In this document: positions 1-64,000 of the stretch, in pieces
Numbering within the stretch: the stretch's first letter is position 1
Layout of the letters: the number at the start of each line of letters is the position of its first letter
Notes under the pieces: model-generated
What the model was told of the DNA's origin: nothing
Database searches by the model: none
The model's input: the letters and a program-made list of their open reading frames with translations, nothing else
Virus record (IMG/VR): IMGVR_UViG_3300016265_001297
Span: 1 to 64,000 of that record
Direction: 5' to 3' (one strand)
Source: a virus
Taxonomy: Duplodnaviria; Caudoviricetes
DNA length: 64,000 nt
Program-made: the position numbers and the translations under genes

Positions 1-1
1 A

Positions 2-316
2 GATGAAAGGATTACTTCATCTTATGACTTTGAGCAGATGGAGGCTGGAGAAATCTTAGTCATAGGTGGAGAAATTTCTTCAATAAAGGAAATTACTACA
101 AGAAACGGGGAACCTATGGCTTTTGTGGAAGTCGTTTATGGAGAAAATATTTGGAATGTCACAGTATTTTCAAACAAGTATTGGAAATACAAAGAATTTC
201 TTCACGAAAACTCATTGGTAATAGCCAGAGGAAAGAAGGACGATTACAACGAAGAAAATATTATTCTTGATGAACTAGCTTCATTACAAGCTTTAGCTAA
301 ACAAGTAAATGTCTGA
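2..316 (+). CDS. dnaE: DNA polymerase III alpha subunit, C-terminal OB-fold (partial, runs in from the window edge)
   Basis: Frame open from base 2. GEISSIKEITTRNGEPMAFVEV...VTVF...SLVIARGK resembles the DnaE OB domain. Confidence 0.75.
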   Translation, partial: DERITSSYDFEQMEAGEILVIGGEISSIKEITTRNGEPMAFVEVVYGENIWNVTVFSNKYWKYKEFLHENSLVIARGKKDDYNEENIILDELASLQALAKQVNV

Positions 317-752
317 TTTTAAAAATTTTAAAAGAGACATTATGATGCGAATTTCTAAAATGGAAATTCCAGAAGAAGATGGGTTTTGGCCTGAAGCAAT
401 ATTTATGGAAGACAAAACAGGCAACGAACAAATTGTTTATATAGACGAGCTAAGAGATTTTTCTAATGAAAACAATGTTTCTGTTGAAGAACTAGTCACA
501 GATGTGATAAAAGAAGAAAATCCTAAGAACCTTGCCCTAGTGTTTGAAACAAGGATACTTTTTATGGAAGGGCATGAGAAATCAGTTTTATCCTTGCTAA
601 TAGGAGACATAATGGATTTAGAATGTTATGAAGCTTCTTACTATGAAGACAAAGGTATGCTAAAATTAGAAAACTTCGAAACGCTACACAAGGAAGATTA
701 TCCAGATGAAGCTTTAGCGGTTAGAAGAGCAATGACTTATCAAAACGAATAA
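309..752 (+). CDS. hypothetical acidic protein
   Basis: 147 aa ORF overlapping the dnaE stop, operon-like spacing. Confidence 0.6.
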   Translation: MSDFKNFKRDIMMRISKMEIPEEDGFWPEAIFMEDKTGNEQIVYIDELRDFSNENNVSVEELVTDVIKEENPKNLALVFETRILFMEGHEKSVLSLLIGDIMDLECYEASYYEDKGMLKLENFETLHKEDYPDEALAVRRAMTYQNE

Positions 753-761
753 AGGAAAAAT

Positions 762-1886
762 ATGCCAGTAAGAGAAGAATACGCAGAAGAATTAATAACA
801 GCCATTGAAAAAACTTATGGCAAAGGAACTTTTCACAAGGGAGCAGAATCAAAGAGAGTAACTAGAATTCCTACTGGTTCATTCGAACTTGATTATGCCA
901 CAGGCGGAGGAATTCCAATGGGTAGGATTACTTCTTTTTGGGGAAACTATTCATCAGGAAAAACTTTGACAATGCTAAATGTTATGAAGAATGCACAGAA
1001 CATTCATATTTTTGGCGAAATGATGGCAGACTCAAAGATTGAAGGAATTAAGCAACAGGGAGAACAAATTTTAGAAAACTTTCCAGACGGAATGACTATT
1101 GTTTATTACAATATCGAAATGGTCTGGGATAAAGATTTTGCTGAAAGAATTGGAGTTGACACAGACAAGGTATTCATTGTAGAAACTTCTAGGATTGAAG
1201 AAGTTGGAGAAATTGCTTCAAGCTTACTTGGTGCCTACCACCTTCACTGCATTGATTCTGTTTCAGAAGGAACTTCGCTAGACGAACTAAACTCAGATAT
1301 TTCTGACTGGCATATGGGAATTAAAACTAGAGTTTGGAATAAAGCGCTAGACCATATGAAAGATAAAATGGACTTGTACGAGAATTCAATTCTATTTACT
1401 AGACAAGTTACAACAGATATTAGAACTGGAAGCATGCAGCCTAAAGGCGGCAACAAAATGGACCATACTATCGGAATGCAGATTCAGTTTAAGCGAGGGG
1501 GATGGTTATTTAATAGGGATGGCGAACTAAAGCCAGAGGCAGAAAAATCTCCAAACACTCTTTCTGGAAAGGCAGAGGCAGATGGATTTGAAATTATGGC
1601 GAGGGTTGACAAGAGCAGAGTTGGAAGGCCTTTTAGAACTGCTCATATGCAGATTAATCTAAACAAAATGGGAGTAGATCATAATTACGAGCTAGCAAAA
1701 GCAGCCGTATTTTTTCAAGTCGTAGAAAAAAGTGGAAGTTGGTACAAGTTGCCAGAAGGAATAGAATATGATGGAAAGAACAGCGTTCAAGGCAAGGCAA
1801 AACTTGCAGCAGTAATAAGTCAAGACGCTAAGTTAAAAAAGAAAATTATGGATATTATGTATGAGTATATGTGGGAGAACCCTTAG
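762..1886 (+). CDS. recA: RecA/UvsX-family recombinase
   Basis: IPTGSFELDYATGGGIPMGRITSFWGNYSSGKT (Walker A), LHCIDSV (Walker B). Confidence 0.95.
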   Translation: MPVREEYAEELITAIEKTYGKGTFHKGAESKRVTRIPTGSFELDYATGGGIPMGRITSFWGNYSSGKTLTMLNVMKNAQNIHIFGEMMADSKIEGIKQQGEQILENFPDGMTIVYYNIEMVWDKDFAERIGVDTDKVFIVETSRIEEVGEIASSLLGAYHLHCIDSVSEGTSLDELNSDISDWHMGIKTRVWNKALDHMKDKMDLYENSILFTRQVTTDIRTGSMQPKGGNKMDHTIGMQIQFKRGGWLFNRDGELKPEAEKSPNTLSGKAEADGFEIMARVDKSRVGRPFRTAHMQINLNKMGVDHNYELAKAAVFFQVVEKSGSWYKLPEGIEYDGKNSVQGKAKLAAVISQDAKLKKKIMDIMYEYMWENP

Positions 1887-2113
1887 TGCTAACTGACGAG
1901 ATTTATAAGGATGGCAAAACAAATTTTACGCCCGACTTTAAATCCGTAGAACCTTTTCCAGATAAAGGTCTTGAAGAAGCAATTGATTTAATAACAAAAT
2001 CAAATTACATAAAAGAAATTTTAGCTCAAAAGAATGTTTATGGTATAATTCATATTCTTTCACATGTTAAAGAAGCTATAGAAGCAGAAAGGAAAATAGA
2101 AAAAATTGAGTAG
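1871..2113 (+). CDS. hypothetical protein
   Basis: 80 aa ORF overlapping both neighbours. Confidence 0.5.
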   Translation: MGEPLVLTDEIYKDGKTNFTPDFKSVEPFPDKGLEEAIDLITKSNYIKEILAQKNVYGIIHILSHVKEAIEAERKIEKIE

Positions 2114-3059
2114 AGCAGAAGCCTATAAAAAGTTAGGAATTGATACAAAAACAGAACTTATCAAGCCTATACTTGATGAAGCTTATAAAAACGAGGAAGA
2201 GCAGATTTGGAATGAGGATTTGTTTTCTTCCCCACACGGAAGCCATTGGTCAACTTCATTTCATGCTAGTCAATTCCCCGGCGATGAAGAAACAGCTTGT
2301 GCAAGAAAAGCTTTATACGGTTTGATGAATATTCCTTCTCCGGGTCCAGTATCAAGGACAGGAAGAGCCATTATGGAGGCAGGACTTGATATTGAAGACA
2401 GAATTGTTAAAAGGTTTGAAAGAGCAGGAGTGTTGCTTTCAGAATCACCAGAGTCTAAATATCAAACTAAATTTACAGAAGAAAATGTATGGCTATCAGG
2501 TTCATCTGATGCAATAATTTTATTGCCAAGAACAAACAAGCCTCATGCAGTAGAGATTAAAACAAAATATAACTCAGCTATTGAAGAAATGATCGCAGGA
2601 GAAAGATCGTTTGACCCACAGCATAAAAGTCAGCTAATGACTTACATTTCTTTGTGCCGAGATTATGGTCACATTTTTTGGCCCGAGCTTGATAAATGTG
2701 ATAGCGGAACAATTCTTTATGTGAGTAGAGATAAACCTTCATTGACTTATGAATTTCATTTTGATTATGAAGAAGATTGGTGGAAAGAAGGAAAAGATAG
2801 GCTACTTGAGTGGAAAGAATACTTTTTAAATGATATACTTCCAGAAAAACCAGAAAGTTTTATGTGGTCAAAGGGACCATGCCAGTATTGCGATTATAAA
2901 AAGCATGCTTGCAAGCCAGATTTTAAAGAAGGGATAACTAAGTTATCAGAAAGCAATGGAATTAAGTGGGCAGAAGAACATTACGGAGAGTATAGTTTTG
3001 AAGCTCAGAAAGAAAATGTTATTGAAAGGTGGATAAATGAGTCAAGTAACGATAACTAA
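2106..3059 (+). CDS. PD-(D/E)XK exonuclease, Cas4/AddB-like with Fe-S cysteines
   Basis: SGSSDAII...VEIKTK, QLMTY, one N-terminal Cys (TACARK) and C-terminal PCQYCDYKKHAC. Confidence 0.85.
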   Translation: MSRAEAYKKLGIDTKTELIKPILDEAYKNEEEQIWNEDLFSSPHGSHWSTSFHASQFPGDEETACARKALYGLMNIPSPGPVSRTGRAIMEAGLDIEDRIVKRFERAGVLLSESPESKYQTKFTEENVWLSGSSDAIILLPRTNKPHAVEIKTKYNSAIEEMIAGERSFDPQHKSQLMTYISLCRDYGHIFWPELDKCDSGTILYVSRDKPSLTYEFHFDYEEDWWKEGKDRLLEWKEYFLNDILPEKPESFMWSKGPCQYCDYKKHACKPDFKEGITKLSESNGIKWAEEHYGEYSFEAQKENVIERWINESSNDN

Positions 3060-3780
3060 CGAAAAACACGCTAGGGCAGTCATTTCAGAAGCTAAAGGAT
3101 TTGGTCTTGATGTTGGAAGCCCCGAAACTAATGAAGAAATAATTAAGCTAGCAAATCAAATTTATGCCTATGCTCTTGAAGCAAGAGAAGAGGGTATGAA
3201 AGGCGAACACATTAAAACAATTATTAATTTAACAGAAAATTTTGAAGAACAACCAGTCGAAGAAGATTTACCGGAAGAAACTGCTCCGGCAGGCACCGAC
3301 GATGATGAAGATAAACAATTTTATATGAAATCAATTGAGGAAAGGATTGCCGAAAACATTCCAGTACCTCCAGAAATTGAAGGTGAGCCGCCTAACTTAC
3401 CGATTGACCTAAACGAATTGTCTGACAAAGAGGTTATAAGGCTACACGGAGCTTTTACAGCTTGTTCTGCTAGGGTAAACTGGTTATATGCAGTAGAAGA
3501 GGCAGGAGAGGCTTCTGCAAAGTTTATAGCTAACAAGAAAATTTCTGACTATATTGCTACAGCAGACAAAAAAGATGATGAAACAAAAAAGCCAAAAACT
3601 ATGGAAGTTTTAAAGGCAGAAGCTAGAGCAAATGATGAAGAAATTAATTACTGGAAATCTTTGCAAGAAAAACATGAAGTTTCAGCTAAAAAATATCATC
3701 TTGCCGCAGAAATCTTTAACAATAATGTAGAAAGAATTTCCAGACACTGGACAATGAGAACCCAAGAAAGGGGGCAGTAA
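3037..3780 (+). CDS. hypothetical acidic/coiled-coil protein in recombination block
   Basis: 247 aa ORF, translationally coupled, helical C-terminal half. Confidence 0.6.
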   Translation: MSQVTITNEKHARAVISEAKGFGLDVGSPETNEEIIKLANQIYAYALEAREEGMKGEHIKTIINLTENFEEQPVEEDLPEETAPAGTDDDEDKQFYMKSIEERIAENIPVPPEIEGEPPNLPIDLNELSDKEVIRLHGAFTACSARVNWLYAVEEAGEASAKFIANKKISDYIATADKKDDETKKPKTMEVLKAEARANDEEINYWKSLQEKHEVSAKKYHLAAEIFNNNVERISRHWTMRTQERGQ

Positions 3781-3924
3781 ATGACAATTACAAAACAATA
3801 TGAAAAAGCAAACAGTTCAGGGCCAAGCGTAGCCTTGTACACTCCGCAAGCTATTTTATTTTATATTTTTCTTATCGGACTTCTTGTTAAGGGAAATATT
3901 TGGGTTTGGTCTAGTATTTTTTAG
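3781..3924 (+). CDS. small membrane protein (47 aa)
   Basis: ATG directly after the upstream stop. MTITKQ...AILFYIFLIGLLVKGNIWVWSSIF, one hydrophobic segment. Below the ORF-track cutoff. Confidence 0.45.
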   Translation: MTITKQYEKANSSGPSVALYTPQAILFYIFLIGLLVKGNIWVWSSIF

Positions 3925-3956
3925 CTATTAATATTCCATTTTGATAGAATATCACT

Positions 3957-4433
3957 ATGGACATAAAAAATAAGATTGTGCTAGGAGTTGACCCATCTAG
4001 CACATCTATTGGGATAGCAAAATACGATAAAGGCAAGATAGTCTATTTCGATAATTGGAAAAAAGACAGCAAAAAGGGGCTTGAAGATAACTTAATTAGC
4101 TATTCGGCCTTTCTAGAAAGTGTTTTTCCAGCCAATATTGTTGTAATAGAAGACTTGTCTGTTCCTTTAAATCTTAATACAGTTAAAAAAATATCATACT
4201 ATCAAGGACTTACCATTTACCTATCAGCAAAATGGAAATCAGAAGTTGTTTTAATGCGTCCAACCGAAGCTAGAAAGCTAGCTTACGGCAAAGGCAACCT
4301 TTCTAAAGAAAAAGTTTATGAAATAGTCGGTAAAAAATATAAACTTGCCGATTTTAAAAAAGGTGGCGCTGATCAATCAGATGCTATAACATTAGTTGAG
4401 GCTTATGTCAGAAAACAAAAAGAAAAAGATTAA
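3957..4433 (+). CDS. ruvC: RuvC-like Holliday junction resolvase
   Basis: VLGVDPSSTSIG, VVIED, RPTEARKLAYGKGNLSKE, DQSDAI catalytic motifs. Confidence 0.85.
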   Translation: MDIKNKIVLGVDPSSTSIGIAKYDKGKIVYFDNWKKDSKKGLEDNLISYSAFLESVFPANIVVIEDLSVPLNLNTVKKISYYQGLTIYLSAKWKSEVVLMRPTEARKLAYGKGNLSKEKVYEIVGKKYKLADFKKGGADQSDAITLVEAYVRKQKEKD

Positions 4434-4863
4434 TATCTCAGAAGAAGAACGGCAGCGTAGAAGCGAAAGAGCCAAAGAAATGGTTAAAAAGGGCATCATA
4501 GGAGGCGATAGACGCTCCGAAGGTGCTGGAAGGCCAAAGGTAAAGAAGGCTACCGAAAAAGTTGCAGAGGAAGCAGACAGAAACGCATCTAAAATGGTGA
4601 AAGAGCTTAAAGATGTTTTAGAAAACGGCAAGCCTAGTGAAAAACTTAAAGCTATTGATCTTTGGCTAAGTATTGCAATAAAAGAAGAAGAAAAAAGAGA
4701 TAAAAAAGAGCTTGAACAAATTAAAAATGCAAGTAGAGAAGAATTAATTAAGTTAGTTGGTCAACAGATAATTCCTTTGCTACAGAGCGGAATAAAAATT
4801 CCCGGGCTTGATCAAATCGAAGAAACAATTACAGTAGAGGCAGAAGAAATTAAAGATGAGTAA
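4405..4863 (+). CDS. probable terminase small subunit
   Basis: Basic N-terminus with GAGRPK, helical body, directly upstream of and overlapping the terminase large subunit. Confidence 0.6.
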   Translation: MSENKKKKINISEEERQRRSERAKEMVKKGIIGGDRRSEGAGRPKVKKATEKVAEEADRNASKMVKELKDVLENGKPSEKLKAIDLWLSIAIKEEEKRDKKELEQIKNASREELIKLVGQQIIPLLQSGIKIPGLDQIEETITVEAEEIKDE

Positions 4864-6646
4864 AGAAAAAGCAATCGAAAAAGCTTTAGAGAATCTTGAT
4901 GAAGAAGAATTAAGAGAGATTGCTTATAAACTAGAAAGTTTAAGCGCCTCTACAGACATAGAAGAAAAAAGGCCAGAGACTGATGATGAACTTCATGAAT
5001 GGTTTAAAAAAGCAGTAGGCGTAAACATACCAAAAGTAGCTGCTACTCCAGATACTAATGCTCCTTTTGAATGGGTTGCAGATTTGTTTTTTGGTAGAGA
5101 GGATTCTGCGCTAATTATTGGAAGCAGAGGTTCAGGCAAATCATTCATGGCGGCTTTATTAATTTTTGCAATTTGTTACTGGTTTAAAGATATTGAGTGC
5201 ATGACTCTTGGAGCAATTGAGATTCAGGCTAAAAGAGTTTATTCTCATGTCAAGTCTTTTCAGATGAAAGCAGAAGAAAAACTTGGAGATAATAAAGTTA
5301 AGTCAAGCCAAATGTCTGAAACTCATTATAAAACTGGAGCAAAATATGAAATTGTAACATCTTCTCTTTCTGCGGTAAACGGTCCACACAGCCAATTTGT
5401 TCACAGGGACGAAGTTGAACTTATGGACAAAGAAGTTTATAAAGAATCACTAAACATTGAAAAAAGTAAAAAATTAGACAACGGAGAGATGCTTCCAACC
5501 AGAACTCTTTTAACTTCAACAAGAAAAAGATCAGACGGCCTTATGCAATCATTGATAGAAGAATGTTTGAAAGCAGAATCAGAAGGAAGAAAACCTCCAT
5601 TTAAAATTTACAATACAAATATTTATGATGTTATAGAAAATCAACCAAACTGCAGGGCAGCAAATCCAGATTTGCCAGAAGAACAAAAATGTAAGTGTGA
5701 TCAAATTGTTAGTGGAGAATGGGAACCGGGAAAAGCAAGAACATTTGAAGATTGTTGCGGCGGAGTCCTAAATAAAGCAGACGGATTTACCCCAATAGAA
5801 GATGCACATAATATTTTTGTAAAATCTCCCAAAGCTTTATGGGAAGCACAGCAAGAAAATAAAAGGCCTTATACAGAAGATATATCATATCCTTTATTTT
5901 CTAAACAAAGACACGGTATAGCCAATTTTGTTATTGACCCCGCTAACGGACCAATTTTTTGTGGGCTAGATGTTGGAGGAACAAACCCTCACGCGGTTGG
6001 TTGGGCGCAACTACTAGAATATGAATTAGAAGTGGACGGACATAACGGAACTATAAAAAGAATTCCAGAAGGGTCGTTAGTTTTATTTGGAGAACTTTAT
6101 GTTTCAGAAATTGGAATTGTTGAGTTAGCTGAAAAAATTGTAAATAAAGAAAGAGAGTGGTTAGCTGAAGATAATGACTTCAGGGTTCAAGGAAGATTTA
6201 TGGACCCGCAAGCTAAAGCAGCAAAATTAGATTTAAAAAAGAATAAACCGCCACTAGATTTTACTAAATGGCCTGCTATGACAAGAGATAGAGAGGTTCA
6301 TTTTACTAGACTTAGGGAAAGAATTAACGATGATCTTTTTTATGTTGATACTGGAACTTGCCCAATGTTTTGTGAAGAAATTGAAGTTTATAACTTTAAA
6401 AATAAAGATTTTGACCATATGCACGACGCAGTTGCATACCTAAATTCTAATCTATATGCGCTTTTGAAGAAAGGAAAGCAAGGAACAGGCGTTCCAACAC
6501 ATAAAGACAAGGCTCCTATCCAGCGGCCTAACCAATTTTCTGATAAAATACCTAGTATAAGAAAAAAATCTGCTACAGGGCAGGTTGAAAGCATAGATAG
6601 CTGGAGGGAATCACTCCTTGTCCAAAAAAATAAATTTAATAGATAG
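4856..6646 (+). CDS. terminase large subunit
   Basis: IIGSRGSGKS Walker A, VHRDEVE Walker B, GLDVGGTNP and DHMHDA nuclease motifs. Confidence 0.92.
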   Translation: MSKEKAIEKALENLDEEELREIAYKLESLSASTDIEEKRPETDDELHEWFKKAVGVNIPKVAATPDTNAPFEWVADLFFGREDSALIIGSRGSGKSFMAALLIFAICYWFKDIECMTLGAIEIQAKRVYSHVKSFQMKAEEKLGDNKVKSSQMSETHYKTGAKYEIVTSSLSAVNGPHSQFVHRDEVELMDKEVYKESLNIEKSKKLDNGEMLPTRTLLTSTRKRSDGLMQSLIEECLKAESEGRKPPFKIYNTNIYDVIENQPNCRAANPDLPEEQKCKCDQIVSGEWEPGKARTFEDCCGGVLNKADGFTPIEDAHNIFVKSPKALWEAQQENKRPYTEDISYPLFSKQRHGIANFVIDPANGPIFCGLDVGGTNPHAVGWAQLLEYELEVDGHNGTIKRIPEGSLVLFGELYVSEIGIVELAEKIVNKEREWLAEDNDFRVQGRFMDPQAKAAKLDLKKNKPPLDFTKWPAMTRDREVHFTRLRERINDDLFYVDTGTCPMFCEEIEVYNFKNKDFDHMHDAVAYLNSNLYALLKKGKQGTGVPTHKDKAPIQRPNQFSDKIPSIRKKSATGQVESIDSWRESLLVQKNKFNR

Positions 6647-9119
6647 CCCATCAGAATCAGAGGCTGAAAAAAGAACAAAGCAGATTATAACTAGGAGAGA
6701 GCAGGGACCATCTACTGCTACTCAAACATTTTCTCACAGATTTTTTGATCAACAAGTAGCGGCATTAGGTCAGCCGTATGATGTAACTCATATTCCAATT
6801 GATGTATTGGAAATTATGCAGCGCGACCCTATAATCGCTTTCGGACTCCACTTTAAAAAGGTTCCTCTAATGAGGGCAAGATGGCACATTAAATGTGAAG
6901 ATGCAAAAATCGCTTCTTTTGTTGATAATGCATTAAGAGAAATTTATCCTAGACTAGTAGCACAATTTTATAGGTCAAGGTCATTTGGATTTTCTCCAGT
7001 AGTAAAAAGATTTCAAAAGTCTATGCCAGACTGGACTTATATTGATACTTCTATTTCTGATGAAGAAATTCCAGTATGGGAAGAAGGAAATGTAGAAGCA
7101 ATTACATGGAAAACATTTACTCCGCTTCCTTGTAACCCAGAATATGTTAATCCTATTTTCAATGCTAAGGGCGAGTTTAATGGAATAGAATTTAATCCTC
7201 AGCCCTACACAGGAGTTAACACATTTTCTTTTAAGTCTATTCCAACAGAAGACGGCACACAAAATATTCCGGTATCTCATTCACTTTGGTTTACAAATGA
7301 AAGAGATACAGTTGACGGTTCACTTTGGGGCTATCCCGGCACAGGATATGTTTATAGATATTGGTGGAGCTATTGGTATAGATGGGCGCTTTACGATAGA
7401 TTCTTTGAAAGAAAATCAGACCCGCCTTATGTAGTGTATTATCCAGATGGCTCAGAAGATGGAGATTATCTTGCCGGTGATGGAACAGACATTGGTAAAT
7501 CAATGCAAGATGTTGCTTTAGGATTAGGTGTTTCTGCTAAATCAGGCGGAGCAATTGCTTTGCCTTCACAAACTTATACAGATTCACAAGATAGACCCGG
7601 CTCAATAAGAGAATGGGATATTCAGGAGCTAGAAGTTAAAGGCGATATGTCACACTTTGTAAATTCTTTTGAATATCTAGATGTTATGAAATTGAGGGGT
7701 CTATTTATTCCAGAGCAAGCACTTATTGAAGGCGCTAAGGGACAGTCTTCAAGAAATGTAGCAGCCGCGCACCAAGATATTATGACACAGGCACAAGCAT
7801 CAGATATTGACGAACTTGACGATGTAATTAATAGGTTTATTATTCCAGACTTGGTAAAGGCCAATTTCCCTGAGTCTAATGTAACAGCTAGAAAAGTAAC
7901 AACAGGATTTACTGAGGCTGATTTCGATACTATGAAAGAAATTATTAGAACAGTAAGCCAACAAGATGCTACTATGATGAACTCAGTTGATGTTCAGGAA
8001 ATGCTAGATAGAATTGGCGTTCCAACAATCACTAGAAAAGAACTTCTGGCGCAAGAAAAGAAAATTGCGGAGGAAATTTCATCTTTAGGGCCAGAGCCAG
8101 TAGAAGCACAAAGCGGAGAAGCAGCAGGGGTAACAGAAACAGGCTTATACTATCAGCCAAGAGAAGTAATTAAATTTTCAGACGCTACAGAATTTATTGA
8201 TTCTTTGCCAGACATGAAATGTTACAAAGACACAGGAATTAAATCAGCCACTGGGCAGCTAAGGCGAATTTGGAAAAATAATTTTGAAGATGTTTATAAA
8301 GATTTTGCAGAGTATGTTAAAACAGCAAGCATTCCTTCGCAAGAAGAAGGAGTAGCCTTAGCAGAGATTGACCCAACAGAAGTAGTAGAAAATGTTTTGG
8401 CAGATTGGGATTATTCGGAAGCAAAAATTGGCGAAATTACTGATTTATCAGAAGAAATTGTCAAGAAAGTGATGGGCGTTGCTGCTAGAATAGAATTAAG
8501 TGAATTAAATTTTGAAAATAATTGGGAAATTGACAACGACGAAGTTGCTCAGTACCTAGAAGAAAAAGCTTTAATTTATGCAGATTCAATTAATGAGACT
8601 ACTAAAAACGAGTTGAGGTCATTTTTGGCGAAAGAAATTAGTGAAGGAAAAACTACAGAAGAAATATCAAAAGATATTACTTCACATTTTGCTAATTTTC
8701 CAACAACTAGGGCAAACAAAGTAGCGAGAACAGAAATTCGTGACGCTTACAACTTTTCTATTCTTTCTGCAGGAAAAGAAGCCGGAATAAATGTTGTGCA
8801 AGCTAAAGATGCTCAGTTAGGCCCAACAGACGAATATTGTGAAAATAGAAATAACCAATTTTACACAATTGAGGAAGCTTTTGACGAAACTCTAAAAGAG
8901 CATCCGTCTGGAACATTAGAATGGAGACTAATCCCTAATTTAACTTCTGTATCTGAAACAACTGTTAACGCATCTGAGCTTGAAGAAGGCGAAATTGGCT
9001 ACTTTGATGATAAAACAGAAACAATTTACTTTAGTGAAGATGCAAGCGAATTTGAAATTTCCGAATTTAGAACACTTTTGGGAGAAATGCTTGTTGAAGA
9101 ATCAATTTTGTATTATTGA
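6618..9119 (+). CDS. portal protein (DUF935/Mu gp29-like) fused to MuF-like head morphogenesis domain
   Basis: Follows terminase. DPIIAFGLHFKK...W, SFGFSPV..., GQSSRNVAAAH portal features. C-terminal RANKVARTEIRDAYN...HPSGT is MuF-like. Confidence 0.85.
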   Translation: MSKKINLIDSPSESEAEKRTKQIITRREQGPSTATQTFSHRFFDQQVAALGQPYDVTHIPIDVLEIMQRDPIIAFGLHFKKVPLMRARWHIKCEDAKIASFVDNALREIYPRLVAQFYRSRSFGFSPVVKRFQKSMPDWTYIDTSISDEEIPVWEEGNVEAITWKTFTPLPCNPEYVNPIFNAKGEFNGIEFNPQPYTGVNTFSFKSIPTEDGTQNIPVSHSLWFTNERDTVDGSLWGYPGTGYVYRYWWSYWYRWALYDRFFERKSDPPYVVYYPDGSEDGDYLAGDGTDIGKSMQDVALGLGVSAKSGGAIALPSQTYTDSQDRPGSIREWDIQELEVKGDMSHFVNSFEYLDVMKLRGLFIPEQALIEGAKGQSSRNVAAAHQDIMTQAQASDIDELDDVINRFIIPDLVKANFPESNVTARKVTTGFTEADFDTMKEIIRTVSQQDATMMNSVDVQEMLDRIGVPTITRKELLAQEKKIAEEISSLGPEPVEAQSGEAAGVTETGLYYQPREVIKFSDATEFIDSLPDMKCYKDTGIKSATGQLRRIWKNNFEDVYKDFAEYVKTASIPSQEEGVALAEIDPTEVVENVLADWDYSEAKIGEITDLSEEIVKKVMGVAARIELSELNFENNWEIDNDEVAQYLEEKALIYADSINETTKNELRSFLAKEISEGKTTEEISKDITSHFANFPTTRANKVARTEIRDAYNFSILSAGKEAGINVVQAKDAQLGPTDEYCENRNNQFYTIEEAFDETLKEHPSGTLEWRLIPNLTSVSETTVNASELEEGEIGYFDDKTETIYFSEDASEFEISEFRTLLGEMLVEESILYY

Positions 9120-9155
9120 TATAATTAAAAGTAACTATGAAGAGACAGGCCGAAA

Positions 9156-9365
9156 ATGAAATTACAATTTTCTTTAAGCACAAGAACCACATTATCCCTA
9201 CTAACAGGGATGGTAGGTATGATATGGCAAGCAACAATAGCTACTTTAGGCGGTACAACTTCAAGAGATTTAATCGCCGCTTCTGTAACACTTATTTTAG
9301 CCTCATTGGGGCTTGGAATACATAGAGATAACAAAGACAATGGAGACACTAGCGGAAAACAGTAA
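9156..9365 (+). CDS. small two-TM membrane protein (holin-like)
   Basis: Two hydrophobic helices and a charged C-terminus. Confidence 0.5.
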   Translation: MKLQFSLSTRTTLSLLTGMVGMIWQATIATLGGTTSRDLIAASVTLILASLGLGIHRDNKDNGDTSGKQ

Positions 9366-9533
9366 AATGAGCTTTAAATTTAACAAAAAAGGGAAGGTAG
9401 TTGAAACTACAGTAGAGACTAAAGCTGCAAAAGTAAAAGCTTGTGTAAATCTGCCACTGCTAGTAGTCTCATTGTCAATCATAAGTTTGTTAAATTTATA
9501 TTGTATTTTTTTCCACAATTCAATAATTTAATT

Positions 9534-9656
9534 ATGCCAGCAGGAAGCAAACATTCAAAATGGTTTTATATTAACAAAGCGCTAAAAAGAAGAAAGCGTA
9601 AACGATCTGCTGCCGCTAAAAAAGGTTGGGAAACTAGAAGAAGAAAAAGGGGATAG
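9534..9656 (+). CDS. small highly basic protein with AAKKGWETRR motif
   Basis: MPAGSKHSKWFYINKALKRRKRKRSAAAKKGWETRRRKRG. The motif recurs twice in ORF 53251. Confidence 0.55.
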   Translation: MPAGSKHSKWFYINKALKRRKRKRSAAAKKGWETRRRKRG

Positions 9657-9659
9657 CCT

Positions 9660-10808
9660 ATGTCAAAGGCTAAATATAAAAATCCTAAAGGTGGCCTAAG
9701 TGCCGCTGGTAGAAGGTATTATAAGAGAACAGAAGGCGCTAACCTAAAGCCCGGAGTAAAAAACTACTCTAAAGCCTCTACATCAGATAAAAAACGATGG
9801 GTAAGGTGGGCATTAAGATTTGCTGGAAGATCAACTATTCCGCCTCTAAGGAAACCTAACGGAGAACCAACTAGGTTTGCCCTAATGTTTACCGCTTGGG
9901 GAGAACCAGTACCTTCTTCTGTTGAAGCCGTAAGAAAAGTTTATAAAAAAGCTTTAAGTCGCCGCGATCAGTTGGGAATGGGAAAAGCTGCCAAAAAGAA
10001 AATTAACGCTGAAGACAAAATTTTTTCTTTAAACAGAAATCAAATTAATTTTGGTAGCGTAAAAATTGATGTAGAATCAGGCAACCCTTACCGCGACCCA
10101 AACACAGGAAAATTTTCTTTTGGAATACCCGGAGTTAGGTTTTATGCCGGGTTAGCTTTATTTAAAAATCTTCCAAAAGGAACAAAAGATTTAGTGACTC
10201 AAAAGATTTTAGCTTTTGGAGGCAATGTAGTTGGCTTAAGACAAACAGGAGATAAAGTAAATGTTGTTGTTTTAAAAGATGGAAGACTTTTAGGAAAATT
10301 TTCTGTTGATATAAATAGTCAGGTAGTAAAAACAGAAGAAAATTCAGCACAAAAAGAAGTTCAAACAAATTTTTCTTCTCAGGAAAAAGACGCAATTATT
10401 GATGCAGCAAGAGATTTAGATTTAAATGATCAATTATTAAAAAACTTTTTATCAGAAAGACTTTCAATAGAAATTGATGAACAATTATTAACTCAGCTAG
10501 CATCACAAGTGGAAAGCCAAAGAATTGATGATTTAATTAGTTATTTAGATAGCAATATGGTAAGAAAAAGCGAAGAAAGCAACAGCAGAATGGTCAGAAT
10601 TAGAGCGCCGCGAGGATACCTTAGAAAAATTTTTAGTCTTCTAGACGAAAACCAAGTTTCTGATATAATTCAAAGGCTTGAAGCAAAAGGTTGGCAACAA
10701 GACCAAGTAAATTCTGAAATTATTGAAAATTTGCCATCAAGATTAAAAAATAAATTTGTATCAGAAGGGGAAAATGAGCAAGGAAACAACTCCACAACAG
10801 AAGGGTAG
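9660..10808 (+). CDS. DUF6321-like basic N-terminal domain protein
   Basis: KNPKGGLSAAGRRYYKRTEGANLKPGVK...GEPTRFAL...AWG recognised as DUF6321-like. Internal NPYRDPNTGKF motif. Confidence 0.65.
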   Translation: MSKAKYKNPKGGLSAAGRRYYKRTEGANLKPGVKNYSKASTSDKKRWVRWALRFAGRSTIPPLRKPNGEPTRFALMFTAWGEPVPSSVEAVRKVYKKALSRRDQLGMGKAAKKKINAEDKIFSLNRNQINFGSVKIDVESGNPYRDPNTGKFSFGIPGVRFYAGLALFKNLPKGTKDLVTQKILAFGGNVVGLRQTGDKVNVVVLKDGRLLGKFSVDINSQVVKTEENSAQKEVQTNFSSQEKDAIIDAARDLDLNDQLLKNFLSERLSIEIDEQLLTQLASQVESQRIDDLISYLDSNMVRKSEESNSRMVRIRAPRGYLRKIFSLLDENQVSDIIQRLEAKGWQQDQVNSEIIENLPSRLKNKFVSEGENEQGNNSTTEG

Positions 10809-11187
10809 AGATTACGAAGATTTTTGGGCTAAAAAAAGAGGCGCAAGAAAACAGCCCGCGTCCGGCGCTTTACCTTTTTGGAAATTAGATGTAAAAAATA
10901 CAAAATTTCTTTTTTCTCTTAAAAATACAGAAAAAAACTCGTTTTCTTTAAAAAAAGAAGAAGTTCAAGAAATGATAAACGCAGTCTATGGATTAGGCGG
11001 CATAGGCGGCACACACATACCAGTTTTGTCAATAAACATTAATGGTACAGAAGTTAGTGTGTTGCTTACTGATGATTTAATTGAACTTACTGAAAAAAAT
11101 GAAGCAGTTTTTGATAAAACAAAAGATAAGCAAAAAAGAGAAAAAGCAAACTTACCTTCATTATTAAGAAAACAAAAGGAAAATTAA
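10774..11187 (+). CDS. Hjc-like PD-(D/E)XK resolvase/nuclease
   Basis: KGRDYE...PASGALPFWKLDV...FSLKNTEKNSFSLKKE. Confidence 0.65.
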   Translation: MSKETTPQQKGRDYEDFWAKKRGARKQPASGALPFWKLDVKNTKFLFSLKNTEKNSFSLKKEEVQEMINAVYGLGGIGGTHIPVLSININGTEVSVLLTDDLIELTEKNEAVFDKTKDKQKREKANLPSLLRKQKEN

Positions 11188-11196
11188 ATAAATTAC

Positions 11197-11205
11197 TGAT
11201 ATAAT
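11197..11205 (+). promoter_or_regulatory. extended -10 promoter TGATATAAT
   Basis: Exact TGn-TATAAT 10 nt after the stop at 11187, A-rich upstream. Confidence 0.65.
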
Positions 11206-11210
11206 TTATT

Positions 11211-11313
11211 ATGACTGTTATACAGTCGCCGCAAACTTCTTTTCTGGTGTTTTTCCCTTTCCATCAGTTAATTTGTTTGCTTGTGGGGGCAGGTTTTCCT
11301 GCCCCCACTTTTT
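11211..11313 (+). ncRNA. candidate small RNA with anti-Shine-Dalgarno-like loop
   Basis: Bounded by promoter and terminator. Stems GACTGT/ACAGTC, GCAAAC/GTTTGC and CTGGTG/CATCAG; 12-nt loop TTTTTCCCTTTC. Confidence 0.55.
11283..11313 (+). terminator. intrinsic terminator
   Basis: GTGGGGGCAGG-TTTT-CCTGCCCCCAC then TTTTT. U-tract on the + strand only. Confidence 0.9.
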
Positions 11314-11581
11314 AATACTCTATATTAGATGGTTTATCCCAAGTAATACTTATTTGTAATTCTTCTAGTTCTTTTAAAGCTTCATTTAATATGTTAAAAG
11401 CTTCCCACAAATCTTCTGCTAAAAAATAAACAGTAAAACTTACTGTTCCAGAACTTTCATCAAATTCCCACTCACCATTGTAAACAAAAATTTCAGAAAG
11501 TTTCGAATTTACTAAATAGTAAAAATCAAAAAATGAAATCGAATTGCCGTCAGCGTAAATATTTGTAGTAAATTCGTTCAT
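11312..11581 (-). CDS. hypothetical acidic protein
   Basis: 89 aa, coupled to the deaminase. Confidence 0.55.
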   Translation of the reverse strand: MNEFTTNIYADGNSISFFDFYYLVNSKLSEIFVYNGEWEFDESSGTVSFTVYFLAEDLWEAFNILNEALKELEELQISITWDKPSNIEY

Positions 11582-11582
11582 A

Positions 11583-12077
11583 TCATACCCTCATTTTGCT
11601 AGCATACTTAGAAAAAGTTGCTCCAGACTCCATACCTTTATTATACAGATAAAGAGAAGATTCTTTATTCAAAACCCAAGAGCCGTCATTGAGCTTTTCT
11701 GGATAATAAATATAATCAATTTCTCTTCTTGCTAAAGAAGCAGCACAACTATAACAAGGCCTAGAAGAAGTTGCTACTCTTCCAGACTGATTCAATGTCA
11801 AAACCAATATGCTATACCCAGAAAGGTTTCCATAAATTTTTTGTAGCGCGTCTGCTTCTGCGTGAACACTATTAGTGCTTACCAAACTATCAATTCTATC
11901 ATTAGAACAACCAGCCGCTATTATTTCTGCTGTTTTATTATCAAAAATTACAGCACCAGTTTTAAACCTAGCAAAAGTTGATCGGCTAGATTGTTTTGCT
12001 GCCGCTTTCCAAATTTCATCGAACTGTCGCTCAGTAAATTTTTCTATATAAAAATCTTTAGGATAATTATTTAACAT
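11583..12077 (-). CDS. zinc-dependent cytidine/dCMP deaminase family protein
   Basis: TGAVIF, SVHAEADA and SRPCYSCA motifs. Confidence 0.88.
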   Translation of the reverse strand: MLNNYPKDFYIEKFTERQFDEIWKAAAKQSSRSTFARFKTGAVIFDNKTAEIIAAGCSNDRIDSLVSTNSVHAEADALQKIYGNLSGYSILVLTLNQSGRVATSSRPCYSCAASLARREIDYIYYPEKLNDGSWVLNKESSLYLYNKGMESGATFSKYASKMRV

Positions 12078-12163
12078 TTTGTCCTTTTTGGCTTGCTGGC
12101 CTGTGTGAAGACACTATATCAGACGGGCGACAAAGCCGCAGACAAAATTATGCAAAAAGTCTT

Positions 12164-12192
12164 TTCACAGCTTTTTCTAGGGCTGCTATAAA
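12164..12192 (+). promoter_or_regulatory. first rightward early promoter
   Basis: TTCACA-17 bp-TATAAA with TG extension, back-to-back with the leftward deaminase promoter. Confidence 0.6.
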
Positions 12193-12248
12193 GTGTCTCA
12201 CGAAAACCGGCGACCGCCAGCAGGCGTTAGCCAAAAAGAAAGGAAACA

Positions 12249-12569
12249 ATGAACACAGCAGAGATTGTTGGAAATATTGTCACAGGAGAATGTGATGATG
12301 TTCTTAATGATATTGTAAAGGCAGTAAACAATAGGAGAAATTCTATTGCGTCCGATAAGATAAACAGCCTAAGCATTGGTGATGTAGTAGTGTTCACTGA
12401 TGATATTAGGCCGAAGTATCTAGCAGGAAAGACAGCAGTAATTGTAAAAGTAAACCGGAAAACAGTTGCGGTTGATTGTCCAAATGACCCTGAGTATAGG
12501 TCTTATTGCGGCGCTCATTCGGTAAAGTGTCCGGTTGGCATTGTTAGGAAGGAAAATGACAAAGTATAA
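12249..12569 (+). CDS. hypothetical protein, SH3/KOW-like beta fold possible
   Basis: LSIGDVVVF...GKTAVIVKVNRKTVAV; RBS AGAAAGGAAA. Confidence 0.55.
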   Translation: MNTAEIVGNIVTGECDDVLNDIVKAVNNRRNSIASDKINSLSIGDVVVFTDDIRPKYLAGKTAVIVKVNRKTVAVDCPNDPEYRSYCGAHSVKCPVGIVRKENDKV

Positions 12570-12709
12570 CTTCGAAGATGAAGACCGGCCAAGAAAATTT
12601 GACCCGGAGAGAAAAAATAGGAAAACAGAAGATCAAGAATGGCGCAAGGAATACGAAGAGTACCTTGACGAACTAGATAGTTTAAGCAATTTTGACGAAG
12701 GAGATAATA

Positions 12710-13063
12710 ATGAGTAGAGAATTTCCCAACCAAGACCCCTATCTTCCGCCCGGAGTGTCACCAAATGACCCTCATTTTCAGGGAGGATATGAACCAGAAA
12801 TTGATATTGACTATGCCAAGAAACTTATTGGTTGGCTAGAAGAGGCAGAAGGAACAGTAGAAGATTCTGTTAAAATGTTAGTTTCTGCTGGAGAATATAC
12901 TTCTGAAATGGCAGAAAAAGATATGAAGCTATCAAAGGAAATCGCTGGCATTAGAGATATGCTAGAACATTGTGTTGAGATCGAAGAGCAGAAAATTAAT
13001 GGCGAGTATGATGAATATGATGCTGATTTTGCTTACGAATCTTGGCGCGATGACAATATGTAG
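12710..13063 (+). CDS. hypothetical acidic protein
   Basis: AAGGAG RBS, ATG at 12710. Confidence 0.55.
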   Translation: MSREFPNQDPYLPPGVSPNDPHFQGGYEPEIDIDYAKKLIGWLEEAEGTVEDSVKMLVSAGEYTSEMAEKDMKLSKEIAGIRDMLEHCVEIEEQKINGEYDEYDADFAYESWRDDNM

Positions 13064-13208
13064 AAAGGAAATTAAAATGAGTCCAGACTGGTGGATAGAA
13101 GCGTGGGAAGCCTGCGCTGAACTTTACGAAGAAAAATGGGAAACAATGAGTGACTGTGAGCGCGATGAAGCAATTTCAGATTATGTGCTTGGAAATGGAG
13201 AATATTAA

Positions 13209-13535
13209 ATGAAAGCTATAAAAATTTACGCAGACGGAAAACAAGAAATTGTTAATGTTTCAACTCTTGATGATTTTCAAGAAGCTGTTGAAGGATATAT
13301 TGAAGCAACTGGAAGATTTCCTAGCGACCCAAACCTTATTGGTTTTGTTAATGAGGATGGCAAATTTCAAGAACTTCCAGTTAATGTAAAGGCAAGTGAA
13401 CTAGTTTTTGGAGAACAATTCAAAAAAGATTATGTTTCTGGACAAGTTTACGATGCGGTTTGCGGGACTATGCTAGTATTAGGATACGACCCGGAGACAG
13501 GCGAGGAAAAAGATATTCCTCACGATTATCTTTAA
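13209..13535 (+). CDS. DUF3846-like protein
   Basis: FQEAVEGYIE...VNEDGK...LPVN...GTMLVLG pattern. Confidence 0.75.
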   Translation: MKAIKIYADGKQEIVNVSTLDDFQEAVEGYIEATGRFPSDPNLIGFVNEDGKFQELPVNVKASELVFGEQFKKDYVSGQVYDAVCGTMLVLGYDPETGEEKDIPHDYL

Positions 13536-13546
13536 GAAAGGAAAAA

Positions 13547-13999
13547 ATGAAAGTTTGGGGAATGACTGACCCAAAAAACCTAAAAGACAAACATCTTTTG
13601 GGAGAACACCTAGAAATTCATACACTTATATCAGGAGGATGGGAAAATCATCCAGAGTCATTGTATAAGCGTTTTGACGGCGATATTCGTTGGCCTATTA
13701 TGAGGCACGAATTTATTAGAATTGCTATGAATGATAGGTGGGAAGGCAGACACACTAAAAATACACATAAAAGCCCGGTTGATAAATCTATGCTTGACGA
13801 TGAATTTATTAATTATATTAATGATTATAAATTGTCAATTGATTTACAATCTTTTGATGCTTATCAAAGCCAACAATATTTTGAAGAGTTTATGGAAGAA
13901 ATTGGATTTCCAGAAACCACTATCGGTTATGATAGGCCGTGGGAAAGAGAAAATGTAACTATGGAACAATATTGGGATATGGAAGGAGTGAGAGCATAA
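13547..13999 (+). CDS. pyrimidine-dimer DNA glycosylase (T4 endonuclease V-like)
   Basis: MKVWGMTDPKNLKDKHLLGEHLEIH...RHEFIRIAM..R...HKSP; RBS AGAAAGGAAA. Confidence 0.7.
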   Translation: MKVWGMTDPKNLKDKHLLGEHLEIHTLISGGWENHPESLYKRFDGDIRWPIMRHEFIRIAMNDRWEGRHTKNTHKSPVDKSMLDDEFINYINDYKLSIDLQSFDAYQSQQYFEEFMEEIGFPETTIGYDRPWERENVTMEQYWDMEGVRA

Positions 14000-14533
14000 T
14001 GAATATAGACGGATGTTTTGCTTGTTGTATCCCAGAAGATATAGGAACAGATATAGCAACAGAAGTAAACGCGCTATCTGAAATGGAAAAGTCAGAATTT
14101 TTCAATTCGTTTATGGCAAATCTAGATGAAGATAGTATCAGCATAATTGAATCTCACATTGATTTTATCGTGTGAGTGACTAGCGACTTTTACAACAAGA
14201 AAAGTAACTATGCTAGTATGTGACTGCGGCTAGTGGCGAATCCGCTACTGTCGCCGCGAACAATATAAAAGAGAAAGGAATATAATGAATTCAAAGAAGT
14301 TTTATGAGGAATACTATTCCTCACTAAAAGGCTGGACTTGTGTTGATGTAATTATCAAGACAGAAGATAACTATGGACTAGAGGATAACTGGCCTACGCT
14401 AGTATTTACTCATCCAGAATTCAAGAATGAAATTCACCTAGAACTATCTAGTGATGAAGAAGGCAATAGGCCCGGATTTGCTTTTGGGCTACCAATTCCA
14501 GAAGTACCAGCAACTAACTAAAAGAGAGGAAAA

Positions 14534-15178
14534 ATGGGAATTATCAAAAATACAGATATTCTTTTGCGTAGAGCAGAAGAGCATAAGGCAGCAGATCATA
14601 TTTCTCAAGGAAGTTATGGGGTAATTGATTATTCTAAGAATGGAAAAATTGAGACAACAGAATGGCGAGGATGCGCTATTGGATGCCTAGCAACAGAAAC
14701 AACTATTCAGGCATTGATGAAGCAAGATGATTTTGACTTTGATTTTGATGCCGCTTTAGTTGATCACGAAAATGGAGTATCTTACTACGAAATTAGGCTT
14801 ACCTCACCAAGACTAAGAGAAATGCTACAGAATAAGTTTGGTATGCCTAATAAGCTAATTTTTCTAGCAGAAGCTATTTTCGAAGGTGCTGACCCCGAAT
14901 ATGCTAGAGATTGGCCGGTAGAGTTTGCTAAGGCTATGAAAACACTAGAGGGAATCAACATTACCGATGACGATATTGATTCTTTTTGGAAGAAAATAGT
15001 ATCAGAAAGAAGTATCGGATGTTATGATTATCCAGAAGAATTCGACCCCGGAAACTTCGTGGATGATGATGAACTGCTTTGGGGAATTGATGATTATTTT
15101 CAGGTAGTTGATTACGATGTAGGCAATATGCTCATTTCTTGGACAGAAGACATTTATCGCAAGTTTACACATGAATAA
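14534..15178 (+). CDS. conserved phage hypothetical protein
   Basis: HKAADHISQGSY...GCAIGC...FGMP...AEAIFEG...WP pattern recalled from phage proteins of unknown function. Confidence 0.6.
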   Translation: MGIIKNTDILLRRAEEHKAADHISQGSYGVIDYSKNGKIETTEWRGCAIGCLATETTIQALMKQDDFDFDFDAALVDHENGVSYYEIRLTSPRLREMLQNKFGMPNKLIFLAEAIFEGADPEYARDWPVEFAKAMKTLEGINITDDDIDSFWKKIVSERSIGCYDYPEEFDPGNFVDDDELLWGIDDYFQVVDYDVGNMLISWTEDIYRKFTHE

Positions 15179-15193
15179 TGTGCTGTGATAAGG

Positions 15194-15239
15194 TAGTCCT
15201 GCGGCTGTATCCCGGCGATGCCGGGGCAGCCAGCAGGCA
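15194..15239 (+). repeat. 46-bp GC-rich hairpin leader, copy 1
   Basis: TAGTCCTGCGGCTGTATCCCGGCGATGCCGGGGCAGCCAGCAGGCA, identical at 18804-18849. Confidence 0.95.
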
Positions 15240-15262
15240 CTAAAAAGAGAAAGGATATAATT

Positions 15263-15715
15263 ATGACACTAGACACAACAAGCATTGATGATATTACAGA
15301 AAGCCTAGATCATTTTGATTCTGAGGACCAAATTTCAGTAGGGGAACTAGTTTCTGCTAGAAACGAGGTAATTGATAAGTATCTTTCATATTGTAAGAGT
15401 TGCGATGATATTGGCGACACTGATATTGAATATCATATTTCTGTTCTTACTCAGGTAAAAAATATTGACGATAATGTTGGACACCTAAGCCACTATACAG
15501 AGTTGGTATCAGAAAATAATGTTGAGGAATACATTAGGGAGCATATCGAAAATGAGTTTCCCGAGGCCGCTGAATACGCACAAGGATATTACAGTAGTTG
15601 GCCTATGAATCATATTGAGTTTGATCTAGATGCGGCCATTGAGGAAAAGGTTAGCGAGGCAGAAGAGATTACTATTTCTGGAACTACTTTTTATGTAGTT
15701 GACCTATCTTACTAA
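15263..15715 (+). CDS. ArdA/Ocr-like acidic antirestriction-type protein, paralog 1
   Basis: ELVSENNVEEYIREHI...WPMNHIEFDLDAA...ITISGTTFYV; very acidic. Confidence 0.55.
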   Translation: MTLDTTSIDDITESLDHFDSEDQISVGELVSARNEVIDKYLSYCKSCDDIGDTDIEYHISVLTQVKNIDDNVGHLSHYTELVSENNVEEYIREHIENEFPEAAEYAQGYYSSWPMNHIEFDLDAAIEEKVSEAEEITISGTTFYVVDLSY

Positions 15716-15826
15716 GAAAGAAGGTATAAAATGGAAGAAGATGTAGGAACATCCATCGTGATACTATTCTTTTTAGTATTAGGAATTATTGTTAATTTGT
15801 TTGACAAGTTTATGTAGAAAGGAACT

Positions 15827-16324
15827 ATGGATAAACAAGAATACCTAGTAAAGCAGTTTTGGTTTGAGCCTGTTTATGGAGAAGATCGTTATAAATATGA
15901 ATGCTTAGTAATGAAGCATCCTTTTGGACACTATGTTTCTTATGCTAGTGTTTCAGAAAATTCTCCACTGTATAAGATAAGTGGGCAAACTGAGGTAGAA
16001 AGCATTATTCAAAATATGTTTTCAGAAGATTCTTTTGAAGACATTATTAGTTTTAAAACTGAAAATTTTCCACAAGGAATTACATACTACGATAGTATAA
16101 ATCCCCTAACTGATTCAGAAGATGAAGACAATAGATGGTGGATTGGAACTGACTATGTAAATTGGATGGAAAAGTCAAAAAAAGAAGTTATAGAGGGCGC
16201 TTTGGCAATGGCTATGCTTGTACAAATGATTGATTCAGCAACTTCTGAATATTTTTCACATATTCTACAAAAGAATATGTTGAAATTTACATACGAAAAT
16301 GTTTGCTGGAAAAGAGAACATTAA
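15827..16324 (+). CDS. hypothetical protein
   Basis: AGAAAGGAA RBS, 165 aa. Confidence 0.55.
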   Translation: MDKQEYLVKQFWFEPVYGEDRYKYECLVMKHPFGHYVSYASVSENSPLYKISGQTEVESIIQNMFSEDSFEDIISFKTENFPQGITYYDSINPLTDSEDEDNRWWIGTDYVNWMEKSKKEVIEGALAMAMLVQMIDSATSEYFSHILQKNMLKFTYENVCWKREH

Positions 16325-16334
16325 CTAGTTTTTA

Positions 16335-16408
16335 GGGGAAGTAACTCAAATAGGTAGAGTAGCAGACTTTTAATCTGATGGTTATGGGTTCGATTCCCAT
16401 CTTCCCCA
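16335..16408 (+). tRNA. tRNA-Lys(TTT)
   Basis: GGGGAAG/CTTCCCC acceptor stem, loop CTTTTAA, T-loop TTCGATT. No encoded CCA. Confidence 0.92.
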
Positions 16409-16416
16409 TAAAACTT

Positions 16417-16488
16417 GCCGCTATGGTCTAATGGTCAAGACACTAGTTTTTCACGCTAGTTATCTGAGTTCGATTCTCAGTAGCGGTA
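16417..16488 (+). tRNA. tRNA-Glu(TTC)
   Basis: GCCGCTA/TAGCGGT acceptor stem, CTAGT-TTTTCAC-GCTAG anticodon arm, T-loop TTCGATT. No encoded CCA. Confidence 0.9.
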
Positions 16489-16574
16489 TAATTTCTTCAC
16501 ACAGAAAAAATGCGGTACGGTAGTATTGTCTTAGCGGTAGAGAACCGCACCAAAACAAAGAAAGAGAGAAAATT

Positions 16575-16961
16575 ATGAGTAAGATTCATATTGGCGATGT
16601 AGCGGTTGATTCTGGACAACTTATGATTACTGACCCTTGCTATATTGATATGTTTGAGACTCAAAACGATAGCGATTTTTATGAGTCAATTCCAGAAGGT
16701 GTTGATCTAAATAATCATCATAACGAAGAGCCACTAGATAATTATCCGTACACTTATGGTGGCGCTTGTGCTGCTAGTTGTAATAGGGATGGCGCTGCTG
16801 TAATGACTGCTTCTACAATGAATACGCCGGGAATTGGCGCGTGTTTTTCTACTGGATATGGCGACGGTATGTATCCAGTGTATGTAGAGCATAGTGACGA
16901 TGGTAGAGTAAAGAGTGTTACTATTGAGTTTATGGAAGGCGAAGAAGAGGATATTTGGTAA
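16575..16961 (+). CDS. DUF4241-like protein
   Basis: IGDVAVDSGQLMITDPCY...STGYGDGMYPVY. Confidence 0.75.
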   Translation: MSKIHIGDVAVDSGQLMITDPCYIDMFETQNDSDFYESIPEGVDLNNHHNEEPLDNYPYTYGGACAASCNRDGAAVMTASTMNTPGIGACFSTGYGDGMYPVYVEHSDDGRVKSVTIEFMEGEEEDIW

Positions 16962-16999
16962 TGATAAAATTTCAAAATGACATAAAGGAGTGGTAAAAT

Positions 17000-17428
17000 A
17001 TGGCTACTAGGTCACAAGTATTGTTTTATGAAGAAGGTTATGATAGACCAATTGTTTTTTACCAGCATTGGGACGGTTATGAGTTACCACATATTGTTGC
17101 TGATGCCCTTGATAGGGCAGATAAAGCCGGTAGGCTAACCGATACGCCTTATCTTGGAAGAATTATTTTTTCTGAAATGCTTAGGCATAGCAATCATAAT
17201 AATGAAGATTGGAATACTGCTCTCAGCGACCCACTTAGTTATGGAATATCTTTTTCTAAAACTGATTGGATTGAGTGGACAGTAGAAGTTCACAGCAAAT
17301 ATAATGATAAGCCAACTATTGTAGTAAATGAAGATGCTTATTCTTTCGATAATTTTATTACTCATTATTTAAAAGAAAATGGCGCTTGGAACTGGAAAAA
17401 TAAAGTAGAGGAACCGGTAAATGTCTAG
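17000..17428 (+). CDS. conserved phage hypothetical protein (YxHWDGY motif)
   Basis: MATRSQV...FYQHWDGY. Confidence 0.65.
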   Translation: MATRSQVLFYEEGYDRPIVFYQHWDGYELPHIVADALDRADKAGRLTDTPYLGRIIFSEMLRHSNHNNEDWNTALSDPLSYGISFSKTDWIEWTVEVHSKYNDKPTIVVNEDAYSFDNFITHYLKENGAWNWKNKVEEPVNV

Positions 17429-17707
17429 AAAACCAAAAGTAAGTGACGCAGAAGGTTGGGAACAAACATATAAGAGTGAGCGTGAGTATGAAAATGTAGT
17501 TGTAGAATCTCCGACCGGGCTTACTGTAAAAAATCCAGAAAGTGAAAAGCGATTCAGTTATGTTGGAGAAAGAATTGCTCTTGACAATTGGTTTAGGCTA
17601 AAAGCGACCGGACATAGGACTAAGTATTTTTATGGGGAAACTGCTTGGTCAGATGTTTACAGAGAAGCAAATGAACTAGATTGGCAAATAGAAAAGGATA
17701 AAAACGG

Positions 17708-17938
17708 ATGGCGATAAAAAATCGGTGTTGTCCAAACTGTAGTAATGAAAAAACATTTTCAACTATAGAAAAAACTATAGCAACATCTAGCGTAGATTAT
17801 ATTACATCTGATGGAGTTATAGAATGGACTGGCGAAACAGACTGCGATGATTTTGAGACAATAGGAATTATCTGTATGGCCTGCGGTTGGGAGCATATAG
17901 GTAAAAATTGGATGGCTGCTTTACACACAAAAAACTAG
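17708..17938 (+). CDS. zinc-ribbon protein
   Basis: CPNC...CMAC. Confidence 0.6.
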   Translation: MAIKNRCCPNCSNEKTFSTIEKTIATSSVDYITSDGVIEWTGETDCDDFETIGIICMACGWEHIGKNWMAALHTKN

Positions 17939-17995
17939 GTAGGCTATACTGGGTTTCCGGTCGCACTAGCGGCATAACCAGACAGAAAGAAAATT

Positions 17996-18535
17996 ATGAG
18001 TAACTATCACGAATATGGAGTAAATGTAAAAGTTTACGATAGCATTTATGTAGAAGGTCAAGAAATTCTTGATGAAGATGACCTAAATTTTGCTTATGAA
18101 TCAGCAGTACAAAGTTTTTGGAATAGTCTTTCTGACTATACAAAAAAGACTTTCAATAAAGATTGTTGGTCAGAAGGCAGAAGCGGTGGTTGGGCTATAT
18201 TTGATACAGGAGAATATGAACCGCCAGAGGAATGGGTAGAAACAGTAATAGAATACCTCGGTTGGGCAAAAGACGATATTTATCCTAGTATTGTAAAAGA
18301 TATTATTGAAGACAGAAGGTGGCAAGAGCATATTGTTTTTGTCACTAGCGACAAAGAAACATTTGAAATTATAAACAAGAAAAGCGTAGTGGCTACTGTA
18401 GAAACTGATCTTCTTAGCGATAAAAGTCAGGAAGATCAGATTCAGCAAAAGATAGATGATGATTTTGAGGATATGGCACTAATTCTTGATGGAAATCACA
18501 TTGTTGATTTTGTAAATATAAAAAGGAGAAACTAA
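17996..18535 (+). CDS. hypothetical acidic protein
   Basis: 179 aa with EGRSGGW motif, purine-rich RBS. Confidence 0.55.
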   Translation: MSNYHEYGVNVKVYDSIYVEGQEILDEDDLNFAYESAVQSFWNSLSDYTKKTFNKDCWSEGRSGGWAIFDTGEYEPPEEWVETVIEYLGWAKDDIYPSIVKDIIEDRRWQEHIVFVTSDKETFEIINKKSVVATVETDLLSDKSQEDQIQQKIDDDFEDMALILDGNHIVDFVNIKRRN

Positions 18536-18803
18536 ATGACTGAACTATACGGTGGAGAAGTAGTTTTTGAGTGTGATTACGAAAAAGAAAACTATAAGCA
18601 GTTTTGTGATGATATGCTTTACGCAGGACTTGAGTGTAAGCATTATTTTGGAAGGTTTTTTTACGAGGGTCCATCGGTTGTAGTAAGTGATATTCAGAAA
18701 GCACTAAGCAATACTAAGGTCAAGTGTAGAACTGATAGTATGGGCCTTGAATATGTAGTTTATCCAGAGTAGGCTCCCACTAAAAAAATCAGATAGCCTA
18801 GTA

Positions 18804-18849
18804 TAGTCCTGCGGCTGTATCCCGGCGATGCCGGGGCAGCCAGCAGGCA
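18804..18849 (+). repeat. 46-bp GC-rich hairpin leader, copy 2
   Basis: Identical to 15194-15239, between a TATAGT -10 and an AGAAAGGA RBS. Confidence 0.95.
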
Positions 18850-19830
18850 AATACTAGAAAGGAATTATGAAGGTAGATAGCAACATTGTTATTGAGAGAG
18901 AAAGTATTTCTCTTGAAAAGTGTGAAAAGAATGTTTGGAAACTGTCCATTGAAGGCAATGTATATTACATTCATTACGGCAATGGCAAATTTGGAATAAC
19001 CAAAGAATACAGTAATACAGTACAAGGTTATGGCGGCGAAGAGACACTTAGCAGAGAAATTCTTATAGAAGAGTTTAGCGACCCTTATAAACTAGCAAGA
19101 TACATTATAGAAAACATTTTATAATTATGGAAGACCTTACTATAGAAAAGGCAGTAGAGAACGCAGCAAAAGTAGGAGAACCTTTTGTTGTAAATAGCCT
19201 TTATGAATCTTCGCCAAGAAATTTGTATGTGGCTATGGTAAAAAGAGATTTTTCGCCTTTTGGCGAAGAGAGATCATTTGCTACAATTTTGGTAAATGAA
19301 ACTCGTTGCTTTGATGGTCATTATGATATGACTTATACTGATGCTTGGGATGATTTACTAGAAAGGAGTAATAGAAAATAATGGGACTAACTGAGGCTGT
19401 ACTCGCAATTTGTGAGGCAAATATTGATCATATGGCTAAATATAGGTGGGATATTGAAGAGATTGATTATGAAAGTAGTTCGTACTATGATTGGCTTGTT
19501 GATGAATCTAATAAAATGGCAGACTTTGTTTTTGAAGGAATTGATAACTCTATTGAGAGGTATATTGATTCTGGAGATATGAATCCTCCGCCTGATAAGG
19601 ATAAGTAATGAATTACGACCAGTATGATTTATATTATATTCTGGAGCGAGATTTTGAAGCAAGAATAAGTAGTCTTTGCCGCGACCTTATAAAGCAAAAA
19701 GCTGGCGGAAAAGTTTATGAATTTGATTTAGAAGAAGAGGTTTGGTCTATAACCGATACGATTCTACAATCAATTCAAGACAATATTAGTCAGCACCTAG
19801 ATAATAACATACCTAGTTGGAAGGAGAATA

Positions 19831-20415
19831 ATGAGTAGGAAACTTAGAAATCAATGGTGGGAAGATTATGACTGGTATAAAGCACAAGGATTTGCTGATG
19901 ATTATGAGGATATTCCCGGCGTAAATTTTGACGAAGAAGGCGTAGTAAGTTTTCCAGACAATATTGAACAATATAATCTTCCTATGGTGACTGCGGAAGC
20001 ATATTACGATACTGTTGATGTAGAAGTTACTATTTGCCAAATTGATGATTCTCAGGCTAGTTATAGTGATGTAGTTGATTGTGCTAATGAAATCATTTCT
20101 GGGCATTCTACTGTAATAAAAGATTGGCCCGGAGAATTTGCCGGAGCAGCAATAACAAGCGCAATAGAAAATACAAGAATTATTATTTCTGGAATTACAT
20201 TTGTTTGGGGAAGGCAAACAGAATTTTTTAGAAGTTTTTCTGAGCGCCACCCGTTTGTGGAAATTCATTGTGAATCAACTAATATTGATTCGAATTATTT
20301 TTGTGAAGATATTTTTGCTGACGGTAGATATATTCTAAATTGCGAAGATAGTTTTTCCAATAAGTATCCAGATATTTACCGCGAGTATCTAGAAGAAGTA
20401 ATGGCGGAAAACTAG
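19831..20415 (+). CDS. hypothetical acidic protein
   Basis: 194 aa, D/E-rich. Confidence 0.55.
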   Translation: MSRKLRNQWWEDYDWYKAQGFADDYEDIPGVNFDEEGVVSFPDNIEQYNLPMVTAEAYYDTVDVEVTICQIDDSQASYSDVVDCANEIISGHSTVIKDWPGEFAGAAITSAIENTRIIISGITFVWGRQTEFFRSFSERHPFVEIHCESTNIDSNYFCEDIFADGRYILNCEDSFSNKYPDIYREYLEEVMAEN

Positions 20416-20506
20416 CCGGTAAATTGTCACACAAGAAAAATTGGCGGTGCTATATTGTGTGTCGCTTGGGAAGCCGCGCAAGACAGAAAATGAGAAAGGA
20501 AATACA

Positions 20507-21007
20507 ATGAAGATCGTTACCGATGAAGTTTCAGGCAGAAAACTGATAGTTGATGAAGATTATTGGACAGATTATGGAGAAAACGCAGACGAATATTTTT
20601 CTCGGTTCAATATTCGTTCTAATCTATACGCTATTAGAAATAGGGCCAGCATTAGTGAAGTAATTGACTTTGCTAATAAGGTTCGCAAAGCAGGCGGAGG
20701 AAATATTATTGATAGTCTTATGCCTAGCACTCCTGAACAATCAGATAGTTGTCTTATTGCTAATGCTCTAAATTTTGATTGTACTATCGAACCTAATAGT
20801 GATGATACTTGGAGTATGATTATTGATGATGTAGATACTGGTGAGAAAATTGCTGAGAAACTTGGCCTTGACTATAATCACCACGGCGATTCTATTGAGA
20901 TTATTTTGCCAAAAAAGATTGGCCTAGTAGCAAAAGCATTTGATACTTATATGGATTATGAGTTGGAAACTTATAACATACACACTGAGATAATGGAGGT
21001 AGCATAA
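20507..21007 (+). CDS. hypothetical protein
   Basis: ATG at 20507 after GAGAAAGGAAA. Confidence 0.55.
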   Translation: MKIVTDEVSGRKLIVDEDYWTDYGENADEYFSRFNIRSNLYAIRNRASISEVIDFANKVRKAGGGNIIDSLMPSTPEQSDSCLIANALNFDCTIEPNSDDTWSMIIDDVDTGEKIAEKLGLDYNHHGDSIEIILPKKIGLVAKAFDTYMDYELETYNIHTEIMEVA

Positions 21008-21495
21008 TGCCTAATTGGTGTCGTAACGACCTAGATATTGTTGGTCAGGAAAATGTTGTAAATGATTTTATTGAGGTAGCCAAACTAGAAATAGATGAAG
21101 GAATTGTTCCTCTTTGTTTTGCCAACCTTTATCCAGAGCCTGATTATGATAAAAATCCGTCAGAGGATTCTTCCGTTATGCCAGATTGGTACAATTGGAG
21201 AATTGAGAATTGGGGAACAAAGTGGGATTTGGATATAAATACTCAATTTGATTCAGGAATAGGATGGGCAAGTTATGTATTTGATACTGCTTGGAGTCCA
21301 CCACTAGAATTATTTGATGTAGTGGCAGGAGATTATCCAGCACTAAAGTTTACACTTACTTTCGGTGAAATGGGTATGTGGTTTTCAGGACGAACTGTTT
21401 GGCAAACAGGAAAAAGATTCTCTCATATTGAGGGAGAATATGAAGCATTTTTTCCAGAAGAAGCAGAACAACTATTAGAGTATTCGGAGGAATAG
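21007..21495 (+). CDS. YubB/DUF1281-like ferredoxin-fold protein
   Basis: MPNWCRN...WYNWRIENWGTKWD...FDTAWSPP. Confidence 0.8.
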   Translation: MPNWCRNDLDIVGQENVVNDFIEVAKLEIDEGIVPLCFANLYPEPDYDKNPSEDSSVMPDWYNWRIENWGTKWDLDINTQFDSGIGWASYVFDTAWSPPLELFDVVAGDYPALKFTLTFGEMGMWFSGRTVWQTGKRFSHIEGEYEAFFPEEAEQLLEYSEE

Positions 21496-21496
21496 A

Positions 21497-22480
21497 TTGG
21501 CTAAAGGAAAAAAGACAGCAGAGATTTATGAAGAGGTAACTCAAAGAATTATTGATTCTTTGGAAAAGGGAATTATTCCGTGGAATAAACCGTGGGTTTC
21601 TATTGGAGGTCATAAGAATTATGTTTCTCAGAAACCTTATAGGGGAATAAATCCTTTCCTACTACAAATCTCATCTATTGACAATGATTTTGTTTCACCC
21701 TTTTGGCTGACTTATAATCAGGCAAGCGAATTGTCTGTCAAAAAGTGGCTAAAGGATAATAACCTTACAGACACAGATGATAATAGAGCAGCATATAAGA
21801 ATGACGAAAATGGATACAAAGGTGTAAGGAAGGGCGAAAAGTCCACCACAATTATTTTCTGGAATACATTTACTATCGAAGATAAGGATAACCGTGATGA
21901 AAATGGGAAGCCAGAGAAAAAGACAATTCCTTATCTAAAGTATATTTCTATTTTCAATACAGATCAAACCGATCTTGGTATAGAAATTCCAGAAATTAGC
22001 GATAAACAATTTGACCCAATTGAGGAAGCACAATCCGTAATTGATGATTGGCCGGACAGACCAGAAATAAATCACGGAGGGGATATTGCTTCATACATTC
22101 CTTCATACGATCAGATTACTATGCCGCTTCCAGAAATGTTTGATAGTGAAAATTATTATTACAAAACTCTTTACCACGAAGCAATCCATTCTACTGGTCA
22201 TAAAAGTAGGCTGAACAGAATCAAGGAATCGTCAGGATTTGGAAGCGACCCATATGCTAAGGAAGAATTGGTAGCAGAATTGGGAGCCGCTATTATGATG
22301 AATTATGTTGGAATCGAAACTCCAGAAACTGATAAAAATACAGAGGCATACATAAAAAGCTGGATAAAGAGATTCAAGGAAGATTCTAAATTGATAATTT
22401 CAGCAGGGTCTAAGGCGCAGAAAGCAGCAGACTATATTATCGGCGCAGAAGATGAAACAGAAACTGACGATAAGGGTTAG
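21497..22480 (+). CDS. ardC: ArdC-like ssDNA-binding antirestriction protein (DUF1738 + zincin domain)
   Basis: IIDSLEKGIIPWNKPW, YRGINPFLL, WLTYNQA, VRKGEKS, HEAIHSTGH, YAKEELVAELGA. Confidence 0.92.
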   Translation: MAKGKKTAEIYEEVTQRIIDSLEKGIIPWNKPWVSIGGHKNYVSQKPYRGINPFLLQISSIDNDFVSPFWLTYNQASELSVKKWLKDNNLTDTDDNRAAYKNDENGYKGVRKGEKSTTIIFWNTFTIEDKDNRDENGKPEKKTIPYLKYISIFNTDQTDLGIEIPEISDKQFDPIEEAQSVIDDWPDRPEINHGGDIASYIPSYDQITMPLPEMFDSENYYYKTLYHEAIHSTGHKSRLNRIKESSGFGSDPYAKEELVAELGAAIMMNYVGIETPETDKNTEAYIKSWIKRFKEDSKLIISAGSKAQKAADYIIGAEDETETDDKG

Positions 22481-22572
22481 CAAACTTTTCACACAGCAAA
22501 AATTAGGCTTGGTAGCCTTACATAGTCGCGGTACACTATCCGCAGACAATCCAGCCACTAAGAAAGGTAAAA

Positions 22573-22941
22573 ATGCCAGAAAATATTTCTACAGATGATT
22601 TGATTGATCGTAAAGACGAAATCATAAAAGAAATCGAAGATGCTCTTCATAACGGTCTTTGTGATATTGACACATTCAAAGATATGGTTGATGAATTTTA
22701 CGAAATTTCTCAGATTGGGGCAGATTGTAGTGATTTTGATTATGGCGCAACGCTAATTCACGAAGACAATTTCACAGATTACATTGAAGAGTTTATTGCT
22801 GATGTATATCACGAAACATATCAATTGGTGGAAAATTGTAGTTGGCCTGTAATCAAAATTGATTATGAACAAAGCGCCAGCGATGCTAGAATGGACTACA
22901 CAGAAGTAGAATATCTTGGTGAAACTTATCTGACTAGATAG
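22573..22941 (+). CDS. ArdA/Ocr-like acidic protein, paralog 2
   Basis: TLIHEDNFTDYIEEFI...WPVIKIDYEQSA...YLGETY. Confidence 0.6.
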   Translation: MPENISTDDLIDRKDEIIKEIEDALHNGLCDIDTFKDMVDEFYEISQIGADCSDFDYGATLIHEDNFTDYIEEFIADVYHETYQLVENCSWPVIKIDYEQSASDARMDYTEVEYLGETYLTR

Positions 22942-23034
22942 TTTTGTTACATTTTCGCGCAACAAAAACTACCTAGCCTATACTAAGTGAGCGGTCGGAG
23001 GATGGCCGCAAAAATAATCAAGAAAGGAAAGTAA

Positions 23035-23775
23035 ATGCCAACCAAGACAGAAGAAATCCTAGCAGAAATGCTTACAGAAAATACTGGACGGCATATGCTA
23101 GATTCTGGTGGAGCATATGGAAGAAATTGGGAAAGAAATCAAGGCCTTACTGTAAACGATTTTATAAATTCAGATAAGGTAAGAATTACTAAGTATGGTC
23201 CGGTCGCAAGTCTATTTCATTATCTAAATGATAGTTTGGAATATGCGGAGGAACTAGATAAGGAATTTCAGGAGTGGATAGATAATCCTATTCGCAAAGA
23301 TAATTCATATATACAAGATAGTTGTGATTGGGCCAGCAATTTTGAGGAATCATATTATCCTAGTTTCAATAGTTATGACGGCGAGAATATTCTTTCTCAG
23401 TGTTTCCAAGTAGAAACTTTTAGAGTAGATGGTGACGAATATTGTAGTCTTTCTATTCACGGAGGATGCGATATTCGCGGCGGATATACTAGGCCAAGAA
23501 TTTTCAAGGTTTATTCAGAAAGTTTTGGCTGGAGTTGTTCTGATTACACTATATTCTCAGTAGATAGAAAGGCAGAAAAAGTTGCTTTGGATATTAGGGG
23601 TGGGGAAATTATTGATTATGAAGGAAGTTATGTTGCTTATGATGACCCTCTAAGTAATTGGGCAGACTTCTACACACAAAAAGAAGGTTATCCAATTTGG
23701 GATGAAGAAAAAGAAATGTGGAAAGCGCCAGATGGTGATGGATACATTGATATTGATGTTTGTTGGGATTACTAG
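23035..23775 (+). CDS. conserved phage hypothetical protein
   Basis: MLTENTGRHMLDSGGAYGRNWERNQ...IHGGCDIRGGYT. Confidence 0.65.
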   Translation: MPTKTEEILAEMLTENTGRHMLDSGGAYGRNWERNQGLTVNDFINSDKVRITKYGPVASLFHYLNDSLEYAEELDKEFQEWIDNPIRKDNSYIQDSCDWASNFEESYYPSFNSYDGENILSQCFQVETFRVDGDEYCSLSIHGGCDIRGGYTRPRIFKVYSESFGWSCSDYTIFSVDRKAEKVALDIRGGEIIDYEGSYVAYDDPLSNWADFYTQKEGYPIWDEEKEMWKAPDGDGYIDIDVCWDY

Positions 23776-24311
23776 AAGGAGCAATATGAATTATCAAGAA
23801 ATTATTGATAGCGTTATTGAGCATCACGAAAGAGGCGACGAAACTGTAAGCGTAAATGATATTGCTATGACTTTTGGTTACGATAAAAAAGATGTAGAAA
23901 GTTGTTTTGTCGAACTAAAAGAAATTGGCTTGATGGATAGTAATTCAGAAGGTCTTTGGTGGTCAAAAGTAAAAGAAGCAACTATAGTAGAAGATTGGGA
24001 ATACTTTACACTACAATAATGGCCTCTAACACAGAACAATTCGCAAAGTCTTTTATAGGTACTAGACTAATTATAGATAATAAAAATTGGACTATTACTA
24101 ATTTTTATGATGGAGATACTAATGCGGAAGAAGACTGTTGGTTTATTCTTTCTGACGGAAAAAACAATATTGAAATTCATTATGAAGATTATGATGAAGG
24201 ACAGATATTTTCGCCAGAGGATTATTATCTAGATGGAAAACTAATAGAATATCCTGACGGGGAACCGCCTAGCGTTTCTATTAGAAGAGAAGAGCAAAAG
24301 AAAGAGGAACA

Positions 24312-24659
24312 ATGAATACACCGTGGGGAAATGCTGAATTTATACACTATTTTGGAAATAGCCTAGAGCAAAGAAAAGAAAATGTGGTTATAGTATCTAC
24401 CCCTAGTCACGGAGGAATTGGAATAAAGGTAGATGCCGCAGAAAACTTTTATGAAATTTCTGATTACGCAAAAGATATAGCAATCAAGTCAAATGGATAT
24501 TACTGGTTTGAGGAAGATTGCGACTGGTCAGTAGCAGTAATAGAGTTAGAATTATATGATATATTTGGGTCAGAGCAAAGAGATTCAGCAATAGATTGTG
24601 CTGAAAGGTGGCACTCAGATTATCTAAGCAGAATTGGCGGAGCAGAAACTAGCGCGTAA
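24312..24659 (+). CDS. DUF7007-like protein
   Basis: TPWG...VSTPSHGG...WFEEDCDW. Confidence 0.7.
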   Translation: MNTPWGNAEFIHYFGNSLEQRKENVVIVSTPSHGGIGIKVDAAENFYEISDYAKDIAIKSNGYYWFEEDCDWSVAVIELELYDIFGSEQRDSAIDCAERWHSDYLSRIGGAETSA

Positions 24660-24710
24660 AATTAGGCTAGTCTTTACACTACAATAATGGCTTGGTCTAG
24701 CCTTACTGGG

Positions 24711-24836
24711 GCGCGACAGGACAGCGCCATAGCGCGACAGGACAGCGCCATAGCGCGACAGGACAGCGCCATAGCGCGACAGGACAGCGCCATAGCGCGA
24801 CAGGACAGCGCCATAGCGCGACAGGACAGCGCCATA
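24711..24836. repeat. tandem array of 6 perfect 21-bp units
   Basis: (GCGCGACAGGACAGCGCCATA)x6, 14/21 G+C, no spacers. Confidence 0.98.
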
Positions 24837-25523
24837 TATATACAACGGCCCGGAGGATAAAATATACGAATCAAATAAAAATAATAAAAAAGTTAGATCA
24901 AATGATTTGATTGATTTTTCTGATAAAATGTGGGAAAAATATCAAGATTCTTTTTCAGATTTACAAAAAAGCGACTTTCTAAGATATATCAAAGACCATC
25001 TTTACGAAAATAATCCTATGATAGTTGGCAAAAGCAAGGTAAAAAATCTAGATATTTTTATTGACTACAATCACAACAATAAAGGAAAAAATGAAGCCTA
25101 AACCATTTATTGATATGACAAACGAGCAAGAGGTAATCAGAGAAGCAAATCAAATTTTTGATGGCGATCAATATAAAGCAGAAACTATTGAGCAAGCACT
25201 AAATATGTTTGTTCATAATGGAGAATATGATGAAATTGTTTCTATAGAAGGAAATGAGCCAGAAAATGCCGTAAGGATTAGCGATTGGATTTTGTGGACA
25301 GACTCACAAGGAAATCAAACAGCATTTCAGTATGAGAATGAAGAAACCGCTTCTCATTTGATAGAATGTTATGATAAGGGAATCGAAAATCCGGGGGTAT
25401 AATGTATAAAATCGTTCATAAAAACAATGGCAACACTGTAATTTTTTCCACAAAAGAAAAGAAAGAAGTAGAAGTTAGGCCAGACGGAATAGTTATTATT
25501 AGAAAGAGAAAGGATAAGTAATA

Positions 25524-25667
25524 ATGGATGATGATATTCAGATTGACGAGTTGGAAGATATTATGTTTGATGGAATGGCAACTCTAGATTGTGGTTGTAC
25601 AGTAGAACCCGATGGAGTTTGTCCCTGCGGTAATCAATCACCACTATTGGAATTGGGAATGATATAA
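25524..25667 (+). CDS. small Cys-rich protein (GCxVEPDGxC motif)
   Basis: MDDDIQIDELEDIMFDGMATLDCGCTVEPDGVCPCGNQSPLLELGMI; below the ORF-track cutoff. Confidence 0.6.
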   Translation: MDDDIQIDELEDIMFDGMATLDCGCTVEPDGVCPCGNQSPLLELGMI

Positions 25668-26411
25668 ACAAACTTTTGCCTGACGAGTTTTTCCACAAGA
25701 AAAATTCGGCCTGATAGACTGATTAGGTCGCGTAAGTAGAGCGGAAGTTTATCCGCTAAAAATATGCGGCCCTTTAGTTGTTTACTACTCGCCCGAATCA
25801 AATATCGGAAACAAAAGAAATAAAAGTCAGAATCTCCCTTTCCTGATTACTGATAAAAGAAATCTTATTGGCTTTCTTGCGTAGTAAGAAAAGAGATTTC
25901 CAGAATTTATTCTGAATCCACCGAGGCGATTATTTTTATAACAGAAAGAGGAAAACATTATGTGGACAGTAAAACTCATTTACGGTATTAGATTTACCGC
26001 TAAAAATATGTCAAAAAACAATAATGTTCTTGTTTTTAGTGGAACAGATTACACTAAATCTGGCCTCGTATATGTTCATAAAAGCCAAATCGAAAAAATG
26101 GAAAGGGTAAGCCGATAAAATGATAAACGCTAATCCAGATTACATTTCTGATATTGCCTACGCAGTAAAAAAGATTGAGCAGTTTGGAGAAGGATATTAC
26201 AATAATGTAATGGCTTCGCTAAAGATTATTGAGGGAGTTATTGCTCAAAATGATGACAAAATTCTTTGCGGAGATTTTACTATCTGTGCGAAAGGCGTAG
26301 AAAAAAAGGCTAAGGATTTGGCTGCGGCTATTATGATTCATTCTAGTCTAAATACTCGCGGAGAAAAGAAAATCATTCTTGATAACGATATTGTTATTTT
26401 GGAGGGCTAAA

Positions 26412-26858
26412 ATGCTTCTGGATTTTTCTGACAAAACTAATCAGTATCAAGATATTGACCACGCTAATCGTATTATCCAAAAGCGTATCAATGACGCTGA
26501 AATGGAACTAGAGTTTATTATTGTAAATGAGGCAGACGATAAGGAAAATATTTGCGAGAGCATAAATGATCTACTCTATAATAAACTGGGCATTGATGAA
26601 GATACTGCCAATATGGATTTCTGGATGATTTTTCCAGAAATGTTTATGGATGAATTTTCCCAAAAGGTATTCTTTTCGCTTATGTTCTATCCAGATATGC
26701 GAGACAAAAAGATTACTTATGAAGATTATAGTTGGCCGCTTGATTTTATTGATTGGGATATGGCTACAAATAATCTTTTTGAGAGTATTGACCACAAAAA
26801 GTTTGATTGGAATGGAGAAACTTTTATAGCAGTGTATGATTGGGAAAGTTGTATCTAA
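26412..26858 (+). CDS. ArdA/Ocr-like acidic protein, paralog 3
   Basis: IFPEMFMDEFSQK...WPLDFIDWDMA...FDWNGETF. Confidence 0.55.
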   Translation: MLLDFSDKTNQYQDIDHANRIIQKRINDAEMELEFIIVNEADDKENICESINDLLYNKLGIDEDTANMDFWMIFPEMFMDEFSQKVFFSLMFYPDMRDKKITYEDYSWPLDFIDWDMATNNLFESIDHKKFDWNGETFIAVYDWESCI

Positions 26859-28359
26859 AATAAAAGGCTGACGAGTTTTTACCCAAAAAATATTCAGCGT
26901 GGTACGCTTCCGGTATCGCGTGATTGTCTTTATATATGGCAGGCCACGCTAGAGAAACAAAACGGAAAGGAAAACCTAAATGGTTATTGATGGAATGGTT
27001 ATTGTAAATGTAAAGTGGGATACAACTACTGACGAATATCCATATGGAGAACCGGAAGTAGAAACTGAATCAGTTGTAGGTGTCCCGGTAGATATTTACG
27101 AAATGGACGAAGAAAATAACTTTGACACTAACTATGTCACAGATTATTTGTCAGATGAATATGGCTGGTGCGTAGAATATTGGGGAAACTACTAAACTTT
27201 ACAAATATTCGCCCGAAGTAAATATCGGAAATATCGAAATTTATTTCGCTCTACTAAAAGTATAAAATAATCGGGCAAGCACTTTTATTTTATACAAACA
27301 ATGTCGGATAAGTTCAGACTAAGACAATATTTTTATTGTCTAGCAGAGGCGAAAATGGTATAGCGCCTACTTTTATAAAAAATAAAGAGCCAACCGAAGC
27401 GAAATAAAATATAGATAAAAAGATATATCTATTATTGGTTTTATAGATACTCTGCCTGTATAAACATTAGTGAACAAGCAGCAACAGGATAAAAGATAAA
27501 ACCACCGAGGCGAATAAAATTTATAAGTTATTTCGTTCGAATAAAAGTGCCGGAACGCGGCATACAATATCGGAAAAAAGATACGCGAGACAGAATAATA
27601 CTAGTAAAGTTCTGAAAACGAATAAAGAATGGAACACTATTACCCGAGCAACAAAAGGCAAAAACATTTTCGGGTAGCCTAATCAAAAGTGAAAATAGTG
27701 GTCTTTATTTGACAGCGGTTCCACCGAAACGGAATAAAATATTTATAAAAATACCGCCCGTAGTAAAGAACACAGTATCGGGGAAAGTATCGAATAAAGA
27801 GAAATCTGAAAAAGCCGAGGCGGTAAGATTTTACAAAAGGAAAAATGAGCGAGATCAAACTAACATATTACGAAAAGTTGCTTCTCATTGAGGCTATGGA
27901 AATGAAGATTGAGAAGGCCGAAGATATGATCAAGCAAGCAAAAAAGTGGAAGAATCAAGGAATAGAAGTTCATTCAGAAAAGATAGTTGATGTTTACCAA
28001 TCAGTTATCGAACAGCACAATGAAATCATAGAAAAGTTGTGGAAAAGGTAAATAAATGACAGAAGATTCTTTCAATAAGTTAGTAGAAGAAGTTATGGAA
28101 AATGCTTCTGATCAAGAAAAAGAATACCTAGAGCAAGAAAGAAAAAGGGTAGAGCAACAAATGGAAGCAGAGTGGAAAAACATATGGGTAATCCAAACCA
28201 AAAATTCTGATGGAGATTGGGTAAGTATTACTCAGGGCGATCAAATGATTAGGTTTGGAAATAAGGAATCAGCACAAGGAGTAATGAATTCTTTTATCGA
28301 AAACTACGGAATGAATCCTAACGATATAAGAATACAAGCAATCATAACAAGTGAGTAAG

Positions 28360-28389
28360 AACCGGGCTAATAAAATTGGTCCGGTTTTT
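28360..28389 (+). terminator. intrinsic terminator
   Basis: AACCGGGCTAAT-AAA-ATTGGTCCGGTT then TTT. Confidence 0.75.
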
Positions 28390-28508
28390 GCTTTAGAAAA
28401 TACTGACGAGTTTGACACCAAAAAATATTCGATAGTTTAGACTAGCGGTAGCGGGTGAGTCACTACAACCGACCGCCCCGAGGAAACAGAAAAACAGGAA
28501 AGGAAAAT

Positions 28509-28895
28509 ATGTCGCTCGATTGGAATCTGGAAAACATAGAAGATTATGAAAATATTTGTTGGGAAGTGAATGAGAAAACAGGAGAAAAGTATATGAATCC
28601 TATAACTCACTCACTTATTTTTGCGACAATATCAGTAGGGATAAGTGAAATCACGCAAGATAATGTCGCAGAGTTTTACAACAGGACTATTCTGACAGCC
28701 AATGTTTATGGTGAACCTATAAGTGAGTTTCCAGAAGAAGGCGGAATAGTTAGAAGAAACTATACTTTCGAGGAAGTAAAGCAACATATTGGGCTATCAA
28801 CAAATGCCAGCCATTATTCCGATAAGGAGTTTATGGAAAAAGTAAACAACGCCCAAGCCCAAAATCAAAAAGATTTGGAAGTATTCAATAAGTAA
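28509..28895 (+). CDS. conserved phage hypothetical protein
   Basis: MSLDWNL...LIFATISVG...EFYNR...HIGLSTN; ATG after GGAAAGGAAAA. Confidence 0.6.
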   Translation: MSLDWNLENIEDYENICWEVNEKTGEKYMNPITHSLIFATISVGISEITQDNVAEFYNRTILTANVYGEPISEFPEEGGIVRRNYTFEEVKQHIGLSTNASHYSDKEFMEKVNNAQAQNQKDLEVFNK

Positions 28896-31080
28896 AAGGA
28901 AAGGAATATCAAAATGATTGATGAAATGTTTGATAAAGATTTTCATACTGATTTCATAGTCAAAATCCATAACTATATTAGTTATGACGAAACTGAAGAG
29001 TTAGTTTCGTATGATATTGATATTGTAAAATGTTGGCAGGAAATATTTGTGAACGATGATGAAGCAATAATGTTTATGAAAGAAGTAGGAATCCTAAATA
29101 ACCCAAAGAAACTTTTGGCAACAGTTTTGGGAACAAAGATTATGAGGATAATGGAAAAAGAAGTCAGGCGCACAACGGATTCTCAAAATCCTATTACTGA
29201 TAGAATAATTGAAATGATATATGTTTTGATTATTGATGAAGTTTCTTCCGCAAGCATAGACTTTGGAGAAAATAAGAATCTAGTTTTGGAGGTAGAAAAT
29301 GCCAACCTATGAACAAATAAAAGATTTTAGCCAAGATGAGTTTTTGATAAATGAAATCAAAAACTTTTTTGAGAAAAAAGGAATCTGTTATAGGCACGAA
29401 GTAGATAAATGGTCCACCAGATTTCTTATAAATCATTTTATTGAGATTTATGAAGGCGAAATAGAAGATTTTATTCTTCAAGTAAATATCAAAAAAGATT
29501 TCGCACAATAAAATAGGAAAGGAAAAAATGAATAACTCAATTTATAATCTGATTACTTATTGCGTAAATGATGCGTCTGGAAGTAATGATAAAGAATATG
29601 TTGGCATAAATAGTTTTCAGGCATCAGAAATCATTGACGGTTATGTAAAAATTGATTGTAGCAAAATAGTAGAAGAAGTTTTTGACAAAGTAGAATATAT
29701 TGATTCTAATAGAGAACAACTAATTGATATTCTAAATAATATGGAAATAGCAGAAGTTTTTGACGCAACATTATTTTCAGAAGATAATGAGCAAATAATA
29801 GGCGCAATAACAATAAGCAGAACCCGATGAAAGACTTATTCGTAGAGTTTTTTCCCAAGTAGTATTCTGGCTGGTATGATCGCGGGTGCGCGGGTGAATC
29901 ACCACAACGGAACGCCCGAGGATACAGAAAAACAGGAAAGGAAAAGTAAATGCCAGAACTACATCTAAAAACCAAAACCGGAACTGAAAAGTGGATTCTG
30001 GATGAGTATTACAGAATCGGGCCGAAAACCGGAAAACTGATTGATTATTCTGTAACCCAACAAATAATCGAAAACCCAAACGGTATTTTGGAACACAAAT
30101 ATCGTTTGGAATTTGTTTTCCAAAATGACCAAGAGGAATGGTCATACGGAATGTTGATAACCGATTGGTTGTCGTAAACAGGAAAGGAAAAAAGTGGAAA
30201 AAAAGGAAAAAGAGTACAGCGAAAAAGAAGTCAAAGCAGTAGCGCAAGTTATAGCGGATATAACAAAACTAGACCCGAATAAAAATTTGGCAAAAGTTTA
30301 CGCGAAAAGAATACTTGACGCGATTAGCGAAAGCCAAAACTAAAAACAGGAAAGGAAAAATGTTTACAAGAGGCGAAAAATGGGATGTTCTATTCGCAAT
30401 AAAAGGCGAAATAAATAAGTGTAATACAAGGATAATAACCCTTGACCAAAAGGATTCAGAAAGCCTTATCGCTTATTACGAAGAACAAGTCGAAAATCTA
30501 AAACGGTTAGCACAAAAGATAGAAGATTCTCCTACGATATGGGAGGAAAGGTAATGCTACACGAAAATCAAATACCAGAGCCAGAAACTCATATGGTAGA
30601 ACTTACCTATTATGAGAAATGTTTAGTCCAAAAGATATTGAGAACATATCAATATCTAATGGAAAATCCAGAATCAGAACTAAAAATCACAGAAGAGGCT
30701 CGCCAAGCAAAAGACATAGAAAGAATAGTAAAAAGGATGGGGATATAAAAATGGAAATCCTTGCCTTTATCTACAAAGCAATAATGCTAACAATAACTGT
30801 TAGTGGTATTGCTTTTTTGTTATTTCTATCGGTTATTTGGATGGTAGAAGATTATAAGGAAAGGAAATAAAATGGCTTCAAAAAGAATCATAAAACAATA
30901 CGCAAATAACAGAATCCTGATGGAAGAAATAAAAGAGTGGATATATGATTGCGGATATGGTGATATGAAAACCATAAACGCACATTCCAACCTTCATATT
31001 GTAAGGTGTATGGATAAAGAATATGCGGGAGGAATAGAACAGTTCATAATAGATTGTGACCTATTAGAAATCGCATAAAC

Positions 31081-31137
31081 TATATGGTATGGTGAGCGAT
31101 AAATCTATATGGTATGGTGAAAGGTATATGGTATGGT
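31081..31137 (+). repeat. three direct repeats of TATATGGTATGGT
   Basis: Copies at 31081, 31106 and 31125. Confidence 0.9.
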
Positions 31138-31396
31138 AAAAGAAATAATGATAATGGCAAAAGATAGTGATGGTGAGATAATCGAAAAAGAAAATCAGAT
31201 TGATTATCTTGACATTATAACAAAAGTTACAATCTATTTTGAGAAATACATAAAAAATGCCGAACAGAAAAAGATTGATAAGTTTATTGATGAACTATTG
31301 ATAAACGGTTCAGCAAACTGTATTTCAGAAAACAATAGAAGAATGATTGAGGCAACAGCAATAAAAGCGTAAAAAAGAAAAAAATAAAGGGAATCT

Positions 31397-31424
31397 AGGC
31401 CGAATATATGTTCGGTCTTTTTTT
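31397..31424 (+). terminator. terminator ending the early region
   Basis: AGGCCGAA-TATATG-TTCGGTCT then a T run. Confidence 0.85.
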
Positions 31425-32059
31425 ATGGGAAAATCGCCCCACCTAAGAAAAACCTATAAATATTACCTATAAACTAACTATAAAAGACCTAAAACAAAAC
31501 ACACCGTATATAGCGTAAAACAAATAGATACTTACAGAATAACTCCATATATGGAATAAAAACAAAAATAACCAATAAAATAAATAAAACCTTTCAGTTT
31601 ATAGCAATAATCAAAAGAAAAAGACAATATCTTGCTGAGTTATCTAATCTTTCAGAAAAAATCTTTTGTTCAAACCAAAAAGAAAAAAGAAAAAGTTTGC
31701 GGAAAAAATAAATAAATAAGACATAAACTAATACGAAAGGCATAACATAAGGCAAATAAGATATAGAAAAAAATATTCAAAAAGTTTATACTCAAGTTTT
31801 ATTCGGCGTGATAGTATATGTTTATAGCCAAAGAATAAACCGAGGGCAAAATCTGCCCCGGTAAAAAGAAAGGAAAAAAGAAAGTGATAACTATTACAAT
31901 CACAGAAGAAGAAGTAGAAGTAATCCAGAAGGCTATGTGGAAAGAAGAAGAAGAAATAGATTGGATTATTCAGAGTGAAAGATTCACTAACAAAGCAACA
32001 ATAGAAGCACAAAAGGAAAAGAAAAAAATAAATAGCATTAGAAATAAAATCTGGCAAGC

Positions 32060-32265
32060 ACAATAAAAAAAAGAAAAAATAAATCAGAAAGAAAAAAAGA
32101 AAATGAAAAAATAAATAATAAAAAAAATAAATAAGAAAAAAAATAAAAAGAAAAAAATAATAATAAACATAAAACAAAACAGAAACAAACATAAACAACA
32201 ACAAAGACTAACAGCAAACAGAAACACCTAACAACAATAAGAAAGAATAATAAGAAAGTGAAAGA
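32060..32265. other. extremely A-rich low-complexity non-coding tract
   Basis: Long A runs, very few G or T on the + strand. Confidence 0.85.
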
Positions 32266-32275
32266 ATATATCTGG

Positions 32276-32292
32276 CCCGCCCGCCCCCGCCC
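32276..32292 (-). other. canonical G-quadruplex motif
   Basis: + strand CCCGCCCGCCCCCGCCC = minus strand GGG-C-GGGGG-C-GGG-C-GGG. Confidence 0.75.
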
Positions 32293-32328
32293 TGCCGCCA
32301 TAGCCTACCACATTCTGAGCGTCCGTTG

Positions 32329-32344
32329 TGTGAGATTCGTCACA
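32329..32344. promoter_or_regulatory. CRP/GlxR-type operator
   Basis: TGTGA-GATTCG-TCACA, exact TGTGA-N6-TCACA. Confidence 0.55.
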
Positions 32345-32397
32345 TAACGAATATATGTGAAACTTACCGGACTCCTAACAGTTTCCTAACATTACTT

Positions 32398-32406
32398 TGA
32401 TACTCT
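32398..32406 (+). promoter_or_regulatory. extended -10 promoter, leaderless-transcript geometry
   Basis: TGA-TACTCT, 7 nt before ATG 32414, no SD. Confidence 0.5.
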
Positions 32407-32413
32407 CTCCGGT

Positions 32414-32764
32414 ATGAAGTCCAACAGCGCAGAGAGCGCAGCCGGGAAGACCGGCCAACAGTCAGCCCGAAAGGGAAACAGCCGTCCCGCTCCGGTAATG
32501 AGGAAGCGGGGCAGGCCGAAGGGAAGTACCGATCAGTCCCGCGAGGCCGACCGCGCCGAGTTTCTGGCAGCGGTAGAGAAGGAGGCCGCGAAGGGTCCGG
32601 GGTGGATTGACGAGGCGGTAGAAGCCGTCCAGTCCAGCCGGGAAGGACGGGGCAAACCCCGGTACACCGAGTCCAGCCTACGCCAGACGCTGACCGCCTG
32701 GGGTCGTGAGGCCGGGTTCACCATCCAGCGCCACGAAGAAGGTTGGGCCGCCGAGAAGCGGTAG
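32414..32764 (+). CDS. GC-rich AT-hook protein
   Basis: 116 aa with RKRGRPKG AT-hook. Codon usage strongly GC-biased relative to the rest of the window. Confidence 0.7.
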   Translation: MKSNSAESAAGKTGQQSARKGNSRPAPVMRKRGRPKGSTDQSREADRAEFLAAVEKEAAKGPGWIDEAVEAVQSSREGRGKPRYTESSLRQTLTAWGREAGFTIQRHEEGWAAEKR

Positions 32765-32765
32765 C

Positions 32766-32817
32766 CCGTCCTCGACGGTGGGGTAGCGGTCGGGGTGGAA
32801 ACGCTCCGGCCCTACCC
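32766..32817 (+). terminator. tandem GC hairpins without U-tract after the AT-hook gene
   Basis: CCGTC-CTC-GACGG, then GGGTAG-C-GGTCGGGGT-GGAAAC-GCTCCGGCC-CTACCC. Confidence 0.6.
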
Positions 32818-33127
32818 TATAGCTGTTCATAATTTGTCCCTGAAGTTTCGATATTTTCGTTAGTAGTTTTGATTCATTTGTGTTATAGGTGAAATCGCCC
32901 TATGTAAATAGCGGTTTGGCCCCTTAAAAAATGAGTTTTGCCTTTTAGCAAAGACCTATCTTTCTAGTGATTTACCCTATGTAAATATATATAATATACT
33001 AGGTTTTGAGTATTTTGTTAGTAGTTTTGTGTTAAGATGCTACTGTTTTTCTCAAAAATCGCCCTTAAAACTCTAAGCTTGTCACCATTTGGCTATGTAA
33101 ATGCTTTATTTGGCTTATTATTGTCTA

Positions 33128-33209
33128 TGCTAGGGGTAGGAATCGAACCTACATAGCCTGCGGCGACAGATTTACAGTCTGCGGGACTCACCACCTGTCC
33201 AACCCTAGC
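33128..33209 (-). tRNA. tRNA-Tyr(GTA)
   Basis: GCTAGGG/CCCTAGC acceptor stem, GCAGA-CTGTAAA-TCTGT anticodon arm, long variable arm, T-loop TTCGATT. Confidence 0.92.
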
Positions 33210-33353
33210 TTGTTTTTGAGTAAATCTTCTCTTAGGCGCTTTCTCAGAGCTTTCTATGGCTTAATTTATATTTTAGAAGCTGCTTCTTTAGAAAATTGCC
33301 TGTGGGCCGAAACCATCACAAAAATCACTCAAATTATTAGTTAAAACCTTTAG

Positions 33354-33641
33354 TTATTCCTCGTCAATTTCTTCTAGGTCTTTTTCCCATTTAGCGTGTA
33401 GCTTTTCACTGTATTTACCGAACTTATCAAGTGAGTTTGAAGGAACTGCTTTTGCATTATTAAGTTGGCTTGCTAGTCTTTCGGCCTCTTCTTGATTAAT
33501 ACCTAGAGGGCTTTGTAGATATACTAGCTTATCTTCATTTGCATGGCCCTTTCCACCAACTACTGACCACCTTTCAATATCTGGAAGGCTTTGCGGCTTT
33601 ACAGCCTTTACTCTAAATGCTGATACTTTCTTTTTGCCCAT
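33354..33641 (-). CDS. hypothetical protein
   Basis: 95 aa, coupled to 33643. Confidence 0.55.
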   Translation of the reverse strand: MGKKKVSAFRVKAVKPQSLPDIERWSVVGGKGHANEDKLVYLQSPLGINQEEAERLASQLNNAKAVPSNSLDKFGKYSEKLHAKWEKDLEEIDEE

Positions 33642-33642
33642 T

Positions 33643-33879
33643 TTAAGAGTGACAGTAGCTAACTAGTGCGGTAACAACAGGATTAGTTTCTGCTGAGTAC
33701 GCTACGGATTCTACTATAAAAGGCTCTTCATCAACCATAATGTAATCTCCTTCGCGTGGCACAAATCCAAAATCTACATTTTCTCTTACTACGGCCTCTT
33801 CGCCTTTTGCTCCAGCTTTAATTAGCCCACCGTCATAAAGGCTAGTTAGCGGAACATTGTTTTTAGTGTTAGTAAACAT
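33643..33879 (-). CDS. hypothetical protein
   Basis: 78 aa, AAGGTG RBS. Confidence 0.55.
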   Translation of the reverse strand: MFTNTKNNVPLTSLYDGGLIKAGAKGEEAVVRENVDFGFVPREGDYIMVDEEPFIVESVAYSAETNPVVTALVSYCHS

Positions 33880-33934
33880 TAATCACCTTTTCCTTCTTTG
33901 GTTTTAAGGCAACGCAAGACGCGCCACCAATAAA

Positions 33935-33971
33935 GACTGTATCACGGAGAATAAATTCTGTGCAAAAACTT
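33935..33971 (-). promoter_or_regulatory. leftward promoter
   Basis: AAGTTTTTGCACA...TGATACAGT. The 13-mer is identical at 35639-35651. Confidence 0.55.
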
Positions 33972-33975
33972 GTAT

Positions 33976-34188
33976 TTAAGACTTTTTCCTTTCTTTTAGG
34001 CCCATACCAGCCCCTCCGTTAGTGCCTCCCTTTACTTTGCCAAAAATTGAAGACTTAGAATAGTCCCTTTTCATTGGAATTTTACAGTTTGGGCAATTTT
34101 CACTGTATTTTTCTACATTAACTAGGCTGAAAAAGTAAAAAGTGTCTTTATGCCCACATTCGTGGCAAATCATATCATAGATGGGCAT
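33976..34188 (-). CDS. FmdB-like zinc-ribbon protein
   Basis: MPIYDMICHECGH...CPNC. Confidence 0.8.
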   Translation of the reverse strand: MPIYDMICHECGHKDTFYFFSLVNVEKYSENCPNCKIPMKRDYSKSSIFGKVKGGTNGGAGMGLKERKKS

Positions 34189-34928
34189 TATTTCTCCTGT
34201 GATTCCTTAAACTCTTGTAAAAATTCGTCAAACAGCATTCCGTTCCTAGTAAAGCCAAAAGCCTCTAGGGTAGCGTCAAAATCTCCGGTTTGCTTTACTA
34301 ATCTTAGCATATCGTTGGCGATATTTTGAATTTCTAACTGAGCTTCTTCATCGGCCCTAAGATTTACAAAATGAGCAAAGCTTCTCCAATTAAACATTAC
34401 ATCAATCACAATCTGACCGCCATAAGGAAGAAAAAACCTAGCTGATTCTTTTGCTCTTTTTCTTCCAAGTGAAGGTTCAAGCTTTTCAATGGCTTCATGA
34501 TAGTTTTGATAAGCATCCTCACAAAACCTTATATATGTTTCGTAAACTTCTTCTACTTCTGTATTTTCTTTGTTTTCATTTATGTAATATTCACTGCTAG
34601 GATTCCAATCAATTGGAAGATAAACTTTATCATCCTTTAGCTCTTTATATCTAGCTGATTCTCCATTTATCGAAACACCTATTCGATGTTTTAAAAAGTG
34701 AATATGGGAAGCCGTATCGCAAGTTACAAGAAAATGTAGTGAGGATTTTTCAAATGGGGTATGATGCCCATTTTGTGCTAGAAACTTAAGAAGATTAGGA
34801 ATCCTTTCCTCTTTTTCTTCATCTAATTCTCTACTGGTACTAGTCCAAGCAGAAAGAGCATGAGTAAGATCGCCACCATAGTAACCCATAAGCTCAACTT
34901 TGTTGGGCTGAAAGTTACTCTTCATCAA
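34188..34928 (-). CDS. thyX: flavin-dependent thymidylate synthase
   Basis: HHTPFEK, HFLKHR...NGESARY, RFFLP, NWRSFAHFVNLR. Confidence 0.95.
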   Translation of the reverse strand: MMKSNFQPNKVELMGYYGGDLTHALSAWTSTSRELDEEKEERIPNLLKFLAQNGHHTPFEKSSLHFLVTCDTASHIHFLKHRIGVSINGESARYKELKDDKVYLPIDWNPSSEYYINENKENTEVEEVYETYIRFCEDAYQNYHEAIEKLEPSLGRKRAKESARFFLPYGGQIVIDVMFNWRSFAHFVNLRADEEAQLEIQNIANDMLRLVKQTGDFDATLEAFGFTRNGMLFDEFLQEFKESQEK

Positions 34929-35286
34929 TAAAGTCTTCCGGGTTAATATCCCTTAATTGTTCAACAAAATTGTCAACAATTTCTTCGTGATCTTCTTCTT
35001 GATCAAAAACACCTTTTTCTTTTTGTGCTTTCTCAATGTTTTGCAAGGCCACTAGCCGCTTAGTCTTTTGATTCATAATTAAGTCGCCAATTTCTCGCAT
35101 ATTTAATTCTTCGTCAAATAAAACTGGCATCCAACTGTCAGCGATCATATCAAAAACATCATCACTCAAAACATCAGCAAATTCTCTTATTTGTTCAAGA
35201 TCAAGCCCAACTGTTCCAAACTGATAAACAATGCTATAAATTACAGCATAACTTCTAGCTTCCATTTCATCTTTAAATTCCATCAT
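34915..35286 (-). CDS. hypothetical acidic protein
   Basis: 123 aa, overlaps neighbours. Confidence 0.55.
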   Translation of the reverse strand: MMEFKDEMEARSYAVIYSIVYQFGTVGLDLEQIREFADVLSDDVFDMIADSWMPVLFDEELNMREIGDLIMNQKTKRLVALQNIEKAQKEKGVFDQEEDHEEIVDNFVEQLRDINPEDFIDEE

Positions 35287-35474
35287 TTTGCTTTCCTAGC
35301 ACTTTTTATAAATTCCAAAAAATCATAAGTGTTTTTAGCGTGTGTGCCAAAAAGATAGACTCCAAAAAGAGTAACTGGAACCCAATACTGAATTTCTAAA
35401 GCCATAGTTATACCGGCCATCATAAAAGCTACGCCTAAATCAACCATTGACTGAAAATAATAAAATCCTCGCAT
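35283..35474 (-). CDS. small membrane protein
   Basis: Two hydrophobic segments; AGAAAGGAG RBS and TGTTATAAT promoter upstream. Confidence 0.55.
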   Translation of the reverse strand: MRGFYYFQSMVDLGVAFMMAGITMALEIQYWVPVTLFGVYLFGTHAKNTYDFLEFIKSARKAK

Positions 35475-35518
35475 TTTTCTCCTTTCTCTAGTAGCTTTAT
35501 ACTATTATAACAAACTTT

Positions 35519-35610
35519 AAAAAATGACGCGGCGTTCAGGGGAGAGAAAGAAACCCTTACTAACCGCGCCTACTATGTACTATACAAATGAGCGGCTTAC
35601 TCACGCTCGC
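35519..35610 (-). ncRNA. candidate small RNA / structured leader with pyrimidine loop
   Basis: Promoter TTGCAC-17-TATGAT (35645-35617). Stems GGCGCGG/CCGCGTC and AGGG/CCCT, 12-nt loop TTTCTTTCTCTC, then a U run. Confidence 0.4.
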
Positions 35611-35649
35611 CAAAGCATCATATCATAGTTTTCGATCTTGTGCAAAAAC

Positions 35650-36228
35650 TTAATACTTTGCTGGATGCCTAGCTACAAATCCGCTCTTATCTCCGCTTGT
35701 CTTGTGCCATCTTGGGCCTGACCCGCCAGTTCCAGAAGTATCAAATCTGATTCCCGCTACTTCTAAATAAGCGTGTCCTGAATGAGTATAAACGGTAATC
35801 CAATCTCCCTTGCCGCTACTTCCCCAACTCATAAATGAGCCGGAAGTTAAAGGAGAAGAAACAAAGTTTCCTCCATTTAGGGCATAGCTGATAGCGCCAG
35901 AACAATCATAGCCTTCTGACTCAAAAGAACCGTGACCTCCACCATAAATATATGGCTTATGCCTTATCCTGTTTCCTGCAGCAATAACCTTTTTAACTTT
36001 TGTAGGAGCAAGTGTAGGAGCAATTGCCTTGCCGTTGACTACACTAGCTTTATAATCTGACTTAGTAATCTTATCTCCGCATAGTGGAGCTAGAGTCAAT
36101 CCACCGCTTTTTCCTAAACAAACTTTTTCGCTTGCATAAGAGTCTGCCACATTTAGCAAAATAATAGTTGTTGCTATAAACGCAGCCAAAAATATTGCGA
36201 CTTTAATTTTGATTCTAGAATTTCGCAT
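35650..36228 (-). CDS. secreted NlpC/P60 peptidoglycan endopeptidase
   Basis: Signal peptide (MRNSRIKIKVAIFLAAFIATTIILLNVADSYA), PYIYGGGH, YDCSG, GHAYL. Confidence 0.88.
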   Translation of the reverse strand: MRNSRIKIKVAIFLAAFIATTIILLNVADSYASEKVCLGKSGGLTLAPLCGDKITKSDYKASVVNGKAIAPTLAPTKVKKVIAAGNRIRHKPYIYGGGHGSFESEGYDCSGAISYALNGGNFVSSPLTSGSFMSWGSSGKGDWITVYTHSGHAYLEVAGIRFDTSGTGGSGPRWHKTSGDKSGFVARHPAKY

Positions 36229-36786
36229 TTACGCACACCCCCACGGAGAAGTACCATACATGGCTAATAGCCTGTTTGCGACTTTCATCTGCTGTCGCCA
36301 TGTGGCATAACCGGCATTACTTGGCATGCCCGGATACTTAAATCCTGACCATGTTCCGTACCAGAATCCAAGACCTCCTTGAAAGGTTGGTCCTGTATGT
36401 GACCAGTTGACTCCCATATAGCCGGAGCCGGGTTGCTCGCAAATACCAATTTTTATCCACAAATCGTGATTGTCTGGAAGAATAGATTTTTTAATCTTTT
36501 TCCAGTTAGCCTTCATAATTGTTTTATGATTTGGACCTACTGCACACATTACAATATGCCGATGCTTTTCTTTTGCTTTATCAGGAATAAAGTAAGCGCG
36601 TCTAAATTTTTCTGCCCAAATCTTGTGGCTTTTAGCATTATAAGATACACCTTTACAAGCCGGATGAAGCTTAGGTTTGTTTGGCTCGTCTGTATCTAAA
36701 TTTTCCCCCTCAAATCCAAAACCTTCTGAAACAAAAAGTACAGAAGTTACTGCAATGGTTATTATGAGTGTTTTAATTAGATTCAT
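36229..36786 (-). CDS. secreted resuscitation-promoting factor (Rpf)-like transglycosylase
   Basis: Signal peptide; WIKIGICEQ...NW...GGLGFWYGTW...ATWRQQMKVANRL...SPWGC aligns by eye with the Rpf core and keeps the catalytic Glu. TTG at 36798 is an alternative start. Confidence 0.8.
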   Translation of the reverse strand: MNLIKTLIITIAVTSVLFVSEGFGFEGENLDTDEPNKPKLHPACKGVSYNAKSHKIWAEKFRRAYFIPDKAKEKHRHIVMCAVGPNHKTIMKANWKKIKKSILPDNHDLWIKIGICEQPGSGYMGVNWSHTGPTFQGGLGFWYGTWSGFKYPGMPSNAGYATWRQQMKVANRLLAMYGTSPWGCA

Positions 36787-36890
36787 ATACCAACCCAATC
36801 AACAGCCTTTTCGCTACGGGACTTCGCTATCTAGTTTGCATATCAACCAGCAGGGTAGTTCTGTTGATTATTCGGGGTTTTACCTCCTTT
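36787..36890 (-). promoter_or_regulatory. structured leader with two mutually exclusive pairings upstream of the Rpf gene
   Basis: AATCAACAG can pair with distal CTGTTGATT or proximal CTGGTTGAT. Orphan SD AAAGGAGG at 36890-36883. Confidence 0.5.
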
Positions 36891-36957
36891 GTCGTGATTT
36901 ACACATTTCTAATAATAGTATCAAACCTATTTGGCTTGATGTGTCAATTTGGCATTA

Positions 36958-37413
36958 TTATTCTATATCACTAGCATAACAGCCATAGGTTTTGGCTGAT
37001 TTGCCATTCCATATCCAAATATAGAAATAATCTCCTGTGCCTCCATACCAAAATGCCTGAACTGCATCGGCATCTGGAAATTCTGATTTAGCATAAGCAA
37101 TAACTTTTTCTTTCTGTTCTCGCCTAGCCTTAATCTCTCTATTCTTTTCTAGCTTTTCTGCTTTTGCAGCAGCTATCTTTTCTTGCTTGCTCATTTCTGA
37201 AAAAGTTTCATCAACTGGAAACTGCATACCTTCTTTAATTAAGAAGTATCCGCCTCTTCCACGAAACGATTCAATAAGGTCATTTTCTTTTAGCCACTTC
37301 TTAGCGTCTTTAATCTGTCCCAAGTTTAGGCCAGTCTTTTCTTTTACGCTTGCCTCACTGATTTTTTCTCCGTGAGCAATATTTTCAAATATTTCTTTTG
37401 CGTTATTCACCAA
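36958..37413 (-). CDS. winged-helix DNA-binding protein
   Basis: ISEASVKEKTGLNLGQIKDAKKWLKENDLIESFRGRGGYF. Confidence 0.65.
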   Translation of the reverse strand: MVNNAKEIFENIAHGEKISEASVKEKTGLNLGQIKDAKKWLKENDLIESFRGRGGYFLIKEGMQFPVDETFSEMSKQEKIAAAKAEKLEKNREIKARREQKEKVIAYAKSEFPDADAVQAFWYGGTGDYFYIWIWNGKSAKTYGCYASDIE

Positions 37414-38035
37414 TAACTTCTTTCTTTTTTAGATAATATCTTAATCCTAACCAAGTAGGCGCTAGATAGACATTGTTCAAGTCAGTCAGCGCTTGATTGT
37501 AACTATACCACAAACCAAAAGCAACTCTCGGCTTCTTGGAATGTTCTGTGGAGCCATTCCATTTTTTCCAAGTATAGTCAGATACAAAGTCAGCAATCGT
37601 GCTTGGCCTATCGTCAATAAGATATTGACAACTTCTGATCAGCGGAATCTTGTCTCCGCTAACACAAAGCATTTCTCCAAAAGGAAATCCTTCATCCTTT
37701 AGCCATTGCTGAGTTGCTTCATGACAACTTTCTTGCCTGCTTGAAATATATATAATCTCATGACCATTAGCAGAAAGCTCATTTAAAACCTCTGCTGAAT
37801 TTTCATACGGCCTTTGAGACAAAATAGCTTCATCTGAATGAACTCTATGAATAGCCTCCTTTGCAAACTCAACTCCTAATGAGTCTGTCAAGCTCCGCCA
37901 TTCGACAAAAGGCATGTAAGCGCCCTTTAAAATCTCTTTATCTTCATATTCAATTGCCATCTTGAAAAACTCTTCACGAATCTTGATATTGAAATCATAA
38001 AGAGTATCATCTATGTCAACTGCTACCTTAGCCAT
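37403..38035 (-). CDS. HAD-family 5'(3')-deoxyribonucleotidase
   Basis: VAVDIDDTLYDF, YISSR, LIDDRP. Confidence 0.85.
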   Translation of the reverse strand: MAKVAVDIDDTLYDFNIKIREEFFKMAIEYEDKEILKGAYMPFVEWRSLTDSLGVEFAKEAIHRVHSDEAILSQRPYENSAEVLNELSANGHEIIYISSRQESCHEATQQWLKDEGFPFGEMLCVSGDKIPLIRSCQYLIDDRPSTIADFVSDYTWKKWNGSTEHSKKPRVAFGLWYSYNQALTDLNNVYLAPTWLGLRYYLKKKEVIGE

Positions 38036-38639
38036 TTTTTAACTTAAAAACAATCCTTTCTGCAAATACACTTGCAATAGATTTTAATTCTTCAACACTG
38101 CCATTGTTTTCTACAACAAAGTCAATAAGCTCTTCTGATATTCCTCGCTCTGAGTCGTGATTATCATTGTTCGCTTCTGCTTTATTGTTTTGAATCTTAA
38201 CAACTATACCACCTTTGCTTTTAACTGACTCTGCCTCATTATCAAATCTGCAATCAGTAATAATAAGAACATCGGCATTTTGAAAGCTATTGTTCTGCCA
38301 AAAAGCGTCAATCCAAAAGTTTTCTCCAAACAATTCCCTATGTGCTTCTGTTCCATATCTTTGCAAAAATTCTCTGCCACTAATTGTATGAACTACTTTG
38401 CCATCAGCGTTTATAATCTGTAATTTATGTGCTTCTTTAAATGTATTTGCCCAAACCTCGTAAAATTTGTAATCTTCTTCTTCTGCAATCCCAAGCGATT
38501 CATAAGCAGATTCTTTCACAAACCTTGCCCAAGAACCTTCTTGGACTTTTATGCTATAGTTGTCTAACTCTTCCGCAATTAGCGAAGAAAAAGTATTTTT
38601 GCCGGAGCGCTTCGCTCCAGAAATACCAACGATAACCAT
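38028..38639 (-). CDS. deoxynucleoside monophosphate kinase
   Basis: GISGAKRSGKNT, REFLQRYGTE, IITDCRFDNE, HDSE. Confidence 0.9.
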   Translation of the reverse strand: MVIVGISGAKRSGKNTFSSLIAEELDNYSIKVQEGSWARFVKESAYESLGIAEEEDYKFYEVWANTFKEAHKLQIINADGKVVHTISGREFLQRYGTEAHRELFGENFWIDAFWQNNSFQNADVLIITDCRFDNEAESVKSKGGIVVKIQNNKAEANNDNHDSERGISEELIDFVVENNGSVEELKSIASVFAERIVFKLKNG

Positions 38640-38769
38640 GATGATGCTCTCCTTTCTTGGCTGTATTTAGAAAGATTGTATCACATAGGCTGTCGGTCAA
38701 AAAAAATTTTTTGGAATGCTGTTAACTTTGTTATAATGATATGGCAACCAAAGAAAGGAGTTTGCACTT

Positions 38770-40038
38770 ATGAAGAAAACTGAAAAGCTAGAAGGCCGCA
38801 AAGATGAAATCGCAAAGATGGTGCGTGAGAAAGGACAAGCACAAGCAGCCCGTCATTTTAATGTTTCACGCTCAACTTTTAGGGATTTCCTCTATAAGCA
38901 TGACCTTCCTACTAAAAAAGACGAAAAGCTTATTCAGGACGAAGTTTCAAAAACTGCTTCTGTTGATGACCCGCTAAGACTAGCGGTTGACAAGTTGCAG
39001 CTAGAGAATAAGACACTTAAAAAAGAAAATAGTGAATATTCAAAACTATTTGCGTCTAGGCAAATTTTCCTAGATCAAATCAGGGAAGTAATTTCTACAC
39101 CAGTAGAAACTTCCACATATAAGGTAGCCCATCAGAAAAGGGGCAGGCCGGAAGAATCATGTATTGTTCCCATTTTTGACCAGCAGTATGGTCAGCAAGT
39201 AACTAGGGAAGATACCCCCGGAGGAAGGGGAGAATACAATACTGAGATTTTCGATCAGCGCCTAGACAGATGGCTTGATGCCGCAACTGGCATTCTCGGC
39301 AAAAGAGCAAAGGGATATAACATTACAGAACTAATCATTCCTTTAGGTGGTGACCAAGTAGAAGGCGACGAAATTTTTGCTGGACAAGCTTGGCAGCTAC
39401 AGATTTCTCCGCCCGAACAAGTTTGGCAGCTTTCAGAAAAGATGAAAGTGGCTATTCAAAAGCTAATTAAATTTGCCAAAGAGGAAGTAGGCGTAGAATG
39501 GATTGCTCTATATGGAGTTGACGATAATCACGGCAAGGTAGGTGGTAAAAGGTCTGGTGCTAGACCAGCAGCCTATTCTTGGAATTGGCTATTCCAGCAA
39601 ATCCTTTTTGACAAGCTTGCTGGAGAACCAATTGATGAATTCGCGGCAGACCCCGGAGGTTCACTTTTCTTTTATTGTGCAGGCCATGAGTTTCAGCTAA
39701 TTCACGGCCACCAAATTAAGGGATGGGGAGGAATTCCTTATTATGGAATCAATAAATTCGAAAGTAAATCAATCAGGCTACATAATAGGGCTTATAAGTA
39801 TCTTCTTATGGGACATATTCATCAGCCTGCAGAAATCTCTAATGGAGCAGCCGAAGCAATTGTGTCTGGAGATTGGGTAGGCCCAAACAATCTTTCTGGT
39901 CAAATGGTGGCAGGCTCTAGGCCACAGCAGAAAGTTATTTTTGTGTCTGACCGATGGGGCGTTTCTAACACTGAAAGGATTTATTTCCAAGAGGCAGAAG
40001 AAGCGTTCGCAAAGACTCAAATTTTTGGTCAGCAGTAA
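38770..40038 (+). CDS. HTH + calcineurin-like metallophosphoesterase
   Basis: N-terminal QAQAARHFNVSRST HTH; DQQYG, GGDQVEG, DDNHG, IHGH, GHIH motifs; promoter TGTTATAAT at 38729-38737. Confidence 0.8.
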   Translation: MKKTEKLEGRKDEIAKMVREKGQAQAARHFNVSRSTFRDFLYKHDLPTKKDEKLIQDEVSKTASVDDPLRLAVDKLQLENKTLKKENSEYSKLFASRQIFLDQIREVISTPVETSTYKVAHQKRGRPEESCIVPIFDQQYGQQVTREDTPGGRGEYNTEIFDQRLDRWLDAATGILGKRAKGYNITELIIPLGGDQVEGDEIFAGQAWQLQISPPEQVWQLSEKMKVAIQKLIKFAKEEVGVEWIALYGVDDNHGKVGGKRSGARPAAYSWNWLFQQILFDKLAGEPIDEFAADPGGSLFFYCAGHEFQLIHGHQIKGWGGIPYYGINKFESKSIRLHNRAYKYLLMGHIHQPAEISNGAAEAIVSGDWVGPNNLSGQMVAGSRPQQKVIFVSDRWGVSNTERIYFQEAEEAFAKTQIFGQQ

Positions 40039-40063
40039 AAAAAATAATATAAATTAACCAATG

Positions 40064-40105
40064 AAAGCCTGCAACTGTTATACTATAGTTGTAGGCTTTT
40101 GTTTT
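40064..40105 (+). terminator. terminator hairpin with an extended -10 in its loop
   Basis: AAAGCCTGCAACT-GTTATACTAT-AGTTGTAGGCTTT then TGTTTT. Confidence 0.75.
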
Positions 40106-40116
40106 AAGGAGGAATA

Positions 40117-40782
40117 ATGGCTGAAAACGGAAGATTACCAAAAAGCAGCTTGTCAAGAATTTATCATCCGAATTACGATGTATATCTAGAGAAGGAAGCA
40201 GCAGCAGCATTTAACACACTTCGTTCTTGGTCTAAAAAATGGATGAAAGTTGATTTATATCCTACTGGTCCACGATCTGCTTACAGAAGCTATGAAGAGC
40301 AGCAATATTTTTGGAACCTTTACCAAAGTGGACAGGGAAATCTAGCAGCCTACCCCGGCACTTCTAATCACGGTTGGGGTAATGCTATTGATTTAGCAGC
40401 TTGGTCAATGAAAGTTATTTTAGATCGTTTTGGCGCAAGAGTAGGTTGGAAAAAGACCGAAGCGTTTAGCGAGTGGTGGCATTATAATTATGTAGGCGGA
40501 TTTGACAGGCCTAATCCCGGCCCTAGTGCTAGGTATCCAATTGCTAAAAGAGGGTCAGGAGGTTTTGGTCAAAAATGGTATGTAAAAAAACTAGAAAGGA
40601 GACTACGAAAACTAGGCTACAAAGTTAAGTCCGATGGAAACTTCGGAATTGTTACAAAGGGAGCAGTAGAAAACTTTCAAAAGAATAAAGGCCTAAAGGT
40701 TGACGGAATTGTTGGAAAGAAAACTTGGATGGCCTTAGAAAATGCTAACCCTAGAGCCTATAAGAAGAAATACAGAAAATGA
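40117..40782 (+). CDS. endolysin 1: M15 (D-Ala-D-Ala peptidase-type) domain + PG-binding domain
   Basis: YRSYEEQ, SNHGWGNAID, SEWWH; C-terminal DGNFG..TKGAVENFQ..KGLKVDGIVGKKTW. Confidence 0.9.
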   Translation: MAENGRLPKSSLSRIYHPNYDVYLEKEAAAAFNTLRSWSKKWMKVDLYPTGPRSAYRSYEEQQYFWNLYQSGQGNLAAYPGTSNHGWGNAIDLAAWSMKVILDRFGARVGWKKTEAFSEWWHYNYVGGFDRPNPGPSARYPIAKRGSGGFGQKWYVKKLERRLRKLGYKVKSDGNFGIVTKGAVENFQKNKGLKVDGIVGKKTWMALENANPRAYKKKYRK

Positions 40783-41480
40783 ATAATTTAAAATCAATTA
40801 GAAAACAGATTAGAAAGCTAAGGGCAAGGCGAGATAGACAGATTGCTCTTTATAAGCAGACTGCTAAAGCTGGTCACGGCAAAAAGGCGTTTAGTATCAG
40901 CAAAGAAATTAAACTTCTTAGGGGTAAACTATTAAGCTTGATTACGCCTAAAGATATTAGTCCAAAAGGAGTTAAGTTTATCTCTGATTGGGAAGGATTT
41001 TTGCCTAAGCCATATAATGACCCGGTTGGATATGCAACAGTTGGTTTTGGTTATCTTTTAGGATACCGGCCAGTTCTTCCAGCAGACAAAAAAGCTATTT
41101 GGGTAAAAGGACAAAAAATTCCCGGACAGCTAACCAAAAAAGAAGGAAGAGATTTGCTAGCAAGTCAGCTAAAGAAAATTTATGAGCCTACTGTTAAAAA
41201 GTTATTTAGTAAAGGTGGCCCTCTATATGGAAAGTTTACTCAGAATAGATATGACGCTTTAGTTAGCTTTGCATATAACTTAGGTCCGGCCTCTTTAACA
41301 GGCATTCCCGGCTTTGAAACAATGGGAAGAGCAATCAAGTCAGGGGATATACAGGCTATTGGTGACGCAATGCTTTTATACGATAAAGCTGGTGGACAAG
41401 CTCTGCTAGGCTTAACAAGAAGAAGAAAAGCTGAAAGAAGGGTATTTTTGGACGGAAACTACTCTATTGACGATATTTAA
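40779..41480 (+). CDS. endolysin 2: GH24 phage lysozyme
   Basis: WEGFLPKPYNDPVGYATVGFG, QNRYDALVSFAYNLG, GLTRRRKAE. Confidence 0.92.
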   Translation: MNNLKSIRKQIRKLRARRDRQIALYKQTAKAGHGKKAFSISKEIKLLRGKLLSLITPKDISPKGVKFISDWEGFLPKPYNDPVGYATVGFGYLLGYRPVLPADKKAIWVKGQKIPGQLTKKEGRDLLASQLKKIYEPTVKKLFSKGGPLYGKFTQNRYDALVSFAYNLGPASLTGIPGFETMGRAIKSGDIQAIGDAMLLYDKAGGQALLGLTRRRKAERRVFLDGNYSIDDI

Positions 41481-41489
41481 AGGAGGCAC

Positions 41490-41678
41490 ATGAAAGTATT
41501 AGAAAGAATTCCTTTAGCATCAGTAATTACAATCCTAACAACTGCAGGAGCTTTGTACGCTCTTATTGACGGACAGATTGACTTTATTGAATTTGCCGCT
41601 GTAGTTGGTGGAGTAAGCGCTGGTAGCGGAGTGCTAGGTATGGCTCGTAACGGCGCAGGTCACGGAGTTAGTAAGTAG
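41490..41678 (+). CDS. holin (probable)
   Basis: 62 aa, two TM segments, directly after the lysins. Confidence 0.65.
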   Translation: MKVLERIPLASVITILTTAGALYALIDGQIDFIEFAAVVGGVSAGSGVLGMARNGAGHGVSK

Positions 41679-41770
41679 GAGAATTTAAAAGAAAACGCTC
41701 TAGGCGGTTTTCGAAAGCTACTTAGGGGGTGGTCCAAAAAATAATAGCTCTAGAGCTATATAACACAAGA

Positions 41771-41795
41771 AGGCCCGAGTACATCGGGTCTTTTT
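41771..41795 (+). terminator. intrinsic terminator
   Basis: AGGCCCGA-GTACA-TCGGGTCT-TTTT. Confidence 0.8.
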
Positions 41796-41811
41796 GTTAT
41801 AAAATTTAATT

Positions 41812-42084
41812 ATGAAAAGAATATTAAAAAATTGCCCAAGATGTAATTCAAAACAATCTTTTGTCCAAAGAAAGAGAGATTGCGAAGACGGAACCTCTGA
41901 GCTTTACATAAAATGTTCCAAATGCTATTGGCTCAAAGTCACTAAAAAAGAAAATAGTAGTATAATGTTAGAAGAGGAACAAATTAACAAGTTAAAAAAG
42001 AAGTCTCAAAAAGTGCCTAGCTTAAAAAATATTATTTCTAAAAAAAGGAAAAAGATTGGAAAGATTAACAGAAAAGCAAACTAA
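41812..42084 (+). CDS. zinc-finger protein
   Basis: CPRC...CSKC, basic tail. Confidence 0.6.
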   Translation: MKRILKNCPRCNSKQSFVQRKRDCEDGTSELYIKCSKCYWLKVTKKENSSIMLEEEQINKLKKKSQKVPSLKNIISKKRKKIGKINRKAN

Positions 42085-42283
42085 ATATGTTGCTGAGTTG
42101 GCAGAAGGAAAGTCAACAAAGCAGATTGCTTTAGATAATTCTGTAAGCCATCACACAATTAGAAATACGCTTAGAAATGCTAGGCTGCGGCTTGATTGTC
42201 CTAACTCTATTAGTTTAGTTGCCACTGCTATTTGTGAAAATATGATAGTAAAAACAGAAAGCGGGTTTTCGCCTAATATTTGA
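42056..42283 (+). CDS. stand-alone LuxR/GerE-type HTH regulator
   Basis: LTEKQ...LAEGKSTKQIA...SHHTIRNTLRNARLRL. Confidence 0.8.
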   Translation: MERLTEKQTKYVAELAEGKSTKQIALDNSVSHHTIRNTLRNARLRLDCPNSISLVATAICENMIVKTESGFSPNI

Positions 42284-42474
42284 TGAAAGAAAGCATACTA
42301 AATTCAGAAGGGATGATTTGTCCGAGATGCGAAGAACGCTCAAACCTACTTGACTTTAAAAAACTTATGCAGGTAAATCAGGAGAAGTATAACACAGTTC
42401 CTATTTATAAATGTTCAAAATGCAGATATGTTTTTGCTCCCTTACCTGACCCGGTTGATTTTATCAATAGCTGA
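42280..42474 (+). CDS. zinc-ribbon protein
   Basis: CPRC...YKCSKC. Confidence 0.6.
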   Translation: MMKESILNSEGMICPRCEERSNLLDFKKLMQVNQEKYNTVPIYKCSKCRYVFAPLPDPVDFINS

Positions 42475-42544
42475 TATATACAAAATTAAAATTTTGTGGT
42501 ATTATTTATATTAAGTGTATATACCTTATTAGGAGATTATTACT

Positions 42545-44077
42545 TTGTCCGAAACAATTTTATTTGACCAAAATGAGAATGAATCAGATAACTCTTTGGG
42601 ATATGAGGTTTTTATGTCCGAAGGAGATACCATTGAAACAGAAGATGGTCTTATTTGGAAAGAAGTTTTAAGAGAGGGAACTTGGTCTTATAGGCCCGGT
42701 CCCGGCCATAAACCTCTAGCTAAACCACTAAGCATTGTAGCAGGGAACTCTACCAATGAAGATGAAATTGGTATGGCAGACCTTATTGACGCTTTTGAGG
42801 ATAACGCAATTGATCACATTACAGTACCAACTAGTCATGATGATAAGCCTCATGAAAATACTGGTTATGTAAGAAAGCTACAGCAGGGAGTTAGAAATGG
42901 CCGTAAAGTTTTGATGGCTGGCCTTGAATTTACAGAGCCTGACATTAAAGAAAAGGCTATTAGGGGTTCTATTGCTAATACTTCCGCAGGAATTATTGCA
43001 GGGTATATTAATAAGCTAACCGGAAAAACATATAAATATGCACTAGGCCATATTGCTTTAACAAATAAGCCGTGGATTAGTGGCATGACCCCTTTCGGAG
43101 CAAATTCTAACTTTTCAGAGGACAACATTATTCCAGTTGCTATTGAGCTTTCATCATACATGGATGGTGAAGATAGCCAAAGCGAAGAAGGAATGGCCGC
43201 AGAGTTTCTTGACGAGCTTCTAATGGCTTTTATGGACAAGGATTCAGAGAAACTAGCCGATATTTTCTCAGCATTTGAAGGCAAGTGGCCTTCTGCTTGG
43301 GATAGGCCAATTTCAGAAATGCTTTATGAGGGAAGGGAAGACGATTTGAATACGCTTAGAAAAATCGTAGATGAATTAAAGGGAGCTAAAAGCGAGACTT
43401 TTGATAAAGACTTTTTTGAGAGAATGCTTTCTAGCATGGATTTCTCAGAAGAAAATTTCGGGGAAAGCTCAGATAATGAGTCCCACGAAAACGAGGAAGA
43501 AGATGATTCTTCCGAAGATGAAGGCGCTGATTCAAGCGCTTCTAAAGACGATGAAGACAAAAAAGGAGGTAATGATATGTCTGAATCTTCAACCGAAAGC
43601 GTAGAGTCAGATAAGACTGAGCTTTCCGAAGATGTTACTACCGACCTTCTTAATGAGCATAAGGCCGAATTCTCAGAGCAGCTAGCCGAAAGGGACGCTG
43701 AGATTGAGAAACTACGGTCAGAAGTTCATGAGAACAAGGTTGATAAGAGCATTGAAGACCTAAAGGCATTGGGGTTCTCAGAGTTCCCCGGCTTCCTAAA
43801 GGCTGTTAGGGATATTTACCTAGCAGATGTTAAGGAAGCTAGCATTATCACTCTTTCAGAAGAGGATGGTTCAAGTGTTGAGCTATCAGCTTCTGAGATT
43901 GTAGATAGAATCATTAAGTCTCTCCCTACCGAAGAGCTATTTAAGCACTCTTTCTCAGATAACATTACCAGCATGGACGATCACGGTCGGCCCGATGTTG
44001 GTCTTTCTGATAATGAGCGTGGCGAGCGGTTGGCAGAGCATCTTGGCATTGAGTTGCCAAAGGATGGTGATAACTAA
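42545..44077 (+). CDS. capsid maturation protease-scaffold
   Basis: EVLREGTW...SHDD...TGYV...SAGI...HIALTNKPWI protease-like N-half, acidic/coiled-coil C-half, upstream of the capsid genes. Confidence 0.8.
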   Translation: MSETILFDQNENESDNSLGYEVFMSEGDTIETEDGLIWKEVLREGTWSYRPGPGHKPLAKPLSIVAGNSTNEDEIGMADLIDAFEDNAIDHITVPTSHDDKPHENTGYVRKLQQGVRNGRKVLMAGLEFTEPDIKEKAIRGSIANTSAGIIAGYINKLTGKTYKYALGHIALTNKPWISGMTPFGANSNFSEDNIIPVAIELSSYMDGEDSQSEEGMAAEFLDELLMAFMDKDSEKLADIFSAFEGKWPSAWDRPISEMLYEGREDDLNTLRKIVDELKGAKSETFDKDFFERMLSSMDFSEENFGESSDNESHENEEEDDSSEDEGADSSASKDDEDKKGGNDMSESSTESVESDKTELSEDVTTDLLNEHKAEFSEQLAERDAEIEKLRSEVHENKVDKSIEDLKALGFSEFPGFLKAVRDIYLADVKEASIITLSEEDGSSVELSASEIVDRIIKSLPTEELFKHSFSDNITSMDDHGRPDVGLSDNERGERLAEHLGIELPKDGDN

Positions 44078-44496
44078 TGGCTTGGAACATTCGTAAAGAA
44101 TCAAAGAGTGTTAAGAAGGAAATTCTAAAGTTTCCTGCTGGTCTTGACGCGCAAGAGTCAGTAGTTCTCCGAGCTTCTGGTGCGCCTACTGTTGCATCAG
44201 CAACTGTTGGTTATGCAGGCCAGAAGGGTTATCTAGCCGGAACAATTCTAAAGAAGGTTAACCCCGGCACAGACGATAGGGTAACTAAGTACAATGGTTC
44301 AGGAGATATTGTTGGTATTCTAGCTGACAATGTTTTCTTTGACGGTGAGACAACAGACTACGACGAGCCTATTAACATGTTCGTCCACGGCTGCGTCTTT
44401 AACAAGAATAACATCATTGACTACGCAACCTACGAGTCCGATCTTAAGAGCGATCTATACACTTGTCGCTTTGAAGATGTAAACACACAACAGTAA
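44077..44496 (+). CDS. head decoration protein
   Basis: AGTILKK...VGILA...VHG pattern, between scaffold and MCP. Confidence 0.7.
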   Translation: MAWNIRKESKSVKKEILKFPAGLDAQESVVLRASGAPTVASATVGYAGQKGYLAGTILKKVNPGTDDRVTKYNGSGDIVGILADNVFFDGETTDYDEPINMFVHGCVFNKNNIIDYATYESDLKSDLYTCRFEDVNTQQ

Positions 44497-44510
44497 GGAG
44501 TCTGATTTAT

Positions 44511-45569
44511 ATGTCATACGAGATTGATGTATTCGATCAGGCCGCTCTAACTGATGTAATCAATAGGTCATTCCAGTCACGCGAGGATGGTTCTCCGTCA
44601 GTTGGCGCTCAGATTGCGCCGCTACGCCCCGTCCAGTCACGCTCAGTGAAAGTGAACGGTCGAATCGTAAACGGTAACGGCCTCGGTCAGCTTCGTGCGC
44701 CGGGAGCCACACCACCGCTCTACGAGCCTACCGCTAGCTTCGAAGAGTCAGTGATTGAGCTTGCCCTACCAGACGAAATGCATCGCATTAACGAGGAAGA
44801 TTACTTGGCTCTAAGGTCTAACGATGTTAATTACAGGCGTAAGGCCGGAGTTGAGCTAGTAGAGCGGGTTGAGTCTCTAGTAGTAAGGAACATTAACCGT
44901 ACTGAAAAGATGCGGTGGGAAGCATTTAGTGGTGAAGTTACACTTGAGTACGCAAGTGGAGCTACACTAACTGTTGACTATGATGTTCCCGCAACAAACA
45001 AGCCGTCAGCTTCTGTTCCGTGGCAGAACACTGCCACATCAGACCCAATTGCTGACCTAAAGGCTTGGCAGAAACTAACTGCTAATGAGGTTGGCGCTTA
45101 TGGTACTAAGATTCACATGTCTTCTGAGGCATATGATCTTATGATCGCAAGCGACAAGCTAGTTCAGAAACTAACTGGTTCTGAGCGTCCACTATATGTT
45201 CCTACCCGGGATGATGTTCTTTCACTTCTCCGGGCCGGAACCGAAATCATCATTTATGATGGTGGTTGGAGGCCAGATGGCAGTTCCGACCGTGGAATTG
45301 ATGGTCTAAACCGATTCTTGCCAAAGGACAAGGTTCTAATCACTACTGATTACAGCCTTAACGGTCAGCGTATTGCTGATACTCCTGATGGTCAGGTCTT
45401 GGTTGGTAACAGTATTAACTCTGCACCAGTCATTCGACAGGGCGCACAGACTGAAATCATTTACGACCAGATTTCACATGAGCATCTAGTCCGTTACGCA
45501 TCAGCACGAATTGTAAGGCTTCATGAGCCGGGTGCTTTTGTTTACGCAGATGTTGGAACAGTAGTCTAA
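44511..45569 (+). CDS. major capsid protein (lambda E-like family)
   Basis: RTEKMRWEAFSG...VDYDVP...W...SDPIADLKAW; elevated GC/optimised codons. Confidence 0.88.
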   Translation: MSYEIDVFDQAALTDVINRSFQSREDGSPSVGAQIAPLRPVQSRSVKVNGRIVNGNGLGQLRAPGATPPLYEPTASFEESVIELALPDEMHRINEEDYLALRSNDVNYRRKAGVELVERVESLVVRNINRTEKMRWEAFSGEVTLEYASGATLTVDYDVPATNKPSASVPWQNTATSDPIADLKAWQKLTANEVGAYGTKIHMSSEAYDLMIASDKLVQKLTGSERPLYVPTRDDVLSLLRAGTEIIIYDGGWRPDGSSDRGIDGLNRFLPKDKVLITTDYSLNGQRIADTPDGQVLVGNSINSAPVIRQGAQTEIIYDQISHEHLVRYASARIVRLHEPGAFVYADVGTVV

Positions 45570-45579
45570 TATTGAATAA

Positions 45580-45849
45580 ATGGCTTTTGAAGTATTACAA
45601 GACGGAGCCACTATTCACACAGTAACTGATAGGGGCGGGGTTTCCGAAGATGGAAATCCCGTCCTAGTTACTGTTTCTGTAGTATGTAAAAAAGGAGATA
45701 TTCTTGAGGATAAAGAAATTTCTCCGGTTATTCTAGAGCTTTATGAGTCAGGCGATGAAAGAATTCGAAGCCTAATCAAGAAAAAAGAGCAAAAGAAGGC
45801 CACACCAAAAAGAAAACCAGCAGCTAAAAAAACAACTGCTGATAAATAA
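45580..45849 (+). CDS. small head-associated protein
   Basis: Follows MCP, Lys-rich tail. Confidence 0.5.
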   Translation: MAFEVLQDGATIHTVTDRGGVSEDGNPVLVTVSVVCKKGDILEDKEISPVILELYESGDERIRSLIKKKEQKKATPKRKPAAKKTTADK

Positions 45850-45996
45850 GTCATAAACAATCATTTGATTGTTTTTATTTAAAAGGCTAAATTATGGATA
45901 GATTTATTATTTGCAAACATAATATTGAAAAAAATAAACTATCGCAAAAGCCTTTTTATATTTTTAGTAAACGGCAACCTTGTTTAGAAGGTTAAA

Positions 45997-46305
45997 ATGC
46001 CATTTACTCCTAAAAACTGGAAAGACTTTCCAGATAAGTCAACACCTATAACAGCAGATTCACTTAAAGACTTAGAACAAAGAGTATATGACGCTGCAGC
46101 GGCTGACGGAGATAAGTTTTATCAGCATACTCAATCTACGCCTTCTGCTAGCTGGACTATTACTCATAACTTGGGTAAAAAACCAAGTGTTACTGTTGTT
46201 GACTCTGGTGGGACTGAATGGCAAACCGAAGTACAACACATAGATGAAAACCAATGCATTGCTAGATTCTCAGCACCTTTTTCTGGCAAAGCATATTTAA
46301 ACTAA
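45997..46305 (+). CDS. virion structural protein (THNLG repeat type)
   Basis: WTITHNLGKKPSVTVVDS. Confidence 0.6.
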   Translation: MPFTPKNWKDFPDKSTPITADSLKDLEQRVYDAAAADGDKFYQHTQSTPSASWTITHNLGKKPSVTVVDSGGTEWQTEVQHIDENQCIARFSAPFSGKAYLN

Positions 46306-46321
46306 AGGAGGTATTTAAGTT

Positions 46322-47809
46322 ATGGCAGTTACATTCGCTTCTCCAATAGACTTAGGAAAGCTTGAATTACAGAATGCCAGAATTCAAAACTTAGCTACTG
46401 CTCCTGCAAGTCCAGTAGAAGGTCAGATTTATTACAACACTACTGACGATAATCTATATGTTTACGCTGACAGTAGTTGGGTAGATTTAACCTCTCAAGG
46501 CGTTACATATTCAGCAGGAACAGGATTAAGTTTAGCAAGCACTACTTTTTCAGTTAATTATGGTACTACTTCTGGAACAGCAGCCGAAGGTAACGATGCT
46601 CGGCTAAGTGACTCTAGAACTCCAACAGGAAATGCTGGCGGAGATTTAACTGGTACTTATCCTAACCCTACAATCGGTTCTGGAAAAGTAACTAGCGATC
46701 ATATCGCTAATGGCGCAATTGTAAATGAAGACATTAACTCTTCTGCTGCAATTGCACTAAGCAAGCTAGCTACTGACCCTCTTGCTAGGGCAAACCACAC
46801 TGGAACTCAGACAGCTTCAACTATTTCTGATTTTGATACTCAGGTAAGGACAAACCGCCTAGATCAGATGGCGGCACCTACCGCTTCTGTAAGCCTTAAC
46901 TCTCAAAAGATTACTGGTCTTGCAGATGGTACTAGTGCTGGCGATGCAGTCAATAAAGGACAGCTAGATGCTGCTCAGAATGGCCTAGATGTAAAGGCTT
47001 CTGTTAAGGCTGCAACAACTGGTTCAAATATTACTATTTCAACAGCGCTAAACTCTGGCGATACTCTCGATGGAATTAGCTTATCAAATGGTGATAGGGT
47101 ACTAGTAAAAGATCAGACAGACAAAACAGAAAACGGTATTTGGGTAGTTGGCTCAACTCCTGAACGAGCTGGTGATGCTAACGCCGCTGGTGAGCTTTCT
47201 GGAGGCTCTTTCGTATTTGTCGAAGAAGGAACAGCTAACGCTGACACTGGTTGGGTAATTACTACAAATGGCTCAATTACTCCCGGCACAACCGCTCATG
47301 ACTGGGCTGTATTTTCAAGAGCCGGAGAACTAGTTGCTGGCGACGGTCTTACTAAGACTGGCGCTACACTAGCTGTTGATTCAACAGTTGCAAGAAGGAA
47401 TGCCGCTAACCAGTTTACTGACACTGTTTCAGCCTCACATGCTAGCTCTGCAGCATTTAAAGTTGATACTGGTCACGGTACTGGCGCAGCTTTTGACGCT
47501 AACTCAGAAGGCAAAATTATTAATGTTGTTGACCCGACTAACGCTCAAGATGCAGCTACTAAAGCGTATGTTGATGCTCAAGTTGGAGCAGGCACCTACA
47601 AGACTAACATTGGTAATGGTTCTGCCACAGAAATTACTGTAACTCACAACCTCGGAACACGCGATGTTATGGTTGAAGTAATCACAAATTCTGGCAACTA
47701 TGATACAATTATTTGTGAAGTTCAAAGGACTTCAACAAGCGCTGTTAAGCTAGTGTTTGGTGTTGCTCCTACAACTGATCAATATAGGGTACTAGTAAGG
47801 ACAGTATAA
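46322..47809 (+). CDS. head/neck fibre-like structural protein
   Basis: DAVNKGQLD, GLDVKASVKAATT...GDRVLVKDQT..ENGIW, DAATKAYVD, C-terminal THNLG. Confidence 0.7.
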   Translation: MAVTFASPIDLGKLELQNARIQNLATAPASPVEGQIYYNTTDDNLYVYADSSWVDLTSQGVTYSAGTGLSLASTTFSVNYGTTSGTAAEGNDARLSDSRTPTGNAGGDLTGTYPNPTIGSGKVTSDHIANGAIVNEDINSSAAIALSKLATDPLARANHTGTQTASTISDFDTQVRTNRLDQMAAPTASVSLNSQKITGLADGTSAGDAVNKGQLDAAQNGLDVKASVKAATTGSNITISTALNSGDTLDGISLSNGDRVLVKDQTDKTENGIWVVGSTPERAGDANAAGELSGGSFVFVEEGTANADTGWVITTNGSITPGTTAHDWAVFSRAGELVAGDGLTKTGATLAVDSTVARRNAANQFTDTVSASHASSAAFKVDTGHGTGAAFDANSEGKIINVVDPTNAQDAATKAYVDAQVGAGTYKTNIGNGSATEITVTHNLGTRDVMVEVITNSGNYDTIICEVQRTSTSAVKLVFGVAPTTDQYRVLVRTV

Positions 47810-47810
47810 T

Positions 47811-48545
47811 ATGACAAAATATCTCGGCCCCAAAGTAGCAGGAACAGCTTTATCTACACAAGATGATGTTAATTCATTGATTCAAGCTTCTGCAACTCCG
47901 CCATCTTCTCCTTCAACTGGAGATTTGTGGTTGGACTCTGACAATGGCAGCTTGTACATTTATTATGATTCATCTTGGATTACTCCTGTTGCTGTTGGGG
48001 CGGGGATTAAAACTTCATCAGCACAAACTATTACTGGAACAAACACAGAAGGTAGCTCTAATAATTTGGCAAGAGCAGATCACAATCACGCAATAGGTTC
48101 TGGAGTTATTGGAACTTCTCAGCTTTCTTCAAGCGTTGGAAATTTTAGTGCTTGGACTTCTTATACTCCTACACTAACAGCCAGCACAACTAATCCAACT
48201 TTAGGAACTGGCTCTACTGCAGAAGGATTTTACTGTCAGATTGGCAAAAGCGTATTTTGGAGAGCTAATATAACTTTTGGAACAGCTTCTGTAAACGCTG
48301 GAAGTGGATTTTATTTTATTTCTTTGCCGGTTACAGCTAAAGCAGCAGGATTTTTAACCCCTATGGGTAGCTTTGTCGCAGAAGATGTTAGTACAGGAAC
48401 AAGATATATGGGCGCTGCTGCTTATGATAATACTACAAGAGTTGCTATGCAAAGAAACGCTGCTGGAGCATTTCAGGCAACTGACCCAATGACTTGGGCA
48501 GCATCTGATTATATTAGAATTCAAGGAGTTTACGAAGCAGCATAA
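47811..48545 (+). CDS. fibre/receptor-binding-like protein 1
   Basis: GDLWLDSDNG module plus WTSYTPTL...YCQIGK C-terminal domain. Confidence 0.65.
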   Translation: MTKYLGPKVAGTALSTQDDVNSLIQASATPPSSPSTGDLWLDSDNGSLYIYYDSSWITPVAVGAGIKTSSAQTITGTNTEGSSNNLARADHNHAIGSGVIGTSQLSSSVGNFSAWTSYTPTLTASTTNPTLGTGSTAEGFYCQIGKSVFWRANITFGTASVNAGSGFYFISLPVTAKAAGFLTPMGSFVAEDVSTGTRYMGAAAYDNTTRVAMQRNAAGAFQATDPMTWAASDYIRIQGVYEAA

Positions 48546-49405
48546 TGCCACTAGATTTTCCTAACAGCCCGACAGTAAATCAAGAGTTTACCGCTAATGG
48601 TGTTACTTGGAAATATGACGGAGTAGCTTGGAATATTGTTTCTGGCGGCTCTGGATTTAGAGTTTCTAGTGGAGCGCCATCTTCTCCTGCTCTTGGAGAT
48701 TTGTGGTATGAAAGTGATTCTGGAGAAATGTTTATTTATTATGATTCTCAATGGGTTTCTCCTGCTGTATTAGCTACTGTAGGGACTAGTGCTATTGGTA
48801 CTGCACAATTAGCTTCTAGCGCTGTTACTACAGCTAAGTTAGCCTCTAGTGCGGTCACTACTGAAAAATTAGCTCTAGGCCCAACATATGTAACATCTTT
48901 ACCATCTTCTGCTACCGTAGTTGATGGTCAAGAGATTTATTATGCGGCTAGCTCTGCTTCTTCAGTTATTTGGCATCTTAGGTATAGGTCTTCTAATAGC
49001 AGATGGGAATATCTTGGAGGGCCAAGATTAGAGTCACAAAACTTAGGCCAAGAAAGTGCTAGCAGAACTGGGAGTGCTTGGTTTTCTATGACTAGTGACC
49101 CGGCTTTAACCTTGCCAGAAAAAGGTAAATATATTATAACTTTAAGATTTACTCAGTTTACTACTAACGCTGGAGGCGGAAGGCATGTAGCATCATACAA
49201 AATTGATACTTCAGAAGCTGTTGAAGCAGACGGCTGTAGGGCTGACGCAGCTAATGCAACTATGTTGGCTTTTGGATACAAAGAAGAAGCTAAAACTTTT
49301 ACTTCAAAATCAACTTTAACTATGAGGTATCTAGTTTATGATACAGGAACTTATTATACTGGCAACAGGCTTTTAGCTGTTACCCCAGTATATCTTACTT
49401 ACTAA
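48545..49405 (+). CDS. fibre/receptor-binding-like protein 2
   Basis: MPLDFPNSP, GDLWYESD and DGQEIYY modules. Confidence 0.65.
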   Translation: MPLDFPNSPTVNQEFTANGVTWKYDGVAWNIVSGGSGFRVSSGAPSSPALGDLWYESDSGEMFIYYDSQWVSPAVLATVGTSAIGTAQLASSAVTTAKLASSAVTTEKLALGPTYVTSLPSSATVVDGQEIYYAASSASSVIWHLRYRSSNSRWEYLGGPRLESQNLGQESASRTGSAWFSMTSDPALTLPEKGKYIITLRFTQFTTNAGGGRHVASYKIDTSEAVEADGCRADAANATMLAFGYKEEAKTFTSKSTLTMRYLVYDTGTYYTGNRLLAVTPVYLTY

Positions 49406-49406
49406 T

Positions 49407-50057
49407 ATGACACTTAACTTTCCAGACAATCCCGTATTAAATCAAACTTATTCTTATGGAAGTATTATTTGGCGCTACGATGGAGAAAAATGGCGCGTAA
49501 CTGGTACTGCCTCTCAGCCTACTGTTCAAGTTTCAGCTACTATTCCTAGTAGCGGTTCTGCTTCTGTAGGTGACGCTTGGGTAGATTCTGATAATGGCGC
49601 ACTTTATATTTTTTATGATGGTTTTTGGGTTGCTCCTAATGTTAATTATGCAGTTGGCACTAGCGCGATTGGTACTTCTCAGATAGCAACTAGCGCTGTA
49701 ACAGATAGCAAAGTAGCTTCTCCAGAAAGCTGGTATGAAATTGGTGCAGCAGGCAATCCTGCTTTTACAAACAGTTGGGTAAATTATGGCGATGTATATA
49801 ATACAGCAGCATATTATAAAGATCATCAAAATAGAGTATTTTTAAAAGGCTTAATTAAATCTGGAACAAGAGGGTCTGCAGCTTTTACTTTACCAGTTGG
49901 CTATCGTCCAGTAAAAAATGAAATTTTTCCTAGTATGAGCAATGATCAAATAAGTAGAACAGATGTTACTAGTGCCGGAGCAGTAATACCAACTTCATTT
50001 TCTACAGGCTCTAACGCATATGTTTCTCTTGACGGAATAAGTTTTAGGGCCGTATAA
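49407..50057 (+). CDS. fibre/receptor-binding-like protein 3
   Basis: MTLNFPDNP and GDAWVDSD modules, FTLPVGYRP C-terminal domain. Confidence 0.65.
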   Translation: MTLNFPDNPVLNQTYSYGSIIWRYDGEKWRVTGTASQPTVQVSATIPSSGSASVGDAWVDSDNGALYIFYDGFWVAPNVNYAVGTSAIGTSQIATSAVTDSKVASPESWYEIGAAGNPAFTNSWVNYGDVYNTAAYYKDHQNRVFLKGLIKSGTRGSAAFTLPVGYRPVKNEIFPSMSNDQISRTDVTSAGAVIPTSFSTGSNAYVSLDGISFRAV

Positions 50058-50689
50058 TGCCGTTGGACTTTCCAAATAGCCCAAGTGTAGGAGCTAGTTA
50101 TTCTTCTTCTGGAATAACTTGGACTTATGATGGTGAAAAATGGAATATTGCTGCAAGTGGTGGACCTTCTTATGTTACCTCGCTTCCTGCCTCTCCAATT
50201 GACGGTCAAGAAATATATTATGGGGCTGACGCTACGAATGGCATTATTTGGCATTTAAGATATAGGTCTGCATCATCTAGCACCTATAAATGGGAATATA
50301 TTGGAGGGCCAAGCTTAACTAATTATGTGGTCACAGATCAAACAACTACAAGCAATTCAATTGTAGATTTAGCTACAGATGGGCCGTCCATAACTGTGCC
50401 GGTTAGCGGCGATTATGAAATTAATTTTTATGCAACAATATACAATGAAGGCGTTGGAAATAATACTGGAGGAAGAGTTTGGTTATTTATAAACGGAAGC
50501 CAAAGCTCGCCATACATTGAATATCTTAGCGCTGGTGATGCCTATAGTCCTTATTCGTTAGCTCAATCTACTAGAAAAGAAATTTCTGGAAACAAAATAG
50601 TAAAATTAAGATATAATAACCGTGGCGGTAGTGGGCTAGCGCATTTTATTGATAGAGGTCTTGTTGTTAAGCCAATTAGAGTAGGATAA
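50057..50689 (+). CDS. fibre/receptor-binding-like protein 4
   Basis: MPLDFPNSP and DGQEIYY modules. Confidence 0.65.
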   Translation: MPLDFPNSPSVGASYSSSGITWTYDGEKWNIAASGGPSYVTSLPASPIDGQEIYYGADATNGIIWHLRYRSASSSTYKWEYIGGPSLTNYVVTDQTTTSNSIVDLATDGPSITVPVSGDYEINFYATIYNEGVGNNTGGRVWLFINGSQSSPYIEYLSAGDAYSPYSLAQSTRKEISGNKIVKLRYNNRGGSGLAHFIDRGLVVKPIRVG

Positions 50690-50690
50690 A

Positions 50691-50972
50691 ATGCCTTTAT
50701 ATCCATCAAATAATCTTTTTCCATCAAATAATATTTATGCAAGCATGATCGTTGCTGGATTTGATTTTGACGCTGCAATAAACTATAATAATGTAAGGGC
50801 TTCCAACAAGAAAATTTCATTGTTGAGTAAGCTAGAGGATACAAAAGTTTCATTGTTGAGTAACCTAGAAAACACAGGCATCGCAGTACAGAAAACAGAA
50901 AAAGGTATAGACTCTTCTCCCGAAGGCTCTCGTCTATCTTTAAACAAGCCAAGAGGTAATAAGATTAAATGA
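50691..50972 (+). CDS. small hypothetical protein with an 11-aa tandem repeat
   Basis: KISLLSKLEDT/KVSLLSNLENT. Confidence 0.4.
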   Translation: MPLYPSNNLFPSNNIYASMIVAGFDFDAAINYNNVRASNKKISLLSKLEDTKVSLLSNLENTGIAVQKTEKGIDSSPEGSRLSLNKPRGNKIK

Positions 50973-51820
50973 GTGAAGACCCGATAATTATTTATCTTAA
51001 CAATACTGGTCAGCCTTTTAATGATCAAATTAAGATAGGCACAAAACCATTTGAAATTCCTGCTGGGGCTGCTGTATCATTTAAAATGCGTTACGCTACT
51101 AGCTCTGCTGTAAAAGTTGATTCTGGAGCAGATATTGTTGACGCTGTAAAAGGCAAAGTGTCTTATGAATGGGGCGCAACTGACCTAGATACTGCTGGCG
51201 AATATTTTGGTTGGTGGGAAATTGTAGCTGGTCTTGAAGTTGTAGAAAGTGAAGAATTTTCTATTATTGTAGCAAAACATTCTCCCGGTTTAAGAACTAC
51301 TACTGGAGCAATTTATAGGGCGGCTAGATCATTTTTGCCTTCAACATGGGTTGCTTTAGAAAATTCTCCTACATACGGAGATTCTTTATTGCAAGATAAA
51401 GTTGATTATGTAAAAATGCATGTATTAGGCAGCGCGGTTCCAGTAGAGCAAGAAGAAAACTTAGATATTAGAGTAATAGAATTTTTGGCAAAGAATGTAG
51501 CGGTTAAAGTAATCCCTGCAGGAATAGATTATTGGTTAGATCAAAAAGTTTCAGTAAGGATAGAAACTGCGGCTGCAGCACAAGAAATTTATGATTATGA
51601 AGATCGCGCAAAATCTTTAATGGATTTATATGAAAAGCTTTTAAAAGAAATTTCCGAAGAAGAAAGAGACATTATGGATATATTAGATACTCCATTAACT
51701 CGTAGAGAAAATTCAATAGCTTCTTATGCGGAAGGTCAAGATGAAGGATTTGTTACTCCTTCTCCAGTATTAAACTTTAGACCTTATCATTTTCCTCCTT
51801 CCAGATGGGATAGGTGGTAA
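50969..51820 (+). CDS. BppU-like Ig domain fused to probable head-tail adaptor
   Basis: GKVSYEWGATDLDTAGEYFGWWEI N-domain, helical C-domain, position before tail genes. Confidence 0.55.
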   Translation: MSEDPIIIYLNNTGQPFNDQIKIGTKPFEIPAGAAVSFKMRYATSSAVKVDSGADIVDAVKGKVSYEWGATDLDTAGEYFGWWEIVAGLEVVESEEFSIIVAKHSPGLRTTTGAIYRAARSFLPSTWVALENSPTYGDSLLQDKVDYVKMHVLGSAVPVEQEENLDIRVIEFLAKNVAVKVIPAGIDYWLDQKVSVRIETAAAAQEIYDYEDRAKSLMDLYEKLLKEISEEERDIMDILDTPLTRRENSIASYAEGQDEGFVTPSPVLNFRPYHFPPSRWDRW

Positions 51821-52411
51821 ATGACTGATTTAATAACCGCTAGGGGATTTGGCCTAGAAATTATTGAAAGAGAAGTTCATGTTATTCTTTTTGAACAATT
51901 AAATAATGAATTAGATGTTCAAGAAGAGCTTTGGTATGAAAATGATGAAGAGTTTAGCGAAAAAGTTTCTATTGATTTAACCAAGACTTTTTTAGAACAT
52001 TTTCCGCCAGAAAATTTTTATTCTGGACACAGGCCATCTTTGCTAAAAGGCGGAGCAGAAAATTTTCCTAATATATGTGTTATGTGCTACGCAGCAATTC
52101 CAGTTGAAGATGTTGACCAAACTCAAAATTGGCTAGTAGATATTGATATTGAAGTTATGGTTAAATCAGAAATAGGAGAAGAAGATGCTAACAGAAAAAT
52201 TCATAGAACTGTAGAAGCTGTTAACCAAGTAATGTTTAGAAACGAATCTTTAAACGGTTATTCTATTGGCTATACTGGCGACCCTGATGTAATTATTACC
52301 AATATTTTCTATCAGAATGAAGAAGTTAGTCATGGCAAAGAATGGTGGTGGATGGGCGCTAGAATAGGATATAATATTATTAGACACTCAAAATTGCCGC
52401 TAGGAGCATAA
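51821..52411 (+). CDS. tail terminator / head-tail joining protein
   Basis: FPNICV...DIEVMV...RTVEAVNQV pattern, directly upstream of the tail tube gene. Confidence 0.55.
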   Translation: MTDLITARGFGLEIIEREVHVILFEQLNNELDVQEELWYENDEEFSEKVSIDLTKTFLEHFPPENFYSGHRPSLLKGGAENFPNICVMCYAAIPVEDVDQTQNWLVDIDIEVMVKSEIGEEDANRKIHRTVEAVNQVMFRNESLNGYSIGYTGDPDVIITNIFYQNEEVSHGKEWWWMGARIGYNIIRHSKLPLGA

Positions 52412-52466
52412 TGGTAGATTTTTCGAAAATTTTTAAAAGTTTTAGCGAAGAAAAAATCGCTAAAAG

Positions 52467-52482
52467 TGATTCATATGAATCA
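52467..52482. promoter_or_regulatory. perfect 16-bp palindrome upstream of the major tail gene
   Basis: TGATTCATATGAATCA. Confidence 0.5.
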
Positions 52483-52530
52483 TATTATCATAACAAACCT
52501 ACTCTTATTATCAAGGGGGTGAAATAGCAT

Positions 52531-53163
52531 ATGGCAAACGATTTCCACAGAGTTGACCCGGTAGGTGGCTGGAACTTTGTTCGTGGTGCTGCTAGGCTTC
52601 TAGTTGCAGACAAGGACGCAGCCTTCCCTTCCCAAATCAGCGATATTGTTGTATTGTCTTCTGGCGCTACTCAGTATAACGCTACATCAGCATGGACTGA
52701 TCTAGGCGCTACTAAGACTGGTATTGCTATCAGCAACAACCACTCAGAAGAAACCTTCGATGTTGATCAGGTTTATGGTGACATTGATTCTCAGCCTACA
52801 AACTGGGAGTACAATGTTCAGACAGCATTGGCAGAAATGACCCTAGAAAGCCTCAAATTGGCTTGGGAAGGTTCTGATATTACAACTAACAACAGCCCAA
52901 CAGTCCCTGAGAGGACTATTGGTTTCGGCAACCCTGACGAGTATGTAGTCCGTCGCCTAGCGGTTCTATATAAGAGCGCAGAGGATTACATTCGGGCATT
53001 TGTTTTCAGGCGAGTGCAGCTTGCTCCAGTAGAGTCAACCGCCACCTTCAACAAGACTGGTGAGCAGATTTCTCTACCTGTACAGTTTAAGTCATTCCCT
53101 GACTTCGCAGTTGCTGACCCATACAAGAGGAACTATGTTGTAATCGAGCAGGTTCCGGCATAA
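52531..53163 (+). CDS. major tail (tube) protein
   Basis: WTDLGATKTGI...FDVDQ...VQTALAEMTLESL; strong terminator follows. Confidence 0.8.
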   Translation: MANDFHRVDPVGGWNFVRGAARLLVADKDAAFPSQISDIVVLSSGATQYNATSAWTDLGATKTGIAISNNHSEETFDVDQVYGDIDSQPTNWEYNVQTALAEMTLESLKLAWEGSDITTNNSPTVPERTIGFGNPDEYVVRRLAVLYKSAEDYIRAFVFRRVQLAPVESTATFNKTGEQISLPVQFKSFPDFAVADPYKRNYVVIEQVPA

Positions 53164-53200
53164 GCATTAACATATGCTATTGCCTTCGGGATTTAAAGAG

Positions 53201-53226
53201 AGCGGGGGAAACCCCGCTTTCTTTTT
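53201..53226 (+). terminator. intrinsic terminator
   Basis: AGCGGGG-GAAA-CCCCGCT then TTCTTTTT. Confidence 0.9.
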
Positions 53227-53250
53227 GCTTTCTTAATGTATAATTAATTT

Positions 53251-54162
53251 ATGGCAAGAAAAAGAAGAAAAAGAAGCAAGACTGGTATCGTTAAAGATTC
53301 ACAAGGAAGGTGGCGATATGCAGATACAGGCAAGTTTGCGCCTTCTCCACAAGCTGTTGCCGCACAAAATAGAAAGAAAAAAGATAAAAAGGGAAATATA
53401 TCTGAAAGCAGGCCGCAAATAGCTTATGAAAGGCAAATGATAGGAGGCTTAAAAGATATTGGGCTTTCTGGAGGATCTAGCAGAAGAAAATTAGAACGGT
53501 CTAAAAAGCGTTCGGAATCAGCAAAAAGAGGTTGGGAGACAAGAAGGATAAGAGAAGCTGCAGAAAGAGCGGCTGCCGAAAGAAGGTCAGAATCTGCCAG
53601 AAAAGGTTGGGAAACAAGAAGGCAAAAAGAAAAAATAAAAGTTCAAAAAAAGTTTGAAGCAGCAGAAAAAGGCAAAAGAACAAAAGCAGCTAATCAAGCA
53701 GCAAAGGAAATAGCTGGCAAAGCTAAAGGCTCTTCGTTAGGAACTACTAGGCCCGGAACAAATAAATATCAAAATATCTTAAAAAGGTTTGCTGAAAAAG
53801 TTGCGGCATTTGGTCAAAGAACTATGGAAGAAGAGGCTCCGGTTATGGATGGAAATTTGCAAAGCAGTATAACCTCTACTGTAGAAAAAACATCATATGG
53901 ATATAGTGTTTCTGTTTATCCAAATATTTATTATGCGGAATGGGTAAATTATGGAACTGACCCGTATGGAACTGTAAATGCTGATTATATGGAATTTATT
54001 TGGAAGCAAAGAGGAAATATTTATGTTAAAACTACTGAGGTTAGTGGACAAATGGCAAACCCATTTATTGACAGAACAGAGGCAGCTACGCAGGCTTATG
54101 TCGCGTCACAGGAAGCAGACTTAGCAGATCAAATAGAGTTAGCTTTTAGAACTGGAACATAA
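53251..54162 (+). CDS. HK97 gp10-like tail completion protein with long basic N-terminal extension
   Basis: APVMDGNLQSSI...YAEWVNYGT...QMANPF; N-terminal SAKRGWETRR and SARKGWETRR. Confidence 0.75.
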   Translation: MARKRRKRSKTGIVKDSQGRWRYADTGKFAPSPQAVAAQNRKKKDKKGNISESRPQIAYERQMIGGLKDIGLSGGSSRRKLERSKKRSESAKRGWETRRIREAAERAAAERRSESARKGWETRRQKEKIKVQKKFEAAEKGKRTKAANQAAKEIAGKAKGSSLGTTRPGTNKYQNILKRFAEKVAAFGQRTMEEEAPVMDGNLQSSITSTVEKTSYGYSVSVYPNIYYAEWVNYGTDPYGTVNADYMEFIWKQRGNIYVKTTEVSGQMANPFIDRTEAATQAYVASQEADLADQIELAFRTGT

Positions 54163-54227
54163 TATAAAAATAGTGTAAAATATGTTTATATAGTTTAAAC
54201 TAATGCCTGAAAACAAAGGAGGGCAAA

Positions 54228-54884
54228 TTGACAATTACTGACTTAACCGACGAAAGCAAGCAAGAAGAAACCGAAGAAGTATCTTCTAAAGAAGCAGAAG
54301 ATATTAAGAAAGAACTTGCTGCTAAAGAAAAAGAGCTTGACGAGCAGATTAAGGTTTTTGAGCCTATTGCTCTAGTAGTTGAGCGCGAAATTACCCATCC
54401 AGACGGAACTAAAAAAGTTTTTATCCAGAAGGAATTTAGCTTCATGACTAAAATTAGGTTTTTGAGGCTTCTATCTGGAACCGTTAGGCTTGCTGCAGAA
54501 GCTGGAGGCACTAGTGTTGCTGGTGTTATTCAAGACACTTTTGGTGATATGCAAGACCTACTTAATCAAGGAATTGATGTTAACAATGCCGACGAGATTA
54601 TGGCTAATCAGTTTATCTCAGTAGTTTTGAGACTAGTAGAATTGGCTCCAGATTTCTTGGAAGAACTATTCTTGATTGCACTAGATGTTCCTAAGAAGGA
54701 AGACGAAATTAAATGGGCGCTAGAGGCTTTCGATACGCTAGACGATGAAGAGGGTTTTGCAATCCTAGATACAATCGTTGCACAAAACAGCAAGGCGATC
54801 AAAGATTTTTTTACGGAGCGGATAGCGAATACAGCCCGGAGGGGAAGTCAGGAGTTGAACTTGGATTTGAAACCTACGGACTAG
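54228..54884 (+). CDS. tail assembly chaperone (G)
   Basis: Position between tail completion and tape measure genes; slippery site near the 3' end. Confidence 0.75.
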   Translation: MTITDLTDESKQEETEEVSSKEAEDIKKELAAKEKELDEQIKVFEPIALVVEREITHPDGTKKVFIQKEFSFMTKIRFLRLLSGTVRLAAEAGGTSVAGVIQDTFGDMQDLLNQGIDVNNADEIMANQFISVVLRLVELAPDFLEELFLIALDVPKKEDEIKWALEAFDTLDDEEGFAILDTIVAQNSKAIKDFFTERIANTARRGSQELNLDLKPTD

Positions 54885-55252
54885 GAGTTAGAGATTACAA
54901 CATTGTGGAAACAGTAGAAGCATTTTGCGCCGCTCATAATGAACCAGTAGATACTGTAATTTATGAGTGGCCTGCTTCTAAATTTGAGGCATTAAACAAA
55001 GCATTTCAAAAACGAGCATTAGCAGATGCTCTAAATGAAAAAAGAAGTTTAGAAATTGCTTCTTTGTATGCTAATGGAAATTTCGAAAATTCAGAACAAA
55101 TGGAAAGCGCAATAAAATCAATTGGCTCAATGTATGGCAAAAGTATTGCCTCCCTTTATGGCGCTTTTGATATGGCTAGTGCTGATGAACAAGAAGAGTT
55201 TGACATTGATATGGAAGACCCATTCTTTGCAGCAATGAAGCTTGGTGAATAA
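54806..55252 (+). CDS. tail assembly chaperone frameshift extension (GT) via -1 slip at T TTT TTT
   Basis: gaT TTT TTT at 54806-54812 in phase; the -1 frame is open from 54812 into ORF 54905-55252. Confidence 0.8.
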   Translation, partial: FFYGADSEYSPEGKSGVELGFETYGLGVRDYNIVETVEAFCAAHNEPVDTVIYEWPASKFEALNKAFQKRALADALNEKRSLEIASLYANGNFENSEQMESAIKSIGSMYGKSIASLYGAFDMASADEQEEFDIDMEDPFFAAMKLGE

Positions 55253-58200
55253 TGGCTGAAAATCGCTCTATAAATATTCTTGTCAATTTAATTGATAATG
55301 TAAGCGATAAAGCTGACAATATTCAGCGCAAATTAAACGGTCTTGAAAACCGTAAAAAAGCTTATGAAAAAGCTGAAAAAGATGGCGATAAAAAACGCGC
55401 AGCCGAATTAAGAAAATCCTATAAAGAAGATAGAGAAGCAGCACTAGCTGAATTAGAAAAGTTAAATAAACAAAAAGAAAAATATCTCAGTAGGCTAGCC
55501 TCAGAAGAAGCAAAAGAAAGAGATAGGTCTGTTAAGGCCGCGCAAAAAGAATCTGATTCTAAATTAAAAATTGCTGAAAAAGAAGCAGAGGCTAGAGCAA
55601 CTTTAGCTAAAGCGGAAAGAGCAGAAAGAGAACAAGCTGCTAGAGCAAGCACTTTAAGGGTAGCGGCAGAGGAAAGAAAAGCAACATTAGCTTATCAAAA
55701 AGAATTAGATAGAAGAAATAGTTTATCTAGAAATGCTTCAAGGGTTAGGGCTGCTGGAGATATAGCTAGGATTCAGGCAGAAGCAACAAGGGAAACAGAA
55801 AGTATTAGAAATGAAGCTAGAGCAGAAAATAGAAGATTAATTAGGCAAGAAAATGAATTAATTAAAATTCAAAGACAACAACAAATAGAATATGAAAGAA
55901 CTGCTACATTTATGGGCAGGGCAAGATACCAGACAAAATTGTTGGGCGATGAATCTAATAGATTAACAGTAAGGCTTTCAAGAGTAGGTTTGGCAGTAAG
56001 GGGCGTTGTTGTGGCAAATGCTCTAGTTTTTGCTAGAGCATTAATTTCAGTTTTTGTAGCGCTAGCTGGTCAGGCAGTAGCGCTAGCAGGGTCATTAGTT
56101 TATGCAGCGGGAGCATTAGGTGGAGCGTTTGTAGCAGCGGCTTCTCAAGCATTGCCAGTAATAGGCCTGTTAGGGGCTGCTATGAGCAGGCTATCAATTA
56201 TTCAAGAGGCTGTAAATCAAAATGATTTAATGCAAAAACAACAGTTTGGAGATACGGGGGCTGCTGGAGCAGCTTCTGACGCTGCTCAACAAGTAGCAGA
56301 CGCTCAAGACGCTGTAAAAGAAGCACAAGAAAATTTAACAAAAGCAAGACAAGACGCAAAAAGAGAATTAAGAGATTTAATTCTTAGCGAAAAAGAAGCC
56401 GAGCTAGCTTTTAAAAGGTCTGGTTTATCACAAAAAGAAGCAAGAGCAGCGCTAAAAGAAAGAATTTCTACAGGAGAAGGCTCTTATCTTGAATTTCAAA
56501 GCGATATGTTGGCTGTTCCAGAGGCAAGGCTTTCTAGGCGGCGCTCACGCAATGAATTAACTGACACAAGGCAAGACCTAGCAAAAGCATTAAAGGGCGG
56601 CATAGAGGGAATGGAGGGCGTTAAAAATGCTACTAAAGCCCTAGCAAGCGCTCAAAGGCAATTAGCGCAGGCTCAAGCCTCAGCTTCTTCTGGTATGGAC
56701 TCGCAATCTGCCGCCGCAAGCAACTTACAATTTTTCCTTTCTCAGCTAACTCCTACCGAAAGAAAAATATATAAAGCATTTATTGGGTTTAGAGATAGAT
56801 TTAGAGAAGTAATGAGCAGTGTAACAGATATTCTTTTCAAAAGCGTTTTGGGGTCATTTGGAAAAATAGAAAAAGCAATATTTAATCCAAGACTTCTTTC
56901 TGGCTTTAAAAATCTTTCTAGGTCAATAGGCGGAGCTTTTAAAGAACTAATAGGTGTAGTAACAAGCAAAGAGTCACTTAATTTTTGGGATAAAACTTTA
57001 GGGAGAGCAGCTAGCAATATAAAGCCTCTAACTAGTATTGCAAAAAGTCTTTATAAAATATTTATGAATATTGCTGACGCTGCTGGCCCTGCTTTTAAAG
57101 AAATTTTATCATTAATAAATGGCGAGTTTAAAAAATTTGAAAAAACAACAAATAATAAAAAAGGCGTAAGAGCATTTTTTGATACTGGAATAAAACAACT
57201 AAAAGCTTGGGGTAGATTAATAGGTTCTGTTATAGAGTTGTTTGCTGAACTATTTGGCGCTTCAAGTGAATCAGCGTTAAACACACTAGATGATTTAACT
57301 AAAAGAATTGATAAAGCCACGGCTTGGATTAGAGAAAATCCAAAACAAGTCCAAGAATTTTTTATGGCTACTTCTGTCGCTTTTGGTTATTTGCTTGATA
57401 TTGTAGAGCATGTAGGTGCCGCAATGTTAAGGCTATTTGATGCCGACACAATTGAAACTTTTTCAATTATTGTTGACGATGTTTTAATTCCAGCATTAGT
57501 CGGGGCGATTGAAACTTTTGCAGTAGTGGTAGAGCTTTTTGAAGCTTTTATTAGAATACCTTTTGTGCCTCAAGTTTTAGCTATGTTAGGTGCGGTTAAA
57601 ATATTTACAGGTTCACTAGGACTTCTCTTGGCGTTGCTAAAAAGCTTGGTTATGCCACTTTGGAGATTTGCTAATGTTTTATTTCCTGCTGCTACCGCAT
57701 CAATGAAAGCTTTCTTTGCTGCAGAAAACTGGAGTTATGCAGCGCTTAAAGAAACTTTTAAAAAAGCCGCTAGGGAAGTTTTGTTTTTTGTGCAATATGT
57801 AAAAAGCACAAATGTTGGTCAAGCCTTTGTTAATGCTTGGAATTCTACTGTAACTCCTTTCTTTGCAAATGTATTTCCTAAGCGCTTTAGAGGCTTTTTA
57901 GGAGGGAGGTTAAAAGGAATTGCTGGTAAAGTAGGAAAAGGCGCAGGTATTATTTTCGCTGCAGCAATGCTGGCTGGACTAGTTGATAGTTTAAGTGACG
58001 GAAAGTTCTTCATTAAGTTTGAAGAATTTAGTATAAAATTAGTTGCTTTATTAGTTGATGCTTTTGAAGCTGGAATAAATATAATTATTGGCGGGTTAAA
58101 TAAATTAATTGATTTATTTAATAAAGTTAAGCCCGGGCCTGATATTAGTCCAGTTCAAGAAGTTGATTTTGGTATGGGCGAAAGAGCAAAAGAAATAATT

Positions 58201-61200
58201 TTTGCTCAAAAATTAAAAACAATTGAAGAAGAAATTAACGCTTTAAGGGCTAGCGGCAACGCAAAAACAAGTGAAGCTGTTAGAAACAGAATTAAAGGGC
58301 TAGAAAAAGAAAGAGAATCTGTAATAAACAGGTATAGAAAAGAAAAAGAGCTACAACAATCACTTGAAAAAGGCAAGAGAGCCTTAGGTGGGGCTGATGT
58401 ATCTCCCATAACACCTAGATATGATAGGCAACAGCAAAGAAGAATGTTCGGTCCTGACTTAATTCCTCGTAGCGGTGATGAAAAAAGAACTTCTAAAGAA
58501 ACTAAAGAAATTGAAAAAAATACAGAAGCTAAAAAAGAAAATGCTAAAGCAACAATGCGTTTGGCTAATCGTCAAGAAGATTCTGCAACAGCTACTAGGA
58601 AAGCAGCTAGAAGACAATCTGAACAAAGAGAAGAAGTTAAAAGAAATCGTTTTCAGCAAGCTTTACTTGGAAACAAGCTAGAAGAAAATAAAGACGCTCA
58701 AAATAAGTTTGATAAGGCGACTAGTAGAGCAACAAAGCAATCTGATTCACAAAGGAAAGGAGCTAAAAAGCTAAGTAAAGGCTTAGGCTCTCTTGATAAA
58801 GTTGTTCGTGGTGTAGGCGGGAACTCTCGCGGGCTAGGAAAAATCTTTGGCGATGTTACTAACAAGGTTCTTTCTCAGTTTGGTGTTAAAAAACTTTCGT
58901 TCAGCCTTCCGTCAGTAGAATCAGTATTTGAAGCCGCAACAGATATTGTAGGCGGCGCTTTTGCCGAAGGTGGTTATTTCGGAGATAAATCATTAAGAAA
59001 CCGTGATGATAGACTAATTGCGGTAGCCGGTGGAGAAGCAATTCTTACTGGTTATCATCAGCCAGAAGTTAATAAAGCTATGGCGTTTGCTAATGCTTAT
59101 GGCGTTTCTAGGTTTAATAGTCTTGATTCTATGTTTAGCGGAGAAAAGCGTCCACATTATACAGCGCCGGGTTACAATACTGGCGGCAGAGTACCGGGAT
59201 TTGCTACTGGAGGATACCCCGGACTTACTGGCGACCTAGACTTCGGTGTTCCTCTCGGACGCGCTCTTTCAAGAATGGCTATTTCTACTGGCACTCCTAT
59301 TTATGTTCAGGATGGCGGAAGAACTATGGCTGAACAGGCAATTCTTTATCAAAGATGGTTAGACGGAACAGGAAACTTAGCTGCCGCGCCTAATGCTAAT
59401 GCTCCACATATTAGGGGTATTGCTGCTGACATTACTCCCGGCAGTGAGGTTTTTGGAAGTGTTGCTGGAAGGTTCGGACTTGGATTCACAGTACCCGGCG
59501 AATCTTGGCACATTGAATTATTAAGCGGTGAAAGTTTCGGTATGGGCGGCGCAGGAATGGTTGCTCCGCAAATTAAAAAGATTGAGATTAAAGGTCCAGA
59601 TGGTCCATACAAGAGTATGCTAACTGGAGAAGAAAAGGTATTAAGAGAAGCAGCTAACGAATACTTAAAAGCTAATTTGCCAACAGATGAGGGCGGCACT
59701 CTACCAATATCTGTTCAAAACATAGAAGACTTTAGTGCTATTAATAGAATTTTCCCTGAACATAACTCAGCTTATGGAGATTGGGGAGGAACTAAGCTTC
59801 CATTTAACTTAGTTGCTGCTCTTGCACAGGCAGTAGGCCTGCCCGGAATTACTTTTGCTCAGATTGCTATTGGTGAATCAGGATTGCGTCCCGGCGCTAC
59901 AGGCATTGACCCCGGAGGAACTAAGGGTCTAGGCTTGTGGATGATCACAACCGGATATAACGATGAACTAATTGCTCAGTTTGGCGGTCAAGCTCAGATG
60001 CGTAACCCAGTTAAAAACGCTATGGCCGCTAAGATGATTTATGATAGTCAGGGAACTGGAGCTTGGTACGGAACAGGATTTGTTACTGACTTTAATAATC
60101 CTTATACTGGAAAGGTTCCTTCAATTGGTCGTAAACAAACTGGCGGTGAAATTCCTGAATTTAATGACGGCGGTGTTGTGCCGGGTAGAATGGGAGAGCC
60201 AGTTATTGCAAGAGTGCATGCTGGAGAAACAATTCTGCCAACTCATAGAAGGTTTGCAGGGGGAGGAAATGTTCCTAGCTCAAATAACAACAACGCAGAT
60301 AAAGAGTGGCAAAAAGATTGGAAAAAGGGAGAAGCAAAAGAAGATGATAAAAAGAAAGAGTGGACTCCAAAGCCAGCAGAAATGTTCACAAAAGGCTTTT
60401 TGGGAGGCCTTGAAGAACTAAGCGCTGCGTTTAGAGGAATTAGCGTAGCTTTAACTAAATCTGAGTTTGCAAAGAAATCAAAAACAATCAAGGAAGAAAT
60501 TAAAAACCTTGATAAAAGACTTGAAAAATTCTTTGACGCAATTGGTACTGCTGGACGAGAGTTTGAAGAGCTTGTAACAGACCAAACTAGAAAATTAAAC
60601 CTTTGGGCTTATAAGGTTATCGGAGGATATGCTTCTCAAGTTAAAACAACTGAACAAATATCTCAAAGAGAGCTTGAAAATCTTAAACAGCAAAGCAAAT
60701 ATTTAAGAAATCAAGAACGAATGATTGAAAATACTTATAGAGACTTACAAAAAGAATTTAAGGGAACTGATAAAGAGCAAAAGAAGCTTCGGCAAAAACT
60801 TCGCTTTGCAATGAGAAAAGCCAGAGGCGAAATGCAAAATATTCAAGATAAAATGATTGAAAACATTCAGGCTCAAATTGAAGCTCAAAGAACTGCTTTC
60901 GATGAAGCTATGGCAAAATTTGATGTTAAGCGGTCAATACTTGATGTTAAGTTAAGAATTCAAGAAGCTTTAGGCGAAGTAGATATGAAAACAAGAAAAG
61001 AGGAACTACAAAAACAGCTTGACGAAGCTAAAGCAGCAGGCGATCAAGGTAGGGTTGATGAACTAACAAAACAAATTAGTGATATTGAAAGCGGCAAAAA
61101 TCCCAATCAGCAAGCAATGATTGATTTAATTAATCAAGACACTAATGTTTTACAAGCTGCAAGAAAAAGAATTCAAAAAGACTTAGCTAAAGCAAGAAAA

Positions 61201-61656
61201 GCTGGCGACCAACAAAGAGTTGATGAATTAACACAGCAGTTATTAGACAACCAGCTTGCTATAATAGAGAATAACCTTAGAATAAAAGAACTAACGGAGG
61301 CTACCGAAGACAACACAGAGACTACCGAAGAAAATACACAGGAAACCTTTAACTTTACTTCTACAGCTTGGGATAAATTTAGGTTTGCAGTATTACAAGG
61401 AACAGGAGTAAGCCCAGACCTTACTGGAACAATTCCTCAAATGGCTTCTGGAGGATTTGTTTCAAGAGAAGGCTTGGCATACCTACACTCAGCAGAGGTT
61501 GTGGTGCCTGCTGGACAGGCAGATAAATTTATGAGTATGGGTTCAGGTGGTCCGTTAGTAGAAAATATTAACTTTACACAACCTATGGAAGTAGCAGACC
61601 CGATTGCTGTAAGCAATCAGATCGGATTTAAACTATCAACACTAAAATCTTTATAA
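55252..61656 (+). CDS. tape measure protein with M15-like peptidase and lytic transglycosylase domains
   Basis: 2134 aa, helical. GGRTMAEQ..APHIRGIAAD..ESWH; IAIGESG..GLWMI..NPVKNA..GAWYG. Confidence 0.9.
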   Translation: MAENRSINILVNLIDNVSDKADNIQRKLNGLENRKKAYEKAEKDGDKKRAAELRKSYKEDREAALAELEKLNKQKEKYLSRLASEEAKERDRSVKAAQKESDSKLKIAEKEAEARATLAKAERAEREQAARASTLRVAAEERKATLAYQKELDRRNSLSRNASRVRAAGDIARIQAEATRETESIRNEARAENRRLIRQENELIKIQRQQQIEYERTATFMGRARYQTKLLGDESNRLTVRLSRVGLAVRGVVVANALVFARALISVFVALAGQAVALAGSLVYAAGALGGAFVAAASQALPVIGLLGAAMSRLSIIQEAVNQNDLMQKQQFGDTGAAGAASDAAQQVADAQDAVKEAQENLTKARQDAKRELRDLILSEKEAELAFKRSGLSQKEARAALKERISTGEGSYLEFQSDMLAVPEARLSRRRSRNELTDTRQDLAKALKGGIEGMEGVKNATKALASAQRQLAQAQASASSGMDSQSAAASNLQFFLSQLTPTERKIYKAFIGFRDRFREVMSSVTDILFKSVLGSFGKIEKAIFNPRLLSGFKNLSRSIGGAFKELIGVVTSKESLNFWDKTLGRAASNIKPLTSIAKSLYKIFMNIADAAGPAFKEILSLINGEFKKFEKTTNNKKGVRAFFDTGIKQLKAWGRLIGSVIELFAELFGASSESALNTLDDLTKRIDKATAWIRENPKQVQEFFMATSVAFGYLLDIVEHVGAAMLRLFDADTIETFSIIVDDVLIPALVGAIETFAVVVELFEAFIRIPFVPQVLAMLGAVKIFTGSLGLLLALLKSLVMPLWRFANVLFPAATASMKAFFAAENWSYAALKETFKKAAREVLFFVQYVKSTNVGQAFVNAWNSTVTPFFANVFPKRFRGFLGGRLKGIAGKVGKGAGIIFAAAMLAGLVDSLSDGKFFIKFEEFSIKLVALLVDAFEAGINIIIGGLNKLIDLFNKVKPGPDISPVQEVDFGMGERAKEIIFAQKLKTIEEEINALRASGNAKTSEAVRNRIKGLEKERESVINRYRKEKELQQSLEKGKRALGGADVSPITPRYDRQQQRRMFGPDLIPRSGDEKRTSKETKEIEKNTEAKKENAKATMRLANRQEDSATATRKAARRQSEQREEVKRNRFQQALLGNKLEENKDAQNKFDKATSRATKQSDSQRKGAKKLSKGLGSLDKVVRGVGGNSRGLGKIFGDVTNKVLSQFGVKKLSFSLPSVESVFEAATDIVGGAFAEGGYFGDKSLRNRDDRLIAVAGGEAILTGYHQPEVNKAMAFANAYGVSRFNSLDSMFSGEKRPHYTAPGYNTGGRVPGFATGGYPGLTGDLDFGVPLGRALSRMAISTGTPIYVQDGGRTMAEQAILYQRWLDGTGNLAAAPNANAPHIRGIAADITPGSEVFGSVAGRFGLGFTVPGESWHIELLSGESFGMGGAGMVAPQIKKIEIKGPDGPYKSMLTGEEKVLREAANEYLKANLPTDEGGTLPISVQNIEDFSAINRIFPEHNSAYGDWGGTKLPFNLVAALAQAVGLPGITFAQIAIGESGLRPGATGIDPGGTKGLGLWMITTGYNDELIAQFGGQAQMRNPVKNAMAAKMIYDSQGTGAWYGTGFVTDFNNPYTGKVPSIGRKQTGGEIPEFNDGGVVPGRMGEPVIARVHAGETILPTHRRFAGGGNVPSSNNNNADKEWQKDWKKGEAKEDDKKKEWTPKPAEMFTKGFLGGLEELSAAFRGISVALTKSEFAKKSKTIKEEIKNLDKRLEKFFDAIGTAGREFEELVTDQTRKLNLWAYKVIGGYASQVKTTEQISQRELENLKQQSKYLRNQERMIENTYRDLQKEFKGTDKEQKKLRQKLRFAMRKARGEMQNIQDKMIENIQAQIEAQRTAFDEAMAKFDVKRSILDVKLRIQEALGEVDMKTRKEELQKQLDEAKAAGDQGRVDELTKQISDIESGKNPNQQAMIDLINQDTNVLQAARKRIQKDLAKARKAGDQQRVDELTQQLLDNQLAIIENNLRIKELTEATEDNTETTEENTQETFNFTSTAWDKFRFAVLQGTGVSPDLTGTIPQMASGGFVSREGLAYLHSAEVVVPAGQADKFMSMGSGGPLVENINFTQPMEVADPIAVSNQIGFKLSTLKSL

Positions 61657-61668
61657 AGAAGGAGAATT

Positions 61669-62496
61669 ATGGCACAAAGATCAGGATTTGATGCGGTTTT
61701 CCTAAATGATCAAGGCCAACCGCTCACAGATTTAAATATTAGGGTTTTAGACGGAAACGGCAATCAGGTTCAAGTATATGAAACAAAAACCGGCACTAGT
61801 CTAAAACCGCAGCCTATTACTACTATTTCAGCTAACAAAGGACTAGTTCAATTTTGGGCTGACCCCGGATATTATCAAGTAGAAGTTTCAGATACACAGA
61901 TTCCAGCTAGAATTGCAACAAGAGTAGTTCCTTTTGACGCAGTTGCTGGTGACACTACTTTAGGAGCAGAAGGCATTAGTCTTTCTCAAGTACCTACTGT
62001 AACAAACTCAAAAATTGGTGAAGCAGCAATTACAGAATCAAAAATTGGTGATCGTCAAGTAGGAACCCTTAAAATTAAACAAAAAGCAGTTGACTGGGGA
62101 GAAATTAATGATAATGCTATCCGCGCAAATCATATTTTAGACGGTCAAGTTACTGGAACTAAAGTAGATTTAACTAGGTATAAAGCAACTTTAGGATATA
62201 ATGCTTCTCCAGCAAATCTTGGCTGGAATGATTACTTGCATTTAACTATGCCCGCAGGAATTTATTTTTTGATGGTAAGCGGTTCTTATTCTAATAATGC
62301 AGAATATACTGCTCAAATAACAATGACTGATGGGTATCACTTTAGTACCTATGGCATTGATGTAGCTAGGAATAGCTCTTTTGCTAGGCAAGATATTACT
62401 TACACAAATGGAAATGTTAGATTTTCTATTTACCCATATGGCGGAAAAGCTGGACTTGCTGCTGGAACTCAAATGACCGCAATAAGGATAGGATAA
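61669..62496 (+). CDS. minor tail / fibre-like protein
   Basis: GLVQFWADPGYY Ig-like N-terminus, ITESKI-type repeats. Confidence 0.55.
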   Translation: MAQRSGFDAVFLNDQGQPLTDLNIRVLDGNGNQVQVYETKTGTSLKPQPITTISANKGLVQFWADPGYYQVEVSDTQIPARIATRVVPFDAVAGDTTLGAEGISLSQVPTVTNSKIGEAAITESKIGDRQVGTLKIKQKAVDWGEINDNAIRANHILDGQVTGTKVDLTRYKATLGYNASPANLGWNDYLHLTMPAGIYFLMVSGSYSNNAEYTAQITMTDGYHFSTYGIDVARNSSFARQDITYTNGNVRFSIYPYGGKAGLAAGTQMTAIRIG

Positions 62497-62498
62497 TT

Positions 62499-62915
62499 AT
62501 GACTATTGAAGAAATTAAAAATTTAATGGAAAGCCTAACCGACTATTCAGATTCTGAAACAAAGGCTACTCTTGAATTAAAAGCTAGTGTTCATGAAGAG
62601 ATTAGGCAAGAATATGTTATTAACGCCGACATTATTTTAGACAAAGAAAAAGTTGGAGAAATTATTTTTACATTTTTAATTGATAAAAATTCTCTAAAGC
62701 TTTCTTATTCTGATATGAGCGAAGAATTGATTGGTCAAGGTATCGGAGGAAGATATGTAGAATATGCAACAAATAAAGCTTCTCAAGCTGGCGCTGATTA
62801 TATTTTCGCTAATGCTGTAAGTGATGTTGCAAAAAATATGTATGTTTCTGCTGGCTGGACTACAGCGCCTTCTGAGCTAGGCGATGCTGGCGAAATTTTA
62901 GCATTAAAACTATAA
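62499..62915 (+). CDS. GNAT-family acetyltransferase
   Basis: GQGIGGRYVEYA...AGADYIFANAVSDVAKNMYVSAGW. Confidence 0.7.
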   Translation: MTIEEIKNLMESLTDYSDSETKATLELKASVHEEIRQEYVINADIILDKEKVGEIIFTFLIDKNSLKLSYSDMSEELIGQGIGGRYVEYATNKASQAGADYIFANAVSDVAKNMYVSAGWTTAPSELGDAGEILALKL

Positions 62916-62916
62916 A

Positions 62917-64000
62917 ATGACTAAGCAGTATATAACTTATCCAACTAGTGATAACTATAAGTGGCAAGGCGACCCTGATGTTTCACTAGTTGGTACTGGT
63001 TACTCTGTTCCTAGAGGAATTGAGGCTATCCTAAGTTATAATGGTGTTGTTTTTAATGATACCTCTGTAGTTGATAAATATAGAGTTTTAAGCATTGACG
63101 GCCTAGCTGACCCTGATATTAGAGATAGCCGCGAAGATGTTCCCGGTGATGATGGTGAAGATGCCTACGATGCTTATTATGGCGGAAGAACGATTGTAAT
63201 AAGATTAAGAATTGAAGCTTTTCAGCTAGATAAACTAAGGGATATGGAAGAGGCTTTAAGAACTGCTTTTGCTGTAATTGAAGAAAAGCCTCTTTACTTT
63301 CTTACTGACGACCCTGAAAAAGATCACTATATTAATTGTAGAAAATCTGCTTCATTGTCTAAAGAAGATAATGTTCAAACTTTTGGTCAAAGGCACTTTA
63401 GAGAATGGCAAATTACTCTCCGGGCTTCTGACCCTAGATTTTATAGAGTAAAGAAAAAGTTTTTAAGCCGGTTTATTAATAGAGGCCCAACTGAATTAAA
63501 TAACTCTTCTTCTTCTGGTTTTGGATATAGCACATACAGAAAAAATTTAACTGATAGCGTTCCAACTTTTGCTATTTCTTTAGGAGAAACTAGCGGAACA
63601 ACTAATCTTTCTTCTGCTTCACATACAATTAATACTTCTGGAAGTGTCACTGTTGGTAATTATCCTTTAGGCGTTTTCGGGAATGAAAACGATGGCGCTA
63701 CTACTTTTGACAATATTGACGATAGCATAACTACAAATTATCAATGGTGTTCAAATACATTAGACAGAACATTATCTATTTGGTTTAGGCCAGAAGATAT
63801 TCCTTTAACTTCTGGTGCGCCTGCTTCTGGAACCTCTGCTTCTCAGGCTTCTGCTTCATCTGCTGTATATACATTGTTTGGGAGCGACAATTCTTCTGGT
63901 GGTCAAATAGGTATAAATAGCAGTGGTCAAGTATTTTTACAAACTCATACTAGCAGCGCTTCTACTAGAACTTTCTTTGGCGCTACTGCAGATCAAAATA
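62917..64000 (+). CDS. distal tail (Dit)-like protein with LamG-like insertion (partial, runs off the window)
   Basis: Open frame to the window end; YYGGRTIVI...ITLRASDPRFY, then TTFDNIDD...TLSIWFRP. Confidence 0.75.
   Translation, partial: MTKQYITYPTSDNYKWQGDPDVSLVGTGYSVPRGIEAILSYNGVVFNDTSVVDKYRVLSIDGLADPDIRDSREDVPGDDGEDAYDAYYGGRTIVIRLRIEAFQLDKLRDMEEALRTAFAVIEEKPLYFLTDDPEKDHYINCRKSASLSKEDNVQTFGQRHFREWQITLRASDPRFYRVKKKFLSRFINRGPTELNNSSSSGFGYSTYRKNLTDSVPTFAISLGETSGTTNLSSASHTINTSGSVTVGNYPLGVFGNENDGATTFDNIDDSITTNYQWCSNTLDRTLSIWFRPEDIPLTSGAPASGTSASQASASSAVYTLFGSDNSSGGQIGINSSGQVFLQTHTSSASTRTFFGATADQN

Follow-up and report, generated by a model that had tools for sequence, protein, structure and literature searches.

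The plus-strand stretch 11211-11313 is very probably a genuine small-RNA gene and belongs to a new family borne by phages. It is a predicted stand-alone non-coding unit of ~103 nt carried by an uncultured freshwater or aquatic phage lineage. In the mechanism proposed here, transcription by the host RNA polymerase would begin at a sigma-70-type promoter and end at an intrinsic terminator, and transcripts of the upstream gene for a 137-aa protein would probably also read through the RNA unit. The stems of the RNA drift by compensatory change, with the apical loop and its core UCCCUUUC as the only strictly constrained sequence. Acting in trans, the seed formed by this loop would pair with Shine–Dalgarno (SD)-like purine tracts that are rich in G, of the GAAAGGG(A) kind, and the pairing would occlude ribosome-binding sites (RBSs), as the UCCC and CU-rich loops of RsaE and LhrC do. 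Candidate targets are a few GGG-containing RBSs of the phage, including that of the adjacent resolvase-like gene, the GGAAAGGA class, which would pair more weakly and with a bulge, and host mRNAs. That the RNA acts through pairing of its loop with SD-like purine tracts is suggested by its sequence and by analogy with such systems, and is on balance probable.

The window analysed here covers the initial 64 kb of an IMG/VR virus record of 75.9 kb, which is estimated to be ~70% complete. Several studies contributed metagenomes with near-identical DNA, of freshwater, aquatic, and estuary origin. Of 20 sequencing runs that contain the stretch, none is recorded as RNA, contigs from four sequencing runs yielded near-identical strains only, and a blastn search of positions 10700-12100 against GenBank phages returned no match. 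The RNA unit is flanked by convergent genes, the plus-strand gene ending with its stop at 11187 and the minus-strand gene with its stop at 11312 (Table 1). Elsewhere in the window, the GC content is 0.42-0.44 at 32000-34000 and 44000-48000, against ~0.36 in the remainder, and the GC skew changes sign at 32-38 kb, a region of leftward genes. At 31077-31145, the end of the rightward small-gene block, a 25-nt unit is repeated three times in tandem (core TATATGGTATGGTGA), and a regulator or a replication protein might bind to these repeats.

Table 1. Features of the RNA unit and of the genes around it.
Feature	Positions	Strand	Remarks
Large terminase gene	4856-6646	+	Start of the plus-strand block upstream of the RNA unit
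Portal-MuF fusion gene	6618-9119	+	
DUF6321 protein gene	9660-10808	+	
Second TGATATAAT element	10661-10669	+	Inside the DUF6321 gene, ~105 nt before the 137-aa gene; promoter scan 10/12 with TG
137-aa protein gene	10774-11187	+	PHROG 2002 match, 'Holliday junction resolvase'-like; last gene of the plus-strand block
Extended -10 promoter TGATATAAT	11197-11205	+	Exact motif; predicted transcription start ~11211-11213, inferred from spacing
5' hairpin	11213-11227	+	6-bp stem and 3-nt loop in the minimum free energy (MFE) fold
Central long hairpin	11231-11280	+	Outer stem 11231-11236/11275-11280, internal loop, inner stem 11244-11249/11262-11267
Apical loop UUUUUCCCUUUC	11250-11261	+	12 nt, core UCCCUUUC; presumed pairing or binding site
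Intrinsic terminator	11283-11313	+	11-bp GC-rich stem, 4-nt loop, and U-run; hairpin 11283-11308 followed by the T-run
89-aa protein gene		-	Stop at 11312; downstream neighbour of the RNA unit
dCMP deaminase gene	11583-12077	-	Precedes the 89-aa gene

The exact extended -10 element reported by the first-pass annotation is present, and, with both strands counted, the 64-kb window has only eight TGNTATAAT sites, this one included; elements of this type also lie ahead of divergent operons at ~35.5 and ~38.7 kb. Within 2 kb ahead of the RNA gene, a further exact TGATATAAT occurs at 9117-9125, where it overlaps the stop of the portal gene. The ~100-nt unit folds as had been described, with an outer stem of GCAAAC/GUUUGC and an inner stem of CUGGUG/CAUCAG, the latter containing one G-U pair. 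For the RNA 11211-11318, the MFE is -45.1 kcal/mol (z -8.4), a value equalled by none of 200 shuffled sequences, and the fold without the terminator still gives a z of -5.7. The 7x7 internal loop between the two stems had been called a pyrimidine loop, which holds for its 5' side; the 3' side reads UUAAUUU and is not all-pyrimidine, and the MFE structure places two U-A pairs inside the loop. The terminator is specific to one strand, as claimed, being detected on the plus strand, while on the minus strand no U-run follows the hairpin. The apical loop remains open, with an unpaired probability of 0.97, even inside a long read-through transcript. A covariance model (R1), built from the seven sequences described below, finds a single copy of the RNA in the whole 75.9-kb record.

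The unit encodes an RNA rather than a protein. The 34-codon ORF that overlaps it (ATG 11211) is broken by in-frame stops in three relatives (L002, L004, and L006), its start codon is absent in L003 and reads TTG in two others (L002 and L007), the relatives have indels of single bases and of 3-5 nt, and no SD sequence precedes ATG 11211. A small ORF or RBS on the minus strand, at GGAAAGGG, was considered and rejected, as no start is conserved there. At curated thresholds, the unit matches no Rfam family, and the best sub-threshold scores for 11150-11340 (cmscan, E <=10), namely VrrA at 29.7 against 50 and the L20 leader at 27.1 against 58.7, come from matches that align mostly to the terminator, the VrrA match being driven by it. 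ARAGORN does not identify the unit as a tRNA or tmRNA, and reports three tRNAs elsewhere in the window only. These tRNA genes of the phage, for tRNA-Lys(UUU), tRNA-Glu(UUC), and tRNA-Tyr(GUA), lie at 16335-16489 (+) and 33128-33209 (-). An anti-CRISPR RNA or repeat mimic was rejected by reasoning, because variable stems with a conserved loop are the reverse of what a repeat mimic would display.

Relatives of the unit were reached on contigs retrieved through relatives of the flanking 137-aa protein, and the first clade comprises the window unit and L002-L007 (seven members). As all members of the family were found through this protein, both the apparent spread of the RNA and its linkage to the gene are biased by the way in which they were collected. 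The 137-aa protein is 80-97% identical to that of the window in five relatives, 61% identical in L003, and 36% identical in L008, a member of the second clade. In the five closest relatives, the RNA unit occupies the same place, and the extended -10 element is unchanged save for TGTTATAAT in L007. In L003, the unit is displaced and lies directly after an opposite-strand gene, with TGCTATAAT directly upstream; its position behind a divergent gene, with a promoter of its own, indicates a separate transcription unit and not merely a 3'UTR.

The structure of the RNA is maintained across this first clade by changes on both sides of its stems. The stem of the 5' hairpin is kept with different sequences (arms GACTGT, GTTAGAT, or GATTGTT), and one compensatory pair was counted in this helix, where the alignment is imperfect. 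In the two helices of the central hairpin, both-side changes are found in 12 of 15 pairs among the seven members. In the covariance check on the whole structure, 16 of 31 pairs show both-side changes, a count reached by none of 500 shuffles, and sliding the partners by 1-3 columns leaves 2-6. The apical loop is the same in all seven members, bar one extra C in L002 and L003, and the intergenic region outside it has a mean identity of ~70%. The terminator is kept in the relatives, and its G-C to G-U changes preserve pairing on the plus strand only; a C>T variant at 11304, seen in another sample's contig, likewise yields a G-U pair. The seven members score 70-118 bits with R1, and nothing significant was detected by this model in ~300 kb of other loci.

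In IMG/VR, scanning with the flanking protein, P0007, and P0008, with the exact loop, or with a pattern of promoter, gap, and loop gave chance matches or none. A loop-gap-terminator pattern gave 22 matches on genome contigs of unrelated taxa, of which the model confirmed none, and a host or prophage was not found in this way. A metagenome scan with the protein alignment recovered 16 distant loci (30-49% identity), in which a coding gene lies downstream without an RNA unit. At these distant homologues (L046-L061, e.g., L047:2900-2960), the next gene runs in the same direction and encodes a conserved motif, FHPSLISKGV.CQLWW, and the pyrimidine runs found there are coding sequence and form no RNA loop.

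A second, distant clade, consisting of L008 and loci fetched with relatives of its protein (L062-L067), has a longer RNA in the corresponding genomic place, where it directly follows the homologous gene and faces a convergent gene on the minus strand. Its promoter is of the full sigma-70 type, with TTGAAC or TTGACG, a 17-nt spacer, and TATAGT, TATTGT, or TATTAT. The RNA begins with a 5' hairpin (arms GAGCG/CGCTC), which is followed by a long central hairpin and a terminator, a layout that was matched by eye to that of the first clade, and 19 of 40 pairs are compensatory. The apical loop of the central hairpin contains UCCCUUUC, or UCCCCUUUC in L008, and the core UCCCUUU forms the apical loop in L008, L062, L064, and L065. 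The UCCCUUU(C) core resides in the apical loop of all 11 distinct sequences of both clades; the length of the loop ranges from 8 to 13 nt between the clades, and the core alone is kept. Because R1 gives L008 only 6.5 bits, which is no detection, the link between the clades rests on layout, position, and loop core, and these sequence features suggest that the second clade belongs with the first. Three of four RNAs of the second clade also contain a conserved GGAGGUA..CUAAG just before the terminator (~L008:2695-2710, L062:2228-2242, and L064:3600-3615); no start codon comes after this stretch, and its predicted pairing partner is the pyrimidine-rich 5' end (UUCUUCU). These RNAs therefore carry an SD-like element beside an anti-SD-like loop.

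The first-pass annotation had proposed that the loop is directed against an early class of RBSs, and its description of this class held. The GGAAAGGAAAA RBS occurs in six copies, all on the plus strand between 26964 and 30349, five of them just before called starts and the sixth (29935) ahead of an ATG that was missed by the crude gene caller. The (A/G)GAAAGGA class is likewise real, with 27 plus-strand sites, 19 of which lie in 12.2-31 kb; GAAAGGA is found at 20 sites located 0-20 nt upstream of called starts, and the structural block (38.7-62 kb) has the most AAGGAG(G) sites. A repeated leader of ~25-31 nt (ACAGAAAAACAGGAAAGGAAAA type) precedes several small genes (28477-28511, 29505-29530, 29915-29949, 30176-30211, and 30344-30379), and two of its copies are 97% identical over 31 nt, so that duplicated leaders account for part of the early RBS class. 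The pairing of this class with the loop had also been drawn correctly, as 7 bp with one bulged C followed by U:A pairs, and amounts to ~-10.5 to -11.7 kcal/mol.

The specificity of this pairing was evaluated by calculating the duplex energy between the loop and the start region (-25 to +6) of each of 128 crudely called genes. The mean energy is -7.7 kcal/mol in the 12-31 kb block against -5.1 kcal/mol in the rest, and shuffled loops match the real one on this block in 195 of 500 cases by the mean and in 135 of 500 by the count of regions at or below -10. On the seven GGAAAGGAA leaders, 140 of 1000 shuffles (14%) are as good as the real loop, as are 222 of 1000 (22%) on the twenty GAAAGGA leaders, and the specificity claimed for early RBSs was thus not borne out: purine-rich RBSs stick to any pyrimidine loop of such composition. 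The energy of the loop on the GGAAAGGAA class (-11.0 kcal/mol) is comparable with that of the generic 16S tail (-10.3 kcal/mol). The best partners of the loop are four RBSs that contain GGG or GGGG, at 10774, 70567, 26120, and 3781. Both clades keep unchanged the CCC that has to be bulged against GGAAAGGAAAA (L008 has CCCC), which points to a GGG-containing partner rather than to GGAAAGGAAAA. No perfect complement of the loop exists in the phage, bar the gene's own opposite strand, and many coding-region sites across the genome pair with the loop better than any RBS, so that in silico prediction cannot name the target.

The top partner among the 128 start regions belongs to the neighbouring 137-aa gene (AGAAGGGGAAAAUG), which forms 11 bp with the loop, including one G-U pair, at -14.9 kcal/mol. 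The corresponding region ranks best or second best in the L002, L004, and L005 loci. In the second clade, L065 has a perfect GAAAGGGA at the RBS of the homologous gene, and in L008 the 5'UTR contains GAAAGGGGG, opposite the CCCC loop of this RNA. This gene has a TGATATAAT element of its own at 10661, nine bases that are invariant in five relatives while nearby codons vary; judged from its sequence, the element is likely a promoter internal to the DUF6321 gene, and the RNA unit would form the 3' end of its transcript. An identical promoter element is accordingly shared by the 137-aa gene and the RNA, and the mRNA of this gene should end with the RNA unit. The 137-aa protein gave no match in PDB or Pfam, and its predicted structure is poor (pLDDT 52).

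Several explanations compete with the proposed seed pairing at SD-like tracts. It had originally been suggested that a late-made RNA silences the whole (A/G)GAAAGGA class and so acts as an early-to-late switch, an RNA counterpart of T4 RegA. The reality of the class, the conservation of the loop, the computed energies, and the finding that this class supplies five of the ten start regions with the largest gain from the real order of the loop all speak for such a switch. It is nevertheless unlikely, given the performance of shuffled loops, the bulge demanded at an invariant C, and the four GGG-containing RBSs that outpair the early class. Moreover, a second pairing segment that had been proposed, CUUCUUUUCU (11236-11245), is not conserved in the relatives, and the sampled neighbouring early genes of these relatives mostly use AGAAAGGA, which reaches only ~-8 kcal/mol with the loop. 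Nor was a basis found for the claim of late expression, as a host-type promoter, sigma-70-type extended -10 in the window and full -35/17/-10 in the second clade, gives no reason to expect it. A dedicated module, in which the RNA regulates the adjacent nuclease gene through its RBS and limits or times a possibly harmful nuclease, acting in trans or forming the 3' end of the mRNA of the 137-aa gene, draws on the top rank of this start region, on the adjoining position of the two genes in both clades, and on their identical conserved TGATATAAT. We consider it rather unlikely, because pyrimidine loops of any kind stick best to this start region, which ranks first in 12% of shuffles and is constrained by the upstream coding sequence in which it lies. 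In addition, L062 has AGAAAGGU at the start of the homologous gene and L003 lacks GGG there, cis pairing of the loop with this RBS is not predicted in the 643-nt transcript, and the presence of the gene at every RNA locus found is biased, as these loci were fetched through its protein.

The loop might instead be recognised by a host or phage protein with affinity for pyrimidine-rich single strands, for which the RNA would be a decoy or scaffold. A strictly invariant 12-nt open loop amid variable stems is typical of protein recognition, an invariant open loop suits a protein-binding site equally well, and the base-pairing predictions are unspecific. Such a role is nonetheless quite unlikely in our estimation, as no candidate protein is known, the motif matches known RNA-pairing seeds (PMC2790875, PMC4132741), and a loop of variable length in which the core alone is kept fits a linear seed better than a protein site. 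It is very unlikely that the unit lacks a separate function altogether and represents only a structured 3'UTR and terminator belonging to the packaging operon, or else serves as an antisense buffer where two transcription units converge. Its location between convergent genes, a terminator that serves the plus-strand operon, and minus-strand transcripts that, without a terminator, would run antisense through the unit are all compatible with this explanation. However, a spacer is not expected to have a conserved promoter, to be relocated together with its promoter as in L003, or to combine a near-invariant loop with compensatory stems, and the full sigma-70 promoter of the second clade is equally unexpected for a mere spacer. 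Seed pairing of the loop with SD-like tracts remains the preferred explanation.

To our knowledge, the regulatory RNAs characterised from phages are few, and hardly any come from uncultured environmental phages. The present RNA gene is cleanly bounded and is kept in two deeply diverged phage clades with a single near-invariant 8-nt core. If the loop occludes RBSs, phages would share the C-rich seed logic of Gram-positive sRNAs to steer translation, and the loop, the adjacent nuclease gene, and the RBS class would together form a model for RNA-level control of phage genes; if the loop binds a protein instead, a new RNA–protein pair would be at hand. A bolder version of the pairing mechanism, in which the RNA is a phage-made competitor of the ribosomal anti-SD tail that reprogrammes translation in the course of infection through a sequence-defined subset of RBSs of the phage, the host, or both, as an RNA counterpart of T4 RegA, strikes us as improbable.

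Among known systems, the Cuckoo, CcsR, and alpha-r14-type sRNAs of Alphaproteobacteria consist of repeated hairpins with a CCUCCUCCC-type motif, whose stems vary and whose anti-SD-like loop is conserved. The phage RNA resembles them in its variable stems and conserved, pyrimidine-rich, anti-SD-like loop, and differs in having a single loop with UCCCUUUC; the ar15 model, which is related to alpha-r14, gives the unit 16.3 against a threshold of 40. The T4 RegA protein competes with the ribosome at the start regions of ~30 messages (PMC3014915), and offers a functional analogy only, as RegA is a protein that reads A+U-rich sites at the AUG, whereas the agent proposed here is an RNA. In staphylococcal RsaE, a conserved unpaired UCCC binds mRNAs and prevents formation of the initiation complex (PMC2790875). 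Like RsaE/RoxS and other Rsa sRNAs of Staphylococcus and Bacillus, the phage RNA is ~100 nt long, with a promoter, an intrinsic terminator, and a conserved unpaired C-rich motif (PMC2790875); unlike them, it is encoded by a phage, has one loop in place of their several C-rich regions, and is known here from sequence alone. RsaE/RoxS (RF01820) is not among the cmscan matches for 11150-11340 (E <=10), nor was it found in a gathering-threshold scan of the window. In Listeria LhrC (RF00616), redundant CU-rich sites act on the lapB RBS (PMC4132741), and the two RNAs have in common a CU-rich loop or single-stranded site, a similar size, and a hairpin-plus-terminator layout (PMC4132741). LhrC possesses three redundant CU sites and several gene copies, in contrast to the one site and one copy of the phage RNA, which scores 19.4 bits with the LhrC model against a gathering threshold of 110. 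The likeness to sRNAs with UCCC loops, which had been pointed out from the outset, fits the invariant core, which itself contains UCCC. By analogy, and though it stands outside those families by model score, the phage RNA would work most like the UCCC- and CU-loop sRNAs of the Firmicutes.

Follow-up and report, generated by a model that had tools for sequence, protein, structure and literature searches.

The GC-rich island at positions 32,272–32,820 of the window (the whole 64,000-nucleotide stretch of viral DNA analysed) has a G+C content of 63% and lies in a siphovirus-like contig of 37% G+C. With a confidence slightly above even, it is regarded here as a conserved, autonomous moron-type module, which would be transcribed into a leaderless mRNA, hold its own operator in the form of a palindromic box, and encode a winged-helix DNA-binding protein. 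The motifs listed between these positions by the original prediction are all present where it placed them. Its figure of two-thirds G+C applies to the ORF (0.66; 32,414–32,764) and to the 3′ end of the island (0.70), but not to the 5′ non-coding segment that holds the promoter and the box (0.43; 32,301–32,413), which is preceded by a C-tract (32,272–32,300) of 0.90. The flanks fall to 0.25 on the left and 0.36 on the right, so that the unit (0.63–0.70) stands out from its surroundings (0.25–0.37) in the way expected of a moron. In 150-nt windows, the G+C content of the genome averages 0.37 (sd 0.058), and its genome-wide maximum, 0.69, falls inside the island, which is found in a single copy per genome. 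The unit is located at a junction, where a long plus-strand gene block is followed by a short minus-strand block, and directly to its left lies an A-rich, nearly T-free tract (32,060–32,271, plus strand), which belongs to its context and is perhaps part of the unit.

A homologous island of 70% G+C, embedded in DNA of 30–40% G+C, is found in L005, a 2.2-kb metagenome contig from a different data set; "conserved" refers here to this one comparison of two loci, the phage island and L005. The second unit is also housed at the junction between a plus- and a minus-strand gene block, and the DNA on its left is likewise A/T-rich and gene-free, with an alignment to the phage tract that is only 49% identical due to the low complexity of the sequence. 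The right-hand neighbours differ, being a tRNA-Tyr in the phage and an RmlD-family gene in L005. As an independent contig bears an equivalent unit, the segment is no misassembly, and its earlier description as a self-contained cassette is upheld.

Between the two loci, the non-coding blocks (the C-rich tract, the box, the TANNNT-N7-ATG arrangement, the GAAA hairpin, and the downstream AT-rich repeats) are 80–100% identical, and are better conserved than the ORF. At the fourfold sites of identical residues, the third base agrees in 10 of 29 cases, against 28% expected at saturation, while GC3 is 0.76 and 0.83 in the two ORFs compared to 0.22–0.41 in the phage genes. Despite these saturated fourfold sites, the box, the promoter geometry lacking a Shine-Dalgarno sequence, the GRP arm, and the second hairpin, all of which had been singled out beforehand, are kept in L005. 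Judged from these alignments, the non-coding parts of the unit are under much stronger constraint than the fourfold sites, and its high G+C has outlasted saturating divergence, which makes it an old state and not a fresh import. The fourfold saturation, the lasting excess of about 30 points of G+C, and the lack of a GC-rich donor among 15 billion proteins suggest that the composition is held by selection at the DNA or RNA level or by biased repair.

The left border of the unit (32,272–32,307) consists of the C-rich tract followed by the 18-nt block CCCTGCCGCCATAGCCTA (32,290–32,307), which is identical in L005. The tract carries a G-quadruplex motif on the minus strand (GGG-N-GGGGG-N-GGG-N-GGG; 32,276–32,292), and its three differences from L005 are all located outside the C/G runs, leaving the G-runs invariant. 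Downstream of this border, the palindromic box TGTGA-GATTCG-TCACA (TGTGAGATTCGTCACA; 32,329–32,344), a candidate operator, is the sole exact copy of TGTGA-N6-TCACA in 64 kb, where 0.04 would be expected, and all 17 of 17 nucleotides are identical in L005, including those of the 6-nt spacer. L005 holds a second copy of the box 28 nt downstream, with a GATCCG spacer, which aligns (alignment A2) with a degenerate second box in the phage (32,354–32,371), where a TGTGA half-site is kept and the other half has been lost. This degenerate box overlaps a second inverted repeat, TCACATA-N7-TATGTGA (32,340–32,360). The centre of the box lies at about −77 from the ATG in the phage, and at −68 and −96 in L005, and the two loci differ by some 20 nt in how far the box lies from the promoter. 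The conserved spacer, together with this shift, is more in keeping with a dedicated operator than with a CRP activator site placed in phase. The box also matches the CRP/FNR-family consensus exactly, an observation that speaks against the operator reading. Transcribed into RNA, the box would fold into a 10-bp hairpin (z = −3.2), and the arms of the palindrome retain pairing in the phage copy through a G.U pair, so that an RNA hairpin represents an alternative to a DNA operator.

The putative promoter (32,375–32,406, plus strand) combines a −35-like CTAACA (32,375–32,380) with a TACTCT −10 element (32,401–32,406). The latter belongs to a TGA-TACTCT sequence (32,398–32,406), which is followed by 7 nt and the ATG at 32,414, without a Shine-Dalgarno sequence. 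In L005, the same region reads CTCACA, an 18-nt spacer, TATAGT, 7 nt, and ATG, and therefore a −35-like CTMACA and TANNNT-N7-ATG are common to both loci. A Shine-Dalgarno-like motif precedes about 30 of the 46 other phage ORFs, according to a crude scan inflated by purine richness. The mycobacterial −10 consensus is TANNNT, centred 7–12 bp upstream of start sites (PMC3898074). The geometry of −10 and ATG in the island fits a leaderless mRNA, with a putative transcription start next to the ATG.

Beyond the ORF, the two hairpins described as a tandem are both present and lack a U-tract, but only the second is conserved. The first (CCGTC-CTC-GACGG; 32,766–32,778, plus strand) is small and corresponds to an alignment gap in L005. 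The second (32,779–32,819, plus strand) is capped by a GAAA tetraloop (32,798–32,801), and its 10-bp inner stem and loop are identical in L005 save for one change from U.G to C-G; in this region, the two loci share perfectly matching stretches of 11 and 17 nt. Together, both hairpins have a folding energy of −41.5 kcal/mol (z = −4.0). No U-run follows the hairpin and the terminator scan reports no intrinsic terminator here, and the GAAA hairpin is considered a candidate RNA 3′-end or stability element, or a candidate DNA site. An antisense ORF at 32,678–32,830 was rejected, as its conservation is confined to the hairpin.

The right border of the island is marked by the 12-mer CTGTTCATAATT (32,823–32,834), which occurs only once in the genome and recurs unchanged in L005. 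It is followed by an AT-rich part in common with L005 (32,835–33,075), which is 66% identical between the loci, compared to 43% beyond 33,075. This part holds the repeats GTTAGTAGTTTTG (two copies), AAATCGCCC (two copies), and CTATGTAAAT (three copies), as well as a promoter-like GTGATT-N17-TATAAT (32,967–32,995, plus strand), with TTGATT-N17-TAGAAT at the equivalent position of L005. No stable RNA fold was found in it, and an RNA gene at this place was rejected for the lack of a fold signal.

The gene of the unit (32,414–32,764, plus strand) encodes P0001, a protein of 116 residues, 12.7 kDa, and a pI of 10.1. It is supported by a coding-type G+C pattern (GC1/2/3 of 0.66/0.59/0.76, in the order GC3>GC1>GC2), by the homologues P0002 and P0003, and by an AlphaFold2 model. 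In the family alignment, indels comprise whole residues only, and the 32 invariant columns are mostly found in GRPKGS and in the helix 2-turn-helix 3 region; the gene is thus real and under protein-level constraint. The protein comprises a basic disordered tail (residues 1–32), a GRPKGS arm (33–38), and a winged helix-turn-helix domain (38–116). The AlphaFold2 model, a predicted structure obtained from an input alignment of three sequences, has a block-mean pLDDT of 81–91 across residues 41–116, and consists of a helix (38–58), a strand (63–64), two further helices (66–78 and 86–100), and a β-hairpin with strands 102–106 and 111–115. This predicted topology is the H1-b1-H2-H3-b2-b3 order of winged helix-turn-helix proteins, with H2-turn-H3 as the helix-turn-helix. 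The structural neighbours of the model are winged helices without exception (best Z of 7.0); the best Foldseek matches are to LmrR, with a generic score (E of 0.03), while every search lists further winged helices after it. P0001 is therefore predicted to be a small winged-helix protein that binds DNA and had not been described before.

The original notion of a pure AT-hook or Lsr2-type protein is not supported, since residues 38–116 are modelled as a winged helix-turn-helix, GRPKGS alone is conserved, and Lsr2 gives no Pfam match to P0001 at E values up to 10. P0001 contains RKRGRPKG, and thus an R-G-R-P core flanked by basic residues. However, the hook region reads KRGRPKGS in P0001, but GPGRPKGS and PAGRPKGS in the homologues; whereas GRPKGS is conserved family-wide, the preceding RKR is not, the first Arg being replaced by Gly or Ala, and the core common to the whole family is only GRP. 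The AT-hook family PF02178, whose model is very short, has no Pfam match in P0001.

Among 15 billion proteins, only four belong to the family, and a word-indexed protein search returned the same three clusters and nothing further, either with a single sequence or with a profile. No members were found among 185,579 species genomes, plasmids gave no match, and a profile search of viral contigs and genome contigs revealed no family loci. Cultured phages yielded neither a tblastn match to the protein nor a DNA match to the island or its 10-kb surroundings. The idea of a host-like gene was rejected on these grounds. Pfam, PHROGs, NCBIfam, and PDB sequences hold no meaningful match to the protein, and the tRNA of the window is the sole Rfam match, L005 having none. 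The homologues are all located on very short contigs, such as those of P0003 (703 bp) and P0004 (1664 bp). A motif scan of viral contigs for the 3′ hairpin and the AT-rich block found no further copies. The scan with TTTGTTAGTAGTTTTGTGT gave one match, L006, in an unrelated coding region, and the combined scan for the 5′ motif and the box gave three unrelated genomes (L008–L010), discarded as chance matches.

No related phages were found through the flanking 94-aa protein or the major capsid protein; the terminase search gave one match, to a Microcystis phage (22% identity), and the matches to ThyX are only 57% identical and belong to unrelated contigs. No related phage genome was found, and hence no relative lacking the unit, so that added DNA is only a putative description of it. 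A nearby Rpf-type domain (PF06737) scores 25.8 bits, below the cut-off of 27, and the phage may infect an actinobacterium. WhiB and Lsr2 are absent from the contig, and Lsr2 (PF11774) from the whole 75.9-kb record, whereas a control genome was matched.

In the mechanism proposed for the moron-type module, the mRNA would begin at or beside the AUG, with the TANNNT −10 element lying 7 nt upstream. A dimer of P0001 would bind the 16–20-bp palindrome about 75 nt upstream and regulate its own promoter, and the presence of a conserved recognition helix and a conserved site within one unit is what an autoregulator predicts. The AT-rich repeats immediately downstream may be a further target of P0001, with GRPKGS acting as a putative minor-groove arm, which in the phage copy would be a full HMGA-type KRGRPKGS AT-hook, while the GAAA-capped hairpin would set or stabilise the 3′ end of the transcript. 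During infection, the protein could regulate neighbouring transcription, organise the AT-rich repeats as an architectural factor, or antagonise silencing. A box placed far upstream of the putative promoter is unusual for simple autorepression, which weighs against the module reading. Moreover, a plain moron leaves the persistent high G+C unexplained, as well as the co-conserved AT-rich repeats and C-rich tract.

The regulatory scheme first suggested for the island is different: a host CRP-family site would gate the cassette by cAMP, the GC-rich gene would escape Lsr2-type silencing, and its AT-hook protein would counter-silence or silence the AT-rich phage genome. This scheme is unlikely, although the exact TGTGA-N6-TCACA kept in L005, the canonical KRGRPKGS of the phage copy with its invariant GRP core, and the sub-threshold PF06737 match as a hint at an actinobacterial host are all consistent with it, and an escape from silencing would supply the composition selection that the high GC3 at fourfold saturation calls for. 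On the other hand, CRP sites do not need the conserved 6-nt spacer, the spacing between box and promoter moves by about 20 nt, and the phage has no other such box. In addition, the first Arg of RGRP is missing in both homologues, the protein is predicted to be a sequence-specific-looking winged helix without Lsr2 similarity, and the contig has neither WhiB or Lsr2 nor any cultured relatives found.

A further reading, also improbable, is that the high G+C itself is selected, the unit being an insulated "pioneer" gene of about 68% G+C, with a GC3 near 0.8, that evades AT-directed silencing or cleavage by the host, and whose AT-hook and winged-helix product then counter-silences or organises the AT-rich phage DNA. 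If this were true, base composition would be a heritable regulatory device in a virus.

Equally doubtful is an architectural or roadblock module at a convergence zone, in which the protein, bound to the inverted and adjacent repeats, would halt transcription or replication that converges there or would mark an origin, in a manner similar to the replication terminator protein RTP. In both loci, the unit indeed lies between plus- and minus-strand gene blocks, with an A-rich tract and a G4 motif on one side and iteron-like, region-unique repeats on the other, which are probably DNA sites given that they show no RNA fold. RTP from B. subtilis, a dimeric winged-helix protein of small size, is encoded by a gene whose promoter contains a ter site, through which its expression is autoregulated (PMC10331603). 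However, P0001 has no sequence match to RTP or any initiator among PDB sequences, its structural similarity is of the generic winged-helix kind, with RTP not among the matches listed, and the model lacks the C-terminal dimerisation helix of RTP. In each block, the GC skew merely reflects the orientation of the genes and gives no sign of a terminus or origin, and a replication terminus based on the skew was rejected for this reason.

A small mobile element, made up of the island alone or of all 0.8 kb of the unit, with its conserved ends as recombination sites and the ORF as cargo or as a DNA-binding accessory factor, is quite unlikely. The ends are better conserved than the interior, the right neighbours differ (tRNA-Tyr and the RmlD-family gene of L005), and homologues on very short contigs are typical of assembly-breaking repeats. 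Nevertheless, phage mosaicism suffices for the differing neighbours, and the conservation is blocky and also internal (box and promoter), as predicted for regulatory motifs. The features of transposable elements or MITEs are not found either: searches for terminal inverted repeats and for a clear target duplication gave nothing, there is one copy per genome and not several, neither the unit nor the contig holds a transposase, integrase, or resolvase, and the border sequences TATATCTG and TATAGCTG of the phage copy are unmatched in L005.

An element that is chiefly a structured RNA or DNA (G4, hairpins) with an incidental ORF is very unlikely: the non-coding blocks outdo the ORF in conservation, the hairpins have z values of −3 to −4, and no G-run of the G4 motif varies, but the G+C of the ORF is distributed as in coding sequence, its indels span whole residues, its motifs are conserved, its fold is predicted with confidence, and Rfam families match neither locus. 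Finally, an assembly chimera joining a fragment of a GC-rich organism into the phage contig, which the abrupt composition change on a metagenome-assembled contig might suggest, is rejected as extremely improbable, because L005, an independent contig from another data set, contains the island and the continuing AT-rich sequence on its right, and no GC-rich organism holds a homologue.

Deviant G+C in phage genes is usually taken as a fading footprint of recent transfer, whereas the two saturated copies of this unit keep an excess of about 30 points. Within 0.8 kb, the unit offers a compact test bed, in which a new predicted DNA-binding family is combined with a candidate operator, a start that is probably leaderless, and a G4 motif and AT-rich repeats that are both conserved; taken alone, as an orphan phage regulator, its immediate impact is modest.

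Morons are defined by their own promoter and terminator and by a deviant G+C content (PMC3594210). Like those of the HK97 gene 15 type (PMC3594210), the unit consists of a single gene with a putative promoter of its own and a 3′ hairpin, lies between phage gene blocks, and deviates in G+C. Unlike them, its G+C is no trace of recent import, as it survives saturating fourfold divergence; no donor genome is found in the databases searched, and adjacent non-coding DNA is co-conserved. The unit also resembles the PeSL cassettes of T4-type phages (PMC2839356), where a small gene that evolves fast is flanked by short regulatory sequences, which are conserved and could act as recombination points, but it is single and not arrayed, is GC-rich, holds other motifs, and no exchange event has been observed. 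Similarly, P0001 is small, basic, and RGR-containing, like the Lsr2/CgpS silencers and the phage-borne Lsr2 homologues (PMC8612146, PMC5137423), although it lacks a match to the Lsr2 domain and an oligomerisation domain, and its predicted fold is a winged helix.

Closer in architecture are the PadR/LmrR-like and MarR-like regulators and RTP from B. subtilis, with which P0001 shares a length of about 110–120 residues, a predicted winged helix-turn-helix, and a palindrome just upstream of its own gene. Unlike these proteins, it has no family match in Pfam, NCBIfam, PHROGs, or PDB, its structural scores are generic (E of 0.03; Z ≤ 7), and an N-terminal basic tail with a GRP arm replaces the C-terminal dimerisation helix. 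HMGA-type AT-hooks are built on an R-G-R-P core, and the helix-turn-helix domains of the Hin type carry a GRPR minor-groove arm. The KRGRPKGS of P0001 matches the HMGA-type hook and is placed directly before the helix-turn-helix domain, as the arm of Hin is; unlike HMGA AT-hook proteins, P0001 holds one hook, fused to a folded and probably sequence-specific domain.

The GC-rich island at 32272-32820 would, in a reading that we consider slightly more probable than not, be a moron-like, autonomously expressed module encoding a new GRP-arm winged-helix DNA-binding protein, which regulates itself through a palindrome. The host phage, of siphovirus type and 37% G+C (source record linear, 75,863 bp, estimated as ~70% complete, of which the window covers 1-64000), encodes a large terminase, a portal, a major head protein, a 2134-aa tape measure, ThyX, an ArdC-like protein and a UvsX-like recombinase, together with an Rpf-type domain that remains sub-threshold (PF06737, 25.8 bits vs a cut-off of 27). 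No cultured relatives were found, a DNA search gave no match, and the capsid and terminase proteins reach best identities of only 22-28%.

All the elements listed in the original prediction (CRP-type box, putative leaderless promoter, gene with an AT-hook motif and tandem hairpins) were recovered at their positions. The G+C content is 0.63 across the island (C-tract 0.90, promoter/box 0.43, ORF 0.66, 3' end 0.70) and 0.25 and 0.36 in its flanks, and the genome-wide maximum of 150-nt G+C falls within it (0.69; mean 0.37, sd 0.058). The second peak of the genome (0.64) consists of six perfect 21-bp tandem units (GCGCGACAGGACAGCGCCATA) at 24713-24838, and the third (0.67), at 66270-66430 of the record and beyond the window, of a collagen-like Gly-X-Y repeat (GPAGPQG-type) within a structural gene on the plus strand that probably encodes a tail fibre. 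An unusually high G+C for this phage is also seen at the 5' end of the major head gene (44541-44820), which peaks at 0.62; GC3 of the gene is 0.41 vs 0.22-0.34 in the other genes.

The 116-aa ORF of the island (32414-32764, plus strand) is a real gene. When 1.84 billion cluster representatives were searched exhaustively with HMMER, only two relatives emerged, P0002 (133 aa, 44% identity) and P0003 (104 aa, 47%); including one cluster mate, the family totals four sequences among ~15 billion proteins, and every member except the query comes from a contig of 0.7-2.2 kb. Searches of 185,579 species genomes, of viral contigs, of cultured phages and of plasmids yielded no homologue, so the gene is not "host-like" in the database sense, contrary to what had been proposed. 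The three proteins align with indels of whole residues and 32 invariant columns, and codon-position G+C follows the order GC3 > GC1 > GC2 both in the window (0.76/0.66/0.59) and in L005, the 2192-bp metagenome contig encoding P0002 (0.83/0.68/0.58). Antisense ORFs at both loci (window 32678-32830 and L005 663-884, minus strand), which start with MN..GPERF.PDR, were rejected as genes because they resemble each other only across the conserved hairpin, read in reverse complement, and no further.

The protein matches none of the sequence families searched. Its AlphaFold2 model (block-mean pLDDT 81-91 for residues 41-116) has a winged helix-turn-helix topology, with helices at 38-58, 66-78 and 86-100, a short strand after the first and a final beta-hairpin. 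Structural neighbours (Foldseek, VIA-align, ESM Atlas) are exclusively winged-helix proteins with generic scores (best Z 7.0, E 0.03), including PadR/LmrR, the winged-helix domains of ORC and Cdc6, and the C-terminal domain of MutYX. The N-terminal tail, which is disordered and strongly basic (pI 12), varies in length. Invariant residues are concentrated in the GRPKGS motif (33-38) and the helix 2-turn-helix 3 region. In sequence, the predicted AT-hook of the window copy (KRGRPKGS) is canonical; the corresponding residues are GPGRPKGS and PAGRPKGS in the homologues. What the whole family shares is therefore a GRP arm ahead of the helix-turn-helix domain, which resembles the GRPR arm of Hin.

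Conservation was compared between two loci only, the window and L005. Of 29 fourfold sites at identical residues, 10 agree, a fraction near the 28% that saturation would give. Identity amounts to 70% in the 5' non-coding segment, 57% in the ORF, 79% in the GC-rich 3' end, 66% in the AT-rich stretch to ~33075, and 43% beyond. Judged from these alignments, the non-coding parts are under more constraint than the gene. The conservation comes in blocks, namely CCCTGCCGCCATAGCCTA (18 nt), GTGTGAGATTCGTCACA (17 nt, repeated in L005 after another 28 nt), the hairpin core (11 and 17 nt), CTGTTCATAATT, TTTGTTAGTAGTTTTGTGT (19 nt) and AAATCGCCCTTAAAA. Such blocks, set between spacers that cannot be aligned, indicate that purifying selection has acted on motifs; recent wholesale transfer would predict uniform identity.

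The exact palindrome at 32329-32344 occurs once in the window vs 0.04 expected, and remains unique in the genome with three mismatches allowed. Its spacer is conserved (GATTCG, GATTCG, GATCCG), and the box lies ~20 nt closer to the promoter at one locus than at the other. A host CRP-family protein might bind it, or it might act as an RNA hairpin (fold z = -3.2 to -3.7). The candidate role that fits best is that of an operator for the cassette's own protein, because the conserved recognition helix and the conserved site share one unit. Gating by host CRP with Lsr2 counter-silencing, as originally predicted, is unlikely; Lsr2 and WhiB genes were looked for in the phage and none was found.

Plus-strand genes end at 32066 and minus-strand genes run from 38639 down to tRNA-Tyr (33209-33128), which places the island at the convergence of two gene blocks. 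The unit could be imagined to act there as an architectural or roadblock module analogous to RTP, the gene of which is under autoregulation through a ter site (PMC10331603), although we give this little probability. GC skew follows gene orientation in all blocks, so its local maximum at the island is uninformative on replication. The conserved unit extends past the island to ~33075. Its stretch at 32835-33075 (760-1030 in L005) contains the local repeats GTTAGTAGTTTTG (two copies), AAATCGCCC (two) and CTATGTAAAT (three); GTTAGTAGTTTTG does not occur outside this region, and the others occur elsewhere once each, at 31431 and 16153. A conserved sigma-70-like promoter, GTGATT-N17-TATAAT (32967-32995, plus strand; TTGATT-N17-TAGAAT in L005), is directed into the minus-strand tRNA-Tyr and operon. 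As no significant RNA fold was detected in this AT-rich part, DNA-level sites are likely, and it may hold iterons, operators, or an antisense promoter. Upstream of the island, a gene-free 0.5-kb stretch (31372-31884) contains an intrinsic terminator (31398-31427) followed by AAATCGCCCC and then CCTATAAATATTACCTATAAAC, which echoes the repeats on the right, and a promoter with a leader hairpin (31843-31859) and an SD ahead of a 60-aa ORF (31884-32066).

A small mobile element is a distinctly doubtful explanation. In its favour, the right-hand neighbour of the unit differs, being tRNA-Tyr in the window and an RmlD-family (dTDP-4-dehydrorhamnose reductase) gene without a tRNA in L005; against it, neither integrase nor resolvase genes were found in the phage. 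The RmlD gene adjoins the unit (1049-1879, minus strand; Pfam E 2e-81), and the record of the window offers no more than a distant epimerase-family gene (71020-71340).

The 3' hairpins (32766-32778 and 32779-32819) together reach -41.5 kcal/mol (z = -4.0). Both are present as predicted and lack a U-tract, with no match in a terminator scan, but only the second, whose inner stem of 10 bp is capped by a GAAA tetraloop and shows one U.G to C-G change, is conserved in L005. The loci differ at three positions of the C-rich tract, all of them outside the C-runs, which leaves intact in both a minus-strand G-quadruplex motif (GGG-N-GGGGG-N-GGG-N-GGG, 32276-32292), whose G-runs persist in L005 and whose single-base loops differ; with three changes only, this sparing is suggestive and not significant. 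An A-rich sequence of ~210 nt with hardly any T leads directly into this motif (together 32060-32292); on the minus strand, the two read as a G-rich structure with a very long T-run after it. That the unit acts mainly as an RNA- or DNA-level element is very unlikely. An assembly chimera, finally, is excluded for practical purposes by L005, where an island of 70% G+C again lies in DNA of 30-40% G+C.

As a moron-like module, the cassette would be expressed autonomously from its own signals, and its winged-helix protein would act on the palindrome to control its own gene. Both loci show TANNNT (TACTCT in the window, TATAGT in L005) 7 nt before the ATG, with CTMACA a further 18-20 nt ahead of this hexamer, and no Shine-Dalgarno sequence; most other genes of the phage have SD-like motifs. 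Transcription is predicted to start at the ATG, a geometry in agreement with actinobacterial leaderless promoters, in which the TANNNT -10 element has its centre 7-12 bp before the start site (PMC3898074). Morons are defined by a deviant G+C and their own promoter and terminator (PMC3594210). The cassette goes beyond this definition in that its high G+C has been kept over saturating divergence, with no known donor, and in that the neighbouring non-coding DNA is conserved along with the gene.
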